Positions 1-64,000 of a stretch of 64,000 nt of DNA are shown one piece after another. Source of the DNA: a virus (taxonomy: Duplodnaviria; Caudoviricetes); the IMG/VR virus record IMGVR_UViG_3300005614_000001, positions 1 through 64,000 of that record; one strand, written 5' to 3'. The position numbers were made by a program, and so were the translations under genes. The notes beneath the pieces are model-generated. The model saw nothing but the letters and a program-made list of their open reading frames with translations. It ran no database searches and was not told the origin of the DNA. The stretch's first letter is position 1. Each line of letters begins with the position of its first letter.

Positions 1-2
1 TA

Positions 3-794
3 GATTTTGCAGATGATAAATATAAAGGAGATGCTATAGACCTTGTCGGGCAATTATATAATTTAGACTACTCTTCTTCCCTGCAGAAAATAGCCCTTGA
101 TTTCCAGTTAGTAAATGGAACAGCAGATGATTATAAAAAGATAGTAAAAGACTACAATAAACCAATCCTCACCAAAAAGAGGTATACTTTTATCCAGGTT
201 AATACAAAACCATTCACTGAAGTAGATTTATCCTATTGGGGGAAGTACCAGATAACTATAGAAGACTTAAGAAAGGAACAAATATATTCTGTAAAAAACC
301 TCTTTGTTAACAGAAAGAAAAGGTATGTAGGGAAGGATGAACTATGCTTTGCTTACCACTACGATGGGTGTTTTAAGATCTATTTTCCCGAAAGAAGCAA
401 AGATAAATGGGTGTCAAATATACCACTTTCTACAGTGGAGGGAGAAATAATCCCTGAAATAGATAAAGTCCTCATTGTTAAAAGTAAAAAAGACAGAATG
501 TGCTTACAGAAGATAATAAATGGAATAAACATAGTTTCTGTACAAAATGAGTCCATTGCTTGCTTTACAGAGGATTTTACTGCACTTCTGCGGGGAAAAG
601 ATGTGTGGGTGTCTTACGATAGCGACTCCCCGGGGAAGAGGGCATCTATAACCATCACTTCTAAATTTGGGTACAGGCATATAAATGTCCCTGATAAATA
701 CTTAGATGAAGGAATAAAAGATTGGAGTGACCTTATATGTAAATATGGAACACCTCCGGTTATTGAACATTTTAAACAAAAAGGATTAATATGA
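3..794 (+). CDS. DNA primase (DnaG/TOPRIM, crAss-type), 5'-truncated by window edge
   Basis: Frame is open from position 3 (DFADDKYKGDAIDLV...), so the track ORF 411..794 is only the C-terminal part. TOPRIM-like motifs KSKKDRM, QNES, YDSDSPG and terminal KDWSD. Confidence 0.85.
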   Translation, partial: DFADDKYKGDAIDLVGQLYNLDYSSSLQKIALDFQLVNGTADDYKKIVKDYNKPILTKKRYTFIQVNTKPFTEVDLSYWGKYQITIEDLRKEQIYSVKNLFVNRKKRYVGKDELCFAYHYDGCFKIYFPERSKDKWVSNIPLSTVEGEIIPEIDKVLIVKSKKDRMCLQKIINGINIVSVQNESIACFTEDFTALLRGKDVWVSYDSDSPGKRASITITSKFGYRHINVPDKYLDEGIKDWSDLICKYGTPPVIEHFKQKGLI

Positions 795-1321
795 ATGAAA
801 GAACATTTACAGTATTTTCGTCTAATGGATACTTAGAAGTAGATAGAAAAACAGGGAAAATATTAAGTAGGAATATAGTTTCAGATGATGAGAATTTCCC
901 AAAAATATATATAATAGATATAAAAGAATTTGAACAGTATTATGAATGTGAAATAATGAGTGGAGTAAGCATAGATATTCTTGACTTAGGATATTGGTTA
1001 AAAGACGGTACTTATGAACCTCCTACACAAGATTGGAGAGATGAAATTAAAAATAATATAGATATAGAAGATAAACACGAATATAGGCATGAACCTAAAA
1101 AAGCTATAAAAGTAGAACCAAAAAATAATGTTTTATCTAATTTAACCACTCTCTCCCAAAAGATAGAAAGTAATACCAAATTAGTACAGGAACTGGGAGA
1201 TGACTATAAGAAGGCTTTAGACCTACTGGCAATGGCACAAATGGAACTTAATAAATTCTATCTACCAGACCAATGTGAAGCTTTACATTTAATAAACAAA
1301 TTCTTAAAAGATAAAAAATGA
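791..1321 (+). CDS. hypothetical protein
   Basis: 176-aa ORF coupled to the primase stop (overlap) and to the next ORF (ATGA). Confidence 0.7.
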   Translation: MNERTFTVFSSNGYLEVDRKTGKILSRNIVSDDENFPKIYIIDIKEFEQYYECEIMSGVSIDILDLGYWLKDGTYEPPTQDWRDEIKNNIDIEDKHEYRHEPKKAIKVEPKNNVLSNLTTLSQKIESNTKLVQELGDDYKKALDLLAMAQMELNKFYLPDQCEALHLINKFLKDKK

Positions 1322-1494
1322 ATATATTAAATTTTGCAGTAAAAACACTAGGGCTCTTATACTACTTTACAGTAGTTCTATTGTGGGCTATAAAAGATAG
1401 ACAACCAAGTAATGTAGATATATTTATATTTATATTTCTATGTTATAGTATGATTAGTATACAGATAGAAGAAAGTAACAAATCTAAAGTATAA
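1318..1494 (+). CDS. small membrane protein (58 aa, not in ORF track)
   Basis: ATGA overlap with the upstream stop. Two hydrophobic stretches (LGLLYYFTVVLLWAI; IFIFIFLCYSMISI). Ends 1 nt before the UDG start. Confidence 0.55.
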   Translation: MNILNFAVKTLGLLYYFTVVLLWAIKDRQPSNVDIFIFIFLCYSMISIQIEESNKSKV

Positions 1495-1495
1495 G

Positions 1496-2323
1496 ATGAA
1501 AATAACAGATAATATAAAGTTACAGTTCGGAAAATGGTTTAAATACTTTGAACCTTTCATCTCTACCCCAGAATTTGATACCATCTTCCTGCAGATAAAA
1601 AGTAGAGTAAAGGCTGGAGTTAAAGTCTTCCCTGCATCTGAAAATGTATTTAGGTGCTTTAGGGAGACAGATCCTGATAAATTAAAGGTTATTTTAGCCA
1701 GTTTTTGCCCCTATCATAATAGAGTAGGTGATATAATAGTAGGAGATGGATTGGCATTTTCTTGTTCTAATACAGGGGAAAGGTATGGAATACAGCCATC
1801 TTTACATAGTATATATAGTGCATTAGAAGATAGCTACTGTGGAGGGTTTAATATAAACCTAATACAGGAACCTGATTTAAGGTATTTAGCTTACCAGGGA
1901 GTGCTGTTATACAATACAGGACTGACGGTAGAAGAAGGAAAGGCCGGGAGTATGCAGGAGGTTTGGAAACCTTTTAATGAGTTCTTCTGGAAAGAGGTAA
2001 TAAATCAATATTTCAGAGGGCTTCCCATAGTGTTCTTTGGGCAGGTAGCTGCTAAATCTGAAAAGCTCCTCACTCCAATGCTTCATTACCCTTATATAAT
2101 AGAACACCCAGCAAGCTCCAGCTATAGAGGACCAGAAAGTAAATGGAAATATGATGATATATTCAGGAAGGTAGATAAAATCCTCATGGACAATAATGGA
2201 GAAAAGATAGAATGGTATAAAGAAAGTAACACAATGGAAAAACAAAAAGTAAAAGCAATGGATACCTCAAAAGCTTTAAGAACATTAGAAAACCCTGAAA
2301 ATATAGATGATCTTCCATTTTAA
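1496..2323 (+). CDS. ung: uracil-DNA glycosylase family 1-like protein with atypical catalytic loop
   Basis: VFP..ENVFR, KVIL-ASFCPYH (canonical GQDPYH), GLAFS, PSL, QGVLLYNTGLTV, HPAS (canonical HPSP). Confidence 0.85.
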   Translation: MKITDNIKLQFGKWFKYFEPFISTPEFDTIFLQIKSRVKAGVKVFPASENVFRCFRETDPDKLKVILASFCPYHNRVGDIIVGDGLAFSCSNTGERYGIQPSLHSIYSALEDSYCGGFNINLIQEPDLRYLAYQGVLLYNTGLTVEEGKAGSMQEVWKPFNEFFWKEVINQYFRGLPIVFFGQVAAKSEKLLTPMLHYPYIIEHPASSSYRGPESKWKYDDIFRKVDKILMDNNGEKIEWYKESNTMEKQKVKAMDTSKALRTLENPENIDDLPF

Positions 2324-2342
2324 TAATTAAAAACATGATTTT

Positions 2343-2513
2343 ATGGATAAAATACAACAAGATTTAGAAAAGAAATTACTCTACTACCGGGGACAATTGG
2401 AGAAATCTATAGAAAAGTTCATAGGGAGTAATAAAAGGGTAGATAGAGATATGGTAATAGTACATAAAACAAAAGTTGCATTTATTAAAGAAATACTAAC
2501 AAGTGTTAAATAA
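2343..2513 (+). CDS. hypothetical protein (56 aa, not in ORF track)
   Basis: ATG 2343 to TAA 2513 fills the gap between UDG and the next gene; AT-rich leader. Confidence 0.5.
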   Translation: MDKIQQDLEKKLLYYRGQLEKSIEKFIGSNKRVDRDMVIVHKTKVAFIKEILTSVK

Positions 2514-2523
2514 ATATGATTTT

Positions 2524-4260
2524 ATGGAAAAGAACATGAAAAAATTACAAATATCAGATAAATTAAAAGAAAGGTTAGCTAAAATAGACTCTCCAATTAT
2601 TCGCTACATCCTGGATATAGAAGAAGTAGATATAAATAATGGAGATTATATAAATTATTTAGATGTATCAAGAGATAATCCGGAATTTATCTCCTACATG
2701 AATAAAAATAAACTGGATAAGTTTGAAGATAAAGAAGTGGTGGAACAAATTCCAGATCCTGAATTTCCAGGTATGTTGGAGATAAAACTTAAAAGAAACA
2801 TTCTCCTAAGTACCTTATTAAATGTCCAATATCTTAGGCTTACAAATAAAAGAGACTTTAGAATATTTATCTCTGGGGTATCGGGAGGGATATTTTTAAA
2901 AGGAATAGAGGAAGAGAATGTTGATTATAATTATAGTATATATTGGAGGAGGAATGAAAATAGTGAATGGTGGTCAAATAACTACAGATTAAATAAAGAA
3001 ATCTACTCCAGGTTTAAATCTATCTCTATTCCGACTATAACTAAAATAACTAACCCTGTATGGGAGCCGGCGAATAGATTACATGGAAAAGTGAGTAAAA
3101 CACTTAGAAAACTGGTTCCTGAAAATATGTTCTCAGATAAAGAATGGGAAATGTTATCCACAGGGTATAAAATAGAAAGCTTTAAGTTTACAGGATTTGA
3201 AGATAAGTATGTCTACTCTGAAGTAAAAGGAGAGAGTATACAAAGAATGTATCATGGAAGTAATTATTCAAATTCTAACCACGATTTAGGAAATAGTTGT
3301 ATGAGATATGATAGTTGTGAAGATTATTTTAACATATACACTAAAAATCCTGATAATGTTTCCTTAGCTGTAATTACCGAAGGAGAAGATATGCAAGTAG
3401 CCGGGAGAGCGTTATTGTGGAAAAGGTTAGAGGGAAAAGCAGTGGATAAAGTATATTTTGATAGAATATATGCCAACTCCAACTCTTTGTATTTAGGGAT
3501 GAAGTCTCATCTTTTAAGCTTAGGGTATACAGATTTATGGGAGATTGCAGGGGCTCATTTAAGAAATGATGATTATGCTAAAGTGGCAGACCTTTCTTTA
3601 AAAATAGAACATGCAGATTTCGAATACTACCCATACACAGACTCATTTAGGTTTCTTACTTTAAATCCGAGTGGTGGTGGGGTTCTATCCACTAAATCCG
3701 GGGATATGACTTTAAATAGTACAGAAGGTGGGTGGGAGGAAAAAGAAGGAGGTAGCTGTGATTGTTGTGGAACAAGCAATAGTGACCTGCATTATATAGA
3801 AAGAGGTAGTCATAGACGTGAAAATCTATGTGATGACTGTAGTGTATATTCAGAATATTATGATGAATATATAGCAGAAAGTGATGCTGTAGAAACAGAA
3901 CATGATGGATACGTATTACTTGATGGTGCAGTGAGGGGCTATGATATGGAATGGATGCTATCAGATAACGCAGTATTATTATATGATAGTAGTTTTGCAC
4001 ACGTAGATGATGATCAGTTAATGGAGTCAATAGATGGAAGCAGGTTTATTGTAGGAGATGAAAACTTCGTGGAAATAGCTGGAGATTGGTATCATAAAGA
4101 TAATGATGATGTAGCTTATGATGATTTAACTGATGAGTGGATGCTTCAATGTGATTATGATGATCTGATGAAAGAAAGGGAAGATGAAGCAGATGCTGAA
4201 GCAGAGGAAGCAAAAGAACAGGAATCTGAAGTAGAAGAAAAAGAACAAATTAACTTTTAA
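2524..4260 (+). CDS. conserved phage protein (NSCMRY / GRALLW / DRIY motifs) with CxxC-containing acidic C-terminus
   Basis: Long ORF; ATG 2524 preferred over GTG 2503. I recall this motif set from phage proteins that lie next to M28-like peptidases. Function unknown. Confidence 0.7.
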   Translation: MEKNMKKLQISDKLKERLAKIDSPIIRYILDIEEVDINNGDYINYLDVSRDNPEFISYMNKNKLDKFEDKEVVEQIPDPEFPGMLEIKLKRNILLSTLLNVQYLRLTNKRDFRIFISGVSGGIFLKGIEEENVDYNYSIYWRRNENSEWWSNNYRLNKEIYSRFKSISIPTITKITNPVWEPANRLHGKVSKTLRKLVPENMFSDKEWEMLSTGYKIESFKFTGFEDKYVYSEVKGESIQRMYHGSNYSNSNHDLGNSCMRYDSCEDYFNIYTKNPDNVSLAVITEGEDMQVAGRALLWKRLEGKAVDKVYFDRIYANSNSLYLGMKSHLLSLGYTDLWEIAGAHLRNDDYAKVADLSLKIEHADFEYYPYTDSFRFLTLNPSGGGVLSTKSGDMTLNSTEGGWEEKEGGSCDCCGTSNSDLHYIERGSHRRENLCDDCSVYSEYYDEYIAESDAVETEHDGYVLLDGAVRGYDMEWMLSDNAVLLYDSSFAHVDDDQLMESIDGSRFIVGDENFVEIAGDWYHKDNDDVAYDDLTDEWMLQCDYDDLMKEREDEADAEAEEAKEQESEVEEKEQINF

Positions 4261-4272
4261 AAATAAAATAAT

Positions 4273-4977
4273 ATGTATAATTATTGCAAAACAGAGCCGG
4301 TACCAGTAGCAAATATTGTAAATGATGAGATAAAAATAGATATAGACTTTTTAAAACAACTATATTTATTTCAAACTCCTTCCAAAACAGAGCATGAAGG
4401 AAGATTTATAAAATGGCTACAAAAACACATTAAATCCCTCTATGGGAAGAAGGTAAAAACCGTAATAGATGCATTTGGTAACTTACTGATCACTAAAGGA
4501 AGGGCTAAATTATTTCCTTGTGTAGTTTCTCATGTAGATATAGTACATCAATATAATCCCAACTTACAGTTATTTAATACAGATAATATAATATTTGGCT
4601 TTAATAGTAGTACAGGGGAACAATGTGGAATAGGTGCCGACCCTAAAAATGGTGTATATTTCAACCTTTTAATGCTGGAACACGTAAAAAATATAAAATG
4701 TGTCTTCACTATACAGGAAGAAATAGGAATGATAGGTGCTTCAAAATTAGATTTTTCATTCTTTGATGATTGTACAATGCTTGTGCAGTTAGACAGGAGA
4801 TGTAGCACCCAGGATGTAATAGAATATACTAATGGCGTAGAGGTACTTTCAGAAGAGTTTAAAAAAGAAGCTCTTCCTTATATGAAAAAGTATGAATACA
4901 CGTTTAATGATGGAAGCGCTACAGATATAGGAGAGATAAAGAAAAGAGGAATTAAAGTAGTAGCAATGAATATCTCT
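4273..4977 (+). CDS. M20/M28-type zinc peptidase, exon 1
   Basis: Metal-ligand motifs HVD, GADPKNG, QEEIG and QLDRR. Stops abruptly at MNIS, followed by the intron's TAA. Confidence 0.85.
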
Positions 4978-5008
4978 TAAAATAAATTCAAATATTTAAT
5001 TTTTTGTG

Positions 5009-5016
5009 TATATTTG
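5009..5016 (+). promoter_or_regulatory. Bacteroidota-type -7 promoter element (TAnnTTTG) for the intron endonuclease
   Basis: TATATTTG ending 22 nt upstream of ATG 5039, inside the hairpin TGTGTAT...ATACACA. Confidence 0.45.
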
Positions 5017-5038
5017 TGTGAACATATACACATTATAA

Positions 5039-5986
5039 ATGCCAAAAGCAAATCATTGTAATTACGAAGAAGCCTATTTAATGTATAAAGAAATACATAA
5101 TATATCTAAAGTTTCAGAACACTATAAAAAAAGAAGAAGTGTAATGAAAAGAGAATTTATAAAATTAGGTTATAAGTATCCACTTAATATTCGTAAAAAA
5201 GGTTATACATTTAAAGGTGTTAGTAGAATAAATCTTGATTTAAAAATAGATTATTTTAAAATAATAGATAGTCCAGAGAAAGCTTATTTTTTAGGACTTA
5301 TCTATGCAGATGGCTCAGTTGGTGTAAGATTTAAAGGAAACAACAGACAGGAACTTTCTTTCAGAATATCACTAGAGAAATCTGATATGTATATTATAAA
5401 TATGTTAGCTAAAGAAATAAATTTTACAGAAGGTTATTTTGAAAACTTAAAAGCTCCATTTATAAGCCAAAATGGAAAAACTTATAGTTCAAGATTACAG
5501 AGTGGTATTTCTATCTACAGAAAAGATTTTATACAAAATCTTATTAATCAAGGAGTTGTTCCTAATAAAACTTATATGAACCTGCACATTCCAGAAATGT
5601 CAAATAATTTAATACCTCATTTTATCAGAGGATATTTTGATGGAGATGGATGTATAGGAATTTATAAAACACCTCATAATACTTATAGTGTTCATTGCTT
5701 TATAACTTCTAAAACAAAAACTATATTAGAAGAATTTATGAAGTTTTTAGAAGATAAAAATGTATACTGTTATATAAAATATTACAATGATTTATACAAA
5801 TTATATGTAAGACAACCTTCAGTTCTAGCTTTTTGGAATATTATTAAACCGGAAGAGAATGAACCTTGTCTTATAAGAAAAAAGGAAAAATTTGAATTTT
5901 ACAGGAGCTTTAAAGAGAAATCTTTAAATGAAAAATTGGGTGAATTGCTGGAAAATCCAGAAGTGGACAATCAGCAGCCAAGTTAG
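5039..5986 (+). CDS. intron-encoded double-motif LAGLIDADG homing endonuclease
   Basis: YFLGLIYADGSV and FIRGYFDGDGCI motifs. The 3' end (LGELLENPEVDNQQPS) reads through the ribozyme core. Confidence 0.93.
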   Translation: MPKANHCNYEEAYLMYKEIHNISKVSEHYKKRRSVMKREFIKLGYKYPLNIRKKGYTFKGVSRINLDLKIDYFKIIDSPEKAYFLGLIYADGSVGVRFKGNNRQELSFRISLEKSDMYIINMLAKEINFTEGYFENLKAPFISQNGKTYSSRLQSGISIYRKDFIQNLINQGVVPNKTYMNLHIPEMSNNLIPHFIRGYFDGDGCIGIYKTPHNTYSVHCFITSKTKTILEEFMKFLEDKNVYCYIKYYNDLYKLYVRQPSVLAFWNIIKPEENEPCLIRKKEKFEFYRSFKEKSLNEKLGELLENPEVDNQQPS

Positions 5987-6154
5987 TTAGGAATAACTAA
6001 AAGGTTCAACGACTAATAGCATACCAGAAGACCTCTGATGAAGCTAACACGAGCGCCCAACACCTATAAAAAAGGTGATGATATAGTCTGAGCTGCATAT
6101 ATAACAAAATAAAATGCAGAAGTAGGGATAAAGAGCCCTACGATAACAAAACTG

Positions 6155-6760
6155 AACGGAAGTTTAAACGAGCATATGGATAACGAAGTTACATCTATAT
6201 CATGCTTTAAAAACGGAGTGCATCTCGGATATGAGCTTCTTACCAAATTAGGAATAGATAAGAAATGGGAACATATTTCCCCCAAAGAAGTATATAAACC
6301 CTACAATGGTGGATTTGGGGGATATGGAATATCTGCTGGTGCAGGAATGAGTAATCAATTCATGAATAAATATACTAATAAGTGGGATACTTTTCATGAT
6401 TATGAAGACTTCTATGAAGAAAGTACCATTGGTAAAAGAGAAAGCAGAAAAAATGGAGAAAAGATAGATGTATGGCACTATTGTGAACATATATCTATTA
6501 CAGAGATGGACGAAGTCTATATACAGGATACTCTTTCTACAGGATGTTGCCCAATATGTAACTCTAATGACTTAGTAGAGTTACCAGAAGGAGAAAAAGT
6601 GTGCCAGGATTGTGAAAGTTTCTGGAATATCCCTGATACAAAAGGACTTATGGAAGTAGATGATGAATACCAAGAATGGGTGGATGAGATGTACTATAGG
6701 GAAAAGATGAAAGAAATCCGTGAAGAAAGGAAAATTGATACTACAAAAGAGTTACAATGA
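6155..6760 (+). CDS. M20/M28-type peptidase, exon 2 (last His ligand plus C-terminal Zn ribbon)
   Basis: In frame from 6155: NGSLNEHMDNEV, matching the family N.S.G....H...E motif. CPIC...CQDC near the end. Spliced product is 436 aa. Confidence 0.85.
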   Translation, partial: NGSLNEHMDNEVTSISCFKNGVHLGYELLTKLGIDKKWEHISPKEVYKPYNGGFGGYGISAGAGMSNQFMNKYTNKWDTFHDYEDFYEESTIGKRESRKNGEKIDVWHYCEHISITEMDEVYIQDTLSTGCCPICNSNDLVELPEGEKVCQDCESFWNIPDTKGLMEVDDEYQEWVDEMYYREKMKEIREERKIDTTKELQ

Positions 6761-6778
6761 TTATAATATAGTAAACTT

Positions 6779-6818
6779 AAAGAGGAGATGTAGATTTAAT
6801 TCTATTCTCCTCTTTTTT
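6779..6818 (+). terminator. rho-independent terminator
   Basis: AAAGAGGAGA...TCTCCTCTTT stem followed by a T-run, just after peptidase exon 2. Confidence 0.8.
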
Positions 6819-6922
6819 ATCTCCTTTTTTTATTTTATTCTATTTTTCACATTTTCTTTGCACTATAGAATTAATTTCTATACATTTACACTAAGTTTTC
6901 CACATATCATTAAACACACATC

Positions 6923-7222
6923 ATGGCTGAGAAAATACATATTATTAAAACAAAATTAAATGCTTTAGAACAACCAGGAGTATTATGGGCAATGATAGAC
7001 CTACTCAGGTTATTTAACTCTGAAGTATATGGAAATAATAGATACGATAATTCTGATGAATACTATCTATCCTATATCATGAAATTACAAAAAAGTTATG
7101 CCACTATTCTTGAAGAACAATCATATTTAAAGAAAGATAGTAAGCAGATAGATTTAGAAGATGTCATAGCTCAAATAGTGATAAATACACAATTACAAAA
7201 CTATCCAGATGCCCAGAAGTAA
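6923..7222 (+). CDS. hypothetical protein
   Basis: 99-aa ORF starting a new transcription unit after the terminator. Confidence 0.65.
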   Translation: MAEKIHIIKTKLNALEQPGVLWAMIDLLRLFNSEVYGNNRYDNSDEYYLSYIMKLQKSYATILEEQSYLKKDSKQIDLEDVIAQIVINTQLQNYPDAQK

Positions 7223-7880
7223 AAAGAAGAAACCAGTAGTAGTAAGGAAGGATACAAGTATAAAAGCTAAGAGAACAGCGAGGGTGAAGAGAGAGACAAA
7301 GAAAGTATCTAAGGAAGGAATGTATAAGGGAATACCATATGAATCTATGGGGGAGTATTACTTTTTATGTTACTGTTATGAACTGATAGATGCCGGGTAT
7401 ATGAGGAGTGTTAACAGAAGTGATAGTTATATGCTTCTACAGGGTCTTACACATGAATATTCAACCCTTTCTAAAAGGGGTAGCAGTAGTATCCATAAAT
7501 CTCAGTGTTTTTTAAGACCAGTAAGCTATACTCCAGATTTTATCTGTGTATGGAATAAGAAGGCTTTAGGGAGATTTATATGGGTGATGGGAGATAACAG
7601 TAAGTGCTCTTCCCCATTCATATGCCATAAGACAGAAGATGGGGATAACTTTAGCCTGGTAGAATGTAAGCCAGATTATGATTTTAATAACAAAACTCAA
7701 TACTTTGTATTAAATCAGAAATTGATGTGGGATAAACATAAGCTATTCGTTAACCTGGAGCAAACCAGTAAGTTCTTTGCAGCAACGTTTACCCCCAGGG
7801 AGTTCCTATTCACTATGGATGGAAAGCCAAGGAAATTGAAATATGAACCAAGGACATTAAATGAATATTTACAGTTATAA
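7209..7880 (+). CDS. PD-(D/E)XK endonuclease (DUF1064 / resolvase-like)
   Basis: YESMGE, YTPDF and VECK motifs; basic N-terminus. Confidence 0.7.
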   Translation: MPRSKKKKPVVVRKDTSIKAKRTARVKRETKKVSKEGMYKGIPYESMGEYYFLCYCYELIDAGYMRSVNRSDSYMLLQGLTHEYSTLSKRGSSSIHKSQCFLRPVSYTPDFICVWNKKALGRFIWVMGDNSKCSSPFICHKTEDGDNFSLVECKPDYDFNNKTQYFVLNQKLMWDKHKLFVNLEQTSKFFAATFTPREFLFTMDGKPRKLKYEPRTLNEYLQL

Positions 7881-7890
7881 AATATAATAG

Positions 7891-8268
7891 ATGAAAAATA
7901 ACACAATAGCAAATTTTAAATATTATACAAAAGATGGAAGGAGAATATCTGCTTTTGCAGAATCTTTTGGGTGTCAGATGGTGATAACTATGTTTTTATG
8001 TAGTAAAGAGGATCAATTTAAGAGATCGTTTAGCTGGACTATATGGAAAGCTCACTATAGTATGCCTGCATCTGAAATAAAAGAACGTTTTGGAGTTACT
8101 TTATATACTTCAGTAATCCAGGTGAAAAAAGGGAATGAAAAGATAGCCTTCAGAGAATATATGGATAATTTATATTGTAAAAAGGTAGAGGTATTAATTC
8201 CAATGGATAAAATAATCCCTGCAAAAGAGGCAGCATTTCATCAGATAATAAGAAAAATGTATAAATAA
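7891..8268 (+). CDS. hypothetical protein
   Basis: 125-aa ORF in a tightly packed operon. Confidence 0.65.
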   Translation: MKNNTIANFKYYTKDGRRISAFAESFGCQMVITMFLCSKEDQFKRSFSWTIWKAHYSMPASEIKERFGVTLYTSVIQVKKGNEKIAFREYMDNLYCKKVEVLIPMDKIIPAKEAAFHQIIRKMYK

Positions 8269-8269
8269 C

Positions 8270-8527
8270 ATGGATATAACATTAAAAATAATAATCTGTA
8301 TATATTTGATAGGAGTAATTATATTTTATTATCTAAATAAACTGTATGAAAAATATATTGGAAAAAGAGAATGGGACTGGAATAGTGTAAAAGATACAAT
8401 ACAGCTTATGTGGCTTTCATGGATTGGAATATTTTTAATAATAGTAGTTATTGTATGCATTCCTTTTTCACGGTTAAAAGAAAAGATTAATATTAAACTT
8501 CCAAAGAAGCCACCTTTCTGGCTATAA
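8270..8527 (+). CDS. small two-TM membrane protein
   Basis: Two hydrophobic segments and a basic C-terminus. Confidence 0.65.
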   Translation: MDITLKIIICIYLIGVIIFYYLNKLYEKYIGKREWDWNSVKDTIQLMWLSWIGIFLIIVVIVCIPFSRLKEKINIKLPKKPPFWL

Positions 8528-8538
8528 AATGATCAATT

Positions 8539-9633
8539 ATGAACATAGTATCAAAAATACCCAATAATAGAATAACAGAGACTCAATATAGGACTATAAA
8601 AGATAGATTATCATATAGTTCTATTAAAACTTATGATGATTCTCCATTGGATTTCTATAAAGAGCATATCCTGCTTCAACCTACAAAGAGAGAAAAAAGT
8701 AAGGACATGATAATAGGAGATGGAGTAGATTGCCTATTACTGCAGGGGGAAGAAGTATTTCATGAGAAATTTGAAATAGCAGCTATAGGGGAGATAAAGA
8801 AAGATCAGAACCAAATGACTACTTTCTCTCATAACCTTTGGGATCTTACTTTAGAAGCAATGGACGAGGAAGGGATTATAACCAGGGAATTTGAGCATCT
8901 TCTATCTGATGCATATGATAGGACCAAATATGGATATAATGGGGAACAATTGGCCTTTAAACGTGCAGGAGATACCCTGGAGGCTATAATAAACAAGTTC
9001 TATGGGAGTGATTGTGAAATATGGTATAACCAAAAGAGAAAAACCCTGCATAAGACAGTACTCTCCCTATCTGATGTAGAGAATATAGAAAAGATAATAG
9101 GAGCTTTAAAATCTGCTCCTGAAGTAAGTGATATAATAAATCAGCAAACAGAAGGTGATATAGAAGTTCATAATCAGTTTGCTATTCTTTTTGAATTGCA
9201 TAATCTACCCTTGAAGTGTCTTTTGGATAAAGTAATAATAGACCATAAAAAGAAGATCATCTATCCTTATGATCTAAAGTGTACCTGGGATATTAACTCT
9301 TTTGAGTACACTTACTTAAAATACAAGTATTATATACAGAATTATGTCTATACTACAGGGTTAAATATATGGAGAGTTGAACATCGCCCTGGATATAAAG
9401 TGGCTGATTTTCAGTTTATAGTAGCTCATTCTGCTAACTTATATCAGCCGATGATATATAAAACAGACCAGACAGATTATCTAAAGGCACGGACTGGATT
9501 TAATTGTGGCTCAAAAGCTTATAAAGGAGTAGATAGACTACTGCAGGAAATGAAATATAGTATAGATAACAGCTCATGGAATACTGCCCCTTTAGGGAAG
9601 CAGATTGTGGATTTACAGATAAATTACCGATAA
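8539..9633 (+). CDS. PD-(D/E)XK exonuclease (RecE/exonuclease VIII, DUF3799-like)
   Basis: LSYSSIK, IIGDGVD, KCLLDKV, DLK and YYIQ..VY motifs. Confidence 0.8.
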   Translation: MNIVSKIPNNRITETQYRTIKDRLSYSSIKTYDDSPLDFYKEHILLQPTKREKSKDMIIGDGVDCLLLQGEEVFHEKFEIAAIGEIKKDQNQMTTFSHNLWDLTLEAMDEEGIITREFEHLLSDAYDRTKYGYNGEQLAFKRAGDTLEAIINKFYGSDCEIWYNQKRKTLHKTVLSLSDVENIEKIIGALKSAPEVSDIINQQTEGDIEVHNQFAILFELHNLPLKCLLDKVIIDHKKKIIYPYDLKCTWDINSFEYTYLKYKYYIQNYVYTTGLNIWRVEHRPGYKVADFQFIVAHSANLYQPMIYKTDQTDYLKARTGFNCGSKAYKGVDRLLQEMKYSIDNSSWNTAPLGKQIVDLQINYR

Positions 9634-9857
9634 TGGATAAAAATGGGAAAGGCTTATATGCTCAATTATCAAAGGAAAATGCAGACAAACTTGAAAAACA
9701 AATAAAAGACTTCTTTTCTCTTTCTATTGAAGATAGAATGAAATATTATGCAAATACTATAAGAACAGGAGCTGCTTTACTTACTAAAGTATTTTGTGAG
9801 ATAATTGCAGATAGAAATATAGAAGAAGTCAATAAAATTATAAATGGCAAATTATGA
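9633..9857 (+). CDS. hypothetical protein
   Basis: TAATG coupling at 9631-9635 favours ATG 9633 over the track start 9576. Confidence 0.6.
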   Translation: MDKNGKGLYAQLSKENADKLEKQIKDFFSLSIEDRMKYYANTIRTGAALLTKVFCEIIADRNIEEVNKIINGKL

Positions 9858-10414
9858 TAGAAAAGAAAAATGTGGCTACTATCTACCTACTTCCGGGATT
9901 GATAGATAATTTAAAGTCCTCTACAAAGGATTTAGAAAGAATGGGATTAGTGAATGCATACCTAACAGATGTAAACCATGATAAAAAGTGGCAGGACTCT
10001 ATCTATCTTCTGTTTAAAGTAACAGATCCTGTACAATTAGGGGACTTTATTTTAAAGCATGAGGATAAAATAGTAGATGAGTATGATTATGAAGGTGGAT
10101 TTACAGTGATAGTATTTTGTTTTCCAATAAAGCATATAGCCAACTACATGGCTTTTAAGCAAGGGAAATACTCCTGGTTTACTGCAGAATATAAAGATTT
10201 ATTCAACAGACTCCCCTCCCCTGAAGAAAAGCTTATAGGGTTAAAGAAAAGTGTCACTCATTGTGTATTTAATAAATCTCCAGACCTTAGAGCTATAATA
10301 GAGGAAAGGATAGGGGAGAAATTACCGCATGATAGTGAACTAGCGTCTTATCCGGGGGAAGAAGTAGAGTTAAGAATAGAGAAACTAACCATAAAATCCA
10401 GTACAGATGCATAA
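9854..10414 (+). CDS. conserved hypothetical phage protein
   Basis: 186-aa ORF with NAYL, YLLF and GKYS motifs, coupled on both sides. Confidence 0.7.
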   Translation: MIEKKNVATIYLLPGLIDNLKSSTKDLERMGLVNAYLTDVNHDKKWQDSIYLLFKVTDPVQLGDFILKHEDKIVDEYDYEGGFTVIVFCFPIKHIANYMAFKQGKYSWFTAEYKDLFNRLPSPEEKLIGLKKSVTHCVFNKSPDLRAIIEERIGEKLPHDSELASYPGEEVELRIEKLTIKSSTDA

Positions 10415-10601
10415 TCAATCTTTAATCTCCTTCCTGCAGGATATATACTCTCTCCCGGATGTAGTGATATTTTGTGAAATGAACAGTTATTATCACCTCC
10501 TGGAAGCTAAAGTGGAAGATACTACAGATGACCATTGGTATGATTATCAATGGTTTAAAGACAAAGCTCAATCTTTAAAAGATGAATTAACATGCAAATA
10601 A
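10407..10601 (+). CDS. hypothetical protein
   Basis: 64-aa ORF overlapping both neighbours. Confidence 0.55.
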   Translation: MHNQSLISFLQDIYSLPDVVIFCEMNSYYHLLEAKVEDTTDDHWYDYQWFKDKAQSLKDELTCK

Positions 10602-10813
10602 ACACAACAGAAGGAACAATAGATATAACAGACCCTCTTATAGGGAAGATAGTATATAGGTTTGTAGAGCAAGGACAATCTTTCAGGAGTGCAGGGACAT
10701 TTTTAGTATCCCTAATGGAAGAACTATGTGCAAAAACTATAGACGATACAGAACTTGGGAAAGAAGTAAGGAGAATATTCTCAGAAAAACAACCTCAAAT
10801 TAAACAATCTTAA
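10592..10813 (+). CDS. hypothetical protein
   Basis: 73-aa ORF with DTELGKEVR motif. Confidence 0.6.
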   Translation: MQINTTEGTIDITDPLIGKIVYRFVEQGQSFRSAGTFLVSLMEELCAKTIDDTELGKEVRRIFSEKQPQIKQS

Positions 10814-10818
10814 TTTTT

Positions 10819-11184
10819 ATGGCAGATATAATAAGTGGAGGAAATAAATGGATAGAAGGTTATAAACCAATAGACAAGATAAAAGAAGAAGAGAAAGCCC
10901 TTAGATATAATGAAGGAAAAAGAAAATGGTCTTTAATAGACTATCCTTCCCTGGAAGAAATGGTGAAGGTATTAGAAATGGGCGCAACCAAATATGCTCC
11001 TTTTAACTGGCAAAAAGGGTTAAATAGAGAAGAGCTCCTGGAATCTGCAATGAGGCATATGGTAGCCCTTATGAATAAAGAAGAAGTAGATCAGGAATCT
11101 GGAATTAGCCATGCAGGGCATATTATGTGTAATATGCTATTCTATATATGGATGCATAATAATGATAAATTTATAAAGAAATGA
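10819..11184 (+). CDS. dATP/dGTP diphosphohydrolase domain protein (DUF5664-like)
   Basis: RYNEGK, GATKYAPFNWQKG, AMRH and DQESGISHAGHIMCN motifs. Confidence 0.85.
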   Translation: MADIISGGNKWIEGYKPIDKIKEEEKALRYNEGKRKWSLIDYPSLEEMVKVLEMGATKYAPFNWQKGLNREELLESAMRHMVALMNKEEVDQESGISHAGHIMCNMLFYIWMHNNDKFIKK

Positions 11185-11594
11185 GTAAAACAGATATAGA
11201 AGAATTATTGTCCTTCTACAGAAAGGAATTTAAGCTAAAAACAGGGATGGAGCTAACAGTTGCTCCAATCCCTATAAAGAAGTTATCTATAAAAGAAATA
11301 GTAGATGGAGCAGAGTCATTCTTTAGAGTAGATAAAAAATATATATACTATAAAGGAAAAGATAGAGAGAGGGTAAAAATAAGACAAATGATATACGCTG
11401 CCTGCAGGGAAAATTCACATAGTTATGAAAGAATAGCAATATCATTTAAAATGGATCATACATCTATCATACATAATGTTAGAACATTCTATGCCCATAA
11501 TAAATACGAACTGGAATATAAAGAGGAGTTTGAGAGATTTGAAGCATTTTTACATGAAAGAATACATGAAAATTTGTTGCAGGAAGTAGCATAA
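11181..11594 (+). CDS. DnaA C-terminal (domain IV)-like HTH DNA-binding protein
   Basis: RQMIY...SYERIA..F.MDHTSIIH resembles the DnaA RDHTTVIH helix. Confidence 0.75.
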   Translation: MSKTDIEELLSFYRKEFKLKTGMELTVAPIPIKKLSIKEIVDGAESFFRVDKKYIYYKGKDRERVKIRQMIYAACRENSHSYERIAISFKMDHTSIIHNVRTFYAHNKYELEYKEEFERFEAFLHERIHENLLQEVA

Positions 11595-11622
11595 TTAGTT
11601 GAAAAAGTGGTAAATTTATATA

Positions 11623-11895
11623 ATGAAAGCAGAAGATTTAAGATCACTGATGATATCTTTAAATGCCTTTGGTAAAAAAGAGATAAAGGTAGTAATGCCC
11701 AAAAAGGAGCTGGATGGATTTATGATTAGTTGTAAAAAAGAAGGAGAGGAAGCTGGAATGCTCATTAAAGAGAATGATGGTTATAAAGTAAAGGATTATG
11801 ATAGAGCAATAATAAAATTCTCCTACCCAGAATTTATCACAACCAAAATAACCTTAAAAAGTACCTTAAGTAATAAATTCTCAATAGAATGGTAG
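11623..11895 (+). CDS. hypothetical protein
   Basis: 90-aa ORF. Confidence 0.6.
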   Translation: MKAEDLRSLMISLNAFGKKEIKVVMPKKELDGFMISCKKEGEEAGMLIKENDGYKVKDYDRAIIKFSYPEFITTKITLKSTLSNKFSIEW

Positions 11896-12410
11896 ATATT
11901 AAAGTAAAAACGGGAGATAGGGAAACTTCTGTTCCAAAAGAACAGATAACAGAAGCTATAAAAGAAGCTTATTCTAAGAAAATAGCCCTCATCCTGGAGC
12001 CATATAAAGTACCTAGACGTCATCCAAAATATGATTGGATGCTAGTAGAGACTTATGAAGAGTTCATTAAATTTATAGAAGGATATTATAAGTTACACTC
12101 CTCTCTCCCGGCACTTATAAGTTTCTCTCATAACCTCACTGCAGAACATGATAAAGCAGATGCCAGTAGATCACTATCTTCTCCTATATTCTATAGTGGA
12201 TATAAGACGAAGACAGGAAAAGATGCTGCAGAGTGGTTGGTAAAGTTCTGTAAATCTAATAATGCCCTCCTGGACAGCCTGGTAGCTATACATGCAGAAA
12301 TGGATAAGCATATATCAAATATAGAATATTTAATAAATGAGTGTAAGAAGCAACAGGGATTGAAGGATTTAGCATTTAAAATGAAATGGGAATGGAAAGA
12401 ATCTCAATAA
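11889..12410 (+). CDS. degenerate cyclic-phosphate-processing receiver (cREC)-like domain protein
   Basis: YEEFIKFI...LP.LISFSHNL...KTGKDAAEWLV...IH mirrors the family ISFDHDL / KTGYD.AKWL / VHS.N pattern, but the acidic residues are lost. Confidence 0.6.
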   Translation: MVDIKVKTGDRETSVPKEQITEAIKEAYSKKIALILEPYKVPRRHPKYDWMLVETYEEFIKFIEGYYKLHSSLPALISFSHNLTAEHDKADASRSLSSPIFYSGYKTKTGKDAAEWLVKFCKSNNALLDSLVAIHAEMDKHISNIEYLINECKKQQGLKDLAFKMKWEWKESQ

Positions 12411-12428
12411 TAACTATAAAATTTAAAC

Positions 12429-13421
12429 ATGGCTAAGGAAAAAGTACAGAAAGAGGATTTTGACACAGTATTAAAGAACCTAAATAAAAGGTACGGAGTA
12501 GGGACAATAATAAGTGGAAAGGATATAGTTCAAACATTGGATGTTATAAGTACAGGTTCTATGACCCTTGATATAGCTACCACTATTGGAGGAATACCAT
12601 TAGGAAAGATAATTGAAATTTTTGGAGTAGAATCTTCTGGAAAGAGTACTCTTACCCTACATATAATATCAGAGTTTCAGAAGGCTGGAAAAAAGGCGGT
12701 ATATTGTGATTTTGAGCATTCTTTTGATAAGAAGTATGCAGAATCTATAGGAGTGGATGTAGATAGTCTTATTATAGTTTCCCCTGAATGCCAGGAGGAT
12801 GGATATAATTTAATAGAGGAGTTGGTTAAAACTAGTGAAATATCTTTGGTAATAATAGATAGTCATACAGCTATGATGCCCAGAAAGATAGTAGATGGTG
12901 AAGTAGGGGAAGCTACTATTGGGTTGCAGGCGAGGATAAATAGTGTTGCTTTAGGGAAGCTAAAAAGTGTACTCCCGGCTAATAATTGTACATTGATTTC
13001 AGTTTCACAACTTAGAACAGCTATCGGAGGGTATGGTGATCCAAGTACTCCCACAGGTGGAAATGCTTATAAGTTCTATGCAGATATGCGGTTAAAAGTA
13101 TTCAAACAATTAGATAAAACTAATGATCTGAATAAAACTACTGTAGATGTAATAAAGAACAAATGCGGTAATCCATTTGGGAAGGCAGAGTTTAATATAG
13201 TATGGGGAAAGGGAATAGATAAAAAACAGGAAATAGTAGATTTAGCAGTAGAACTGGACCTCATTAAAAAAGGCGGTAGCTGGTACACTATTCCAGGTGA
13301 GGAAGGAAGTGATGATTTAAAACTCCAGGGGGATAATGGAATAAAGAAATTCCTGGAAGATAATCCTGAATTCTCAAAAGAACTGGAAGATAAAGTAATA
13401 GAACAACTTAAAAGTAAATAA
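12429..13421 (+). CDS. recA: RecA recombinase
   Basis: ISTGS.TLD, GGIP.GKIIEIFG, Walker A GVESSGKS, Walker B LVIIDS, GG.A.KFYA, KNK, GSWY. Confidence 0.95.
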   Translation: MAKEKVQKEDFDTVLKNLNKRYGVGTIISGKDIVQTLDVISTGSMTLDIATTIGGIPLGKIIEIFGVESSGKSTLTLHIISEFQKAGKKAVYCDFEHSFDKKYAESIGVDVDSLIIVSPECQEDGYNLIEELVKTSEISLVIIDSHTAMMPRKIVDGEVGEATIGLQARINSVALGKLKSVLPANNCTLISVSQLRTAIGGYGDPSTPTGGNAYKFYADMRLKVFKQLDKTNDLNKTTVDVIKNKCGNPFGKAEFNIVWGKGIDKKQEIVDLAVELDLIKKGGSWYTIPGEEGSDDLKLQGDNGIKKFLEDNPEFSKELEDKVIEQLKSK

Positions 13422-13423
13422 TT

Positions 13424-13771
13424 ATGGAAGAAAAATTAAAACAGTCCCCTAAAGAACTATTTAATACTTTTTGGAAAGAACTAGTGTGTGATGAGAAAGG
13501 AAATATCCTCCCTGAATTAGTACAGAATGAACTTGCTGATTATCATAAGTTAATGGGAGATAGTAGTGCTGTTTATGAACATATTACCTGGGGTTTATTA
13601 TCTAAACCGGGGTATGATGCAAAAACTGTTATAAAAGCAGCAAATGATGCCTACAAAAGTAGATATATAGACTATTTTATTGATTTTTTAAATGTTATGG
13701 AACTCAAAGATAAAATAGATATTGAAACATTAAATTTATTATCAAAAGAAGTAGAAAAATACTTTAAATAA
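13424..13771 (+). CDS. hypothetical protein
   Basis: 115-aa ORF with ELADY and LLSKP motifs. Confidence 0.65.
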   Translation: MEEKLKQSPKELFNTFWKELVCDEKGNILPELVQNELADYHKLMGDSSAVYEHITWGLLSKPGYDAKTVIKAANDAYKSRYIDYFIDFLNVMELKDKIDIETLNLLSKEVEKYFK

Positions 13772-13974
13772 TGGATGTAATAGATTATGAAAAAGAAGTA
13801 AGATCCAAATTCCCAGAAGCAAAGTGTGTTGGAGTAGGTATTAATGGAAGCAAACCAATTTATTATATGATTATTGGGTGTAGCTTAAAGGAAAATTATA
13901 AAGATTCTAAGGAATTAGCATGGAAAAATGCCTATGATACAGTAATTAGTTCAAATATAAATAATTATGAATAA
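13771..13974 (+). CDS. hypothetical protein
   Basis: TAATG-coupled 67-aa ORF with AWKNA motif. Confidence 0.6.
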   Translation: MDVIDYEKEVRSKFPEAKCVGVGINGSKPIYYMIIGCSLKENYKDSKELAWKNAYDTVISSNINNYE

Positions 13975-14185
13975 GTATATAGTGATATTTATAGTTATAT
14001 TAATTTCTTCCTGTAGCAATGATTTAGTTTATAGATGTAAGAATATATATACTGGAGAAGTAACGGGAATTTATACAGGAAAGATATTAAAAAAAGGAGA
14101 TGGAATTATGGAATGGGGTCAGGTATATATAGTAGAAAGTGATACTCCTATTTGTGAAATAAAAGTAAATACTACCCCATTATAA
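13967..14185 (+). CDS. putative small lipoprotein
   Basis: MNKYIVIFIVILISSC: basic N-region, hydrophobic core and lipobox-like Cys. Confidence 0.6.
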   Translation: MNKYIVIFIVILISSCSNDLVYRCKNIYTGEVTGIYTGKILKKGDGIMEWGQVYIVESDTPICEIKVNTTPL

Positions 14186-14385
14186 TGGAAATAAAGACAA
14201 TAAATGAATATAATTGTCCAATAGAGCTCCTGGAGGTAATAGAATATCTCCAGGAGAACCTTCCGGACAGGAATGCTAAATACTATGATTACAAAGCACA
14301 AGTTAAATTAATCAGACAGATGCATAATCAATACAATCACATTGTTGGATTTAATGCATTTGTTCAAAAATGGATACCAGAATGA
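14185..14385 (+). CDS. hypothetical protein
   Basis: TAATG-coupled 66-aa ORF. Confidence 0.55.
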   Translation: MEIKTINEYNCPIELLEVIEYLQENLPDRNAKYYDYKAQVKLIRQMHNQYNHIVGFNAFVQKWIPE

Positions 14386-14460
14386 TAACTGATATAGTTT
14401 GTTTTAGTGTGATAGTAGCTATAGTATTCATAGTATTTGCTACTAAAAAATAGATAGATC

Positions 14461-15018
14461 ATGAGTGAAATACATTTAACACCAGTAACTCTTACTCCTT
14501 ATCAGAAAGTGTGTTTAGAAATAAATCTTCTTAATCAGGGGCCTGGAAGAAGCAGGAAGAAAAGTGGGAGGAAAAAACCAATTAAAACCCCTGAAGTTAA
14601 AAGTAAAGAGGAAAAGTTTAAAAAGTTAAAGGAGAAACTGGAAAAGAAACAGAAATATCTTGTTACCAGACATGCAATACAGAGATTTAGAGAAAGAGTA
14701 GCAGACATCTCGGAAGATAGAATAAGAGAGATGCTCCTTTGTGAAAATTGTATAAAAAGGTATGATACTTTGGGAGATGGGAAGTATTCAATAAGACCAT
14801 TTCACCCGGTATGGGTATATGTTCATAATAGAAGGGTAGTTACTGTAATAAGCAGAATTGGGAGGTATGATATAAGACCGGGAGTTAAATTACAGCTACT
14901 CTCCTCTTACATGGATTATGTAATAGATGCTAAAGTTGAGCAGATAGTAGAGGGGAAAGATATAAAGATAGATTCATTTGAGAAGTATTTTAAACATAAT
15001 TTTAGGCTTATACTATGA
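14461..15018 (+). CDS. hypothetical protein with RelE/DUF4258-like H-A-x-x-R-x-x-E-R motif
   Basis: VTRHAIQRFRER...VVTVI, a pattern seen in RelE-like RNase folds. Confidence 0.5.
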   Translation: MSEIHLTPVTLTPYQKVCLEINLLNQGPGRSRKKSGRKKPIKTPEVKSKEEKFKKLKEKLEKKQKYLVTRHAIQRFRERVADISEDRIREMLLCENCIKRYDTLGDGKYSIRPFHPVWVYVHNRRVVTVISRIGRYDIRPGVKLQLLSSYMDYVIDAKVEQIVEGKDIKIDSFEKYFKHNFRLIL

Positions 15019-15245
15019 AAATAAAGGAAAAATATATAATAGTTGGAAGAGGGGAGGTATTCACTATTTCCTTGAAAGAAAATGGATACGAAGGGTTATT
15101 AAATAAAGATCTTAAGACATTTATAGGAAAAGATTTTGAATATGAAGATAAAAATTACCAAATAATAGGAGTAGAACATTATGCATCTCCTATTAATAAT
15201 GAATCATTTGATTTAATAGGATTACTTGTAAAGGAAAAGTTATGA
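15015..15245 (+). CDS. hypothetical protein
   Basis: 76-aa ORF with ATGA overlaps. Confidence 0.6.
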   Translation: MKIKEKYIIVGRGEVFTISLKENGYEGLLNKDLKTFIGKDFEYEDKNYQIIGVEHYASPINNESFDLIGLLVKEKL

Positions 15246-15652
15246 GAGATAAATATTACACACCAGATATAGAAGACCTATTTATAGGATATGAATGTGA
15301 GTACACTTCAGATATGTCAGTTTTTAAATGTGAAATTCAAGATTGTATAATAAAAGGTAAATTATGTGCTAGTGAATTAACTGATATTATTAAATGGGTA
15401 ACAGAGGATGGGGATGATTTATCCTTATTTGTAAGAACAAAATACCTGAATAAAGATGATTTAATTGCAGATGGATGGAAAGAAAGTGTAGGTAAAAATA
15501 ATTTATTTACAAAACATGAATCTTGTGTATTACATCTCTTAGAAGATCACTGGGTTATTATTCTTAAATACGAAGAAGAATACTTTTCCGGGGAAATCAA
15601 AAGTATAAATGAGTTAAGAAAACTGGAGAAATGGCTAAAACTTGCTCAATAG
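15242..15652 (+). CDS. hypothetical protein
   Basis: 136-aa ORF with KYYTPDIE and IKSINEL motifs. Confidence 0.65.
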   Translation: MRDKYYTPDIEDLFIGYECEYTSDMSVFKCEIQDCIIKGKLCASELTDIIKWVTEDGDDLSLFVRTKYLNKDDLIADGWKESVGKNNLFTKHESCVLHLLEDHWVIILKYEEEYFSGEIKSINELRKLEKWLKLAQ

Positions 15653-16074
15653 AAGGGTGTAATAAACCAGTGTGGGGAAAAGGGAAATGTTCTTATCACC
15701 AAGACAAAAAGCCCCTTAACCAAGGCTCCAATGGCCTTAAATCTACATCCAGGCTGAAGAGAAAGAAGAAAAGTACAGAACAAATAATACAGGAGAATGA
15801 ACAGAGAGATAAAATGCTCTCTTTATTTTCCACTATATGGAAGAAAAGAGGGCCTTATAGTGAGATATCAGGAGTATTTTTAGGAGGAGAGTGTAAAACA
15901 ATATTTATTCACCATATCCTTCCAAAATCAAAGTACCCACAACTATGTCTGGAAGAGGAAAACCTTATAATAATATCTTTTGAGGAACACCAGGAGGTAG
16001 AAAATGATATGTATAAATATGATGAAATAAATCAACGTAGAGAAAAAATAAAGGAAAAGTTTGGAATATTATAA
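15631..16074 (+). CDS. HNH endonuclease (NinG-like) with N-terminal Zn finger
   Basis: CSIEGC...CSYH, then HHILPKSKYP...EENL...EH. Confidence 0.75.
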   Translation: MAKTCSIEGCNKPVWGKGKCSYHQDKKPLNQGSNGLKSTSRLKRKKKSTEQIIQENEQRDKMLSLFSTIWKKRGPYSEISGVFLGGECKTIFIHHILPKSKYPQLCLEEENLIIISFEEHQEVENDMYKYDEINQRREKIKEKFGIL

Positions 16075-16111
16075 ATAATGATTATTTTTACAGTATAAAA
16101 TATTATAAAAC

Positions 16112-16489
16112 ATGCAAGAAAATCAAAGTGATAAGTTCTTCTCTCAGAAAAATATTGGAGGATTAGAAGACAATATCTTAAAGGAAGAGTTAAATAAGAT
16201 CCTTCAAAGAGGTTCTTCTACAGAAGATATAGAAGATATGAATAAAGAAAAAACACCTAAATTATCTTTTGGAGAGAAGGCAGTAGGACTAACTTTTAAC
16301 CCTGGTGGCATGAAGGAGGTTAATTCAATAAAAAAACTTTCTGCAGATCTTATAGATGAACTTAATAATCAAAGAGATAAAGCAAAGGAAGAAAATAATG
16401 AAGAAAAAATAGCTCAGTTTACTTTAGCTATTAGATCTATCCAGGAAGGACAACTATGGGGAGTAAAGGCGGCTACTTGGAAATATTAA
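16112..16489 (+). CDS. candidate Acb2/Tad1-like helical-hairpin anti-defence (nucleotide sponge) protein
   Basis: SFGEKAVGLTFNP...IKK..ADLID...LAI..IQEGQLWGVKAATW pattern, recalled from Acb2/Tad1 hairpin-domain proteins; not verified by search. Confidence 0.5.
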   Translation: MQENQSDKFFSQKNIGGLEDNILKEELNKILQRGSSTEDIEDMNKEKTPKLSFGEKAVGLTFNPGGMKEVNSIKKLSADLIDELNNQRDKAKEENNEEKIAQFTLAIRSIQEGQLWGVKAATWKY

Positions 16490-16499
16490 TCAAATAAAT

Positions 16500-16703
16500 A
16501 TGACTATAGAAGATTACATAAGTAAAGGATACACATACGGAACTCAAGAGGGAAAAGAAGGGAATATAGTATGGGCAGAATCCCCTCCACCAAATGAAAT
16601 GAGTATTATGTCTCATTATAAAGATGAGGAAGGATATGAAACAATATTATTAGAAATACTAGCTAAATTAAAAGAAGCATACACAAATAAAAACCATAAA
16701 TAA
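16500..16703 (+). CDS. hypothetical protein, tandem paralog 1
   Basis: MTIEDYISKGYTYGT...VWAESP. Confidence 0.65.
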   Translation: MTIEDYISKGYTYGTQEGKEGNIVWAESPPPNEMSIMSHYKDEEGYETILLEILAKLKEAYTNKNHK

Positions 16704-16945
16704 TGACTTTAAAAGATTATGAAAAGAAAGGTTATTCATGGGGAACAATTCAGAGTAAGTTTGATAGACCTGGAGAAATTTTCTCAGAAGAAGAGGTTTG
16801 GGTACAATCTCCTATAGTAAATGAAATAATTATTAAAGATAGGTTAAATGGTAGAAATGTTGAAGAAGTGGCAATGGAACTATTAGTTAATTTAAAAGAA
16901 ATAGTAGAAATAGATTTAAGTGACTTATTAACAAAAACCAAATAA
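16703..16945 (+). CDS. hypothetical protein, tandem paralog 2
   Basis: MTLKDYEKKGYSWGT...VWVQSP. Confidence 0.65.
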   Translation: MTLKDYEKKGYSWGTIQSKFDRPGEIFSEEEVWVQSPIVNEIIIKDRLNGRNVEEVAMELLVNLKEIVEIDLSDLLTKTK

Positions 16946-16948
16946 ATA

Positions 16949-17311
16949 ATGAACAAAAACATCTTTTATTGTAAGATTGATTCACAAGTACCAGGAGAGA
17001 AACTAGTAGTAGGCTTTCCTTTAGATCGTATCCTTAAAGTTATCCAGTATGCACCAAATAAGTTATGTGTACTCCTGGAGGACTTAAATGAGCAATCTGT
17101 TGAGAAACAGCGTATGACTAAAGGGAATAAAGTAGAGAATTATAGGGTGAAGGAAACTATTCAAACTATGTTTTACCTGGATGAAGTAGATAGTGTACGA
17201 CTAATGGCACTTTCTTCTATAGATGATGAAATTCTATCCCTGGAAATAACAAATGAAAGAGACCCTGCAGCTAAAGTAGAAAATAAACAAAAAGCTACAG
17301 AATTAGCATAA
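16949..17311 (+). CDS. hypothetical protein
   Basis: 120-aa ORF. Confidence 0.65.
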   Translation: MNKNIFYCKIDSQVPGEKLVVGFPLDRILKVIQYAPNKLCVLLEDLNEQSVEKQRMTKGNKVENYRVKETIQTMFYLDEVDSVRLMALSSIDDEILSLEITNERDPAAKVENKQKATELA

Positions 17312-17355
17312 AAACATTACCTTTGTACTATTCCATCTAATCATGTTTAATGATA

Positions 17356-17391
17356 CCCCTCTTAGTTTCTACTTCGAGGGGATTATTTTTT
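17356..17391 (+). terminator. rho-independent terminator-like hairpin
   Basis: CCCCTC...GAGGGG stem followed by ATTATTTTTT. Confidence 0.6.
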
Positions 17392-17457
17392 ATGAGCCGA
17401 TTATATAATTTATTCGGCTCAACACTTAACTTTAAATAAATTAATAACATTTTATAT

Positions 17458-17670
17458 ATGAGTAAGCCTATTACAGTTAACCCATTTCTTGAAGTAGAAC
17501 AAGGGATAAAAGAAGGATTTAAGAAACATACGGGGAGAGAATTAACCCATGAATATAAGCATTTAATACATAGAGTACATACTGCTACAGGAGAAGTGAA
17601 TATATGTGTAAATGATACAGTTATATTTACTATCCCGGTTAATATGCAACATATAGGAATAATAATATAA
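17458..17670 (+). CDS. hypothetical protein (last + strand gene)
   Basis: 70-aa ORF with AT-rich leader, ending at the bidirectional terminator. Confidence 0.55.
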   Translation: MSKPITVNPFLEVEQGIKEGFKKHTGRELTHEYKHLIHRVHTATGEVNICVNDTVIFTIPVNMQHIGIII

Positions 17671-17674
17671 AAAT

Positions 17675-17705
17675 AAAAGCCTCTTATTAATTTAAGAGGC
17701 TTTTT
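17675..17705. terminator. bidirectional terminator at the convergence of the two genome arms
   Basis: AAAAGCCTCTTA-ttaatt-TAAGAGGCTTTT perfect inverted repeat with A and T tails. Confidence 0.85.
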
Positions 17706-17735
17706 ATCTGCTTGCGGCTTCCCACCCAGTTAAAC

Positions 17736-18275
17736 TTATTTGAAATTATGTACAAAATTAAGCCATTCTACTTTACTTTCCTCAGAGTTTTTCTTTAAAA
17801 TTGCCTTATTTTTCTTCACCAGCCTGGCTTTCCTTTTAAGAACAAAGTCTATCTTATCTTTTATCTTCTTTACATCATTTGCTGTTACCCTACAGTCAGG
17901 GGAGGCTATATGTATCTCTTCTGATACCACAACTGGAATACCCTGGTTAATAAAGTCTGCAGTAACTATATTATAGGTTTCAGATAATGATACCTGCATT
18001 CCAAGATCCATAGCACAAATGAACTTTAAAAAGTCACTATGCTCCATCCATCTCTGCTCTACTAATATATGCCTGGTATCAGCAAATAAAGCTTTTATAT
18101 TCTTTAGTGCATTATCTCCCCCTTGTTCCACTCTCCCTGCATTTATGTGAAAGTGGAGAGTAAGGTTGTGCTCATTAGCATATTCCATAGCTGCCACTGC
18201 TTGCAATAAGTTATTCTTCATTGGCCTTATTGCTCCAAAACATCCAAAATGGATAACGTTTTTTCTCTCTTTCAT
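17736..18275 (-). CDS. GT-B (GT4-like) glycosyltransferase, C-terminal Rossmann half
   Basis: FGCFGAIRPMKN and MDLGMQVSLSETYNIVTAD..QGIPVVVS (nucleotide-sugar binding region). Confidence 0.8.
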   Translation of the reverse strand: MKERKNVIHFGCFGAIRPMKNNLLQAVAAMEYANEHNLTLHFHINAGRVEQGGDNALKNIKALFADTRHILVEQRWMEHSDFLKFICAMDLGMQVSLSETYNIVTADFINQGIPVVVSEEIHIASPDCRVTANDVKKIKDKIDFVLKRKARLVKKNKAILKKNSEESKVEWLNFVHNFK

Positions 18276-18279
18276 AATT

Positions 18280-18813
18280 TTAAATTTCTCCTTTCATGTA
18301 CATTATTATTCTCTCTAATTGTTCTATAGTAGAATTTTGTTTCAATCTATTAGCATTTAAACTTATAACTCTGATATTACCTTTTATATACCCTCTAGAT
18401 GAATCTACTCTATCTACTGAAGGACTATTACCAGAACATTTACCAGATCCATTACCTATTTTAGATTGAATTGGAATTAATAAAATAGGACAAATATCTG
18501 GAATAATTATATCTTCTAATTCTATATTATATTCTCTATTGAACTCCTTAGCTCTTTTTTTAGCATCTTTTAATAATCTATATTCAGGAGTTCTATATTT
18601 CCCATGTTTTCTAAATCTATTACCTGTTGTCTCTATTTGTAAACATCCACAACTTCCGCACTGTTTACTATTCAATGCTGCTGTACTTACTATTTTTTCA
18701 TTACCACAATCACATAAACATTTCCATAATCTTCTGCCTTTCGGATGAGGTAATAATTCTAAAACAGTTAATCTTTGAAATTTTTTACCTATTAGATTTT
18801 CATAACTTCTCAT
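18280..18813 (-). mobile_element. free-standing HNH-type homing endonuclease gene inserted between the two glycosyltransferase halves
   Basis: GKKFQRLTV, WKCLCDCG, SCGC, CPIL and SVDRVDSSRGY..GN....NAN motifs. Spacers are only 12 nt and 4 nt. Confidence 0.85.
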
Positions 18814-18825
18814 ATATATTTTTTA

Positions 18826-19293
18826 TTAATCTACAGGGTAGTAATTAGGGAGATAGATGATCTTTTTACTTAAAAGTGGGTTCATCCCCTCTATAAACAA
18901 ATGATAGTTAGAAGATACATAAACATTATCTATTTCATTGTATTTCTTTATCCACTCTATAGCCTCCCCTTCATTGGCAATGAATGGAATATGGCTATGT
19001 AACCTCACCACCCATTTTACTTTGGGGTGTAGTTTCTTTAGTACTTCAAACTTTTCCGGCACCACCCATAAAGCCTCTATAATTACTATATCTGGCTTAT
19101 GTAAGTAAACTTCTCGGTCTATAAAATTATTGTCCACTACCTCTACTATGTGCGATTGTACTCCCTTACTTTGGAGCATCTCATTAATAAAGTTGGCACT
19201 ATTGAATAGTCCACTGGAGAAAAAAGAAGGAGAGGAATAATTTCCCTCCCCTCCTGAACTTTTCCTTTTCTTTAAAATAAATAATATTTTCAT
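18826..19293 (-). CDS. GT-B glycosyltransferase, N-terminal Rossmann half
   Basis: MKILFI start, KPDIVIIE, VVRLHS, VSSN; ends at IYLPNYYP, the usual interdomain linker. Confidence 0.75.
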   Translation of the reverse strand: MKILFILKKRKSSGGEGNYSSPSFFSSGLFNSANFINEMLQSKGVQSHIVEVVDNNFIDREVYLHKPDIVIIEALWVVPEKFEVLKKLHPKVKWVVRLHSHIPFIANEGEAIEWIKKYNEIDNVYVSSNYHLFIEGMNPLLSKKIIYLPNYYPVD

Positions 19294-19328
19294 TTTGGTT
19301 TTCTTCTTCCTACCTCTTTTTTATAAGA

Positions 19329-19670
19329 TCAATTTGTGTATGTAGTACCTGCTAAAAATGTATTGTTTTCAAGATTTGTGACAGTATAATTTGACTTAAT
19401 ATCATAATTTCCACAACTTATACCGGAGTTAGGCCCTACATAAATTGTATGTGATCCATCAGACGTTACCTTATAATAATCACCAAAATAAAAAGGTTGA
19501 TTCCACCAAGGATTAGAAGGATAGACAACATCTGGATATACCGGATAGGGTATGTAGTTTTCATATTCTACTTCCAATAACTTTATACCCTCTACCAAAG
19601 AAATCTTGTCTTCTTTTATCAACTTTTCTACCAGATCTATCTTCACCTGGTCTGTAGTAGTTTTTGTCAT
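19329..19670 (-). CDS. hypothetical protein (Pro/Tyr-rich)
   Basis: ATG 19670 preferred because it avoids overlap with the upstream gene. Confidence 0.55.
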   Translation of the reverse strand: MTKTTTDQVKIDLVEKLIKEDKISLVEGIKLLEVEYENYIPYPVYPDVVYPSNPWWNQPFYFGDYYKVTSDGSHTIYVGPNSGISCGNYDIKSNYTVTNLENNTFLAGTTYTN

Positions 19671-19680
19671 AATATAAGTT

Positions 19681-19962
19681 TTATATAGGTTTACTATCGT
19701 CTGCACGGGCATCACTCATTCCTGCACTTGTAGGAGATTCTACCGGGATAGCTGTACCATTAGTTACCATAGCATTTAGTTTATCTTGTAACACTGCAAA
19801 GCAATCTACTACCCGCATAATATCTGATATGCTCTGGAAGCCATTAACATATCCTGAGATATTGTTATAAAGGAGAGAGAATTCCTGACCTGTAAGGATA
19901 ATCTGTGTATCCGGGGTCCATTTATACTGTGTACCTGGAGTGAATTGTGGAGTTTCTGCCAT
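19681..19962 (-). CDS. hypothetical protein
   Basis: 93-aa ORF directly downstream of a canonical promoter. Confidence 0.65.
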   Translation of the reverse strand: MAETPQFTPGTQYKWTPDTQIILTGQEFSLLYNNISGYVNGFQSISDIMRVVDCFAVLQDKLNAMVTNGTAIPVESPTSAGMSDARADDSKPI

Positions 19963-19992
19963 TTTGGTTATTTTTATAAGTTTTTATTTATA

Positions 19993-20024
19993 CAAAATTA
20001 AATTAAAGAAATATAGAATACAAA
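19993..20024 (-). promoter_or_regulatory. Bacteroidota sigma70-type promoter TTTG-N20-TAATTTTG
   Basis: + strand CAAAATTA 19993-20000 and CAAA 20021-20024, 20-nt spacing, intergenic. It would drive the operon that includes the split glycosyltransferase. Confidence 0.65.
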
Positions 20025-20044
20025 ATAAGTTACATTATATACAA

Positions 20045-20323
20045 TTAAAATTCAACTGAATAAGTTATTATCTTTTGTATTTTGCTACTTTTTGAAAAGT
20101 CTGGTTTAATCTTTAGTATCCTGTGCATCCCAACTATGTCCTGGATAATAGATTCTTTAAAGTCATTTACAGATGGAGTAATAATAGTGCGAAGAGATGT
20201 TTCTATCTTATTAACAGCTACTATTGCTTCAGGATCAGAGTGTTGTATAGCACAATAAACTAATCTAAGGTATAGGTAGACATTATCATCTTGGATAGAG
20301 GTAAAGTTGGTTTTAATTTCCAT
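20045..20323 (-). CDS. hypothetical protein
   Basis: 92-aa ORF abutting the upstream stop. Confidence 0.6.
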   Translation of the reverse strand: MEIKTNFTSIQDDNVYLYLRLVYCAIQHSDPEAIVAVNKIETSLRTIITPSVNDFKESIIQDIVGMHRILKIKPDFSKSSKIQKIITYSVEF

Positions 20324-20791
20324 TTATTTTAAAGTAAGAAGGTAACTTAGTTGTGCCCCTGCACCACTGTAGGATTGAGCTAGGTTTTCTACATCACAAT
20401 AATGCATTTGTTCAGCCCATTCATATAACCTATACCCAAAATCCTGTATTTCTTTAGCTACCTGCATAGGCATATTTTCACCAAACCCGGATATTGGAGA
20501 TAGAGACAGGGTAGAAAATCTTGTCCCTGTATAACCAATTAGCTTTTCTATTATTTCATCTTTCAGATCATCTATAGTTTCATATGTTCTATCTAAGGCT
20601 ATATGTTGGGCATAAGAAGTGGTAGAATGATGACAAAACTGTACTTTATCCGGGAGCATGTATAGTTGAGTAGCTATTTCATCTACAGAAAATCCCGGAG
20701 TATTATCCTCCTCTCTTGTAGGAATCATTGTCTGCATTTTCTTCTTCATTGCAGCCATAGAGCTTGTATCAAAGAAACCTGGATTTGCCAT
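20324..20791 (-). CDS. ferritin/Dps-like four-helix protein (DUF5856-like)
   Basis: H..TTSYAQH.AL...YE...DEIIE..G...YLLTL pattern. Confidence 0.7.
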   Translation of the reverse strand: MANPGFFDTSSMAAMKKKMQTMIPTREEDNTPGFSVDEIATQLYMLPDKVQFCHHSTTSYAQHIALDRTYETIDDLKDEIIEKLIGYTGTRFSTLSLSPISGFGENMPMQVAKEIQDFGYRLYEWAEQMHYCDVENLAQSYSGAGAQLSYLLTLK

Positions 20792-20792
20792 T

Positions 20793-21506
20793 TTATTTTT
20801 TGCTTTTAATGCTAAATAAATTTAAAGTAGCCCCCACTCCAATATATGGAGCTATTTTCCCTGTGTTAATTCCATATGAAGCCCCAATAGAGGGCCCAAA
20901 TACTATTACAGGGGTACGGGTGGTAATATCTATACTATATCCCTCCTGGATATGGTTATAGGGGTTTTTATTACTTATATCTATTTTCTCTGTTCCGGTA
21001 CCTAAGAATTTCTTCTTCTGGTATTTAGTGTAAGTGAGGGTATCTGAAGATATCAACCCAATATCTGCTCTCCCGATAGACATATCTACTGCTGCAGTAA
21101 TATCTATATAATTATCCCTTTTTTCAAAAGATAGTTCCTTTTTAGTAGTATCTATATATATTGGCAACTCCCGGAAGTAAGTATCCACCTGTACAGTGTA
21201 TTTACTCATTTCCTTGATCTTTATATCCTTATCTTTTATTAACTTCTTTAGGCTATCAAACTGTGCCTGGTAATTTTCTACATTCCCGGTAGTAACAGTA
21301 ATAGTAGAATGAGTATTGTTATTTTTATCCTTATATATCACTGCAGGTTTTAGAGATGGAGTTGGAAGTTGAGAAGTATTCCCCTTCCCACATCCTTTCA
21401 AAGAGAAGAATAATATAACAAAAATAACCCCTCCCAGCAGTATCTGCCAGGTAGAGATAGTAAACTTCTTTGAAAGGAAGTCCTTTATTAATAAAATAGT
21501 CCCCAT
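20793..21506 (-). CDS. putative spanin (Bacteroidota phage DUF6549-like)
   Basis: N-terminal TM followed by LKGC, a coiled coil, and C-terminal amphipathic beta strands GPSIGASYG...PYIGVGATLNL. Confidence 0.55.
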   Translation of the reverse strand: MGTILLIKDFLSKKFTISTWQILLGGVIFVILFFSLKGCGKGNTSQLPTPSLKPAVIYKDKNNNTHSTITVTTGNVENYQAQFDSLKKLIKDKDIKIKEMSKYTVQVDTYFRELPIYIDTTKKELSFEKRDNYIDITAAVDMSIGRADIGLISSDTLTYTKYQKKKFLGTGTEKIDISNKNPYNHIQEGYSIDITTRTPVIVFGPSIGASYGINTGKIAPYIGVGATLNLFSIKSKK

Positions 21507-21544
21507 ATATTGGTTTTTGAGGTGTGTTAAATAAAAAAGAGAAG

Positions 21545-21572
21545 AAAAAAGGGAGAATAAATACCTCCCTTT
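21545..21572 (-). terminator. rho-independent terminator
   Basis: AAAGGGAG...CTCCCTTT stem with a U-tract on the minus strand, just after ORF 21601..22083. Confidence 0.65.
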
Positions 21573-21600
21573 ATCTTTCTATTTTGGACGGAATAAAGTA

Positions 21601-22083
21601 TTAGCTACAAACAGTTGCTGTAACTAAGGTAAGGTAAGCATTATCATTAGATGTCATATTAGCTACTACTGTATACACATTAGCTGTAGGAGTAGCCTGG
21701 CAAGCTGGGGTAAGAGTACCACCACCGGTTATACCACCGGATAAAGCACCTGCAGTACCGGCATTAGGATTAATAGTAATAGCTATAGTATGTGATCCAA
21801 TAGGAAGGCTATAACCTATACTTTGTCCTAAAGCAATAGGAGCAGCTAATGTCTGAGCTACACCATCTATGGAGATAGCAGTAATAGTTTGTCCATTAGT
21901 ATTTGATACTCCTATACTAAGTATAGAGTCACCATTACAGCACTGCTGGGCACAATCAGTAATATCTACCCAATGTCCATTTGTTCTTGGAGCTGTACTC
22001 CTCACAATGACAGAACCAGGTACTGTATTCCCTGAACCGTCCACTAAGATATAAGTTCTTAGCCTTGGATTTCTTTTTGGCAT
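21601..22083 (-). CDS. putative virion decoration protein
   Basis: Thr/Gly/Ala-rich beta protein. N-terminal Y..VD..G motif shared with 26317..26511. Confidence 0.6.
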   Translation of the reverse strand: MPKRNPRLRTYILVDGSGNTVPGSVIVRSTAPRTNGHWVDITDCAQQCCNGDSILSIGVSNTNGQTITAISIDGVAQTLAAPIALGQSIGYSLPIGSHTIAITINPNAGTAGALSGGITGGGTLTPACQATPTANVYTVVANMTSNDNAYLTLVTATVCS

Positions 22084-22105
22084 TTTATTTAATTTAAATT
22101 GTTAA

Positions 22106-22324
22106 TTATTGAATTAGTGTAAACTCTTTTTGATTGGAGAGAGTGATTGTAACTTCTTGTTCTCCATTTTTAATCCTGTTAATAGCACTTATATATTTTT
22201 GTGCATCTCTTGGATTTGCTAATATTTCCCGTACTTCAGTACTCATTACATCAAGATCATCGGAGAAAAACAACTTTATGGAAGCTATTAAAGAATCTAA
22301 CATTTGAAATAAAACACTCTTCAT
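22106..22324 (-). CDS. hypothetical protein
   Basis: 72-aa ORF. Confidence 0.55.
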   Translation of the reverse strand: MKSVLFQMLDSLIASIKLFFSDDLDVMSTEVREILANPRDAQKYISAINRIKNGEQEVTITLSNQKEFTLIQ

Positions 22325-22327
22325 AGA

Positions 22328-23422
22328 CTATTTATTATCAAATATAGAATCTATAGAAAGAAGTTCATCTGCATAAAACCTGGTACAGTATCTATCAGTC
22401 ACTTGCCTGAGTATATCTTTTTCAGCGTGCGGGGTATGAATATTCTGTATGTATGGTGATTTAGCTTTAAAGAACATATTCTGATACACTCCTTCTACCT
22501 GCATAAAATCAGATATTACCCCGGCATTATGTAAAATATGTACTTCTTTTAACCTGCTAATGGGGTCTGGTGCCCATGCAAAGTCCAATATCTCTGGAGT
22601 TTCTGTCTTAAATCCACTTTCCCAAAGGCAATATAACACTGCCCACATATCTGCACAAAAGCTCTGGTATCCATTATTCTCTCTTTCCAAAGGGGTTTCC
22701 CCTTTCATAAACCATTGGTTTACCACCTTCAGGCCAGAAGATATCCCTTTACAAGCATTAAAAACCTTTTCCCAAAACTCTTTAGTAATACCTGGAGATA
22801 AAAGGTATTGAGCACCTCCTGTACCATTATCATTTTGTTCTATAACATCCCTTGTGATATTACAACACTTCCCAATAAGGGAGGGAATATCCAGATTTTC
22901 AAATTCTGCAAGCATCTCTGGCTTTACATAAGCCTTCTTTCCTTCCAGATAATATAGATCTAAATAATTACCTCCCGGATATCTTTTCCCGGTATAAGAA
23001 AGAAAGCAGGTTCCTACATTTTCATCCAAACATAGAGTAGAGAAATCTAATTCTGAAGTAAACAGTACATCTGCATCCGTGTAGAATAACCATTCATTAC
23101 TTAGTTCCGGGTGTGATTCAAAGTGTTTTATTAAACACCAGGGTCTTATAAGAGGCTGGTACTGACTATCATTTACCTGCTTCATAAGTTCCCCGGTACT
23201 GTCCATATAGTAGAAGAACTTTACTTCAGGGAATTTCTGCTCTAACTTCTTCCAAAATGACTGAGGGCCTTTCCTGGAGATAAACTTATCAAATGGAGTA
23301 AATACTAATACGTGATACCCTTCAGAATACCCATACTTACGGAAATTATGTAATTGTACCTCTAATTGCCAGCAGTAATACTTACAATCCGGCGACACCT
23401 CCAAAAATATAGGTCTGTTCAT
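22328..23422 (-). CDS. GT-A glycosyltransferase resembling peptide O-glycosyltransferases (HPAT / serine galactosyltransferase-like)
   Basis: YYCWQ, IRPW, DxD motif FYTDAD, GGAQY, CADMWA (compare W..EMY), HILH. Confidence 0.65.
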   Translation of the reverse strand: MNRPIFLEVSPDCKYYCWQLEVQLHNFRKYGYSEGYHVLVFTPFDKFISRKGPQSFWKKLEQKFPEVKFFYYMDSTGELMKQVNDSQYQPLIRPWCLIKHFESHPELSNEWLFYTDADVLFTSELDFSTLCLDENVGTCFLSYTGKRYPGGNYLDLYYLEGKKAYVKPEMLAEFENLDIPSLIGKCCNITRDVIEQNDNGTGGAQYLLSPGITKEFWEKVFNACKGISSGLKVVNQWFMKGETPLERENNGYQSFCADMWAVLYCLWESGFKTETPEILDFAWAPDPISRLKEVHILHNAGVISDFMQVEGVYQNMFFKAKSPYIQNIHTPHAEKDILRQVTDRYCTRFYADELLSIDSIFDNK

Positions 23423-23435
23423 TGGTTTAAAAGAA

Positions 23436-23443
23436 CAAAGGTA
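23436..23443 (-). promoter_or_regulatory. TAnnTTTG -7 element (TACCTTTG)
   Basis: Intergenic, 13 nt upstream of the glycosyltransferase ATG. Confidence 0.5.
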
Positions 23444-23502
23444 GTGTTAATATAACAAATATTTGTAAATTATACTTTATTGGTAAAATATTTATTACTT
23501 TT

Positions 23503-23796
23503 TTATATTATAATAAACCCTTTCTTTTGTGCTACATACTGACAAGGAAATGTATTACCACCATACCAGTTTTGATAATCAATCCCATTGCATATTACAT
23601 GAGTTTCAGGAGTATTAATATCTATGGCATCTCTTGAACCATCCAATATAGATCCATTATCATCCATAAGATACCATTGAAACTTACAAGAGTCTGTGTA
23701 ATTATCATTTACCCCAACTACCTCTAATTGTGTAGCTGTTCCCTGACTATAATCAGGGTTGTTAGTCTGTATTCCTTGTATTTTTACTATTGCCAT
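23503..23796 (-). CDS. hypothetical protein (possible fibre chaperone)
   Basis: 97-aa ORF directly after the tail-fibre gene; Y..W motif near the C-terminus. Confidence 0.6.
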   Translation of the reverse strand: MAIVKIQGIQTNNPDYSQGTATQLEVVGVNDNYTDSCKFQWYLMDDNGSILDGSRDAIDINTPETHVICNGIDYQNWYGGNTFPCQYVAQKKGFIII

Positions 23797-23797
23797 A

Positions 23798-25087
23798 TTA
23801 AAAATCTACTTCTTGAGTTATTTGTATAATATCTATTACCCTTGCTGCTGCAGTTGCCCCATTACTAACCATCATTATAGGAGCTAAAGCTATCCCTGCA
23901 GGGATATTAGTAGAAATTGCCCCTGAGTTAAATATAGTGGCTGCTGATTTTGTATGGTCTTCTATAGTTACATAAAAGTTTGTACTATTGGAAGGGACAA
24001 ATACCGTTACTATATATACATCTGTAGCATTAGGGGTGATGGAAGTATTTGTTTTAGTAGCTACACCACTTCCATCATTAGCCATTACCTGAAAAGTGGT
24101 ATCAGCTACATCCTTCCCAATACCAAAAATATTAACAAAAGATGATGGGTCTCCTGAAGGGAATGCTCCCATACCAGTGCTGCCTATTACTCCTATAAAT
24201 ATTCTCTGGTTAGCATTATAAGTAGAGAGTCCAAATACCATTGTAGTAAGTACTCCTCCGCCATATGTAGTAGTTCCTGCAGTAATTGTAGCATTTGGCA
24301 TATTTAACCCTGCAGCAGTACCAGATGTAGTACCTGTACTTACCCTCTTTGTATTAAAGTTAGGAAGTAGGTTAGTGGCATTATAAACTATAAAAGAGTT
24401 AGATGAACTAGGAACTATATTAGCATTAGCCAAATATCCATAACCGAAAGTTGAGAATGGATCCCCCATTTGATGACCTTTTCTCCCCACAGATCCTTGT
24501 ACATATTGTTCAATGCCAACTGATGGGTTCCACGTAAGTCTATCTATACCTGTTCTATTAAGGGTATACAGTTTAGCATTACCAGCAGAAGGTGCTGTAA
24601 CTGCTGTTGTACCTGTAGTACTTTTAAGGGTTAGGTTATTATCAGTACCATCTATCAATACCTGGGTAGCTCCACCGAATGAACCACTACTGTTAAACTG
24701 TACATTAGTAGAAGCACCTGCGGGAGAACCTCCGCTCACTGTAGCCCAACTCATATCACCTCTTAAATAAGTAGAAGAAGAGGCTGTGCCAGTAGTAGTA
24801 ATATCTGCAGCAACCAGTGTTCTAAAAGTAGGGGCAGCAGCGGCACCAGTAGTAGGACCTATAAAATGAGTATTGGCACTTTGAGTAGCCAGAGTTCCTG
24901 TAAGAGTGCCTGTAGTAGTGACGGGAGAACCACTTACTATTATAAAAGAAGGGAGAGATAGAGCAACTGAAGTAACTGTACCACTTCCTGCAGGTGTATT
25001 CCAGGTACCATCTCCACGTAAATATGTACTTGAAGATAGTGTACCTGATGCATTTAATTGTTCTATCCCTACTTTGGTTTGTCCCAT
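23798..25087 (-). CDS. tail fibre / receptor-binding protein
   Basis: Repeated SSSTYLRGD.(T/S)W, GTVTSV and PTFR.LVAADI fibre motifs; Ser/Thr/Gly-rich; beta-rich head. Confidence 0.75.
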   Translation of the reverse strand: MGQTKVGIEQLNASGTLSSSTYLRGDGTWNTPAGSGTVTSVALSLPSFIIVSGSPVTTTGTLTGTLATQSANTHFIGPTTGAAAAPTFRTLVAADITTTGTASSSTYLRGDMSWATVSGGSPAGASTNVQFNSSGSFGGATQVLIDGTDNNLTLKSTTGTTAVTAPSAGNAKLYTLNRTGIDRLTWNPSVGIEQYVQGSVGRKGHQMGDPFSTFGYGYLANANIVPSSSNSFIVYNATNLLPNFNTKRVSTGTTSGTAAGLNMPNATITAGTTTYGGGVLTTMVFGLSTYNANQRIFIGVIGSTGMGAFPSGDPSSFVNIFGIGKDVADTTFQVMANDGSGVATKTNTSITPNATDVYIVTVFVPSNSTNFYVTIEDHTKSAATIFNSGAISTNIPAGIALAPIMMVSNGATAAARVIDIIQITQEVDF

Positions 25088-25100
25088 TATCCCATTATTA

Positions 25101-25922
25101 TTATTTTCTGTAATCAGCTAACAGTACTTCACCAGTTAGAGGTGCAGTTGCCATTGTTATAGTAGAACCTGATATAGTATAATCATTACCTGCACCAGCA
25201 TTCTGTCTTACACCATTAAGGTATAATTTTACACTCCCGGTAACTGGGGTGTTAGCTATAGTAAATGTTACATTTGATCCATTTATAGAGCCAGAAGGTG
25301 TTTCACCATCTACAAAGTTTGCATTTGTAAGACCAGAAGATAGTCCTATCTGTGTCCAGGTGATGGCAGTAGTTCCTATAGTACCAGAAGCTGCTGCTGT
25401 ACACAACCATACAGTGTTGGCATTTGTAGAACCACCAGTATCTACAGTAACTAATGCACCTGGTACTTCTGTCCAGGCATCCATATCTGTAACCCTGGTA
25501 AGAGCAGAAGATGAACCATTAAACTGGTAGATACCATTTTCTGCCTGTGCTGTCTGGTTTTTAAGGAGAAGTCTGTTACCAGTAGATAAAGTAACACCAT
25601 CAAATACTGCAGTACCTGGACTAGATACAGTGATGTTGGCAGTAGAGGCAGCTACAGTTGGATTCTTATATTGGAACATCTGTATCTGCGCATCCACATA
25701 TGCCTTATTAGCAGCATCTGTACTGGCAGTAGGAGTAGTTAAATTTACCCCCTTCTGGGAACCAAAATCAAAGTTACCAGTCATGGCAACACTACCATCC
25801 TTCTTTAAGAAGTTAGCACCATCTGCCAGTTTAGATGAAGCAATATTAGCACCTGCACCAACCTGTGCATCTAGGATGGCACCATTAGCAATCTGCCTGG
25901 TAACTATTTGAGTTGTAGACAT
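25101..25922 (-). CDS. fibre / head decoration protein
   Basis: DAANKAYVD repeat, RLLLKNQT..AENGIY domain, C-terminal ETPSG.INGSN..F / LYLNG.RQ / DYT module. Confidence 0.75.
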   Translation of the reverse strand: MSTTQIVTRQIANGAILDAQVGAGANIASSKLADGANFLKKDGSVAMTGNFDFGSQKGVNLTTPTASTDAANKAYVDAQIQMFQYKNPTVAASTANITVSSPGTAVFDGVTLSTGNRLLLKNQTAQAENGIYQFNGSSSALTRVTDMDAWTEVPGALVTVDTGGSTNANTVWLCTAAASGTIGTTAITWTQIGLSSGLTNANFVDGETPSGSINGSNVTFTIANTPVTGSVKLYLNGVRQNAGAGNDYTISGSTITMATAPLTGEVLLADYRK

Positions 25923-25951
25923 TATTTATTATTTAATAGGTATTTATAGAG

Positions 25952-26320
25952 TTAAGCTTTTATATAATTTACAAGAAGATGTTCTCCAACATTAGGGGAG
26001 GAAACAAGAAGAAAGGTGTTAGTACCGGTAGTGTTAAAATCATCCACTATTGTCTGCTCCAGGCCATTAACAAATACCTGCAGACTCCCTGGCTGAAAAT
26101 TACCAGCAGTGGTGAAAGTTGCATTACTTCCATTTATAGCTCCTCCAGGAATTTCAGAGAGGATTAAATTAGATAAATCTCCTCCACCTCCACTCCCCAA
26201 GAATTGTATAATCCCAAGTAATGCAGTATTAAGCTCTGTAGCAGTAATAGACTTTCTACAGTTTGGTACAATATATTGGTTGATGAAAGATTTAAGTGCA
26301 TCAACATTGTAGAAGATCAT
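25952..26320 (-). CDS. structural adaptor protein
   Basis: ITA..LN N-terminal helix plus EIPGG.INGSN.TF / VFVNG module paralogous to 25101..25922. Confidence 0.65.
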   Translation of the reverse strand: MIFYNVDALKSFINQYIVPNCRKSITATELNTALLGIIQFLGSGGGGDLSNLILSEIPGGAINGSNATFTTAGNFQPGSLQVFVNGLEQTIVDDFNTTGTNTFLLVSSPNVGEHLLVNYIKA

Positions 26321-26511
26321 CTGGGTATATTATCTATCCTTATAGCAGAGTTAAAATCATCAGAAAATGAAAAGTCAAAATCAAAGCATAATGAAAGTGA
26401 TACTTTAATCCATCCAACCTTTCCTCCCTTATTAGTCTTTGTAAAGGTGTTATATAATGGCTTTCCATAACGGTCCACCATTATATATCCCTCTAAAGGA
26501 GCAATATTCAT
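26317..26511 (-). CDS. small structural protein
   Basis: Y..VD..G...W motif like 21601..22083; FDFDFSFSDDF tail. Confidence 0.55.
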   Translation of the reverse strand: MNIAPLEGYIMVDRYGKPLYNTFTKTNKGGKVGWIKVSLSLCFDFDFSFSDDFNSAIRIDNIPR

Positions 26512-26520
26512 ATTATATTA

Positions 26521-26889
26521 TTATGCTATGAAAGACCAGGCGCTTGTGTTATAAATAGCCATGAGGGAAGCCCCGGCAGCAACAGTTTGGCCCAGCATGG
26601 TAAAAGATGCACTCCCTGTATTACAAACTACAATTAATTTGTATTCAGATGTAACTGTAGGTGAGGGTAAGGTCAAGGTCTGTGCTGAACTGGTTTCTGG
26701 AATTACTATAATACTAAAATTATCAATCGTAGCTGCGGCTGTGCCTATAGGACCAGAACTTAAGTTACCTAGGATAACTGCATTTCCGAGGACTGTACCT
26801 CCATTAGATAATGTACCTGCCACTGCACTAGGAGTGCCAACTGTACCAGTTTTTACATAAGGGTCTTGTGTTCCGAAATTAAATGACAT
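26521..26889 (-). CDS. putative structural / fibre-tip protein
   Basis: TLTLP.P...V.NTG...W pattern typical of small fibre domains. Confidence 0.6.
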   Translation of the reverse strand: MSFNFGTQDPYVKTGTVGTPSAVAGTLSNGGTVLGNAVILGNLSSGPIGTAAATIDNFSIIVIPETSSAQTLTLPSPTVTSEYKLIVVCNTGSASFTMLGQTVAAGASLMAIYNTSAWSFIA

Positions 26890-26933
26890 TGTTATTTATT
26901 TTAAAGGGTTAGAAAAGTTAAAAAGTTAAAAAG

Positions 26934-27698
26934 TTAATTATTTACCTGAGTTCCATTGAACTCTTTTATTTCATTGTAGTATTTGGCTATTTCCTCATCT
27001 GTACTGGGAGATAGAGTGTAGTTTTCTTTTTCCCCTGTATCTGTAGAGTTAACCTGGTGTATTATGTATCTTTCTGGAGTTTCTGCACCACCGCTCATTT
27101 TAAATACTGATTGATCTCCTCCCCAGTTATAGATAAATGATGGTCTTCCATCATGGTCTGCAAGTATTGTATGCTCCCCTATTAAAGGATGAAGCCATGA
27201 ATCATGATACTTTACATTGAGATTTCCATATCCCTTCTCTTTAATATGCTCATAATCAACGAATATGGATGGTTCCATTACATTGTTCATTAGAGATATT
27301 TCTCCATGATTCTGCCTGAAGTAAGAATAGAGTGATTTATAAGCCCTCATATTTAAAGTGCGGGCTTTTACCATTCCCTCTACTCCATCTGATATAAAGG
27401 TTGGGAGCCTTAGGTCATCATCATCCCAGGAATTGACTATATCAAAATTTCCAAGGAGAGAAGCTTCTTCTAATGCATTATTATACTTTTCCCCTACAGA
27501 GTCAAACCTTTTAGTTGTATTTACCAGCACTACCTTCTTGTTTTGAGGAAGGGATAATTCAGGAAGCCTTATCTCTCTCCCGGAATTGTAAATAAATAAA
27601 GTACTATCCCCCGGATAATCCTGATCTATATAGCACTTCAAAGCTCTTTTTAAGCAAGAGAACCTATGGAAAGTGCAGCAAATAAGAAGAACATTCAT
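26934..27698 (-). CDS. glycosyltransferase family 2
   Basis: CCTFHR, YIDQDYP, SVGEKYN and WDDDD (DxD) motifs. Confidence 0.85.
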   Translation of the reverse strand: MNVLLICCTFHRFSCLKRALKCYIDQDYPGDSTLFIYNSGREIRLPELSLPQNKKVVLVNTTKRFDSVGEKYNNALEEASLLGNFDIVNSWDDDDLRLPTFISDGVEGMVKARTLNMRAYKSLYSYFRQNHGEISLMNNVMEPSIFVDYEHIKEKGYGNLNVKYHDSWLHPLIGEHTILADHDGRPSFIYNWGGDQSVFKMSGGAETPERYIIHQVNSTDTGEKENYTLSPSTDEEIAKYYNEIKEFNGTQVNN

Positions 27699-27708
27699 GT
27701 ATTTGGTT

Positions 27709-28098
27709 TTATTTTTTCTTTACCCCACCCTTATTACTACCAGGGGTAGTAAAATAAGACTTTATCTTATCCAGGGAGGTGTTTAAATAATCTGCTATTA
27801 TATATCCAAATTTAGCATATACAAACTCCACCAGTCTTTCCCCAAATAAAGTAGCAAGACATATAACTATAGTCTTAGGTTTATCCCATCCCTCCAGGTC
27901 ACATATCATAGATGCTAAACAACCACTAGTGATGCTTAATCCAGTAATAGCTAACCATGCCCAGAAGCTTCTTTTCCTCCCGGTATTTAGTTCGTGGGAG
28001 TATTTGCCAAGTAATCCAAGAGCTATAGGAACACCAACTTTCATAACTAAAGCAAGGAAATCTATTTTCTGTGAAGTCTGGGATGAGTTAGTTTCCAT
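27709..28098 (-). CDS. putative holin
   Basis: Two to three TM segments and a basic C-terminal tail, in the late module. Confidence 0.6.
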   Translation of the reverse strand: METNSSQTSQKIDFLALVMKVGVPIALGLLGKYSHELNTGRKRSFWAWLAITGLSITSGCLASMICDLEGWDKPKTIVICLATLFGERLVEFVYAKFGYIIADYLNTSLDKIKSYFTTPGSNKGGVKKK

Positions 28099-28526
28099 AT
28101 ACGGTAATAGGTGATAGAGGATACAATAAGGATATAAATTATTTCAAAAATGGTGATAGTAGCTGTAGGGAAAGTAAATTCATCTATACATTTTCCAATA
28201 GCAAAAGATATCATTCCCTGTAGTAGGATATACAGTTTTTTCAAAGAGGGGGAGGAATACCTTAAATAAAGTATTTTAGTTGTTTTTATCAAACAGAGGC
28301 AAAATATTACTTTTATAATATCCTCTGAAAAAAAATAAACAAAATTGTTTATAGTCTGTCCTCCAAGGAAGGAGCAATTATAATCATCTCCTGAATATAG
28401 ACTGATAAATAGAACTTTAAAAAGAGAAATAAGGATTATAAGAGTTACAGCTCTAAATAAAACCTTTGTTATTTTTACTATCAAGTTTATAGGTTTAATG
28501 TGGGCGGTGACTAGGATGTCCGCCAA
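28062..28526 (-). CDS. multi-pass membrane protein
   Basis: About four hydrophobic segments; true start uncertain. Confidence 0.55.
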   Translation of the reverse strand: MADILVTAHIKPINLIVKITKVLFRAVTLIILISLFKVLFISLYSGDDYNCSFLGGQTINNFVYFFSEDIIKVIFCLCLIKTTKILYLRYSSPSLKKLYILLQGMISFAIGKCIDEFTFPTATITIFEIIYILIVSSITYYRIWKLTHPRLHRK

Positions 28527-28776
28527 AAAATGCTTCAGAATTACAAGTATACTGCTGGTTATTACTATCTATTAATATTAAAGTAGAAGAAGATGTAGTT
28601 ATAGTACGGGATAAAACCTCTTCTCCAGGGCCATCCTGATCCCAATAGTTATCTATAAAGAAGGTACTATCATAAGAAGGCATAGAAGATGCTACTGTTC
28701 CAGGAATAGAGGTTCCATCTACTGAAATTACAATATCACTAAGAGATTGTACATAAAATGCTACTTGTTGGCTCAT
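28495..28776 (-). CDS. hypothetical protein
   Basis: 93-aa acidic ORF ending FFGGHPSHRPH. Confidence 0.6.
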   Translation of the reverse strand: MSQQVAFYVQSLSDIVISVDGTSIPGTVASSMPSYDSTFFIDNYWDQDGPGEEVLSRTITTSSSTLILIDSNNQQYTCNSEAFFGGHPSHRPH

Positions 28777-28786
28777 GTTTAATTTA

Positions 28787-29008
28787 TTATTTTGACTTAT
28801 CTGAAATTATGTGATTTATCCATCCTGAAGCTATAATTAATACAACCCCACCTATTCCAATACCTCCAAATATTTTATCACCATTGCTGGCTATATTGAA
28901 GTTTTTATCAAATGTATTAGTAGCTATAAAGTGCAAAGCACATGCAATAATAGATGCCACTCCTACTGCAGCCATTGATATAAGCAGCCATTTGGTGAAT
29001 TTTGTCAT
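28787..29008 (-). CDS. small two-TM membrane protein
   Basis: Two hydrophobic helices. Confidence 0.6.
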   Translation of the reverse strand: MTKFTKWLLISMAAVGVASIIACALHFIATNTFDKNFNIASNGDKIFGGIGIGGVVLIIASGWINHIISDKSK

Positions 29009-29010
29009 TT

Positions 29011-29328
29011 TTATTTATTTAAAAGTTTGAACATTACACTAAAAACTACATTCCACACTACTCCATATATCACTACTCCAATCCATAAAATAAAAGGAAA
29101 ATTATAGGTGAGGACAGAGGCTATAAGGAATATAATCATTAGTGATTTACATAAATGCCATCCATCTATATGATATCCAGCTATTTTTTTACAGCTCTTC
29201 CAGCTAACTTGTGGGTTCCAAAAATCAGGGGATAGTTTCTTAAATACCGAACTCTCAAAGTGAAAATCCAAAGTATCCATCACACTATTGCAAATAGCTG
29301 ATAAAATAAAGAATAGAATAGATAACAT
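29011..29328 (-). CDS. membrane protein (DxWH motif)
   Basis: NSVMD, FWNP..SW and DGWHL.K motifs, three TM segments. Confidence 0.65.
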   Translation of the reverse strand: MLSILFFILSAICNSVMDTLDFHFESSVFKKLSPDFWNPQVSWKSCKKIAGYHIDGWHLCKSLMIIFLIASVLTYNFPFILWIGVVIYGVVWNVVFSVMFKLLNK

Positions 29329-31550
29329 TAGTACTTTATTATACTTACTTTAAAACTGCCGGATGTGGGATCTAAAGCACCAGAGCTATAATTGTTAAAT
29401 CTTACTGTTACTGTATTTGCTGCACTAACCCAACAGCTAAAGCTACTATTGGATAATACACTACTATTTGGGACACCAACAGTAGGGATGTCTCCAACTG
29501 CTGCACCAGTTAATGTAATGGTTAAATCAGAAGATGTCTGTGCTGATGTAGAAGGGAAATCTAATGTTGATGTAGTTGTTAATACAGTTATATTTTCAAT
29601 TCTATGTGATGTGGTATTTTGGGCAGCTAAAGAATATCCACCTGAAGAATATGTTGGAATATTTACTATAACAGCACTATTCCCAACATACAAGGAACCT
29701 GTATCTGAGATATACCCAGTACTTTTAACATTTATTGTATCATCAGTAGTTAAAGCACTTCCTTTTATAAAGGATGCTCCTCCAGAATTAATAGCTATTG
29801 CATCATTCCCTAATTTGTTTTTTAATACCATAGCAGCAGAGCTATCTGAATTTAAAAAAACATAAAATGCTGATAAGTGTGTGGATGAAGTTCCAACTTG
29901 AAACCCTGATGTATTGGTAAACCCTTTTATTTGTAAAGATGAGAGATTTGATATCTTCCTATTGTATACTGCTATAGCAGTATCTTGGGCTATATAAGAT
30001 GCATATGTATTACTTACGATTGTATTAAAGGTATCTATAGTAAGTATTTGTTGTTGTTTATAAGAAGTGTCTATATTAATTGTTGCAGCCATTACTGCAT
30101 GACCTGCTGTATTAGGGTGAGTACTATCTCCAGAATTATATACAGGGAGCATACTATATAATGTTGTATTATCCCATAATGGAGTCCAGGTATCAATTAT
30201 ATGGTCTGTAGTAAAAGTTCTCTGTATATAATTTTTAAGAGGGCGTTCATCTGTTGCAGTACGTGGTGTTGGTAAAAGATGAATTACCGTGATACCAGCA
30301 TGTACAAGGGTATCGCGTAATGCATGATAATTAGCCTGCCATGTATTACTATCAACCTTGAATAAAATATCATTTCCTCCCATCATAATTAATGCATATT
30401 TTGGAGCAAGGTTTATCTTTTCTTTACAAGCTGCTAATGCCTGACCTACACCATCTGCACCACCTCCACTTATTATGTCTTTTGAATATCCGTTAAGCAA
30501 ATTTACAAAACGTGCATTAGTAGGAGCTGCTTGTCCTCCAGTTATACTATTTCCTATTACAATGGAATTAAGATTTTTAGGCTTTAGTATATAATATTTC
30601 CAGTTTATAAGTAGAGCATTTAGACCCAAATCTGACACACGAGGATTTGATGTATTATGCATTGCAAAAGGACTACCTGATGGAGAGGTTGGTTGAATAT
30701 AATTAATAGACCACTTTTTTGTTATATTAGTAATAGTGATTGTATACGTGGTTTCATACCTAAGAAGATCAAATCTCATAGTATCGCCTACACTATATGC
30801 AGTATCTGCTACACTTCCAAAAAATGTACTGTGACCCTCATTTATATCAAATGCAGGAAGTCCTGTAAAAATAGTTCCCTTATTACTAACATAGGTACCA
30901 TTTACAGTATGCTCATATCCAAATGGATTTATACTATGAAATCCTACCTGAATACCATAATCTGCAGTAGTTTTTCCTTGCCAAACAAAAGTTATAGATT
31001 GTACACACTTCTCTACCATTGTAGCAGTGTTATATTCTATGTAATCAGTATAAGTACCATTATTACCATTAAATAACAATCCATTTGCTGTAAATGTTCC
31101 ATGTGTCCCCACTAAAGTAAAACCTGCTGGGAGAGAACCCTGAAGGTTTGTATTAAATACTGTAAGTGTATCATAAAGAGGATATTCTATTTTGTTATTT
31201 AACGAAAGCTGCAACCTATTAGCAGTATCTGCTATATTTACTGAATTTTGAGTACTGTCTGCAATATATATTGGAATAGTTACATAATTACCAGCTATTG
31301 CAAACAATTTCCAACTACTACCATTCCAGAAATAAGGAAGCCCATTAGCAGAACTAAACCTAATCCTGGGAGTAGAAAGTGGAAGATTATCGTATAATCC
31401 GTTAGTGTCTAATGGAGAGAATGCAAGACTGCTATCTATCTTTATACGATTATATTCATTACCGTAGTTATGGGCATTATAATATGGTATCTGCCCAATA
31501 GCAGAAGTAAAAGGTATTAAAAGAGAAAGTATTAGAAATAATTTTTTCAT
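29328..31550 (-). CDS. signal-peptide-bearing fibre-like protein with SGNH/GDSL esterase domain
   Basis: Sec-type signal MKKLFLILSLLIPFTSAIG|Q. SGNH blocks GNSIT, GGND and DSTHP. N- and C-terminal domains shared with 31855..33033. Confidence 0.8.
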   Translation of the reverse strand: MKKLFLILSLLIPFTSAIGQIPYYNAHNYGNEYNRIKIDSSLAFSPLDTNGLYDNLPLSTPRIRFSSANGLPYFWNGSSWKLFAIAGNYVTIPIYIADSTQNSVNIADTANRLQLSLNNKIEYPLYDTLTVFNTNLQGSLPAGFTLVGTHGTFTANGLLFNGNNGTYTDYIEYNTATMVEKCVQSITFVWQGKTTADYGIQVGFHSINPFGYEHTVNGTYVSNKGTIFTGLPAFDINEGHSTFFGSVADTAYSVGDTMRFDLLRYETTYTITITNITKKWSINYIQPTSPSGSPFAMHNTSNPRVSDLGLNALLINWKYYILKPKNLNSIVIGNSITGGQAAPTNARFVNLLNGYSKDIISGGGADGVGQALAACKEKINLAPKYALIMMGGNDILFKVDSNTWQANYHALRDTLVHAGITVIHLLPTPRTATDERPLKNYIQRTFTTDHIIDTWTPLWDNTTLYSMLPVYNSGDSTHPNTAGHAVMAATINIDTSYKQQQILTIDTFNTIVSNTYASYIAQDTAIAVYNRKISNLSSLQIKGFTNTSGFQVGTSSTHLSAFYVFLNSDSSAAMVLKNKLGNDAIAINSGGASFIKGSALTTDDTINVKSTGYISDTGSLYVGNSAVIVNIPTYSSGGYSLAAQNTTSHRIENITVLTTTSTLDFPSTSAQTSSDLTITLTGAAVGDIPTVGVPNSSVLSNSSFSCWVSAANTVTVRFNNYSSGALDPTSGSFKVSIIKY

Positions 31551-31558
31551 ATAGTGAT

Positions 31559-31828
31559 TTAGTAAAAAATAATTGTGTATTGTTCCCCTGTAAGAAACTC
31601 ATTTCCTCCAATGAGTTGCACCCCCATATTATACATTCTTTGGTAATGTACCCCTTCAAAAAGGACCCCTACCCCATTTTTCATAATTAGGAAGTTCTTT
31701 GCCTGGATGTCAGGGTTATCATAAACTACCCCTCCATTTAAAGGAGTGTATGTTCCACCATCACCAATAATAAATTGGATTGGGAGATCTGTCTGCAGAC
31801 AATTTTCTGCTTGGCAGCAATTATTCAT
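31559..31828 (-). CDS. small beta-rich adaptor protein (paralog A)
   Basis: CC...C N-terminus; PIQFIIG...GVHY...G.QLI...F.TGE.YTI.FY. Confidence 0.7.
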   Translation of the reverse strand: MNNCCQAENCLQTDLPIQFIIGDGGTYTPLNGGVVYDNPDIQAKNFLIMKNGVGVLFEGVHYQRMYNMGVQLIGGNEFLTGEQYTIIFY

Positions 31829-31854
31829 TTATTTTATTTTTATTTTATTTTTAA

Positions 31855-33033
31855 TTACTTTCTTACTATTACTTTAAATGTCCCTGAAGCTGGGTCTGCC
31901 GATCCTCCAGATGTATTATGAAATCTTATTGTAACAGTGTTTGCAGAGGAAACAAACCCCCAAAAAGTACCAACAGTAGCACTGGCAGAAGGAACACCAA
32001 TATATACAGCATCTCCATCTGCTGCTCCAGCTACGGTTAAAGTCAGGTCTGAAGAAGCATTTGAAGAGGTACTTGGAAAATCAAGAGCCCCAGTAACCAC
32101 TAAAGGCAGTGCAGCAGTTTCCACTCTATGGGTAGTAGAGTTTACTACTAATGCACTATCCCCGCCAGATGTGTATGGTTGAGCTTGATATAGATATAAA
32201 TTTCCTTTACTTGAGAATTTAGTAAAAATATTTCCTAAAGTATCCTGGAACTGTAAAAGATCTCCAAACTGACTCACCCCTTTTCTTATTACTAAAGTGG
32301 TAGTAGAAAGGGTGTCATTTGCATTTGCAGATAGCAGAACAGTATTTTTCTGTGCTATTGCCACCCACTGCCCAATGTAGAATATACCCCACCTTTGGTT
32401 AGTAGCTGCATTAAATGCTTCTACAATATTAATAGTGTGAATTTGATTATTATAAGTACTTATTTGTGTACATGCTATATCATTAGTCTTTACTCCCCCT
32501 GTATTTAAAGTCCCTGTCTGATCAGTTACTTGCAAATGATTAAATTCATAAAATATCTTCCCGCCTCTAAGATTTATAAAAGGAGTATTATCAGGGGAGG
32601 TGAGATTAGCATTAGTCCCCAAAGTTATATAACTATTCTGTGTAGTATCCGGGGAATAATAACCTCCTTTATTCTTTACTCCTGTAAATATCCAGGGTTG
32701 TGTGGTGTCTGCTGCAAATTTATTAGAAGTAAGGGTAAGGTTATACCCTGCAGTGTAAGTATTATTGTTAGTAACTTTTGTATAATGCTTTCCATCAAAA
32801 GAAAGGTATAAACTACTATCCTGTGTACAATACATAGCTGCCCCTACAAATCCTGATACTATAGTATCTGTACTATGTTTTATCGGAAATGCAAAAATAC
32901 TATCAACCCTTATTCTTGTAAACCAGTTCCCATAGTTACCTGCTTTATAATATACCTGGGCTTTACTATTATTTATAACAGAAAAGGTTATTAAAAAAGC
33001 AAGAACTAATTTTACATATATACTTTTAATCAT
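31855..33033 (-). CDS. signal-peptide-bearing fibre-like protein (paralog of 29328..31550, without SGNH)
   Basis: Signal MIKSIYVKLVLAFLITFSVINNSKA|Q. NYGN..RI..DS..AF N-domain and LDFPSTS...SDLT...ANTVT.RF.N...DP.SG.FKV C-domain. Confidence 0.8.
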   Translation of the reverse strand: MIKSIYVKLVLAFLITFSVINNSKAQVYYKAGNYGNWFTRIRVDSIFAFPIKHSTDTIVSGFVGAAMYCTQDSSLYLSFDGKHYTKVTNNNTYTAGYNLTLTSNKFAADTTQPWIFTGVKNKGGYYSPDTTQNSYITLGTNANLTSPDNTPFINLRGGKIFYEFNHLQVTDQTGTLNTGGVKTNDIACTQISTYNNQIHTINIVEAFNAATNQRWGIFYIGQWVAIAQKNTVLLSANANDTLSTTTLVIRKGVSQFGDLLQFQDTLGNIFTKFSSKGNLYLYQAQPYTSGGDSALVVNSTTHRVETAALPLVVTGALDFPSTSSNASSDLTLTVAGAADGDAVYIGVPSASATVGTFWGFVSSANTVTIRFHNTSGGSADPASGTFKVIVRK

Positions 33034-33060
33034 TTTAGTTATATTTATATCTATTAATGA

Positions 33061-33312
33061 TTAATAGAAAGTGATGGTAAAAGTTTCTCCTGTATTAAAC
33101 ATATCCGGGGAAATAAGTTGAAATCCCCCTATTGGGGAGAGGGTATAATGTACCCCTGGAACAAGGAACCCCCATATGTTCCTATGTATCAAATAATTAC
33201 GTGCAAATAAAGTTGTGTTATAATAAACACTGGTTCCTGCAGCAGGAGCTCCTGCAGTAGTCCCTATAATAAACTGTATAGGAGAGGGTAGAGGATCACA
33301 TCCACAGGTCAT
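33061..33312 (-). CDS. small beta-rich adaptor protein (paralog B)
   Basis: CGC N-terminus; PIQFIIG...GVHY...GFQLI...FNTGETFTITFY. Confidence 0.7.
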   Translation of the reverse strand: MTCGCDPLPSPIQFIIGTTAGAPAAGTSVYYNTTLFARNYLIHRNIWGFLVPGVHYTLSPIGGFQLISPDMFNTGETFTITFY

Positions 33313-33344
33313 AATGATAGAATTTAATGTTTTAATTTATTGTA

Positions 33345-33689
33345 TTAATACAATATAGTATATACTTCCCCGGTATTGAACACTCTGCCTCCAATAAGGG
33401 TGACTACACCAGTGGTATTATTAAAAGTATAATCTACTCCATTTACCAATGTCCCAAATCCATTTAGGAATATAATAGGGCTCTTCGAAATAAGAGCAGT
33501 ATTGGTATAGGTAGTAGAACCATTTACCGGAGTATTTGGACCACTATCTCCTATAGTGAATGTAGTGGAGTTAGTAGCAGATATACCACCAGCAGCTATT
33601 GCTGCCAGGTAGCCACTTTGAATTTGGAGTATCTGGTATATATTTTTAAACCACCTATCCTGGTTAGTTTGTACTGGAGGAGTTGCCAT
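33345..33689 (-). CDS. small adaptor protein (paralog C, with N-terminal helix)
   Basis: FTIGD...P.NG...LNG.G.L..GVDY...FNTGEVYTILY. Confidence 0.7.
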   Translation of the reverse strand: MATPPVQTNQDRWFKNIYQILQIQSGYLAAIAAGGISATNSTTFTIGDSGPNTPVNGSTTYTNTALISKSPIIFLNGFGTLVNGVDYTFNNTTGVVTLIGGRVFNTGEVYTILY

Positions 33690-33789
33690 TATATATTAAA
33701 GATTTAAAGGTATGAAAAAAACTTGAATTAATAAAATACATCATTAATGTGAGGAGCATTATATAGCATTACAGATACCTTTTCTGCTA

Positions 33790-36700
33790 TTAATGTGCTC
33801 TATTTTGTGTAGTGAACTTAATATTCATCTCTTTTGCAAAATCAGGAGATGCAAGGGCAGCATAGTTAATTAACTGATTTCCCAAAGGGAAGGATTTTAT
33901 CACATATTTCAACGGGTGAGCATTTGCTACCATTTTTTCTCCTTTAGTGGTATTCCCAAGTTCTTCTTCGGTAAGTCCAAAAGCATATCTCCCTAAATTA
34001 GAGAGTACATTTTCTGCATCAGTAACCACTCCAAATGCCGGGAGGATACTACCTCCAGCTACTTGCTGCCACTGCCAAGGATGATAATAAAAGGCCATTT
34101 CGTCTGATATTTTATCCAGCATCCTAACTCCATATATCCAATACCCTCTTTCTTCTTTAGTAGCTTCATCTGCATCCGGAATGAGGGCTTTTGCTGCCAG
34201 GAATGTAGAAAGTACCCCAATATAAGCTAATATATCCCTCATCTGTCCTCTTACATTATCCCTCATCAGATCATAGAAGTCATCTTTAGATATAGTGAGC
34301 TCCTTCCCGGTTTCTCTAAGGTATTGTTCTTTCTTCTTAGCCATAAATTCTTCCATCATCTTCAATCCTTGTTCATTACCAGCCATGATGTTTTTCATAT
34401 TCCCAATAATACGAAGAGGGTTTTGTACTAATATTTTCCCCACCATCCTCACCTTTCCATATTCATAGCTATCTGTACCAGGGATATACTTAAGACTTCC
34501 AAACCTGCTATCTGCTATAGGGACTATCCAGTTTTTAAAGGTCATCATCATCCTTGCCATAGTTCTCATAGAAGCTCTGCTCCTATCATCATCACTCATG
34601 GCACCAGTAGATTGCTTTTCTATCTGTTGTATTAACCCTCTGAGCTTCCCCATTTCCTTCCCATAAAGGTCCAGTCCATCTATCACCAGTTTATCATCTA
34701 CTATTTTAGCAAGTTTTGGGAGAGATTTTGTAGCCTTCAGGTCATCTATCTCTTTTTCCATTTTTTCTTCCAGCTCTCTATTTTGCCCAGGGGTACCGAA
34801 ATATCTTTGCCCTTCATACTTAGCCCTCACATACTGCCTGGTATTTTCTATCTTTCCATCTATAAGGACTGCATTATCCAACATGGCTATAGCTATGGGC
34901 TCCTGTACTAACTTATCACTATAACGGAATATAGAATATACAGCTTCACTCATGGAAGCATTTGCCACTTTAGATACAGATAGTTCTTTCTTTCTATCAG
35001 CAGCAGTTTGCTCTACAAATGGGACTATCTGGTTTAGAAGATAGGCATATACATTACCTTCTTTTCCTCTGAACATCCTGGTATCAGTCATTGCTTCTGC
35101 TTTCCTGAGATCTGCACCATCAAAGAAGGTTCTTTTATTTGTATAGTTCTGCAGCTTACCACCAATAAGGTTAGATAGTGGGATACCAATATTTAAAGCA
35201 AGGATCTTATTCTTATAAAACTGACTCACTCCTTCCAATAATCCATTTGCTGTAACTACTCTATCCTTCACATTTTCCGGGAGAAGTTGTGTACCCAGGG
35301 TCTTATTTATTGCTTTAAATACATTTTCAGTTCTCTCTCCAATTTTTCCTATAGTTTTCCCTTCCAGGATGTCATTTACATTCCTCTGCCCATAATATAT
35401 TCCCTGTACAAACTCATCCAGCATTTTAGCATTATATTCATTCTCGGGGGAGGTTTGTACCACACCATCCTTCCTCACTATCTTTCCAAACCTATTGGCC
35501 TGTATAGAAGATTTATTATGCTCTACATACTGCAGGGTTTTTACCAGATTCTCTATTCCAATTAGAGATTCATATCTTATAAGCTGTTCATTATAAGACT
35601 GTATTACAGAGAATAGATTAGTAGAGAATTGACTATCATCTTCTATTCCTCTATTGGAAGTAAAACTAAACGGGAGATGGTTTATCAATTTCCCGGTAAG
35701 GGGATCCTGGTATTGATAAGTATTTTCATTATCATTTATACTTATACCATTTATGAACCCATCTGCAATTTTTAAATTCCCCCCAAATGCTAATTTTTCA
35801 GCTACTCCACTTTTCATAACATATGGAAGAAAAGATCTCCTCACCTGTGGCTGAAGTATTCCAAGACTTACTCCTTTATCTACCCTCTCCTGGATATAGT
35901 TGTAGAAATCCAGTACTGGCTTATTCTCAGGGGATAAAAGCTGCTTATATTCATCAGTATGCCATTTATCTAAAGCAAATGATTTCATCTCATTATTTCC
36001 CCATCCAGGAGCCTTGTCATTAGAGAGATTGTATTTATCCTTTACTTTCTGTATTTCTTCATTTCTCCTCTTCTGGTTTTCTTCATCTACTGCATCATAG
36101 ATAGTGCTGTTTATAGCAGCTATTCTTTTTTGCTCTCTTTGGGCTATGTGTTCCCGGTATGCAGCAAGATTTATATTATCCTTATACCACTGGGTATTTT
36201 TATTCTCCTGGGCTTTTTTGAATTCTTTGAAAAAATCACTTTGTATAGTATCTATTCTTTGGTTTGTTTTCTCTCCCTTACTGTTCTTTTTGTACAGGAG
36301 GTCAAACATATTCTTTGGATTTAGCCCTCTGGCTTCACTCCATTTTAAATATTCTTCTCGGTGGTGAGCTACTATTTCCTTCTCTTTTTCCTTCAACAGC
36401 TCAGCCACCTGGAAGTTTGGATTGGTGAGTTTATATAAAGAATTAGCTGCAACAGTAGACCCTCTGCCCAATCCTCTAAACCAGTTCCCTATATTTTTAT
36501 TCTCTCTTTCTGCAGTTATAAGTCCACTTACTCCAAGTCTATCCCCAAGGAATTTATCAGCAAAATTGAATAAAGTATCATTCAAATCCTTTACAGCACT
36601 TCTTACATCTGAAGAAGTTACTTTCAAATCCTCCTGAACATCTTTATTTGTTGCTGCAGCATCTTTTAAGTGTACATCTATATCTTCATATGGAATATAC

Positions 36701-38664
36701 TTATCTAACAGATACAGGATCTTATGAGCATACAGGTTTAGACTTTCATCTGTTGGAGAAGTACTATCTACTCCTTCAAAAGTGTCTTTATAGGTATTCA
36801 CTATATCTTCTGCTTCTTTATTTAATATCTTTGCATAAGATAGTGTTGGAGAGATATTCTTCCTCACCTGAAGCTCTCTTATTGCCTTATATACAGATAG
36901 TAGTTGTTCTCTTTTCAGATGCTTTCTCCCTTCAGTTACCTTACTATCCTGGATATGACTATACAGGGCATTTAGTTTATCTATTTGCTTATCTATAGTC
37001 TCATCTCCTGTTCTTTCATCAACTGTTGGAACGGGGAGGAGATAGTCGTATTTCTCTAATGAAACATTTGCATCTCCGATCTTCACTCCATTTAAAGTAG
37101 CTTCTTTATCCTTAAAGGTAAAAGAGAACAGGATTGGGATAGCCCTTGTCATACCAAACTCCTTCACTCCATAAGCATCTTTTAATATCTTCTTATATTC
37201 TCCAATTTGTATATTGTAGGCTTCTTTCTTATAAGATGGAATGTCCTTATTCTTATTTATATCCAGGTTGACAAATTTCCAATCCAGGATATTAACCTTC
37301 CCATTAGGAGTGATAGCCATGAAATCTATAGTGCCAGCTTCATCTTTATTAGGATCATATACCGGAGTTTCTGTTAAAAATCTTGTACCTGCAGGAAAAG
37401 ACAGTAACCTTTGAGAAATGTTATCTTCTAACCCTTGATATATCCTTTCATCATTTGGAGAGAGTTGAGATACATCAGTTTTTTCTAATGGAGTGGTACG
37501 AAGAAAACCATTTTCATCTGTATACCTGGATATGATATCCTGTATATCAGCATGTCCTGCAGTACCTTTCTCTGCAAAGATATTAGCCTGACTACTCTGT
37601 TCTATATCACTTCCTGGAAATACCTTTCCATAATAAGCTTTTGCTTTATCAGTAACCCTATTCTTTACATCTACTCCATTTACCTGGTACTTCTTTCCGG
37701 TTTGGTCATAAGTTATCTTATTAGCCTGCTCCAGGATAGATTTATATACCCTTGTTTGTTCCGGGGAAAGATCTTCCTTTTCCTGCAGGGAATAAAAGCT
37801 ATCTCCTCCTCCATTTAAATCATCTACACTCCCTTCAAACCTATTATCCAATACTTGTTCTGCTACTTCTGTAAATGGATCAAACTTTCCTTTAATAAAT
37901 AAATTACGGAAGAACTCTTTTACTTTATCCCACCATGAGTCAGCTTTTGCAAGGAGTTCAGGGTTTTCTGTACCCCATTCATTCTTTTCAATAATGCGCT
38001 CTACCAGGAGTTTAGTCATAGCCTCCTCCTTTAACTTTATCACATCCAGGGTTCCATCTTCATTCCTGTAGGCTTTACCGTAAGTATCTACTGTAGATTT
38101 ATATATCTGATAACCCCCAATTTTATTTAACATCTCCTTATATAAAGGAGAGTTCTTATCTTTTAGAATTTGCACAGCTATATGCATCACTTCTTCAGCT
38201 TTAGCTATACTTTCTTTCCCTTCAGCTATATAAGCTATCCCCTTCACTGTATCTGCCAATCCTATAATAGCATCTCCTATATTCTCCCTGGATAACTTAA
38301 CCCCATTTATTACTAATTGTGATAGTGGTTTTAAATCTATTCCAACTCTTTTAGCAAACTCATCTATTTTCTTTAAAGTATCTTTATTGGCTTCAGAAGA
38401 TGGAACTGCAGATTTCTTAGATAGATAAGTGCCAGGAAGAGTTATCATTCCTAAAGTAGGCTCTCCTATTTCATTGAGTTCCCCTTTAAAAGAAGATGAC
38501 GAAGTAACCCAATCTCCCATCTTTTGTATATACTCCGGGGACAGAAGTTGTTTATATAATCTATCTGCTTCTTCCTCATTATTAGTGAGGGAGAATAGTT
38601 CACTCCATGTTCTTGAAGTCTCCTGCTTTCCTGTGATGGGGCTATTTATTAATCTACATGCCAT
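33790..38664 (-). CDS. large ejected/cargo protein with PD-(D/E)XK (RecB/Cas4-like) nuclease domain
   Basis: 1624 aa, directly downstream of the virion RNAP. KGTAGH, ET.VYD, AGTIDF, ILDWK and QIGEY motifs. Confidence 0.75.
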   Translation of the reverse strand: MACRLINSPITGKQETSRTWSELFSLTNNEEEADRLYKQLLSPEYIQKMGDWVTSSSSFKGELNEIGEPTLGMITLPGTYLSKKSAVPSSEANKDTLKKIDEFAKRVGIDLKPLSQLVINGVKLSRENIGDAIIGLADTVKGIAYIAEGKESIAKAEEVMHIAVQILKDKNSPLYKEMLNKIGGYQIYKSTVDTYGKAYRNEDGTLDVIKLKEEAMTKLLVERIIEKNEWGTENPELLAKADSWWDKVKEFFRNLFIKGKFDPFTEVAEQVLDNRFEGSVDDLNGGGDSFYSLQEKEDLSPEQTRVYKSILEQANKITYDQTGKKYQVNGVDVKNRVTDKAKAYYGKVFPGSDIEQSSQANIFAEKGTAGHADIQDIISRYTDENGFLRTTPLEKTDVSQLSPNDERIYQGLEDNISQRLLSFPAGTRFLTETPVYDPNKDEAGTIDFMAITPNGKVNILDWKFVNLDINKNKDIPSYKKEAYNIQIGEYKKILKDAYGVKEFGMTRAIPILFSFTFKDKEATLNGVKIGDANVSLEKYDYLLPVPTVDERTGDETIDKQIDKLNALYSHIQDSKVTEGRKHLKREQLLSVYKAIRELQVRKNISPTLSYAKILNKEAEDIVNTYKDTFEGVDSTSPTDESLNLYAHKILYLLDKYIPYEDIDVHLKDAAATNKDVQEDLKVTSSDVRSAVKDLNDTLFNFADKFLGDRLGVSGLITAERENKNIGNWFRGLGRGSTVAANSLYKLTNPNFQVAELLKEKEKEIVAHHREEYLKWSEARGLNPKNMFDLLYKKNSKGEKTNQRIDTIQSDFFKEFKKAQENKNTQWYKDNINLAAYREHIAQREQKRIAAINSTIYDAVDEENQKRRNEEIQKVKDKYNLSNDKAPGWGNNEMKSFALDKWHTDEYKQLLSPENKPVLDFYNYIQERVDKGVSLGILQPQVRRSFLPYVMKSGVAEKLAFGGNLKIADGFINGISINDNENTYQYQDPLTGKLINHLPFSFTSNRGIEDDSQFSTNLFSVIQSYNEQLIRYESLIGIENLVKTLQYVEHNKSSIQANRFGKIVRKDGVVQTSPENEYNAKMLDEFVQGIYYGQRNVNDILEGKTIGKIGERTENVFKAINKTLGTQLLPENVKDRVVTANGLLEGVSQFYKNKILALNIGIPLSNLIGGKLQNYTNKRTFFDGADLRKAEAMTDTRMFRGKEGNVYAYLLNQIVPFVEQTAADRKKELSVSKVANASMSEAVYSIFRYSDKLVQEPIAIAMLDNAVLIDGKIENTRQYVRAKYEGQRYFGTPGQNRELEEKMEKEIDDLKATKSLPKLAKIVDDKLVIDGLDLYGKEMGKLRGLIQQIEKQSTGAMSDDDRSRASMRTMARMMMTFKNWIVPIADSRFGSLKYIPGTDSYEYGKVRMVGKILVQNPLRIIGNMKNIMAGNEQGLKMMEEFMAKKKEQYLRETGKELTISKDDFYDLMRDNVRGQMRDILAYIGVLSTFLAAKALIPDADEATKEERGYWIYGVRMLDKISDEMAFYYHPWQWQQVAGGSILPAFGVVTDAENVLSNLGRYAFGLTEEELGNTTKGEKMVANAHPLKYVIKSFPLGNQLINYAALASPDFAKEMNIKFTTQNRAH

Positions 38665-38682
38665 TCTATGGATTGGTTTTCT

Positions 38683-41600
38683 TTAACAGTTTCCTTTAAC
38701 TAAGTTTAATGTCTTTTCTGCATTAGCAGATGTTATATTAGGTTTAAAAGTCTCAAAAGGAGCTCTCACTTTACTGGCTATTATTTCAGAAGTGTGAATA
38801 GCCCTTGGAAGATCTGAAGTTATTATCTGTGGAATATTAGTTCCCTTCAGTTCTTCCCCTACTTTTTGAGCTTGTTCTACTCCCTTCTTTGTAAGCTGTG
38901 TTTCTGAAGTTCGGAGTAGTCCCTTTACATTATCTTCTGTTTCTCCATGCCGGGCTACTAGTAAGATTCCATTATCACTTTTGTATTTAAACACATCTCC
39001 TGTATCTGTAGTGCCTGCAAGGTAGTAATTTATATCTATTTTATTATCATTTGTCTTCCCTTCTTTTATCCAGGAGTCAAGGATTTTAATAACAGAAGAA
39101 TGAGTTACTACCAGGGTATTATCTGGAGCAGTTTGTAACAACCCTCTAAAGGCATTAATTACCCTATCTTTAAATTCATTAAAGCTCTCTCCTCTATTCC
39201 CGCTATTCCCTTGTGGTTTTTCAGAAGAGTTTTTCACCAGATTATTCACAGTCTTTCTATCTGTACTTTCTGGCCTTCCTTCTAAATCTCCAATATCCCA
39301 TGCTTTAAAGTCCTGTGAAGGTTTTATGTAGCCTCCACTATTACTTTCTACCCTATCTCTGTTTACTATAGTTATTCCTTTAGCACTCCTGTAGGCATCC
39401 AGTATTTCCTGCTGAGGTATTTCCTGTATCTTCAGATACCCATTATCCAATACAGATTGTGAAGGAGTATCATAGAATTCCTGTGCCCTGCTTCCATCTC
39501 CCCATGCATTTACAGGAGTATAGATATAATAAGGAAAGTCTGCACTCCCTTCTTTCATCGGGGTACCACTTTCATCTTCCAGTCTTTGCAACAATATCTT
39601 CCCACCACTTACCCCATTATCTGCTTCTCTTTGATCTGCAAATAAGTTCATGGTAATAAACCTGGATGAAGAAGAGCCGGAAGCTGTATATAGTTTATAA
39701 GTATTGTTCCTTATATCGTTTACATTGTATTTTTCCCTCAACCCCTTCATCCATTCCGGATAGAGTCTTTTTTTACTTTCTCCCCTGTCATTAAAGTCTT
39801 CAGTTACATTTGGAACTATATCTGTATTACTCCAGCTATTTCTAAAAAACACCCCCAGGTCATTGAATGCAGATAAATTACTCATAGAGTCCATTTTATC
39901 TACTACTGGCTTTATTACTTTAGCATAATCTTCAGATGGGAGATATTTGAAGAATGATACTGGAGATGTACTTATTCCTGACTGTAAGAATGATAACCTT
40001 ACTAAATTGTAGTATAAATCCCTTGTTTGAGGATTATCCCTCAACTCCCTGAATGCCCCGGTATAGACATCTGAAGTAATGGCATCTGATACCTTAGAGG
40101 CGATAGTTACTCCCTTAGCTGCAGAGTTTTTATTCTTCAGAAGTGGAATAAGTTGCTGTAATACAGTATTGTTATACAGATCACTTCCTTTTGGGAGGCT
40201 ATTCTTTAAAGCAGCAAGTTCTGTAGCCACTGCAGTAGACTGGTCTACCATAAGCTCCTTCACTCTATTATTCAACCTGGAAGAGGTTTGAATAGCATAA
40301 GTCATGAAGTGTTCTTCAGCAGTACGTGCAGCCTTTCTATAATCATCTTTAGATAACCCTCTGGTTTCCAATAAGTTATCTAATACCGGAGCAAGGTAAG
40401 ATTTTATTTCAGGGTTTTCTATAGCTATCAGGGACTCAGATATTGCCTTAGATGAACTAGCTACTAGGGATTGTAAATTCCCAAGATGTGATTTATCTAA
40501 TAGGGTATCTACTGTATTCCAGATATTTGCCTCCCTGGCCTTATCTGTCTTGTATTGTTTCCTGTATTGCATAACAGGATCTCCACTGCTATCTGTATCA
40601 TAGTTAGTGCCTTGAGTAATATCAAACAGGTTTTGGGACATTACTCCATACTTCAAAAACTCTGAAAGTATTTGCTGCTGCTGGGTGTTTTCTTCCTGGT
40701 TTAATACCCCACCGGAATAGAAAGTTTCTATATTACTTTTTAATACAATATTAGATACATTTAAAGCAGAGGTTATCTTTCTGCTTCCTTTGGGGAATAG
40801 TTGTCTGATAGCTTCTACATTTCTATTATCATATAACCATGTAGTATTCTTCTTAGCCAGGAGCTTCATATATTCCCTTATAATAGGCTGGTTCATGAAA
40901 TACACCACTGTACTTGTAGGAGTGCCAGCTTTCTCTAGCATCAGGAAGGTACCAGTGAGGGATGGAGATTGTATGATCTGAGCTATGAACGGGTCTTTAG
41001 CTACATCTACAAATCCATTTATGTATTGTGATATCTTATCAGATATATACCTACCATCAACATCTTTATTATTGGAGAGAGTTGCTACATCTCTTCCATC
41101 TATAGATATACTATTATGCGGGAGAGCTATTTTTCCATCTCCTATGTACTCCTGCTGGTATTTTGGGAGAGAAGATGCTTTATCAATATCTAAATATATC
41201 TCTCCAAGCTGGTTGAGGGAATTATTAGTTTGAGCTACTGCTGCTATCCCAACTCCACCTTTCCCCATAATAAATGTATGTCTTGTATTGGACATATATA
41301 ATCTATTCAGTGGGGATCTGTCATCACTGCTACCAAATTCTTCAGGGGCAAGTTTTACTAGGTTATCCCTTAAACTCATTAACTCCTTACTGTTATTTGC
41401 AGCTATAAGACGTTCATAGTTTTCCGGGAGAAGGATAAGATCTTCCAGGGAGTTGAAATATTCATTCTCCAGGGATTTACTATACATATCCTCCACCTGT
41501 TTATTTAGCTTTTCTTCCTCCTGCAGGAAATCAAAGTCTGCAAGGGCATCAAATGCCTTCACTGCTTCTCCCGGGAGGAGGTTATCTATTAACTCTTCCT

Positions 41601-44600
41601 TACTATTTAATCCATTCAGAAGGTCCTTAAATTTAGATTTAGCCTCTTCCCCTGTTCCAAAATAAGGAATTTCAGCTATTTCTCCATCATTTGTTATATA
41701 AATATTCTTTAAATAAGTATTTAGTTTATCCACATCAAAATCCGAACCAGCCTTAGTGGTAATAGCTTCAGGCACTACTATACTATCTCCGGTCCATGAT
41801 GGAGTAAATGCTTTTACTGTAAATGCTTCTACTGAGTTCAGTTCCTGTGTAGGGATACGAAAACCAACACCATTAAGTATTTTCTTCCCGCTATCTGTAC
41901 TATTCAGATGTTCTATTAGTTCATCATCTGAAAGCTTAGATAATTTGTTATTGCTGCTTTTAAGTTTCTTTGCAAACCAATTAGGGAGCATTACTTCCAT
42001 CCTGGATACGGAAGTTCTCTTACCACTTTCATCATAGGTAGCTTCATAAAACTTCAATCCATTAGAAACATATATCAGGTTTCCTTTACTATCTTTTCCT
42101 GCTTCTACCCTCTTTCCTTTTACTTCAAATCCTACTCCGGATAACTGTATTTTCTGTCCACCATTTACTTTTGGTTTAGCTATCAGTTTATCTATATAAG
42201 AGAATAAGATACTCTTTATCTGGTTATAGTTTATAGCTGCTTCAAATGGAATGAGGAAATTACCTTCTTCATCTAACTGAAGTATATCCTTTAGGTTTTG
42301 TGGAGCTTCTCTTCTAAAGAGTTCATCTTGTAAAATAGCAGCTACCTTTGTTTTATCCGGGATGGAAAAGCTTTCTCCATCATCTACTATTCCAAACTTA
42401 CTTAGCAATTTATCATACCCGTTATTCTGCAGGTTTTGTAAAGCATCTATGTTTCTCCTCACCTTATCTCCCATCTCTTCACTAATTGGAGTACCTGCAT
42501 TATACAGGTTTACATAAGCAAGTTTAGATAACTGGCTACCAAGAGTTCCTTTATCTTTCTCTGCTCCTGTTTCTACCTGTATCCCATAATACCTGAAGGG
42601 AATATTTAACTTTGCACTTTCCTTGAATGGAGCATCAGAATAGATATCATCTTTATTATCATTTCCCTCTATTATCCCAATCTTTCTCCCGGATTCCACT
42701 ATTGCATATCCTACCCCTTCTTTATGCATTTTTACATAGATGCTCTCCAGGTTAGTTCCCCTTACCCTGGCATAGGAAAGTGGTGCAACTGAGGTTTTAT
42801 CCAGGAAGGTATTTCCATCCATAGTAAATCCACTACCTATAGGTTTTAAGATCTGCATTACTGCAACTTTTGGATCACCTTTCTTTAGAAGATTAGTGTC
42901 ATGTTCCTTTAGTTCGGGAGAAGAATAGATATAATGTCCGTCTTCAGCCATCAGGTTTCTATCCTGGGCCATAAGATATTGAAACTGCTGTTCTTGCTGT
43001 GTACTCCACCTTGCCCCTGATTTCCACATAATTTCCCTGTAAGCTGGAAGAGGGGTCCATGATTGAGCATCTGCACCATTAGAAGCCTCATAAGGAGAAC
43101 GTAATTCTTCAGGGAGGTGTTTATCTCCAGTAATAGATTTCTCTTCAGAAAGGATATCTGATAGAGAAACAGTAGGGATATAATCCTTATGTTCCCAATA
43201 CCCAGGATCTGTAGGGGAGAGCTTAATATTCCCGGCTTTATTTAACTCTTCATTTAATTTATTATTGAATTCAGGAGTGTTGTATACAGAAGTCTCTCTT
43301 GGAGAGAGGAAGGATTTATATCTTTTTAAAGGGTCTTTGATTCCTCCATAATCCCCAAAGAACAGCTTATGCATTTCTACATTGTTTATCATGTAGTTCA
43401 CTTCTGTGAAAGTAAATAGCTTCCTTAGTTCATTTTCTGTAAGGAGTTTTCCTTCATATCCCTCTATTCCATTAAGCTTATATTTTGTTACTGTTTCCCC
43501 GGTAGCATTCTTGGTAGTTTGCTCTGTTATGACATCATTCTTCTTCAGATAATCTGTTAGGTTAGAAACTCTTGTTTCTATATAATCCTTTAGCTTATCT
43601 GTATTTAATTCCTCTTGACTATAACTGTCAGTTATATCTGCCAGTAGCCCATCATACTTCTTCCCCTCTGCTTTTGTTTTACTATCTGCTATAGACTTTT
43701 CTGTCACATAGTAAGAAGAGAATATATTATTTATTCTGTTCCAGGCAATAGATGTATCAAAAGCAGAGAGTTCTATTGGATGTTCCATTTTAAGCATCCA
43801 TTCAGTTTTGCTATCTGCCGGGACTAATATATAGTAGTTCTTATTTAAGTTTTGGTTTAGTTCAGTAACTACCCTGGTAAGAGGATCTACTTTAGAGAGA
43901 GGCTTTACATCTCCTGTCTTTACATCTGCTATACCATCTATATAAGAAATGTCCAGGGTTTTGTCATTCTTTTCTCCATTTTCATCAAATAGGTTTTTCA
44001 AATACCAGCTATCCTGTGAATAGAGAGATAATAGGTGAGGAGTGCTATTTAAGAGTTCATCTTTATCTACTGCACTATTTATATCATTGGTGATATTAGA
44101 GATAGTATTATTCTGCAGGTATTGTTGTACTCTCTCTCCACTTACATTTGTAAATGTGCTCTCCCATCCTTCCCCTTTTGCTTTAGTGTATAGTTCAGCC
44201 AGCTTTTGGAAATTACCCTTTTCTCCCAGGTTAGAAATGTCCACACTTCCCTTCCTACTTAAGAAAGTTCTGATACTTCCAATAGTAGAAGACAAACTAT
44301 CTTTGTCTTTTTTGGATAAGTTAGAGAGCATAAAGGAATCAAATTCTACCCCTAAAGCAGAAAGTAAGCCACTATCTGTCTTTGGTACTGCTGCTCCATT
44401 AAAGTTATAATTCCCTTCTTTATCTACATTTACTATCTTCCCAGGTCCTGCATTTACCTTTAAGTTATCTATCCAGCTTTGTGACAGTACCCTTGCAGCA
44501 GTATTTAAATTAGCAGGAGCAGAGTAGGTTTTATCTCCATCTTTATATTGGATAACGGCCTCTGGCCTTTGTTTACTAAAGGTATTTAGCCATGAGACAG

Positions 44601-47600
44601 CCATTTTCCAGTCACTGATAGATAGATCAGAAAGAGAGGTATTAAATTTAAGCCTGTTTATAAGACGTACATAATCTGGGTTAGTATTAGCTACTTCTTT
44701 TAAAGCATCTATTTTCTGCTCCAGGGAGTTATATTTAAATACCTGGGAAAGGGTATAGTTCATAGATTTTGACATCTGTAATGCTTTTTGCATATAGATA
44801 TCTGTATCTACTTTACTAATTACCCCTGAAGGAGAGGTTTTATCAAACAGGGTTTCTGTAAGGGTTGCATACAGCATCTTTACCCTTGCTGGTGCATTCT
44901 TCTTAAAATCAAAGGTGAGGTAGTTCTGCAGGTAAGAGTCTGCACTCTTTCCTCCATCATAATTGCTCTCCTCTCCTTCTTTATCCTGTGTACTTATTCC
45001 TTCAAATACCCCTTCAGGATTTTCAATTATTTCTGTCAACCCTTCATTAGATAGCTTTACTACTACTCCAAAGGTGTTTAGGTATTCATTTGTAAGCTCT
45101 ACTGCAGTTCCCCAGTTATTAGATATATTATCCCACAGTGTAGAATAAGCTTTATATTGAAATTCATTTATATCTCCTCTCCTGTACATTTCCGGGATAG
45201 AGTCTGCTATTTCCCCTGTAGAGGTAAATGCCTGCTTCAGCCCTGCATACACTTTCTGGTATATCTGCTTGGGATCATAATTCCCTTCTTCCAGATCTAC
45301 TATATTCTTATTTTCCCTAAATACCTGCTGGAGTATCTCTACTGCATTTCCCCGAACAAAATTATATGAATTGCTTACAGATAGCCCAGGAATGGTCCTG
45401 TAATCCACTTCTCCATTATAAGCACTCTTAATAGGAGAGGTTTTATAATACCCTGAATTTATCCTTTTAAATAAAGAGTCTATGGTGTTAACAGATGGAG
45501 AGAATAATCTTTGTACAAAGTTTACTATATCCCTGAACAGCCTTTGAATGAAATTACCTGCAGGTTTCTGGTTCTGCAGTACATAATCCCTGAATTCTTC
45601 AGCTAACTGTTCCACTGTTTGTTTACCGGAAGCAGAGTTATATGTAGTAACTGTCCCGGTCTCCCTATCTATAAAGCTTCCCTCTCTTTGCTTAAATTCA
45701 GAGAGAATGGATTGCTTTTCTTTTAGATCAGTGAACATACTCCATACAGCATGAAAAGCCTCATGGTAAGTAGTTCCGGTTTCTGCATTCTGAGATACAA
45801 ATACTATAGCATCTTTAAACTGTCCATATGCATATCCACTCCCTGTAGTAGCTATTAAATTTTTAACTCTCTGGAATGGGATAGATGAAGAGATGTTATC
45901 TTTAAACCACTTTTCTTCTTTATCAAGATCTGCAGTAATAACTCCATACTTTTCCTTCACTATTCTGTAGTCAGAAGTAAACCTGCCAGAATTTGGGAGA
46001 GATGCTCCAACTTTAGTTTCCTTTGGAAGTTCTTTTTCTACTTTAGCTTCTTGTTCTACAGTCTGCTCTATCTTTGGGAGCTTTGAAGCAACTATGGACC
46101 TAAGTGTATCTAAAGCTTCTTCATCAGTTTTACCAAGACTCTTAAGATTAGTAACCAACCCATCTAAAGCTTCAGATTGAGGGAAGGCTATCAACCATCC
46201 TTCAGGGGTATTTTCAGCAGTATATTTTAACTCCCCAAACTTACTTGGGAATGTTTTTACTTCATTTATTACTTGTGTTTCAGGTACTCCGGGTACTTTA
46301 ATACCTGGTACAGAAGGTGATGGTGTACTTTCTTTACTTTGTACTTTTGGTTCTATTTCCTTTGGAGAGAATATAGTAGCCCCTTCCTGGTTAGTGGTGA
46401 GTACTGCTGATTTATAATAAAAGTTAGTATCTAAAGGGTTAGTTTTACTTACCTCTCTTATAGATGTAGTAAGTGGAATACTGTTTACATTCCTTGCAGT
46501 GCCTTTTAATTCTGAAGGATCATCTTCTAATAGATCATGGGTATCCGATATAAGAAAGTGCTGGTATGACTTCCAGGAGATAGTTTTTAACTTATCTCCA
46601 TCTACTCCAATTATCTCTTCAAATGGAAGACCATCTACCAGTTTCTTATTATTGATATTCTGGAAGGTATCCTTAAGATAATCTTTTATTTTCTGCTGGT
46701 TCTCTTCTATTCCCTTAGCAGAGAATGGAACTCCTTCAGTTCTATTTCCAAAATACAAAAACCCATCTTTTAAGTATACCTGATTAGAGCTGGTAGGTTT
46801 ACCTTGCTGAGGTTGGGTGAAATACAGCACTCCCTGCAGGTAGTTTTCTATCTGAGGGTCTATTTCTCCCTTATTCTGCTCACTCCGTACAGCCAGAAGA
46901 TGCAGATTATCATACAAATTATCCACTTCATGGGAAGAGAATTTTCTATTGTTTAACCATTGTAAAGTACTTCCATACTGTAATACTGGTCTGCCATTTG
47001 GAAAAGATATATTCTCTCCCTGGTGAGTGATAAAACCCTTTGTAACTACCTGTACTACTCCTTTCTTCCCTATATCTTTTTTATCAATAATAGATTTAGA
47101 TACAGGGGTTTGATAGAAGTTTCCTTCACTATCCTTACCATTATATTCTCCCCTTCCTCTCGTTACATAGAAAGAGTAGACATTATCTCCATCTCCGTGT
47201 TCCAGGATTTGGTTTCTCCTTTCTTCCCAGGCTTTACTATAAGCTACTGCTTCTTCCGGAGTACCTTGAGAATACCTTGTTTCATTTGGGGAAGTTCTCC
47301 AGGAGAGGTCTGCTGTAGGCATTACTCCATACACAGCATTTTCTATATTGGTTTGTTCGCCAACCCTTCCAATTCTCTTTCCATCTACTCCTACAAAATG
47401 GTTTTCTCCTCCAGTAGAGTCGATAAATACAGTAGCTATGATAGTAGATTTATCTCCATCAAATCCTTTTGCTACATCATCTATCAATCCCTTCAACCCT
47501 AAAGACTCTTCAGTCTTTTGAGTTACCAGGATGACCCTTATATTATCTTTATTCCCTATACTATTCAGTGCTGAGAAGAACTTCTGTTGTCTTTGTGTAT

Positions 47601-50600
47601 AGGGTTTATCATCCTTTCTATTATAAGTAGTGGATTTAAATAGAATAGGGAGGGGTTTCTTTTGAGTTTCAAAAGCCTTATCTGCAGGAGCTTCTTCATG
47701 TACATTATTTTCCCCTGTAGGAAATGAAGATGCGCTCTTGGAAGAAAGCTCCTTTAGGCTATCCTCCAGCTTTTTATTAAAGTCTGTCCTTTGTTTTACT
47801 ATCTCTGCTTCTGATAGAACAGGAGAGTAACTATCTAACACTCCAGGTTCTACTTCCTGAATGTTACCTGTAGCATCTTCTACCCTTATTTTTCCACTAT
47901 CTGTTTTTTCAAGTATTTTTAACTTAGAGAGTTTTTCAGCTTGTATGTTCTGATAGTCTTTTTGCTTATCAGCTTCACCCTTATCTGTAAAAGTTTCGAT
48001 AACATTCCCTGTAGGGGAAATAAGATTATATTTATCTCCATCTTGCTGTACTTTATATTCTCCCGGTGTTTCTGTTATATATTCTCTGTTTAATTCAAAT
48101 GGTTTACCATTTACTTCAACTGTCGGAGCAGTAGTATTATCAGTTTCTTTATTTTTTGTACTATCCGTATTATCTTCCCCAATAGAGAGAGAATTTCTCC
48201 ATTCATTGTAGTTCTTTACAAAGTCCTCATATCCTTCCTGGGTAAATAAATGATCAAAAGCTGCAGAAGCATATTTCTTTCCTTTATTTATCTGGTTAAT
48301 ATCATAACCCTTTTGTATAAGGTCTACTGTATGTTCTTTAGGAAAGGATATACTATCTAAGGTTCTTTGTTCTTCCGGAGTGCGGTTATTTAATTCAAAG
48401 TCTAAAAGGGATGGAAATAGCTTAGTATATTCTGCACTTTTGAAATCTGCAGACTTAGTGATGGAAGCTATCTTTTCAGAAAGAGTATTAAGGGTATTTA
48501 TCTGCTGCTGGGCTTTTATCCTATCATCTCCACTCACTAACTTTTCATCTATCTGCTTCTGCAGGTCTTCTGATTTATCTTTATATACTTCTCTTAAGTT
48601 ATTGAGCCCTGTAGGAGAGGTTAGTTTAGCTATTAATTCATTAGTGATGGCAGGGTGTATCTTAGTAATACCCCCTTGTATTTCCTGCAGCCTGTTATTA
48701 AAATCCTTCCCGTTATAAGATAACTTTACAAGAGATGATTTATAATCTTCAAATATATTGTATGCTTCATTACTCCTCGCCTGGTCTTCAGTTTTTGCAT
48801 TCCCAAAGTACTGGTAAGGATTTTGAAATATATTAGAAATGGCATCATGAGCATCTTTTATACTCTGTGCTTTCTGTATTAAAGCATCTATATACTGATG
48901 ATTGCTTGTTCTATCCCAATCCTTTATCCCAAATAAAGTATTGATTTCTGATTCCGGGAGTTCTTTTAAAAGTTTTAATTGTTCCAACCTTACTTCAAAC
49001 CTATTAGCTTTTATCCCACTATCTACAAAGTTAAAGAACTGGTCCTTCTGTAAATTCTTGAATTTAAATATATCATTATTTTTTACAGCATCAGCTATAT
49101 CAGTTTTAGCCTGTAGGGTAGACGCAGTAGCATCATAGTTATTTTCCATAACTCCCAGTACCCCTCTTGAGTTGAGGGAATTTACAGCATGGGCAGCAGC
49201 CTGTTCTGGGGTAAATACTCCAGCCCTTGCTTTCTGTATACTTTCTACCTTATGCTCTATAGGTCCAAATAATACCCCCGTTAGTCCACCAAGGAGCATA
49301 TTTTCATACCCCTCCTGAGTACCAAATTGCCCTATTAATCCCTGTCCTGTAGCCTGTATAATAGCATCTAAATCTCCTTTGGTCTTCTTGTTATATTTAT
49401 CTTCATAGTAATTCTGAGTACCAACCTGGGCAGCATACTGTCCACCTTCTTCATATACACCTTCTGCTAATATATTAGGAATGGCAGGTTTTACATACTT
49501 CTGAAATCTTGTTTCAGGGGTGAGTTTAAGTTTATCTATATCTGCTGCTGTTGATATTTTATCTGCTGCCAGTCCAATAGTACCAGCCTGTTCTTCTGTT
49601 GCTGCCTCTACTCCTGATTTAAGGCTTTGTTTAAAAGAGTTCCATGGTTTTAATATATGCTCAAACTGAATAGCATTGGATGCCATCAGAAGTGCCATAT
49701 TCACCCCATACCGAACATTACCAGAAGCTGTTGCAATTTTATCAATGTCTTCAAGGTCCTTCCCTGTAGGATTGTAACCGTTTTTTTCATAATAGCTTTG
49801 TATTAGGTCTTTTTTAACCTGCTCATATCCCTGCCTTGCTTCCATCCCTGCTTCAGCATGAGAGGCACCCCAAAGAGTAGAAAGGTATTCAGCACCCCTC
49901 CCTATTTTCTGCCCTGCAGCAATAGCAGAGAGTTGCTTCATAGAAGCTATAGACTGAGTAGATTGTTCTATTTCTGAAGTAGCCGCAAGAACTTTTTCCA
50001 GGTCATTTGTTCCTGTAAATGCTTTATTAAGCCATAGAGCTGCCTTCCCTACTTGTTCAGAGATGAGGGGAGCTTCTCCTATACCTTCACTTATTGCTCC
50101 TATAGTAACATCTGTGAGGGCAGCACTTCCTATTGCACCTATTGTAAAACCTGTATTCTTTAGTACCTTATCACTCCAGAAGTTTGCAGCACCACCAGAG
50201 AATGGAATAGCACTCAAAAATGGATGATCCTGTTCCCACTTGGTGTAATAGTTAGGGAATTTATCCTCCAGGTTTGTCTGCCAGTTATCTAAAGACTGTT
50301 CCCATGAGTTCTTATATACATTACCTCCGGACAATCCTCTTATAGTATCCGGGATAGCCAATAATCCATCAGCAAAAGCAGATACAGCTATAGCCCCTGT
50401 TTTAACAAGAGCATTACCAAATTTACTCCATGCAGATTGGTTTTTTGCAAAGTTCTCTTCATTGTCTACAAATGGATTAAAGTTATCTCCATATCTCCTT
50501 GTTTGATTCTCTGCAGTATATATTGGTTCATCTGCTGCATCCAACCCTGATTTATCCGGGATAGATGCCAGTATATCAGATGCCTTCATAGTGCGAAGAT

Positions 50601-50742
50601 CAACCGGAGGGGCTTGGTATACAGCAGGATTAGCTACAGATGGTACTATAGGGTCAGTTTGTGGTCTTGGTCCTGTACTAATATCTGAACTGAATACCGG
50701 AGTATTTTGTATTGGAGAAGTAGGGATAGTTGGATCTGGCAT
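38683..50742 (-). CDS. giant virion RNA polymerase (crAss-type) with zincin-like HExxH motif and C-terminal histidine-phosphatase domain
   Basis: 4019 aa. GFRIPTQ and catalytic GSDFDVDK (DFDVD at 41728-41742), HEAFH (45751-45765), RHGET (~38938-38952). Confidence 0.9.
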   Translation of the reverse strand: MPDPTIPTSPIQNTPVFSSDISTGPRPQTDPIVPSVANPAVYQAPPVDLRTMKASDILASIPDKSGLDAADEPIYTAENQTRRYGDNFNPFVDNEENFAKNQSAWSKFGNALVKTGAIAVSAFADGLLAIPDTIRGLSGGNVYKNSWEQSLDNWQTNLEDKFPNYYTKWEQDHPFLSAIPFSGGAANFWSDKVLKNTGFTIGAIGSAALTDVTIGAISEGIGEAPLISEQVGKAALWLNKAFTGTNDLEKVLAATSEIEQSTQSIASMKQLSAIAAGQKIGRGAEYLSTLWGASHAEAGMEARQGYEQVKKDLIQSYYEKNGYNPTGKDLEDIDKIATASGNVRYGVNMALLMASNAIQFEHILKPWNSFKQSLKSGVEAATEEQAGTIGLAADKISTAADIDKLKLTPETRFQKYVKPAIPNILAEGVYEEGGQYAAQVGTQNYYEDKYNKKTKGDLDAIIQATGQGLIGQFGTQEGYENMLLGGLTGVLFGPIEHKVESIQKARAGVFTPEQAAAHAVNSLNSRGVLGVMENNYDATASTLQAKTDIADAVKNNDIFKFKNLQKDQFFNFVDSGIKANRFEVRLEQLKLLKELPESEINTLFGIKDWDRTSNHQYIDALIQKAQSIKDAHDAISNIFQNPYQYFGNAKTEDQARSNEAYNIFEDYKSSLVKLSYNGKDFNNRLQEIQGGITKIHPAITNELIAKLTSPTGLNNLREVYKDKSEDLQKQIDEKLVSGDDRIKAQQQINTLNTLSEKIASITKSADFKSAEYTKLFPSLLDFELNNRTPEEQRTLDSISFPKEHTVDLIQKGYDINQINKGKKYASAAFDHLFTQEGYEDFVKNYNEWRNSLSIGEDNTDSTKNKETDNTTAPTVEVNGKPFELNREYITETPGEYKVQQDGDKYNLISPTGNVIETFTDKGEADKQKDYQNIQAEKLSKLKILEKTDSGKIRVEDATGNIQEVEPGVLDSYSPVLSEAEIVKQRTDFNKKLEDSLKELSSKSASSFPTGENNVHEEAPADKAFETQKKPLPILFKSTTYNRKDDKPYTQRQQKFFSALNSIGNKDNIRVILVTQKTEESLGLKGLIDDVAKGFDGDKSTIIATVFIDSTGGENHFVGVDGKRIGRVGEQTNIENAVYGVMPTADLSWRTSPNETRYSQGTPEEAVAYSKAWEERRNQILEHGDGDNVYSFYVTRGRGEYNGKDSEGNFYQTPVSKSIIDKKDIGKKGVVQVVTKGFITHQGENISFPNGRPVLQYGSTLQWLNNRKFSSHEVDNLYDNLHLLAVRSEQNKGEIDPQIENYLQGVLYFTQPQQGKPTSSNQVYLKDGFLYFGNRTEGVPFSAKGIEENQQKIKDYLKDTFQNINNKKLVDGLPFEEIIGVDGDKLKTISWKSYQHFLISDTHDLLEDDPSELKGTARNVNSIPLTTSIREVSKTNPLDTNFYYKSAVLTTNQEGATIFSPKEIEPKVQSKESTPSPSVPGIKVPGVPETQVINEVKTFPSKFGELKYTAENTPEGWLIAFPQSEALDGLVTNLKSLGKTDEEALDTLRSIVASKLPKIEQTVEQEAKVEKELPKETKVGASLPNSGRFTSDYRIVKEKYGVITADLDKEEKWFKDNISSSIPFQRVKNLIATTGSGYAYGQFKDAIVFVSQNAETGTTYHEAFHAVWSMFTDLKEKQSILSEFKQREGSFIDRETGTVTTYNSASGKQTVEQLAEEFRDYVLQNQKPAGNFIQRLFRDIVNFVQRLFSPSVNTIDSLFKRINSGYYKTSPIKSAYNGEVDYRTIPGLSVSNSYNFVRGNAVEILQQVFRENKNIVDLEEGNYDPKQIYQKVYAGLKQAFTSTGEIADSIPEMYRRGDINEFQYKAYSTLWDNISNNWGTAVELTNEYLNTFGVVVKLSNEGLTEIIENPEGVFEGISTQDKEGEESNYDGGKSADSYLQNYLTFDFKKNAPARVKMLYATLTETLFDKTSPSGVISKVDTDIYMQKALQMSKSMNYTLSQVFKYNSLEQKIDALKEVANTNPDYVRLINRLKFNTSLSDLSISDWKMAVSWLNTFSKQRPEAVIQYKDGDKTYSAPANLNTAARVLSQSWIDNLKVNAGPGKIVNVDKEGNYNFNGAAVPKTDSGLLSALGVEFDSFMLSNLSKKDKDSLSSTIGSIRTFLSRKGSVDISNLGEKGNFQKLAELYTKAKGEGWESTFTNVSGERVQQYLQNNTISNITNDINSAVDKDELLNSTPHLLSLYSQDSWYLKNLFDENGEKNDKTLDISYIDGIADVKTGDVKPLSKVDPLTRVVTELNQNLNKNYYILVPADSKTEWMLKMEHPIELSAFDTSIAWNRINNIFSSYYVTEKSIADSKTKAEGKKYDGLLADITDSYSQEELNTDKLKDYIETRVSNLTDYLKKNDVITEQTTKNATGETVTKYKLNGIEGYEGKLLTENELRKLFTFTEVNYMINNVEMHKLFFGDYGGIKDPLKRYKSFLSPRETSVYNTPEFNNKLNEELNKAGNIKLSPTDPGYWEHKDYIPTVSLSDILSEEKSITGDKHLPEELRSPYEASNGADAQSWTPLPAYREIMWKSGARWSTQQEQQFQYLMAQDRNLMAEDGHYIYSSPELKEHDTNLLKKGDPKVAVMQILKPIGSGFTMDGNTFLDKTSVAPLSYARVRGTNLESIYVKMHKEGVGYAIVESGRKIGIIEGNDNKDDIYSDAPFKESAKLNIPFRYYGIQVETGAEKDKGTLGSQLSKLAYVNLYNAGTPISEEMGDKVRRNIDALQNLQNNGYDKLLSKFGIVDDGESFSIPDKTKVAAILQDELFRREAPQNLKDILQLDEEGNFLIPFEAAINYNQIKSILFSYIDKLIAKPKVNGGQKIQLSGVGFEVKGKRVEAGKDSKGNLIYVSNGLKFYEATYDESGKRTSVSRMEVMLPNWFAKKLKSSNNKLSKLSDDELIEHLNSTDSGKKILNGVGFRIPTQELNSVEAFTVKAFTPSWTGDSIVVPEAITTKAGSDFDVDKLNTYLKNIYITNDGEIAEIPYFGTGEEAKSKFKDLLNGLNSKEELIDNLLPGEAVKAFDALADFDFLQEEEKLNKQVEDMYSKSLENEYFNSLEDLILLPENYERLIAANNSKELMSLRDNLVKLAPEEFGSSDDRSPLNRLYMSNTRHTFIMGKGGVGIAAVAQTNNSLNQLGEIYLDIDKASSLPKYQQEYIGDGKIALPHNSISIDGRDVATLSNNKDVDGRYISDKISQYINGFVDVAKDPFIAQIIQSPSLTGTFLMLEKAGTPTSTVVYFMNQPIIREYMKLLAKKNTTWLYDNRNVEAIRQLFPKGSRKITSALNVSNIVLKSNIETFYSGGVLNQEENTQQQQILSEFLKYGVMSQNLFDITQGTNYDTDSSGDPVMQYRKQYKTDKAREANIWNTVDTLLDKSHLGNLQSLVASSSKAISESLIAIENPEIKSYLAPVLDNLLETRGLSKDDYRKAARTAEEHFMTYAIQTSSRLNNRVKELMVDQSTAVATELAALKNSLPKGSDLYNNTVLQQLIPLLKNKNSAAKGVTIASKVSDAITSDVYTGAFRELRDNPQTRDLYYNLVRLSFLQSGISTSPVSFFKYLPSEDYAKVIKPVVDKMDSMSNLSAFNDLGVFFRNSWSNTDIVPNVTEDFNDRGESKKRLYPEWMKGLREKYNVNDIRNNTYKLYTASGSSSSRFITMNLFADQREADNGVSGGKILLQRLEDESGTPMKEGSADFPYYIYTPVNAWGDGSRAQEFYDTPSQSVLDNGYLKIQEIPQQEILDAYRSAKGITIVNRDRVESNSGGYIKPSQDFKAWDIGDLEGRPESTDRKTVNNLVKNSSEKPQGNSGNRGESFNEFKDRVINAFRGLLQTAPDNTLVVTHSSVIKILDSWIKEGKTNDNKIDINYYLAGTTDTGDVFKYKSDNGILLVARHGETEDNVKGLLRTSETQLTKKGVEQAQKVGEELKGTNIPQIITSDLPRAIHTSEIIASKVRAPFETFKPNITSANAEKTLNLVKGNC

Positions 50743-50745
50743 TAA

Positions 50746-53292
50746 CTATTGGTTTGTAGCAGTTTTTATTATTTCTTCAGCAGTCATTGGTTTCCCTGTA
50801 GCAGGATTTACAGTTTTAGTCCATTGTTCTATCTGGTATTGTATACCACCGGGAGTTTGTGCAGCTCCAGTTGGAAGAGGAACAGCTATTGGGTTTTGCC
50901 CACTAAGAATGTATAGTTGATACCCACCACCTAGGAGAGGTTCTCTTTTTCCTATAGCATATCTTATCTTTCCATCATAAGAAGCAAGTACACCATCCCC
51001 TTTCAAAGGGGTGCGTTTATCTGGAGATGTTTCTATAGCCCTCACCAACCATTGGTCGGAAGGGGCTGGGTTAGTTACATTCTTATCTGTAGGTACTACT
51101 ATATCCTGGAACTTCTTATCATCTCCGGTATTATAAACTATGTGCAACTCCCCTGTAATGGGATCTGTATAAGTACTGTTTGGATGAATTTTATCTACAT
51201 CTATTGAGGTGTTGTTAATTTTACCCCCGGCATTCAAATTAATAGCCTGTGCCACTAAATTCTTTTGCTGTTCCATGTATTCTTTATCTCCCGATATAAC
51301 AGAATACTTAGGGTTCCAATTCACTCCCTTTTCATTATATTGTTTATTTATATAATCTGTCTTTGTATTAAGTAACTGTTCCACAGGGTGAACTAACTTA
51401 TTTAAAGTCTCCTGCCTTTTTTGTGTAAGGAGAGCTTTTAATACAGTATAGTCTGGACTATTTTTATATTCATCTAAAGCCTGCATTACAGGATCTATAT
51501 TATTTGAATTTGGGGCAGAGCTCACTATACCGGTAGTAGAGGATACACCTGCACCATTATTGGCTTCAGTTCTATATTGATTGGATTTTGCTAATATAGA
51601 ACTTAGCTCAGTCATGAAATGAGTGTCTTTTGCAGGGTTTACTACCACTCTATTTGCACTCCCTATACTCCCATCTGTTCTGTGAGCTCCTTCTACATGG
51701 ACTCCTTCTATTACTATTGGTTGATTTAAAGTGTTAGCTATAGAGTATTTAGACTCTGCATCCTTATTTATATCATCTCTTAATTGTCCAAGTACTCCAA
51801 GCTGTACTGTATTCTCCCTGGACATTTGTTTATAATTCAAATATTCAGGGTCTACATTACCAGTTTGGTTTTGGAATGCATTTTCCTGCAGGGCTTTCCA
51901 CTGCTTGTAAGAATTTACAGCATCAGGCCCTGGAGTGAGGTTATTCTTCTTATAATACTCTCTTTTTAAAGCTTCATCCAGGTCTGTCCCCTTCTTAACC
52001 AAGGAGTTAATATTATCTTCATTTTTCTGAAAACTGTATTCTCCTGTACTACCTCCCTTTCCAACTAATTGCTGTTCATCTGTTGCAGCAGTTCCATCTG
52101 CATTCTTCTTAGCTCCTTTTACTTTATTTAAATACAGGCCATAATATGGATTATTAATATCCATTGGTTTCCCTGTATCCGGATCTATTCCTGCATTTAT
52201 ATTTTCTATCCTTACTTTTTGTGCTTCTAAAGTAAACTTAGTGGTATTGATGGCATTTTCATTTGCCTTCAATTCCAGTTCATGATTATTCTTCTGGTAG
52301 TTGATAACATATTTATCAGAGAAATGATCCCTATAGTATGCCTGCTTTACAGCATCCATATTCCCATTATCTATAGCATCAAAATATTCTTTATTGTTAC
52401 TTTTAATACCGTCTATCTTATTCTTATTAAAGGCTATCTGGTTATCATACTGAGCTGCAGCTATAGGGTCATTTCCCAATTTAAGCTTTTCAGCAGCCAG
52501 TTCATTATTTAACTGCTCCAGGTTAGATACTTTATTTCCATTATAGATAGCTATATTTCTCTTAAGGTCTGTAGGGGAATAGTTCTTATAGTTATAGTTT
52601 GCATCTATAGCAAGCTGTTGTCCTATCCTTGGGTCTTGAGAGATAGTCTCCCTTACTAAAGCATCTATATCTTCCGGTCTTATTTTAGAAGATTTATCTA
52701 TTGCTATCTGGTACTGTCCATCCGCATTTAACTTATAACTTACTTCCGGACCCAGTTTACTTACTTTATCTACTATTGGTTTTTCAGGGTCATAGTATTT
52801 AGTAGCCTGAGTTGGACCATTATAGTTAGCTCCTACATCTGGGTTATTTAAATATGCCTGTACAGCAGAATTATCATAAGCTTCATTTTGAGGAGCATAT
52901 TGATCTGGAGATTTATCCTTTAGTTGCTTCTGGGAAGCCATAAGGGATTTTATCTGTGAGGCTGAAGCCACAGCATTTTGTATAGTTGGGTCTTTGTATA
53001 TCTGTCCTGCAAGTGCCCCCACCTGGTTTAACATAGCGGGGTTGCTCCAATCAGCTCCTGCTACAGATTGTAACTTAGAGGTTAGATCATCTACTTTAGA
53101 TTGTACATATTGTTTCCTGTGGTCTCCATAAACCTCCAGTCCACCAACAGAATCTAATACTCCTTGTACTCTTTGTACCCCCTGGTTATACTGCTGCTGC
53201 TTTTCCATCCCTGCCTGTACATAGGCATTTACATCATATTTGCCAATATAAGGAGTTAGGGGAAGTGGTTGATTATCAAGGTATGAGGCCAA
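50746..53292 (-). CDS. virion cargo/ejection protein
   Basis: 848 aa, TTG start, helical Gln/Asn-rich N-terminus; position upstream of the RNAP matches crAss gene order. Confidence 0.7.
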   Translation of the reverse strand: MASYLDNQPLPLTPYIGKYDVNAYVQAGMEKQQQYNQGVQRVQGVLDSVGGLEVYGDHRKQYVQSKVDDLTSKLQSVAGADWSNPAMLNQVGALAGQIYKDPTIQNAVASASQIKSLMASQKQLKDKSPDQYAPQNEAYDNSAVQAYLNNPDVGANYNGPTQATKYYDPEKPIVDKVSKLGPEVSYKLNADGQYQIAIDKSSKIRPEDIDALVRETISQDPRIGQQLAIDANYNYKNYSPTDLKRNIAIYNGNKVSNLEQLNNELAAEKLKLGNDPIAAAQYDNQIAFNKNKIDGIKSNNKEYFDAIDNGNMDAVKQAYYRDHFSDKYVINYQKNNHELELKANENAINTTKFTLEAQKVRIENINAGIDPDTGKPMDINNPYYGLYLNKVKGAKKNADGTAATDEQQLVGKGGSTGEYSFQKNEDNINSLVKKGTDLDEALKREYYKKNNLTPGPDAVNSYKQWKALQENAFQNQTGNVDPEYLNYKQMSRENTVQLGVLGQLRDDINKDAESKYSIANTLNQPIVIEGVHVEGAHRTDGSIGSANRVVVNPAKDTHFMTELSSILAKSNQYRTEANNGAGVSSTTGIVSSAPNSNNIDPVMQALDEYKNSPDYTVLKALLTQKRQETLNKLVHPVEQLLNTKTDYINKQYNEKGVNWNPKYSVISGDKEYMEQQKNLVAQAINLNAGGKINNTSIDVDKIHPNSTYTDPITGELHIVYNTGDDKKFQDIVVPTDKNVTNPAPSDQWLVRAIETSPDKRTPLKGDGVLASYDGKIRYAIGKREPLLGGGYQLYILSGQNPIAVPLPTGAAQTPGGIQYQIEQWTKTVNPATGKPMTAEEIIKTATNQ

Positions 53293-53316
53293 AGGAATTA
53301 GTATTTGAAAGGTTTA

Positions 53317-53347
53317 CAAAGGTATTACTTATTTTAATTATATACAA
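53317..53347 (-). promoter_or_regulatory. Bacteroidota-type promoter TTG-N20-TACCTTTG
   Basis: + strand CAAAGGTA 53317-53324 and CAA 53345-53347, intergenic, upstream of the cargo/RNAP genes. Confidence 0.6.
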
Positions 53348-53378
53348 CTTCTTAAGTTATATTGTTTAACAGTTTAGA

Positions 53379-55352
53379 TTATTTCTTAGCCTTCTTTTTC
53401 AGCTTGATGGGGGTTTTACCACCATACTTCTGTATATTAGTTTGCATGGCTTTCTTTCTATCTATTTCTGCCTGGTATTGTTCTTTAGCATCTCTATATC
53501 CACCATAGTGTATTTCCTTGCTTCCTATAATATTTCCTGAAGGATCTCTTTCTATTTCAGTTCTTATATTACTGCTATTTCCACTGGCTCCCAGACCAAT
53601 ATTAGACCCTGGTGCAAAATTAGCATCTGGCCCCTGGTATTGCAGGTTCATATTCTGGTCTGGTCTATAATTAAACCTGTTTTCTTCCAGGCGGATAGTA
53701 TTATTCTCTCTCCTGTTTTGGGCTATTTTAGAAGCCAGGGATGCAAGTGCTTCTCTCTGGTGCTGTTTAGTGTAGGTTTCTGCAGCAGTTTGTCTTTGGT
53801 TCTCTGTATCTGCAAATTGCAGGTTCTTTAATTTAGCATCATTTAGCAATCCAATATTCTTATTGGTTACTTCATTCTGTATTCCCTGGTTAGTTCTAAA
53901 CTGTTCAGCCTGAACTGCGTTATCTGCACTGTACTTCTGGGCAGCAAGAGCAGCTAAAGCTGAAGGATTACTATGTACCTGGTCTTCTACTGCTTTAAAA
54001 GTAGCATTGTTTTGATTTAGCCTATCCTGGAAAGATACATTATAAGGAGTGAAGAGCTGAGGGTTATACTGCTGGTGAGGAACAGGAGTAGGTCTTTCAG
54101 CTAACCCTGCAAGTTCCGGGAGAATATCTGATATCCCCAGTTTATTTCTATCTGCCAGGGATGTCATCTTTTTAGCCTGTGGTGTTACAAAGCCAGGATC
54201 TGGTTTATACCTGCTTACCATCTCATTTACATCTACAGGATTGAGATTACCTGGGGCATTTCCAGCGGGCTGAATTGGGGAAATGGTATCTCTTACAGGA
54301 ATTGGTTGTATATCCTGGTATGGAAGAGGTTTTATAGGAGCTGTACTAACTGGAGTATTATCATAATACTTTCCATCTTCTCCATAAGTTATAGTATTTT
54401 TCAGCTTTCCAAATTCATCAGGAGCTAATTCTCCTACCTTCTTATTAGCTATATCACCAAGACTAATATTATATCCACTTCCACCAGTCCATTTCTTTAT
54501 GGCATCTTTTACCGGGAGGTTTTTATAAGTAGGGGATTTTAACAATGCCTGCATGGCATTTAACCCTGAAGTAGTATCTGGGAATTTAGCAAACCTTCCA
54601 CCATCAGTAGAAGGATCTCCAGGAACTGCACCATATTTTTGCTGCCATGGAGCATACTTTAAATTACCTGGATTGTTATGCCTTACAGCTACTGAAGAAG
54701 AGGAGGTTGTATTATCTCCACTTCCATCCCCTTGGCTACCACCATCTGCATAGATAGGAATAGAACCACCATTTTTAAGCATCTTAGATAACTCTTTTGG
54801 CTTCACCCCAGTTTTATCAGCAGTTTCCAGCATCCAGTTCTGTATAGTGGAGAGATCTTCTTTCTGTTGGGCTAAATCCTTCTGTTTTATATTGGCCCCT
54901 TCCTGCATTACTCTCCCTGAATTGAAAGCAAATGCCTGGAACTTATTATATGGATCCTGGGTATTTATTAGCCCTGAAGCTGTATCTAACTGCTTTCCGG
55001 CTTTAGCCTCCTGCTCCCCAATCTCCTTCCCAACAGTTTTAAATTTCTTATCCATTGTAGGAACTTTCATGTTCCCTAAAATATTTAAGTTGTTATCTCT
55101 CCCTATAAAAGCAGTCTCCGAGCCCTCTACTTCCAGAGGATTTTCTCCATAAGACATTTTAATTCCCCCCTGGTCATGAGAGTTACCATGAAATTGCATC
55201 ATTCCCCCATTATACGGGTTATGAGAGATTGGAACTACTCCTCCTCCATCATATATCTGTATACCATTTTCAGCTTGTGGAATTCCGGTAACTCTTACCT
55301 TACTTATTCCACCATCTTCCATTTTTGGTATACCTTTTACTTTTACTTTCAT
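53379..55352 (-). CDS. virion cargo protein with lysozyme-like (NNPGN) domain
   Basis: GNSHDQGG / EVEG.E N-domain, VRHNNPGNLK...GRFAKF...SG..AM..LL domain, coiled-coil C-terminus, xxGG repeats. Confidence 0.7.
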   Translation of the reverse strand: MKVKVKGIPKMEDGGISKVRVTGIPQAENGIQIYDGGGVVPISHNPYNGGMMQFHGNSHDQGGIKMSYGENPLEVEGSETAFIGRDNNLNILGNMKVPTMDKKFKTVGKEIGEQEAKAGKQLDTASGLINTQDPYNKFQAFAFNSGRVMQEGANIKQKDLAQQKEDLSTIQNWMLETADKTGVKPKELSKMLKNGGSIPIYADGGSQGDGSGDNTTSSSSVAVRHNNPGNLKYAPWQQKYGAVPGDPSTDGGRFAKFPDTTSGLNAMQALLKSPTYKNLPVKDAIKKWTGGSGYNISLGDIANKKVGELAPDEFGKLKNTITYGEDGKYYDNTPVSTAPIKPLPYQDIQPIPVRDTISPIQPAGNAPGNLNPVDVNEMVSRYKPDPGFVTPQAKKMTSLADRNKLGISDILPELAGLAERPTPVPHQQYNPQLFTPYNVSFQDRLNQNNATFKAVEDQVHSNPSALAALAAQKYSADNAVQAEQFRTNQGIQNEVTNKNIGLLNDAKLKNLQFADTENQRQTAAETYTKQHQREALASLASKIAQNRRENNTIRLEENRFNYRPDQNMNLQYQGPDANFAPGSNIGLGASGNSSNIRTEIERDPSGNIIGSKEIHYGGYRDAKEQYQAEIDRKKAMQTNIQKYGGKTPIKLKKKAKK

Positions 55353-55361
55353 ATAATATTT

Positions 55362-56768
55362 TTATTCAAATGAATATCCCATTGCTTGATAATGTGCAAT
55401 TTCTTCCGGTGTAAGTTCTAATTCCTGCCCTACAGAAAGCCCATTTTCTCCATGTTTCCAGTGGCTGGCGTTTTGAGCAAATATTGCACGTTTCCTGGTA
55501 AGAGGATTTTTAGAATGAGTTAATTCTTCTGTACTTTTACCAGTTTTTTTCTTCAGAGCATTAAATTTTCCCTTGTTCTTTGGGTTTATATGTATACCGC
55601 TTGCTGCTTCAGGTATCTCCATACCATCTTCTGCTTTTCCGCCTCCTGCTATAAAACCAAAATATTTCTTTTGTTTAGGGGTAAGAGGATGCCCTTGTGC
55701 AGTTCCATCTCTTAGTATCTCTTTTGCTTTTTCAGGACTTAAAGAGCCTCCATTTGCCATTGTTCTATCATCATGTGTATCTGGTGCATAAGTTCTGTTA
55801 GCTACCTGACCCATCCACTTCCCACCAGTTTGACCCCCATATTCAAATGGCATATAATCCTGTATTGGGATTTGTTGGGAATAGTCGTGTCTTATATTCC
55901 CCAGTATCTGGGTATTTGATTGAGGGTGAAAGTTTTGTCTCTCCTCTCTGAACTGATCATAACTTCTATTCACCGGAAAACCATTGTAAGTTTCCGGAAG
56001 AGAGTTCAGTAGTTGGGGAATTTGCGAGCTATTGTACCCATAAGGATCAATAGAATAAGAATCAGGCTTACCATAGCTATTATAGGTTGGAACATAATTA
56101 AACCCCCGCATAGGGTATTGCTTTTCTCTGTTCACCGGAGTAGCTACTGTAGCTCTGTTTATTCTATTACCATATATATCTACTTCCGGGAGGGTATTAC
56201 TCGCGGGAGGATTATATATTGGTTGATTTGGAATATCTTCTGTTACCTGTATATTATGCTTTCTATAGCTTCTTTGTGTATAGTCATCTGCTACTCCACC
56301 ATCTGCATATATTTCCCCACCATATTTGAATATAGCCTGGCTTCCTGTACCTTGAGAGTATTGGGAGTCTGTTAACTGGTTATAAGGTCTTATTCTCCTT
56401 GACTGGTGTTCTGGTATCATTGCATCTGCAAACTGTAAACCTGCAGCAAGTAAATCGCCAGTACCTGGGGTAGTAAAGGAAAAACCTTTCTTCTTTGGAG
56501 TTTGTTTATTTCCATCTATAGGTTGAAAGTTTGTTTGTTGATTTTGGTCCTGCATTCCTTGCATCTGGTTATTATCCTGTATTCCTTGATTGATAGCCAT
56601 AGGAGAATGCCAGTTAGGATCTTGTTGATACTGGTTTTGATATTGCTGCCATGGATAGAGACTATATCCATTATCTGCTATAGGCATCATATTACTATCA
56701 GGGGGAAGAGTTGGAATTTGCATTTTTGCACTGCCTCTTTTCTTTGGTTTAATCTTTTTACTTTTCAT
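55362..56768 (-). CDS. low-complexity virion cargo protein with repeated xxGG motifs
   Basis: Q/N/P-rich; IHINPKNKGKF...RKRAIFAQNA..WKH motif. Confidence 0.7.
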   Translation of the reverse strand: MKSKKIKPKKRGSAKMQIPTLPPDSNMMPIADNGYSLYPWQQYQNQYQQDPNWHSPMAINQGIQDNNQMQGMQDQNQQTNFQPIDGNKQTPKKKGFSFTTPGTGDLLAAGLQFADAMIPEHQSRRIRPYNQLTDSQYSQGTGSQAIFKYGGEIYADGGVADDYTQRSYRKHNIQVTEDIPNQPIYNPPASNTLPEVDIYGNRINRATVATPVNREKQYPMRGFNYVPTYNSYGKPDSYSIDPYGYNSSQIPQLLNSLPETYNGFPVNRSYDQFREERQNFHPQSNTQILGNIRHDYSQQIPIQDYMPFEYGGQTGGKWMGQVANRTYAPDTHDDRTMANGGSLSPEKAKEILRDGTAQGHPLTPKQKKYFGFIAGGGKAEDGMEIPEAASGIHINPKNKGKFNALKKKTGKSTEELTHSKNPLTRKRAIFAQNASHWKHGENGLSVGQELELTPEEIAHYQAMGYSFE

Positions 56769-56772
56769 ATTA

Positions 56773-59700
56773 TTATTTATATGATGTTTGTGTAGGGAAT
56801 AATGTAAACTGTGACAATAGCTTTACATCACTTTTATTATCCAGGATATGTCTTACTTTTGCATTCTTACCCCTGATAGTATCTTTCCTAAAGCTCCTGG
56901 TACTATAATCCAGGTTATCTGTATTCAGCACTTTATTAGTCATAGATAGATCACAACTATCTGAAAAGAATGCCTCTGTATTTCCATTACTTATATTCCA
57001 GAAGGTGTTATACTGGTAGATATTATCTGTCTTGGTAACTAATATATCCTTTGAATCACTATTGAATTTAGGGTATTTTAAATATGCTGATAAGTCATTC
57101 TGTGGTTTTGGGATAAGATTTAATACCCCGGTACACTGATAATCATTAGAGATGATGGACTTATTAAAGTAGTCATTAGTACTATAATAATTATTCAAAC
57201 TTGTATACTTCCTGGATACACAATAATCTCTTACAGATTGCAGGATTTGATCTTCTGCACCTTGGAACACCAAAGGGTATTCTAATATGTATGGATATTG
57301 TTTACCATAGAAGTTATTAAATACAGAGAATGTTTGATTATGGTTCCATAATGTAGCACCTGTAGCAGTATTATTTCCACTCTGGAAATAGTTAGCAAAT
57401 GGCACATAATAGTTTGGGAGATAACTATGATAAGCTATCCATCCCCCTGTTTTAAAACTATAAGATATGCTCCAGCTTTTATTACAGAAGTACTTAGGGT
57501 CTGTAAGCTGTATTTCTATTAAAGGTTGATTACATATTACATTTCCTTGTGCTAACTGGTTAGTTGGGGTGTCATTTAAAGAAGTATATGGATTAAAATA
57601 GAACTTTCCATTATCATAAGTAATAGCATCAGAAAGTGGAATATAATCCAGTTTGGTGATGATAAGCCTTTGATAGAACATATCATATACTCCATGTAAC
57701 CCTACACCAGAAAAGTGATTATCTATATCTACTGCCGGGAAGTATTTGTTTATATTAAATGGAAGGAATTGAGAGAACCACTTATCCATCCCATTACTTG
57801 TGATGTCGGTTACTTTACTTCCCTGTAGCAGTAATACTTCTCCTCTTACTGCATCTATAAATATATGTCCAAACTCTGTCCTTAAAAGAAATTTATGCTG
57901 GCTCCCTGCATATCCTATATCTGTTTCAGATAGGTCTATTGGTTGCTGAGAGAATAGTTCAGAGTTCCCAAGATATGCCTGTTGTGGGAGAGATGTATTT
58001 ACTACTGTAAGAGCATTATATATCTGGCTCTTATTATCAAATCTAACCAACACTTCTCTGTTCTCTATAGTATCTATTGCAGTAAGCCCGCCGTAAGCTT
58101 TTGGAAAATCATGGTATGCTGCAGGTTTATACACCAACCAGTTATTCTTTGTTTCCTCCAGGGTGCTCTGGTCACTCCATATAGCTCTATTAGGGAAGTT
58201 AGTGAGACAAGGTTTATTAGGGTCATAATCTTCCCTTAAATGTCCAAAATAGTCTTCTTTATTTTGCTTAGAATAGCTTTGGTTATAGTTATAAGTATTA
58301 TCATTTGCTATAGAAACAAATGCCTCCTGTACCCATTCATCTGGAATGGTGGAGGATACATGTGGGTAGAAATCTCCTTCCTTGCTATTAGTTGCCTGGC
58401 GATAATCTACATTTACTTCACTTTCTACAAAGAAATAAGGAATGCCGTATACAAATAAATACATCAACCCTTGTTCATATAACTCTTTACTTTTGAAGTT
58501 ATCCAGGTTGAGGTTCCTTACCCCAAGGTTATTGAGTATCTCTTTTAGAATATCGAAGGTTATTTCCATTGCCACTACCCCTGCATACATCACCTGTACT
58601 GCATTAGCATCTATATTAGTGGTGATGGCCCCAACCTTACTTTGAATTATTTTAGCTATATCACTCCCTATCTTAACTGGTCTGGTAGAAAACCAGAACA
58701 TCGGGTAGGTGAAATTGGCTATTTGATCATATTCTATATCCGTCTGGTCTGCATCCAATACTGTATTTTCATCAAATATTGGAAGCTTTGTTTTCAGTGC
58801 AAACCTGTTAATGAATATATCTCCTCCAAATACTGTAGGGATAGATGTAAATGGAGTTCCGTCACTTTGATAAAGAGGTGAATAATACCCTGTACTTATA
58901 GTTTCATAAGAATATATCTGCCCCCATTGGTTAAGGAGCTGTCTTTTTATACTACCATAGTAAGAGGATATATTAGACTTCCTTACAGTCTCCGGGATAC
59001 GGTTTATACTATTATCCTCCTGGTATGCTGCATAGCTATCCAGATAGGCATTATAAGCCACCACCTTATCAAAATCCTCTATTGTAGATGGTGAAGATAC
59101 ATTTAGGGCCTCCAGGTCTGCTTCTGTATTTATGCCGCTATAAATATTTTTAACCTCATTATTTGCAGTAATAAAAGCACCAATATTACCTGCTATGTAC
59201 ACCTGATAAGACTCTTGTTTTAATGAGTCAAAAGTTATATAAACAGGGGTTCCGTGAACAGATGTATTTACTTTTAATTTATTATTTAATGGGTCACGAG
59301 TGGCAGCATCGAAGTTATTATATTCAAATATAACTGAAGTCCCACCAGCCTGTGTGCTGGAAAAGAACTGGAGTGAATTTGTTATATCTTGTTGATTACC
59401 ACTTATTAATAGAAATGTATAAGTTCCACAATCAAAGGTGGTGGAGGGAACCCCCGTAGTTGGATCTATACAGGGAGACATATTTATGTCCATTAACTGC
59501 AGTGTACCAAGCTTTACCCCAGTTGCATCCAGGTAGTCATATGTATCACCTATAGTAGGGAGTACTTTAAACTGATTAGTGCAGTTAAATATATATACCT
59601 GTGGTCCTGTATAAGAGGAATTCAGTAATTCTGTAGATATAGAACTATCAGATACAGTAGTTGTTTTTGCAGAAAGGAAGAGATTAAAATAAGTATCCCA

Positions 59701-62256
59701 CAAATCTGCATTTGTATAAGAGGAGATATTATACCTGGATGTATCTTTCTTTATACTGCTGTCATACTCATGCGGGTAGGGAAGAATATCAGTGCTTTTA
59801 GTTACTGCAGTATTTAAATATACACTGCTCTCCCTCTGAAAGTTATTTATTACATTAGTACCCTCTATCTGGTTATAACCATCATTTAAATACTTCCCAA
59901 AATTTATAGCTCTTTGCTTTGTTCCTGCATTTGGAACAGGGAAATACTTATTATAAAGCCCATAGGAGTTAAAAGAGTACCCGAAATTACTATAGGGGAG
60001 GATCTTATTTAAGATATCTAAAGTTGCCTGGAAAGATGGAGCAAAATTCTCTGGGGCAAAGTTAGCACCTACTCCATAATCCCATGGAGTAGTGTAGGTT
60101 ACTGTTCCGTTTATAGTAGACGCAACACCTCCACCATAGGCTACATTATACCCATTTTTATTTAAAAATAGATAGTTTGCATTCTGGTTTACAGATACAA
60201 AGTGTCCATAACTCTCTCCGTACTCTATAGTTTCTACTTTGAGTATCCCACTATCTATCCCTGTGGGTTGATAGAAATGTGTATCCGGGGAATGAAAAGA
60301 AAACCTACTTCTACTATCATTATCTGCAAAACCATTTAATTGTTTATCAGGGCGAAAACCTCCATGATTTTGAATTAAAGTAGTGGTAAAGAAAGGATCC
60401 TCCCTTAAATCATTATATGGATAGTTGGGAAAGTAATAAGTCTGGCTATCTTCTGTGGTAACTGTTACATCTTCACTTACTGGGGTATAGGTATACTTCC
60501 CCACATTGTTAAATATTCCTTTAGCTATTACTGATTTATTAGAAGCTCTGTTCCCCCTGGCTATTTCAAATCCAGCTATCTGGTCTATTATACTTTGATC
60601 TATTCCACTTTCTTTTAAAGCAGAATAAATACTTCCAATATCAACCCTCACCCCTATAGGGAAGATAGAATGTGTGTAGTTTGGATCTTCTCCAGTGTTG
60701 TTATCATGAATGTGTGTAATAAGACTATCTGGGAATTTATGGTGCCTTATATTGGTGTTAGCTAATTCTCCCCATATAAGTGGATTATTTGGGTAGGTGT
60801 TTGTAGATTGCCAGTAGGCCATATCTCCATATTGATACTTCCCTACATAGCAATTATCTGCTACTGTTCTGTTCTTATATTCATCTGCAAAGTCTATTAA
60901 TGTTCCGGTATTATAAACTTCCCACCTCTTTTTGTCAGTTGGAGTATCACAAGGGTTTTGAAGAATAGATGCGCTATCAGGGTTATCTTCTGCTACTACC
61001 GGGAGAAGATCATAAGCATTTATAGCTCTCCCAGGTATGTGAAAACTCTTGGTTTTCATACCATTCTTAAATATAAATCTTCCCTCAAGAGCATACACTT
61101 CATCCCTCATATATCCTCTATACAAAGAGGTATTAAGACCATTATTGTACCCTTCAAAGTTATTGTAAGGGATTTTATAAGTTTCCCATTGCAGCTTTAC
61201 CTTACTCCATACTGGCTGGAAGTTTATATCTTCTGCAGAAGTAAGCCCATACCATCCAAGAACATTATCTACCTGAAATACCCCTTCTGCTGTATTATAG
61301 TAAGGAGAGGTTTCAAATATATCAGCTATTGTTAACTGTATACTACTCTTTTCAGTCCCTGTATAAGTATATTTATACTCCGTTCCCACTACCGGAAAGG
61401 TACCAACCAGGTCTACAGATGTAATATTGTTTATAGTCTTTATTACAGCTATATTGAAATAATCGTACAGGCCAGTGGTATCCAGGTCTGTAATCTTTAA
61501 ATCTATAGCTTTTGAAGTAGGGAGGTTAAAATCAGGGGTAGTTTCCTGCTGATATATACCAAGAGGGTTTGTTATATTATAATACGAAGTATATCCTTCT
61601 CCCAGGATGTTAGAGTATTGTATGGCAAACTGGTAAGTCCCCATCACTAACTCTCCTCCCACATGTACTTCTGTAGGTTCTATTACAGGGAGTGAGAAGT
61701 TTGGTTGTACCAGGAGTTTGTTACAATCTACCAACCCAACCTGCTGTAATGGTTTAAATGCATTATCCGGATTTGGAACATCCACCCACGGGAGATTATC
61801 TAAATCTAAATACCTTCTTGGATTATAATTATCAGTCCAGTATATTTGTGTAGAGCAATTAGTGGTTTTAACCACAGCCTCTCTTATTGGAGAAGAGAGA
61901 TTAAAAGAAAGGCATTTTGAAGAAATGATAGTCGTATACTGGCAATTTCCATCAAATACATACCCTATTTCACAGTCCCTTGTATCAGGATTTACTAACC
62001 AGAAGACGATCTTATTTATCTGCTGTATATTAGCAACTCCAATAACCCTCATTCCTGCAGGGAAAGTAACACATAAAGTATTTCCTCCTTCATTCTGATA
62101 AGTTATGCTATTACCATCAAAGTTCTCCACTAATCCATTCAAAGCGTAGAGGATCTGCCCCGGCTTAAGAGATAAAGGATAACTATCCGTATTCATGCCT
62201 GTAGTGGCATAATTTACGGTAATGTTTGGATTATTATTTGATTGCTGATCAGCCAT
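56773..62256 (-). CDS. tail stabilisation / muzzle protein
   Basis: 1827 aa. GMNTD and YALN N-terminus, IYWTD..NP.R, GYMRDEVY, GGD.FI.RF, SWSISYS...W..YHSYLP motifs of crAss muzzle proteins. Confidence 0.8.
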   Translation of the reverse strand: MADQQSNNNPNITVNYATTGMNTDSYPLSLKPGQILYALNGLVENFDGNSITYQNEGGNTLCVTFPAGMRVIGVANIQQINKIVFWLVNPDTRDCEIGYVFDGNCQYTTIISSKCLSFNLSSPIREAVVKTTNCSTQIYWTDNYNPRRYLDLDNLPWVDVPNPDNAFKPLQQVGLVDCNKLLVQPNFSLPVIEPTEVHVGGELVMGTYQFAIQYSNILGEGYTSYYNITNPLGIYQQETTPDFNLPTSKAIDLKITDLDTTGLYDYFNIAVIKTINNITSVDLVGTFPVVGTEYKYTYTGTEKSSIQLTIADIFETSPYYNTAEGVFQVDNVLGWYGLTSAEDINFQPVWSKVKLQWETYKIPYNNFEGYNNGLNTSLYRGYMRDEVYALEGRFIFKNGMKTKSFHIPGRAINAYDLLPVVAEDNPDSASILQNPCDTPTDKKRWEVYNTGTLIDFADEYKNRTVADNCYVGKYQYGDMAYWQSTNTYPNNPLIWGELANTNIRHHKFPDSLITHIHDNNTGEDPNYTHSIFPIGVRVDIGSIYSALKESGIDQSIIDQIAGFEIARGNRASNKSVIAKGIFNNVGKYTYTPVSEDVTVTTEDSQTYYFPNYPYNDLREDPFFTTTLIQNHGGFRPDKQLNGFADNDSRSRFSFHSPDTHFYQPTGIDSGILKVETIEYGESYGHFVSVNQNANYLFLNKNGYNVAYGGGVASTINGTVTYTTPWDYGVGANFAPENFAPSFQATLDILNKILPYSNFGYSFNSYGLYNKYFPVPNAGTKQRAINFGKYLNDGYNQIEGTNVINNFQRESSVYLNTAVTKSTDILPYPHEYDSSIKKDTSRYNISSYTNADLWDTYFNLFLSAKTTTVSDSSISTELLNSSYTGPQVYIFNCTNQFKVLPTIGDTYDYLDATGVKLGTLQLMDINMSPCIDPTTGVPSTTFDCGTYTFLLISGNQQDITNSLQFFSSTQAGGTSVIFEYNNFDAATRDPLNNKLKVNTSVHGTPVYITFDSLKQESYQVYIAGNIGAFITANNEVKNIYSGINTEADLEALNVSSPSTIEDFDKVVAYNAYLDSYAAYQEDNSINRIPETVRKSNISSYYGSIKRQLLNQWGQIYSYETISTGYYSPLYQSDGTPFTSIPTVFGGDIFINRFALKTKLPIFDENTVLDADQTDIEYDQIANFTYPMFWFSTRPVKIGSDIAKIIQSKVGAITTNIDANAVQVMYAGVVAMEITFDILKEILNNLGVRNLNLDNFKSKELYEQGLMYLFVYGIPYFFVESEVNVDYRQATNSKEGDFYPHVSSTIPDEWVQEAFVSIANDNTYNYNQSYSKQNKEDYFGHLREDYDPNKPCLTNFPNRAIWSDQSTLEETKNNWLVYKPAAYHDFPKAYGGLTAIDTIENREVLVRFDNKSQIYNALTVVNTSLPQQAYLGNSELFSQQPIDLSETDIGYAGSQHKFLLRTEFGHIFIDAVRGEVLLLQGSKVTDITSNGMDKWFSQFLPFNINKYFPAVDIDNHFSGVGLHGVYDMFYQRLIITKLDYIPLSDAITYDNGKFYFNPYTSLNDTPTNQLAQGNVICNQPLIEIQLTDPKYFCNKSWSISYSFKTGGWIAYHSYLPNYYVPFANYFQSGNNTATGATLWNHNQTFSVFNNFYGKQYPYILEYPLVFQGAEDQILQSVRDYCVSRKYTSLNNYYSTNDYFNKSIISNDYQCTGVLNLIPKPQNDLSAYLKYPKFNSDSKDILVTKTDNIYQYNTFWNISNGNTEAFFSDSCDLSMTNKVLNTDNLDYSTRSFRKDTIRGKNAKVRHILDNKSDVKLLSQFTLFPTQTSYK

Positions 62257-62278
62257 TTATATTTTATATCACTATAGA

Positions 62279-63217
62279 TTACCACCATTTTAAACCTCTT
62301 CCACCTTTCCATCTGCTTTGATCTCCAGGGAGAGTGTATTTATTATTTCTATTGTATGAGCGAATAATTCCATGATTCTTCTGCTCAATGGTTTGTTTCT
62401 TAAGTTCAGTTTCTGCCAGAATAAATGCTTCTCCCTGCTCCTGGTCTGCTCTCTGCAGTTTCATTTGTATCTGGTTAAATGTTTCATCGGTTACCTGGTT
62501 AGACATTTGCTCAAATATTTTGAACTTTAAAAACTTCCTGATAAAATCCTGTACCCAGTAATCTTCTGGTACCAGTTGATCTCCATTTGCATCTGTAGGG
62601 TTGGCATAATATATGAGGAGAACCTGCCCAAATGGACAGTTGAGTATCATCTTTCCATCCCGGATATCATAAGTCCTTTCTCCTGCACCATACATATTAT
62701 TTAAACAAGGTTGCCCCCCATATTCTACTGCATTTATATTTCCTGGACGAAGGAGGAATTTCCTGGTAAACCTATAAATAGAAGCACCATTTATTTTATT
62801 TATTACTTCAAATTCTTCATTGCTATTGCAACATCCATCTGGTCCTACTATTTCACATGTTGGAGAGTTAGTAAAACAAGCATTACAACTATCTGTTATA
62901 TTTGATATCCTGCAGTCTGTTTGGTAATAAATAGATGATGCATCCCTTACAGGGTTGGAGAAAGTAGTTTCACATAACCATGCCTCTCTCACTGAATTAA
63001 AATCATCCGGGAGACAGGTTGTATAATCTTCCACATCCATTACTACAGGTTCTATCTTATAAGCAGACATTCTAAATCTCCTAAGACATTGCTCTGTCCA
63101 TATAGGAAACATCATATCATCTACTGCCCCTGTATCAAAGTAACTCCTTAAAGTTTCCTTGACCTCTGCATAAAGAGGAGATGGAGAAGTGAATTTCATT
63201 TGGTAGTACCAACTCAT
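62279..63217 (-). CDS. tail ring / tubular adaptor protein
   Basis: LP.DF and YYA.P.D..G...VP motifs; position upstream of the muzzle gene. ATG 63217 preferred. Confidence 0.7.
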   Translation of the reverse strand: MSWYYQMKFTSPSPLYAEVKETLRSYFDTGAVDDMMFPIWTEQCLRRFRMSAYKIEPVVMDVEDYTTCLPDDFNSVREAWLCETTFSNPVRDASSIYYQTDCRISNITDSCNACFTNSPTCEIVGPDGCCNSNEEFEVINKINGASIYRFTRKFLLRPGNINAVEYGGQPCLNNMYGAGERTYDIRDGKMILNCPFGQVLLIYYANPTDANGDQLVPEDYWVQDFIRKFLKFKIFEQMSNQVTDETFNQIQMKLQRADQEQGEAFILAETELKKQTIEQKNHGIIRSYNRNNKYTLPGDQSRWKGGRGLKWW

Positions 63218-63257
63218 AGTGGAGTATAAAAGTATCCTCAAATATGAGGACAGTGAA

Positions 63258-63755
63258 TTAATATTTTCTTTTCACCCATTCCTTGTAAATATCTTTATAG
63301 ATAGAGGATGGTGTTTTAAGGTAGGAGGCAAGAAGCCTGGATGGTATCCTTGCTATTTCAAATTTCCAGATGAAGGAACACTTTATCCTGGCATCTTTAT
63401 ATAACCAGGCCCAGTAGTAGTTATATCCATCTGTATGATAGTTGAGGTGATAAACTCTCACCCCTTCTTCTTTACTTCTTTTATAATCTACAGAAAGAGC
63501 AATTATCTCCTCTCCTGTAGTTTTATTTATCTTTCTTTTCTTCTTCTTATATTTATTGATAGTAATACAACCAAGTCCAAAAGGGAGTTTTATTTTATCC
63601 CCTGTATCCAAAATATGCTTTATTATCAGTTCATTATAGGTATAGAGGATCTTCTTATACTCTTCAAAAGATATTTTCACATCTTTATTACTCTTACAAA
63701 ATAGTTTGTAGTTTTCCCTGGATGCTGTTCTGAACTCTAGTTTTGGTCTGGGCAT
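63258..63755 (-). CDS. HU/IHF-like DNA-binding protein (crAss conserved)
   Basis: Basic; G..IKLPFGLG.I.I.K, VDY..S, H.N.HTDGY motifs; located between ring genes. Confidence 0.7.
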   Translation of the reverse strand: MPRPKLEFRTASRENYKLFCKSNKDVKISFEEYKKILYTYNELIIKHILDTGDKIKLPFGLGCITINKYKKKKRKINKTTGEEIIALSVDYKRSKEEGVRVYHLNYHTDGYNYYWAWLYKDARIKCSFIWKFEIARIPSRLLASYLKTPSSIYKDIYKEWVKRKY

Positions 63756-64000
63756 TATTCTTCTTTATCATCAACCTGCCTGTTCTCTTTTGTTCTTTCA
63801 AAAGTTTCCAGAAGGGTTTTATATGTCTCCTGTACCACTCCTGATTCTAAAAACCCTGGGCATTTAAATTCCAGATCTAATGGATTAGTGGGGCATGGAG
63901 GAGGATTATCACAAGTATATAATTGAAAATCTACATCATCTTCAAATAGAGCTATAATAGACACTAACTCTATATTTGGATCAGTTATGTACAGATATTT
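63755..64000 (-). CDS. tail ring protein, 5'-truncated by window edge
   Basis: Frame is open from 64000: KYLYITDPNIELVSIIALFEDD...LDLEFKCP. Confidence 0.65.
   Translation of the reverse strand, partial: KYLYITDPNIELVSIIALFEDDVDFQLYTCDNPPPCPTNPLDLEFKCPGFLESGVVQETYKTLLETFERTKENRQVDDKEE

Follow-up and report, generated by a model that had tools for sequence, protein, structure and literature searches.

The window analyzed here (64,000 nt, positions 1 to 64,000 of IMG/VR record IMGVR_UViG_3300005614_000001) carries a cassette of five minus-strand genes. In transcription order they encode adaptor C, adaptor B, protein 1, adaptor A and protein 2. All five ORFs are present where the preliminary description had placed them. 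The adaptors (C, 114; B, 83; A, 89 residues) are paralogs of one another, as are the larger proteins 1 (392) and 2 (740), and the two sets of genes are interleaved.

The 116.9-kb source genome appears from its sequence to belong to an uncultured crAss-like phage of Bacteroidota. A match to CrAss_Ring_1 (PF24228) lies at nt 62279–63241 (E 2e-7, 31.1 bits versus a cut-off of 27). This match and a giant protein of 4019 residues are possible signs of Crassvirales. Directly upstream of the cassette, and downstream of the giant protein, the minus strand encodes a protein of 1624 residues (nt 33790–38664) with a weak tblastn match to the uncultured phage cr108_1. It serves as a synteny marker, as its homologues lie before fiber genes in 54 related viral contigs. 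Directly downstream of the cassette (nt 27709–29328, minus strand) are genes for small membrane proteins of 105, 73, 154 and 129 residues, with two to three hydrophobic segments each, and a soluble ORF of 93 residues. This run gave no informative PHROG match and is possibly a lysis cassette; if so, the fiber cassette occupies the usual fiber-to-lysis junction. The cassette is located in the late/structural arm, after the giant-protein (vRNAP) block and the 1624-residue protein and before the membrane-protein run. In crAss001, the fiber genes are likewise followed by lysis genes.

The small proteins

Adaptor C (114 residues, nt 33345–33689, minus strand) is leaderless and has no Cys; its N-terminal amphipathic helix (..DRWFKNIYQILQIQSGYL..) is followed by a beta-sandwich of ~75 residues. 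Adaptor B (83 residues, nt 33061–33312, minus strand) lies 27 nt upstream of protein 1, and adaptor A (89 residues, nt 31559–31828, minus strand) 8 nt upstream of protein 2. Both are leaderless. Their Cys-rich starts, reported in the preliminary description, read MTCGC in adaptor B and MNNCCQAENC in adaptor A, each preceding a beta-sandwich. The three proteins are mutually 42–45% identical, with 24 invariant columns. Their family comprises 152 clusters, and one real leader was found in 150 relatives.

The AF2 model of adaptor A (mean pLDDT 90.1) resembles the N-terminal domains of CBA120 TSP4 (Z 7.9 and 7.5), the fiber N-termini of Carin-1, P-SCSP1u and LME-1 (Z 6.8–7.1) and the T7 gp17 N-terminus (Z 5.3), and Foldseek searches of BFVD and PDB returned tail-fiber and tailspike proteins (BFVD E 4e-3 to 3e-2); with Z below 8 and Foldseek E no better than 4e-3, all these scores are of a medium level that a common beta-sandwich can give. 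In other phages, receptor-binding proteins of 380–700 residues that lack a leader have the adaptor domain close to their N-terminus. On these models, the small proteins resemble the N-terminal domains by which podovirus fibers and tailspikes are anchored to the virion, which, together with their lack of a leader, agrees with their earlier designation as adaptors.

Assembly chaperones of the Tfa or gp38 type are encoded by a small gene immediately downstream of the fiber gene and have a chaperone fold. This identity was rejected for the small proteins, because their genes lie upstream of the large partners and their predicted fold is that of fiber anchors. In the tails of crAss001, disulfides at the fiber docking hubs give stability (PMC10172136), which makes a role for the Cys-rich tips of the adaptors plausible.

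The large proteins and their predicted leaders

Protein 1 (392 residues, nt 31855–33033, minus strand) consists of a predicted leader (residues 1–25), a conserved N-domain (QVYYKAGNYGNWFTRIRVDS...), a poorly modeled middle and a C-terminal lectin-like beta-sandwich. Protein 2 (740 residues, nt 29328–31550, minus strand) is predicted to comprise a leader (residues 1–19), the N-domain, a ConA-like jelly roll (~115–330), an SGNH esterase (331–486), a shaft and the C-domain (~655–740). The two proteins align over residues ~6–45 (45% identity, E 1e-6), which bears out the common N-domain described earlier; the N-domain is poorly modeled by AF2, with pLDDT of about 40–55. A second aligned stretch takes in the ~160 C-terminal residues (42% identity, E 5e-26), and the middles were confirmed by alignment to be unrelated. 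The preliminary description had given the shared C-domain ~85 residues. The sharing stands, but the shared region is longer because the alignment spans ~160 residues; the well-folded core covers residues ~305–392 of protein 1. The modular, fiber- or tailspike-like design proposed earlier, with conserved ends and swappable middles, is backed by computation, and a fiber in the related contig L103 differs at the C-terminus while its leader and N-domain are retained.

The C-domain core of protein 1 (nt 31858–32121, minus strand) was modeled with pLDDT above 92. That of protein 2 (nt 29331–29588, minus strand) was located by alignment to protein 1 and by a C-domain HMM match. The closest solved structure is the C-terminal domain of KP32gp38 (PDB 9qrm/6tku; Z 8.8, rmsd 2.7 Å over 82 residues). 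Further matches (Z 5.3–6.1) include the tailspike C-termini of LKA1 (gp49, 4ru4; Z 6.1), phi297 (gp61, 4ru5; Z 6.0) and HK620, and the R-pyocin fiber foot (6cxb, 6cl6; Z 6.0); H-type lectins also matched. Like the C-domain, the KP32gp38, LKA1, phi297 and R-pyocin tips are located at the distal end; sequence identity to them is just 10–17%, the likeness being one of fold alone. As modeled, the C-domain is a lectin-like beta-sandwich of the tailspike/fiber-tip type, and the models support the reading of proteins 1 and 2 as fiber- or tailspike-like receptor-binding proteins. The C-domain is phage-borne: it was found in at least 350 IMG/VR viral contigs versus 18 loci in 185,579 species genomes. 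A search of cultured phages returned none with it.

The SGNH/GDSL esterase domain of protein 2 (nt 30093–30560, minus strand; residues 331–486) matches PF13472 with E 2.3e-10 and 41.7 bits, above the cut-off of 32.9. Catalytic blocks I, III and V (GxS, GxND, DxxH) were read in the translation as IGNSIT, MGGNDI and GDSTHP, containing GNS, GGND and DSTH, so the esterase that the preliminary description had assigned to one of the middles is found in protein 2. There is also a weak PDB sequence match to the SGNH proteins 9kr0/9kqz. The likely role of the esterase is deacylation of a surface polysaccharide that acts as receptor.

The predicted Sec signal peptide of protein 1 (residues 1–25, nt 32959–33033, minus strand) reads MIKSIYVK - LVLAFLITFSVI - NNSKA and is followed by Q, with the putative cut between A25 and Q26. 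That of protein 2 (residues 1–19, nt 31494–31550, minus strand) reads MKK - LFLILSLLIPF - TSAIG, again followed by Q, with the putative cut between G19 and Q20. Leaders were called by reading the sequence and by a crude hydrophobicity/charge rule, supplemented for protein 1 by the AF2 helix at residues 2–21 (pLDDT ~85). Each of the two N-termini reads as a positive n-region, a hydrophobic h-region of 10–15 residues, small residues at −3 and −1 and Gln at +1. Substrates of Sec and signal peptidase I (SPase I) in Bacteroidota reportedly obey a Q-rule, said to have been described by Bochtler et al. in 2018; in these substrates, as in proteins 1 and 2, an AxA-type site is followed by Gln at +1. 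A leader-like N-terminus followed by Gln, claimed earlier as a cleavable signal peptide for both large proteins, is present and fits this rule. Among 155 non-overlapping ORFs surveyed in the genome, only proteins 1 and 2 have a leader-like N-terminus with Gln(+1) and show nothing else that would suggest anchoring in a membrane or as a lipoprotein. Two more ORFs were flagged in the survey, at nt 20793–21506 (lipoprotein-like) and nt 95953–96810.

Sec-like N-termini occur in 81 of 113 C-domain homologues, the other 32 being leaderless, which shows that the C-domain is not confined to proteins with an export signal. At the homologous loci, 61 of 99 ORFs carry a Sec-like N-terminus, with Gln at +1 in 58 of the 61, against a background of 67 in 872 ORFs. 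About two thirds of the homologues, to which the preliminary description had pointed as a check, are leader-bearing by the crude rule.

The general O-glycosylation system of Bacteroidota, according to what Fletcher, Coyne and colleagues are said to have found, recognizes the sequon D(S/T)(A/I/L/V/M/T). Protein 1 has 7 such sequons versus 1.6 expected (p 0.0005) and protein 2 has 9 versus 3.2 (p 0.0025). This is a 3- to 4-fold excess, in contrast to 15 control proteins (38 versus 38.4 expected), and the adaptors have none. Across the C-domain family the excess is small, 1.29-fold with a leader and 1.18-fold without. Substrates of the O-glycosylation system likewise have a sequon excess in their mature parts, and proteins 1 and 2 would, if exported, probably be O-glycosylated by the general system of the host. 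To our knowledge, the known substrates of the Q-rule and of this glycosylation are host envelope proteins, none of them a phage fiber protein.

Fused and split fibers in relatives and known systems

Most sister phages encode a single leaderless fiber with a Cys-rich docking tip, and in a minority a leader-bearing fiber comes after a small Cys-rich protein that has no leader. In the 54 related contigs, none of the 18 fibers of at least 300 residues with a Cys-rich docking tip has a leader, and none of the 7 leader-bearing fibers has such a tip, a zero overlap that is not significant, as the expected overlap is about 0.6. Four of the 7 leader-bearing fibers come directly after a small leaderless Cys-rich or adaptor-domain protein. 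The gene order in L103 and L009 is the 1600-residue protein, one or more adaptors, a leader-bearing fiber and GT2. L103 has, at the same position as adaptor C, a 119-residue counterpart with a helix and MMCCK. The alternation of adaptor, fiber, adaptor and fiber, kept in L103, L115, L116 and L139, suggests that they are pairs. The pairing is local to this lineage, because the adaptor domain is missing from 96 of 98 loci fetched via the C-domain. The N-domain occurs also in phages without an upstream adaptor gene (L019, L024).

Particles of tailed phages are normally built in the cytoplasm, and the preliminary description had regarded leaders on structural-module proteins as unexpected. Its fiber, adaptor and leader parts hold up as predictions; this premise has to be qualified, as there is a precedent in two Cellulophaga phages. 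Gp091–094 of phi10:1 and gp085–087 of phi18:3 have leaders with A before the cut and Q after it, and are annotated in GenBank as structural proteins by MS/MS. At these loci (gp091–095, KC821618; gp085–087, KC821620), as here, large proteins that are conserved at the N-terminus and vary in the rest are encoded in the fiber position, immediately ahead of membrane/lysis genes. Neither proteins 1 and 2 nor the adaptors resemble them in sequence, and no interleaved anchor-domain genes were seen at these loci, unlike in the present cassette. In the literature library searched, no paper was found that discusses the leaders of the Cellulophaga phage proteins. The MS/MS annotation could derive from co-purifying envelope material. 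Beside the leader-bearing fibers, the split anchors are the new element here.

In phage G7C, gp66 and gp63.1 form a two-protein tailspike system in which gp63.1 is an SGNH esterase tailspike. All members of the branched or two-protein tailspike systems known to us are leaderless and assembled in the cytoplasm. The branched or two-protein systems of podoviruses and Ackermannviridae resemble the cassette, as interpreted here, in having several receptor-binding proteins per particle, one of them a distal deacylating esterase. In CBA120 TSP1–4 (PDB 7rfv/7rej) and T7 gp17 (7boz), a small N-terminal beta-sandwich, similar in fold to the adaptors, anchors the receptor-binding proteins to the tail or to one another. 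The cassette differs from these systems in that its anchor-like domain is a free-standing protein of 83–114 residues and its putative distal proteins have predicted Sec leaders. A Bdellovibrio fiber (PDB 8ond) was a weak structural match among the comparisons. The mosaic adhesive trimer fibers of Bdellovibrio and Pantoea WceF (PMC7949094) indicate that an export route can yield trimeric proteins resembling phage fibers; unlike the fibers here, they are products of cellular genes for the cell's own surface or matrix and are not parts of a virus particle.

Proposed assembly of the fibers

The best explanation, which we hold tentatively, is that the cassette encodes two-part fibers, with an anchor built in the cytoplasm and an exported distal part that is added to the particle at about the time of lysis. 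The leaderless adaptors would be free-standing N-terminal anchor domains with a Cys-rich (A, B) or helical (C) tip, and the cytoplasm would be where they are produced and fitted to the particle. Proteins 1 and 2 would be the distal, sugar-recognizing parts, each ending in a lectin-like tip domain. We propose that they are exported by Sec because each has a putative leader cut before Gln. They would fold in the periplasm and probably be O-glycosylated there. The exported parts would come into contact with particles bearing the anchors no earlier than the breakdown of the envelope at lysis, and may dock via the conserved N-domain that follows the leader. Joining after lysis would face dilution, which is a point against two-part fibers.

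Proteins 1 and 2 might instead be exported and never join the particle, an explanation that we consider unlikely. They would act on the envelope of the infected cell, stripping or masking its polysaccharide receptor, with the effect of superinfection exclusion, of freeing progeny from debris or of easier release, and the small proteins would be separate, complete mini-fibers of the virion. In favor of this, both the leaders and the surplus of sequons are signs of proteins destined for the periplasm, the SGNH esterase of protein 2 is intact and accompanied by a ConA-like module, and next after the genes come membrane proteins that are perhaps a lysis cassette. Small Cys-tipped proteins of ~129 residues stand alone, with no fiber after them, in L114, L120, L125 and L127. 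The same genome encodes a further leaderless Cys-tipped fiber (nt 68091–69230); the particle therefore does not necessarily rely on proteins 1 and 2. However, a Sec leader by itself takes a protein no further than the periplasm, and searches of the two proteins gave neither a lipoprotein signal nor one for T9SS. Their conserved N-domain, swappable distal parts and tailspike-type tip are the build of a virion fiber, and the alternation with adaptors kept in relatives suggests pairs. The structural annotation of the leader-bearing proteins in the fiber position of the two cultured Cellulophaga phages also favors joining to the virion over display on the cell.

It is improbable, in our estimate, that the leader-like N-termini are unused, or only partly used, for export during infection. 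The fibers would then be assembled in the cytoplasm, and the helix would be a docking or trimerization element or a transient membrane tether. No novel route of assembly would be required, a third of the C-domain homologues work without a leader, and the family-wide sequon excess is weak. Yet all three parts of an SPase I substrate are present, with the phylum-specific Gln at +1 in nearly all leader-bearing ORFs of the homologous loci, and the sequon excess of proteins 1 and 2 is absent from the controls. The leader sequences are very diverse, which fits selection for export and cleavage, not for a fixed docking helix.

That the shared C-terminal domain is a secretion/sorting signal (T9SS CTD), and the proteins phage-encoded T9SS cargo on the cell surface, is very improbable: the leader, the conserved ~85-residue beta-sandwich at the extreme C-terminus with its ..GTFKVxVxK end and the Bacteroidota setting would suit it, but Pfam/NCBIfam libraries that include T9SS sorting domains (Por_Secre_tail, TIGR04183/TIGR04131) gave no match for protein 1 at E up to 1 and just GDSL families for protein 2, the best 50 structural matches are tailspike/fiber tips and lectins with no T9SS domain (a comparison that by itself would not decide the matter), the C-domain is phage-borne, and its leaderless homologues could not reach the T9SS.

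Under the favored two-part explanation, the presence of leaderless anchor-like pieces beside leader-bearing sugar-binding pieces points to a tail that is not wholly produced in the cytoplasm. It may be, and this we hold with still more reserve, that the tails of tailed phages can be built in two compartments, with a cytoplasmic anchor and a Sec-exported, periplasm-folded and probably O-glycosylated distal part added at lysis. If this two-compartment route is true, the present cassette, in which anchors and exported parts alternate one to one, would be its clearest genetic footprint.

The five-gene cassette and its surroundings

The cassette consists of five genes on the minus strand, which directly follow the gene for a 1624-residue protein (33790–38664, minus strand) and are tightly packed, with gaps of 8 to 100 nt. 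They encode adaptor C (33345–33689), adaptor B (33061–33312), protein 1 (31855–33033), adaptor A (31559–31828) and protein 2 (29328–31550). This interleaved order was given in the preliminary description, which is correct in every point that could be checked. The small proteins, adaptors A, B and C, are paralogs with 42–45% identity. Proteins 1 and 2 are alike over the first ~45 and the last ~160 residues, and the SGNH esterase assigned to protein 2 scores above the cut-off of Pfam. Adaptor A has the Cys-rich start MNNCCQAENC, and adaptor B starts with MTCGC. The N-termini of both large proteins read as Sec-type leaders, with a positive stretch, 11–12 hydrophobic residues and a small-x-small site followed by Gln.

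The window, which covers the first 64 kb of one contig of 116.9 kb, also encodes giant proteins of 4019, 1827 and 1624 residues, and a protein matching the family model of the tail-ring protein CrAss_Ring_1. Most genes neighboring the cassette match nothing in PHROGs or Pfam. Directly after protein 2, four small ORFs with two to three hydrophobic segments each and one soluble 93-residue ORF occupy 27709–29328 on the minus strand. They have no PHROG or Pfam family and may be holin or lysis genes, a label guessed from the hydrophobic segments; no endolysin was identified in the window. A 237-residue protein (20793–21506, minus strand) has a hydrophobic N-terminal segment ending in ..FFSLKGC, a possible lipoprotein box. 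Its sole match is PHROG 14010, a family whose function is not known, and it could be a spanin-like or surface lipoprotein.

Scans of the cassette for promoters, terminators and the pattern TTTG..TAnnTTTG gave nothing above chance; its genes are probably read together with the late genes. A blastn search of the cassette against GenBank phages returned no match. The Gln rule, the low G+C content and the crAss-like genes point to a Bacteroidota host.

Anchor-like adaptors and lectin-like tips

A profile of the three adaptors matched 152 clusters in a set of 1.84 billion representatives. The family occurs in three forms: stand-alone proteins of 74–140 residues, the C-terminal half of proteins of 165–195 residues, and a domain at residues ~80–165 of leaderless receptor-binding-type proteins of 380–700 residues. 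At least two Cys lie within the first 12 residues in 13 of 60 small members (MCNCS, MCCCK, MCCNCTC and the like), and other small members have an amphipathic helix followed by CC. Only one of 150 family proteins carries a real leader. This protein, P0259 (441 residues, MTMKKLLFTSFILLILALSSQG|Q), has its adaptor-like domain near the C-terminus and is an exception to the rule that adaptors are cytoplasmic. A locus search with the adaptor alignment found nothing, and a degenerate DNA pattern for IQFIIGDG gave chance matches alone, in giant-virus contigs.

AlphaFold modeled adaptor A with confidence (mean pLDDT 90.1). In fold it comes closest to N-terminal attachment domains of CBA120 tailspike 4, with Z of 7.9 and 7.5. 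The N-terminal parts of fibers in the Carin-1, P-SCSP1u, LME-1 and cyanophage A4 tail complexes follow at Z 6.6–7.1, and the N-terminus of T7 gp17 gives Z 5.3. Foldseek against viral models returned annotated tail fibers and tailspikes, and against the PDB it returned the same set. The adaptors thus look like free-standing fiber anchors; the fold scores are modest and by themselves insufficient, but the theme is consistent, and it fits the position of the adaptor domain in its larger relatives. A fiber-chaperone role for the small proteins was rejected, as both position and fold are against it.

The search with protein 1 matched 128 proteins, all via the C-terminal domain alone. The bodies attached to this domain are diverse and include collagen repeats, pectate-lyase-type spikes, Mtd_N and GDSL. 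The C-domain is phage-borne: it occurs in at least 350 IMG/VR contigs, whereas 185,579 species genomes of bacteria and archaea yield 18 loci, mostly on MAG contigs. By tblastn it is present in a single GenBank phage record, which is uncultured. It was also observed on contigs L083, L086, L087, L088, L093, L094 and L097, from bins labeled Rhizobium, Saccharimonadales, Gammaproteobacteria, Planctomycetaceae, Paceibacterota/Parcubacteria and Limnocylindria, and several leaders among them break the Gln rule. Either these are mis-binned phage contigs or the host range extends beyond Bacteroidota.

Residues ~305–392 of protein 1, modeled by AlphaFold with the family alignment, form a confident beta-sandwich (pLDDT above 92). 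Among solved structures it most closely resembles the C-terminal domain of KP32gp38, a Klebsiella phage depolymerase (Z 8.8, rmsd 2.7 Å, 82 residues), and then the C-terminal ends of the phi297, LKA1 and HK620 tailspikes, R-pyocin fiber feet and H-type lectins. In the Atlas model of protein 2, residues ~115–330 resemble a ConA-like jelly roll, with a TM score of about 0.5–0.56. Protein 2 can thus be parsed into leader, N-domain, lectin-like module, esterase, shaft and tip, a layout that, leader aside, would be unremarkable in a receptor-modifying tailspike. These results indicate that proteins 1 and 2 are fiber or tailspike-type receptor-binding proteins. A search with residues 1–100 of protein 2 matched only protein 2 itself; a motif scan located relatives of the N-domain on contigs L103/L137, L019 and L024.

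Leaders, possible split fibers and sequons

Leader-like N-termini were scored by a crude rule, a 9-residue window of mean hydropathy at least 2.2 within the first ~35 residues, preceded by K or R. Such N-termini are found in 81 of 113 complete homologues, 69 of which have [AGSC]Q after the hydrophobic stretch. Among the ORFs of the fetched loci, 61 of 99 C-domain carriers are leader-like and 58 have small-x-small-Gln, against a background of 153 and 67 (Gln pattern), respectively, in the 872 other ORFs of at least 150 residues. Within the 155 ORFs of the genome, only proteins 1 and 2 combine a leader-like start with Gln at +1 and show nothing else that suggests a membrane or lipoprotein anchor. 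The leader is absent in one third of the C-domain family, so export is not needed by the C-domain itself. On L003, a 104-kb viral contig, four consecutive proteins of 1041, 587, 1599 and 179 residues (7154–17756) all have ..|Q leaders, and the first alone carries the C-domain. The crAss001 fibers gp22–26 lack leaders, so the trait is not common to all crassviruses.

A search with an alignment built from the C-terminal third of the 1624-residue protein and two homologues yielded 54 related viral contigs, the longest of 164 kb. In most of them a ~129-residue protein starting MRTAAICPTCATYENALCIIYNG, one large leaderless fiber, or both lie directly downstream of the homologue. The gene of the ~129-residue protein is the first after the 1600-residue homologue; no other gene in this place is as well conserved across the lineage (L104–L157), and often no large fiber follows it (e.g. 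L114, L120, L125, L127). It may be a minimal fiber base or a tail knob. The large leaderless fibers start with a Cys-rich tip such as MNVTCSAEPCPVILNATCVFYEG. The same kind of tip, MGSGCNSTPNSNKCTTITSSDCTQYVGSPYSS, begins a 379-residue leaderless protein encoded outside the window, at 68091–69230 (minus strand) of the whole contig, G000, so the present phage probably has a conventional one-piece fiber as well.

Among ORFs of at least 300 residues in the 54 contigs, none of the 18 with a Cys-rich tip has a leader and none of the seven with a leader and Gln has a Cys-rich tip. That a leader on the fiber body goes with a docking tip on a separate leaderless protein is suggestive only, as at these small numbers an overlap of zero has about an even chance. 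Four of the seven leader-bearing fibers (L115, L116, L137, L139) come directly after a small leaderless Cys-rich or adaptor-domain protein. The closest case, L103/L137, encodes in turn a 1595-residue protein, a 119-residue adaptor (helix plus MMCCK), a 78-residue adaptor and a 567-residue protein. The last starts MKKLLLILGLLITSFASNA|QWYNQPYYNAHNYGNEFGKLQIDS, the leader and N-domain of protein 2, and differs in its C-terminal half; leaderless fibers and then a GT2-type glycosyltransferase follow. In L009/L115, a 148-residue protein, Cys-rich at its tip and adaptor-like at its end, precedes a 1321-residue leader-bearing fiber with the C-domain. In L001 the tip is fused directly to a leaderless fiber that ends in the C-domain.

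The general O-glycosylation sequon of the host phylum is D(S/T)(A/I/L/V/M/T). Mature protein 1 contains 7 sequons, where shuffles give 1.6 (p = 0.0005), and mature protein 2 contains 9, where 3.2 are expected (p = 0.0025). Fifteen other proteins of the window hold 38 (38.4 expected), and the adaptors hold none. Taken over all C-domain proteins, the excess is small, at 1.29-fold with a leader and 1.18-fold without. The signal, a hint that the large proteins reach the periplasm, is thus specific to proteins 1 and 2 rather than a family rule, and it was not used as family evidence. Given this excess on putatively exported fibers, the GT2 gene beside the fiber genes is of interest. It lies at 26934–27698 in the window, beyond the run of small membrane ORFs, 11536–12315 in L103 and 10370–11125 in L009. 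The protein starts MN(V/I)(L/A)LICCT.. or MKVCAIAATCGRH.., and the place just downstream of the fiber genes is kept in several related phages.

A proposed two-part fiber and its alternatives

The reading we favor, tentatively and as falling a little short of probable, is a two-part fiber. The anchor would be assembled in the cytoplasm, the distal part would be exported and probably glycosylated, and the two would join around lysis; these post-translational steps are putative. For the crAss001 structure, disulfide bonds are reported at the fiber docking hubs (PMC10172136), which makes a disulfide or metal-binding role of the Cys-rich tips plausible.

Textbooks place the assembly of tailed phages wholly in the cytoplasm. 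The main rival, which we consider rather unlikely, is that the large proteins are exported but never join the particle and act on the envelope of the infected cell itself, the small proteins being independent mini-fibers. The only experimental evidence bearing on the virion presence of such leader-bearing proteins is the annotation of cultured Cellulophaga phages, which applies to the present proteins by analogy and favors the virion-joining reading. In phage phi10:1 (KC821618), gp091–gp095 come after the tape-measure and distal tail genes and before membrane proteins. Each of the five has a leader, with the ends ..SA|Q, ..FG|Q, ..SA|Q, ..NA|Q and ..FS|Q, and gp091–094 are annotated in GenBank as 'structural protein, annotation based on experimental MS/MS proteomics analysis'. 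Likewise, gp085–087 of phi18:3 (KC821620), a podovirus, are leader-bearing and MS/MS-annotated as structural. These proteins have no homology to the proteins here, yet like proteins 1 and 2 they have a conserved N-end and a variable rest. Between 14101–17392 of phi10:1 (L160) and 5545–9584 of phi18:3 (L166), gp093 and gp086 have the leader and first 118 residues in common (83% identity), gp094 and gp087 the first ~65 (59%), and the sequences differ beyond. Since phi10:1 is a siphovirus, the binding partner of the shared N-terminal module is not tied to one tail type.

A third reading, that the leaders are not used, is less probable still. Across the family the leader sequences are highly diverse and their constituent parts constant, the pattern that selection for export would produce. 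A leader together with a conserved C-terminal beta-sandwich in Bacteroidota also prompted the reading of the C-domain as a T9SS sorting domain and of the proteins as T9SS cargo, which is nearly excluded, as Pfam and NCBIfam give no match to the C-domain at E up to 1, the structural neighbors are fiber tips, and the domain is phage-borne and also present on leaderless proteins.

Each part of the proposed two-part fiber has known counterparts, namely tailspike tips, SGNH esterase spikes, podovirus-type anchors and Q-rule leaders. What the cassette adds is the interleaved anchors. The literature searched, with incomplete coverage, contained no description of a Sec leader on a tailed-phage fiber, nor of a fiber divided between one gene for a leaderless anchor and another for a leader-bearing distal part, twice in tandem. 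Because anchor and distal part are separate genes, binding between them is testable in vitro, and the general question can already be addressed in cultured Cellulophaga phages, which have analogous proteins. If the fibers of many Bacteroidota phages mature in the periplasm, this would explain how host-type glycans or disulfides could be acquired. Leaderless heterologous expression of such fibers may then give wrong products, and host-range prediction and engineering would change for crAss-like and other Bacteroidota phages.

Follow-up and report, generated by a model that had tools for sequence, protein, structure and literature searches.

Histidine phosphatases and phage cargo proteins

Histidine phosphatases represent a textbook fold. 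Among described members, PhoE (YhfR of Geobacillus stearothermophilus; 1EBB, 1H2E) and CobC (6E4B, 3HJG) are closest to the phage domain analysed here. They have the same small branch-1 histidine phosphatase fold, share the motifs RHGET..N, SDL.RA..T, GES...R and V.H with it, and are its best PDB sequence matches (E 1.8e-10 to 5e-10) as well as being among its best structural matches (Z 6.2–6.3). The order of the two halves differs: in the phage domain, canonical positions ~80–200 precede positions ~1–70. In addition, the proton-donor Glu of PhoE (E83) is replaced by Ala or Thr in the phage family, and, whereas PhoE and CobC are free metabolic enzymes, the phage domain is embedded in giant proteins.

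Some giant phage proteins have been proposed to act as cargo. Phages and conjugative elements encode polyvalent proteins, which are giant and multidomain and are proposed to be delivered with the DNA (Iyer et al. 2017, PMC5512222). In phiCrAss001 virions, RNA-polymerase-associated proteins were detected and their ejection into the host was proposed (PMC10172136), and the large gp66-type DFDxD protein was described as virion-packaged (bioRxiv 10.1101/2020.03.07.982082). The protein considered below, P0001, resembles phi14:2 gp66 and the phiCrAss001 cargo proteins gp47, gp49 and gp50 in having a two-barrel core with the DFDxD motif and in being encoded in the tail/cargo block.

A swapped-order phosphatase domain fused to a virion RNA polymerase

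We analysed a window of 64,000 nucleotides (positions 1 to 64,000 of IMG/VR record IMGVR_UViG_3300005614_000001, a complete 116,928-bp genome with direct terminal repeats). P0001 consists of an N-terminal extension, a two-barrel virion RNA polymerase core and a C-terminal phosphatase domain in swapped order. Its main features are as follows.

38683–50742, minus strand: giant open reading frame P0001, 4019 aa (open frame, translation table 11; matches to 6VR4 and His_Phos_1)
40867–43095, minus strand: RNA polymerase core, residues 2550–3292 (phmmer against PDB, E 1.4e-19)
41728–41742, minus strand: DFDVD metal-binding motif, residues 3001–3005 (sequence motif)
38767–39327, minus strand: whole predicted swapped-order histidine phosphatase domain, residues 3806–3992 (Pfam, PhoE alignment, family HMM, model)
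38968–39327, minus strand: first part of the domain, residues 3806–3925, corresponding to the canonical C-terminal half (profile positions 71–159; PhoE 81–164)
38767–38967, minus strand: second part of the domain, residues 3926–3992, corresponding to the canonical N-terminal half (profile positions 1–73; PhoE 4–68)
38686–38766, minus strand: 27-residue C-terminal tail following the domain (unconserved; low-confidence model)

The polymerase core is homologous to residues 951–1672 of phi14:2 gp66 (6VR4). The latter is 2194 aa long in the PDB entry, its match to P0001 stops at residue 1672, and it has no phosphatase match; P0001 differs from gp66-type proteins in being one 4019-aa chain with a long N-terminal extension and a phosphatase. 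Ten giant relatives share the polymerase motif without variation as G..D.D.D (alignment A3). Apart from its polymerase and its phosphatase, P0001 has just one recognisable feature, an HExxH motif. The original prediction had placed the domain at the C-terminus of a virion RNA polymerase protein; the 6VR4 match, the DFDVD motif and the phosphatase all fall in the same 4019-aa frame, and we regard the predicted fusion as real.

Five phosphatase motifs lie in this frame.

39277–39303, minus strand: AWDIGDLEG
39184–39192, minus strand: GES
39094–39114, minus strand: LVVTHSS
38938–38964, minus strand: LLVARHGET
38791–38817, minus strand: SDLPRAIHT

The strand preceding WDIG lies in the first part of the domain, together with the GES motif, R3860 and the LVVTHSS strand that carries H3881; this part is closed by a conserved connector (W..G.P...Y...TG...K..NG) that ends in a predicted hairpin. 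The second part holds the strand with R3931-H3932-G, followed by N3938, R3944 and the SDLPRA segment with R3980. The Pfam profile His_Phos_1 (PF00300, cut-off 21.7) matches at E 7e-31 with 107.8 bits, and its match is divided in two: DNA positions 39327 to 39064 correspond to profile positions 71–159, and positions 38964 to 38749 to profile positions 1–73. The two fragments expected from standard HMMs were thus obtained. Since such annotation splits the domain into partial matches, the latter can readily be overlooked or taken as a sign of a broken domain. The alignment to PhoE (1EBB/1H2E) gives the same order: in a 252-aa piece, residues 46–128 align to PhoE 81–164 and residues 160–223 to PhoE 4–68. 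HMMs specific to each half score 128 bits for the C-terminal half (at residues 3805–3925) and 105 bits for the N-terminal half.

We also searched normal-order relatives with an HMM of the swapped-order family. The match was broken into two pieces. When the sequence of each relative was doubled head-to-tail, a single full-length match ran across the junction (for P0104, HMM 7–187, 144.6 bits). Pfam, the PhoE alignment and the doubled-sequence search thus agree with the half order originally proposed, and together they identify the predicted domain at residues 3806–3992 as a real circular permutation of a histidine phosphatase. Finer assignment was limited: no NCBIfam equivalog reached its cut-off (CobC, TIGR03162, 76.7 versus 162.9 bits; SixA, TIGR00249, 27.2 versus 74.5 bits). 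A swapped order by itself lowers such scores. The label in the ESM Atlas was only 'histidine phosphatase family'.

Predicted structure of the domain

The AlphaFold2 model (27-sequence alignment) has a mean pLDDT of 88.1 and a pTM of 0.82, with pLDDT of at least 90 at 175 of 230 residues and values of 56–72 in the last 30. Model strands were found at residues 88–91, 128–133 and 136–142. The latter two are neighbours in the chain that join both halves, and we read them as a predicted hairpin. On this model, both halves can be confidently predicted to fold as a single domain, as had been proposed for an AlphaFold check.

In a structure search, the top 16 chains were all branch-1 histidine phosphatases (Z 5.4–6.9), aligned to their residues ~64–204. 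Residues 1–70 of SixA and alr0221 align to model residues 136–204 (rmsd 1.8–2.3 Å). The structural matches, obtained half by half, are middling (Z < 7). Foldseek of the model against PDB returned no match at E ≤ 0.001 and just a 67-column match to 6E4B; we attribute this to the order dependence of the alignment rather than to a new fold. We take the swapped domain to be a genuine, new version of an established fold.

A phage-specific family of swapped-order domains

The family has 330 protein matches at E ≤ 1e-10. Among 153 representatives at 50% clustering, the swapped order was found in 135, mostly in phage proteins of 1000–5600 aa, and family proteins are 30–50% identical to each other. The predicted swapped order is therefore a trait of a large phage-specific clade and not an oddity of one gene. 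A search of IMG/VR for a degenerate DNA pattern encoding RHGETEDN yielded 12 loci: eight in swapped order, two in normal order and two unclassified (lacking the C-terminal half or without a match). A locus search with the single domain as query returned three loci.

In relatives, the module shares its chain with Kinase-PolyVal, Zeta_toxin, ParB/ddrB-ParB, ParB_N and NUDIX domains. Such domains are typical of injected polyvalent proteins; in most module carriers, however, nothing else can be recognised with Pfam or PHROGs. Pfam and PHROGs searches of 28 mid-sized carriers found almost nothing besides the phosphatase. Being the sole recognisable enzyme domain in most of the 1000–5600-aa carriers, the module offers a rare handle on their role inside the host.

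The domain has apparently escaped description. A tblastn search of 50,697 GenBank phage records did not find the swapped-order domain and returned matches to the normal-order N-terminal half only, so that no cultured phage of this collection offers an experimental system. Our literature search turned up no natural circular permutant of a histidine phosphatase, and no account of the domain among the cargo proteins of crassviruses or among polyvalent proteins. The polyvalent-protein paper (PMC5512222) mentions no phosphatase or phosphoglycerate-mutase-like domain, and the word 'phosphatase' is absent from the crAss001 paper (PMC10172136).

The genomic surroundings of P0001 are those of a crassvirus. 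Upstream, in the same minus-strand block, lies a CrAss_Ring_1 tail ring gene (62282–63241); positions 56776–62256 match a 'virion structural protein' PHROG, and tblastn matches lead to the crAss-like phages cr108_1, cr4_1 and cr109_1. By these predicted neighbours, the P0001 gene belongs to the tail/cargo block of a crassvirus genome. Because P0001 is homologous to crassvirus cargo proteins, we infer that it probably travels inside the virion and enters the host.

Catalytic residues and proposed activity

Three positions are central to the predicted chemistry.

38947–38949, minus strand: H3932, predicted phospho-accepting nucleophile of RHG (His in 127 of 127 family domains)
39100–39102, minus strand: H3881, predicted second catalytic His, in THS where HG is usual (His in 123 of 127)
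39301–39303, minus strand: A3814, at the canonical proton-donor Glu position (PhoE E83); Glu replaced

Across 127 family domains, H3932 and R3980 are both invariant (127), followed by R3931 (126), R3944 (125), R3860 (124), H3881 (123), N3938 (120) and E3852 (118). Both His and both Arg (H3932, H3881, R3931 and R3980) are therefore retained, as had been noted. A3814 was assigned from an ungapped sequence alignment of KAWDIGDLEG to REIHLGDWEG of PhoE. This position is occupied by Thr in 104, Ala in 17 and Ser in 3 of the 127 domains. In other branch-1 enzymes, replacement of the proton-donor Glu strongly reduces activity. Two candidates for an alternative acid, D3816 and D3937, are mostly conserved in the family. 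The original prediction of a probably active enzyme, which had missed the Glu replacement, is hence less safe than first stated: the kept His and Arg pairs speak for it, the lost Glu against it, and predicted phosphatase activity is plausible, not assured. The substrates suggested with it are speculative, be they immune nucleotides, host phosphoproteins or the ends of nucleic acids.

We suggest, with slightly more confidence than doubt, that the domain is a permuted branch-1 phosphatase with one fold, carried as a phage cargo module and likely acting as a phosphomonoesterase early in infection. The permutation itself is shown: the domain is a circular permutant of a small PhoE/CobC/GpmB-like branch-1 histidine phosphatase. 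The chain starts at the canonical third strand and runs through the GES/R helix and the strand of the second His to the canonical C-terminal strand; a short conserved 'NG' segment, predicted to be a hairpin, then leads into the canonical first strand with RHG, and the SDLPRA helix is the last canonical element. Residues for phosphate binding and nucleophilic attack are kept (R3931, H3932, R3980 and H3881, with N3938, R3944 and R3860). Built into virion-packed proteins, the module would reach the host ahead of or together with the DNA, in the present case as part of a crassvirus virion RNA polymerase. Most likely, the phosphoryl group would pass from the substrate to H3932 and then to water, making the domain a phosphomonoesterase of the first minutes of infection. 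Because Thr or Ala stands in place of the usual Glu throughout the clade, the chemistry would be adapted or slow: it would probably involve substrates with good leaving groups, another acid (D3816 or D3937), or low rates.

Alternative roles for the module

Given the fusion, one could expect the domain to work with the polymerase, by trimming 5' triphosphates of early transcripts or by dephosphorylating a nucleotide, an initiating substrate or the polymerase itself. The two share a polypeptide in 16 of the 153 representatives, all from crassviruses; in one of these, P0042, a mere 25 residues separate the catalytic DxDxD motif from the module that follows it. In addition, two normal-order members nested in the swapped-order clade carry a fusion to NUDIX, the fold to which pyrophosphohydrolases of RNA 5' ends belong. 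However, the other 137 representatives have no polymerase similarity. Even among the 16 polymerase-bearing relatives the position of the module is not conserved: it may be C-terminal, precede the core or, as in P0042, stand just past the DxDxD motif. Moreover, stand-alone forms of 192–243 aa exist. These three observations favour an independent module over a component of the transcription apparatus, and we consider a role in transcription unlikely. The variable position makes the module look like self-contained cargo, and we infer that it is a unit independent of the polymerase. Crassviruses are among the most abundant phages. The large size of the family, the variable position of the module and its mostly polymerase-free carriers had been missed by the first reading of the sequence.

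Another possibility is that turnover was lost together with the Glu, leaving a binder of phosphate or of a phospho-ligand, or a purely structural module; it might, for example, sequester a phosphorylated host molecule or serve in cargo packing. Thr, Ala or Ser at the Glu position in 124 of 127 domains, Thr or Pro there in the normal-order sisters, and Ser rather than the usual Gly after the second His are all in line with such a pseudoenzyme. It is an improbable reading nevertheless: among proteins just 30–50% identical, all 127 domains retain His as the nucleophile and 123 of them retain the second His, and P0001 still scores 107.8 bits against Pfam His_Phos_1. The nucleophile is evidently under purifying selection, which would not be expected of a mere binder.

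A bolder version of the favoured phosphomonoesterase reading, and quite an unlikely one, is that the swapped-order clade with its Thr in place of Glu is a dedicated injected enzyme of counter-defence or takeover that removes a high-energy or unusual phosphate in the first minutes of infection, before phage genes are expressed, its permutation having been fixed for threading through the tail and refolding within cargo proteins. If this were true, its targets might be, for instance, host signalling proteins carrying phospho-His or phospho-Asp, immune nucleotides that bear a phosphate, or host RNA with a 5' triphosphate.

That the halves do not form one domain at all, being decayed remnants of a tandem duplication, partial domains paired between subunits or an assembly artefact, is hardly credible and already largely refuted: a vestige of the connector in two nested normal-order proteins and a plausible origin by duplication favour it, but P0001 has one C-terminal and one N-terminal half with no second-copy remnant flanking the domain even with all HMMER filters off, the 135 independent cluster representatives from different sources share the order and the conserved connector, the model is a compact single domain (pTM 0.82), and the genome is complete with direct terminal repeats.

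Normal-order relatives and origin of the permutation

The nearest relatives with the halves in normal order come from phages as well. In a tree, 13 normal-order sister proteins form one side of a branch, beside the swapped-order clade; the tree was built by a quick method and is unrooted, because the coverage of the C-terminal half of GpmB was too low for its use as an outgroup and it was dropped. The sister group includes P0104, P0108, P0141, P0145, P0151 and the L003 gene at 9731–10333, and is grouped here with PHROG 12933, labelled 'unknown function' in PHROGs. Like the swapped-order domains, its members have Thr at the Glu position (Thr or Pro over all 13), 'TWD/NxG', GESFN.FK.R and a THS-type strand followed by W.K.G.P..D..ID. 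They differ in their canonical half order and are mostly free-standing proteins of ~200 aa. The family thus provides a worked natural example of permutation together with a normal-order sister group.

An origin of the permutation by duplication is plausible. Two family members, P0035 and P0060, appear to have switched back: their halves are in normal order, but a vestige of the family connector remains upstream of RHG, and they are nested inside the swapped-order clade. One gene of the normal-order sister group is found in another phage, between its portal gene and its major head gene.

Order of the halves and predicted fold

The original prediction was of a permuted histidine phosphatase fused to the C-terminus of the virion RNA polymerase, and all motifs it named are present at their positions in P0001, the 4019-residue protein whose residues 3806-3992 form the phosphatase domain. 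It also held that a standard HMM would see two pieces. Indeed, the last 252 residues score 107.8 bits against Pfam His_Phos_1 (cut-off 21.7), split into two stretches: profile positions 71-159 correspond to DNA 39327->39064 and positions 1-73 to DNA 38964->38749. In the alignment with PhoE, a normal-order branch-1 enzyme (1EBB/1H2E), PhoE residues 81-164 pair with the earlier phage part and 4-68 with the later part. We also compared an HMM of the swapped-order family (C-half before N-half) with normal-order relatives, either single or doubled head to tail. Single relatives were matched in two pieces. The doubled relative P0104 gave one full-length match crossing the junction (HMM 7-187), with 144.6 bits, equal to the two-piece sum; the outcome was the same for doubled P0108 and P0151. 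A single full-length match over the junction is the accepted mark of a circular permutation. Profile order, PhoE alignment and the doubled-sequence test agree, and the permutation is almost certainly real.

An AlphaFold2 model built on an alignment of 27 short family members (mean pLDDT 88.1, pTM 0.82, pLDDT 90 or above in 175 of 230 residues) places both halves in one predicted domain.

Secondary structure of the model (model residue numbers)
17-20: strand
36-49 and 65-82: helices
88-91: strand ending at the second His, followed by helices
128-133 and 136-142: strands, neighbours in the chain, the second ending at RHG
147-151 and 163-175: helices
184-187: strand
190-203: helix

We read strands 128-133 and 136-142 as a hairpin. 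Given this order of elements, the canonical C-terminal strand would pass via a short turn directly into the canonical first strand; the new chain ends would lie after the helix that follows SDLPRA and before the canonical third strand. Foldseek, an order-dependent method, gave the model no match at E<=0.001, its only alignment being one of 67 columns to CobC 6E4B. With an exhaustive structural aligner, the top 16 matches were branch-1 histidine phosphatases (Z 5.4-6.9), aligned at their residues ~64-204, and model residues 136-204 separately aligned to residues 1-70 of SixA and alr0221 (rmsd 1.8-2.3 A). With HMMER filters off, half-HMMs run on P0001 placed a single C-half at 3805-3925 (128 bits) and a single N-half at 3928-3991 (105 bits); neither flank of the domain showed any other half remnant. 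We therefore largely reject remnants of a tandem duplication; the model points to the two halves forming one domain.

Family and possible origin of the permutation

Searched in full with HMMER, a set of 1.84 billion cluster representatives contained 330 proteins that match with E<=1e-10. Among the 150 top matches, the majority align to the query in one collinear stretch spanning both halves. When each half was scored separately in 153 proteins, the order was swapped in 135, normal in 13 and incomplete in five. Judged from sequence, swapped order is a trait of the family. Carriers have a median length of 1830 aa (maximum 5655 aa), and stand-alone forms of the module measure 192-243 aa. In IMG/VR virus contigs, a degenerate DNA pattern added eight loci of swapped order and two of normal order; the swapped form was found in none of 50,697 GenBank phage entries.

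In a quick maximum-likelihood, unrooted tree of separately aligned and concatenated halves (155 rows x 188 columns), 13 normal-order proteins make up one side of a branch. Two further proteins of normal order, P0035 and P0060, both NUDIX fusions, lie within the swapped-order clade beside P0020 (SH-aLRT 95). Both have a connector vestige just upstream of RHG and a full connector after the second-His strand. A second duplication-and-trimming event may have brought back their normal order, which would support the view that the original permutation arose by tandem duplication; we treat both proposals as leads, not results.

The nearest named phage family, PHROG 12933, is labelled 'unknown function' in PHROGs. 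No NCBIfam equivalog reaches its cut-off against the P0001 domain (CobC is closest, 76.7 versus 162.9 bits). A survey of polyvalent proteins makes no mention of any phosphatase (PMC5512222), and our literature search returned no relevant report of a circularly permuted histidine phosphatase or phosphoglycerate mutase, nor any linking crAss phages to either enzyme. The domain is of a known enzyme kind; its permuted form is what is new.

Catalytic residues

Conservation in 127 aligned swapped-order domains (P0001 numbering)
H3932: 127/127
R3980: 127/127
R3931: 126/127
R3944: 125/127
R3860: 124/127
H3881: 123/127
N3938: 120/127
E3852: 118/127

Both catalytic His (H3932, H3881) and both Arg (R3931, R3980) are thus kept, as anticipated. 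The fifth core residue is the proton-donor Glu, E83 in PhoE, whose ungapped alignment partner is A3814. This position holds Thr in 104, Ala in 17 and Ser in 3 of the 127 domains. Since Glu is also replaced in all 13 normal-order sister proteins (11 Thr, 2 Pro), its loss appears to be older than the permutation. D3816 (D 93, N 19, E 8) or D3937 (D in 117/127), neither invariant, is a possible substitute acid. We take phosphate binding and phospho-His formation to be under strong selection, and expect that the chemistry of the P0001 domain would depart from that of the textbook enzyme; its activity is not assured, the balance tilting slightly in favour of catalysis.

Genome setting, carriers and probable virion delivery

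The complete virus record is 116,928 bp with direct terminal repeats, and the window is its first 64 kb. A plus-strand block (1 to 17 kb) carries endonuclease, exonuclease VIII-like, UvsX-like recombinase and peptidase genes; no tRNA genes were found within the 64-kb window.

Features around the P0001 gene
~17.7 to 63.7 kb, minus: structural gene block
33790-38664, minus: 1624-aa gene, no Pfam or PHROG match
38683-50742, minus: P0001 ORF, 4019 residues, no stop under table 11
P0001 residues 3001-3005: DFDVD metal-binding motif
50746-53292, minus: 848-aa gene, no Pfam or PHROG match
53379-55352, minus: 657-aa gene, no Pfam or PHROG match
55362-56768, minus: 468-aa gene, no Pfam or PHROG match
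56776-62256, same strand, upstream of P0001: 'virion structural protein' PHROG
62282-63241, same strand, upstream of P0001: CrAss_Ring_1 tail ring protein gene

P0001 residues 2550-3292 resemble the phi14:2 gp66 virion RNA polymerase (crystal structure 6VR4, E 1.4e-19), and tblastn with the last 1000 residues matched crAss-like phages only (22-29% identity). From these matches, the DFDVD motif and the CrAss_Ring_1 and virion-PHROG neighbours, we assign the genome to a distant crassvirus and annotate the P0001 gene as its virion RNA polymerase. The fusion is borne out, one ORF holding the 6VR4-like core, DFDVD and the phosphatase. By position, the four large no-match genes presumably encode further cargo or tail proteins. 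In a 740-aa protein (29328-31550, minus), residues 331-486 form a GDSL-like lipase/acylhydrolase domain; the protein may be a tail enzyme acting on a polymer of the host surface, by deacetylation or cleavage.

The polymerase core is present in only 16 of the 153 representatives. A C-terminal site is seen in P0001 and four of these relatives (P0137, P0032, P0010, P0062), but the module lies elsewhere in the other 11. In P0063 it is 700 residues downstream of the polymerase motif. In P0042 (5655 aa) it occupies residues 3279-3502; only 25 residues separate it from the preceding DxDxD catalytic motif, which puts it inside the polymerase core region. It is far upstream in P0002, P0013, P0015, P0048, P0097, P0113, P0115, P0126 and P0140. 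Partner domains in other carriers are Zeta_toxin, Kinase-PolyVal, or ParB_N with ddrB-ParB. Of 28 mid-sized carriers, 26 matched nothing else in Pfam or PHROG; the other two contain a Kinase-PolyVal and a ParB C-terminal domain, respectively. Rare polymerase core, varied position and varied partners form a pattern that suits a self-contained module found in cargo or polyvalent proteins, and does not suit a functional component of the transcription apparatus.

On an unrelated 38-kb virus contig (L003), a 200-aa normal-order sister phosphatase of PHROG 12933 (9731-10333, plus) lies between a portal gene (7212-9110) and a major head gene (11491-12519), with a GroEL-like gene upstream. We take this position to be one associated with head or internal proteins. 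RNA-polymerase-associated proteins of phiCrAss001 have been detected in virions, and their ejection into the host was proposed (PMC10172136); the large DFDxD protein is packaged in the virion (bioRxiv 10.1101/2020.03.07.982082). It is thus reasonable to infer from these virion proteins and the L003 gene position that the virion delivers the phosphatase-bearing protein into the host, which we consider probable.

The N-terminal extension of P0001 contains a HExxH zincin-type motif (YHEAFH; residues 1660-1664, window 45751-45765, minus) in a region with no Pfam match. The motif recurs in relatives P0032 (YHEAWH) and P0105 (YHEAFH) and may point to a metallopeptidase domain with a role in processing the giant protein.
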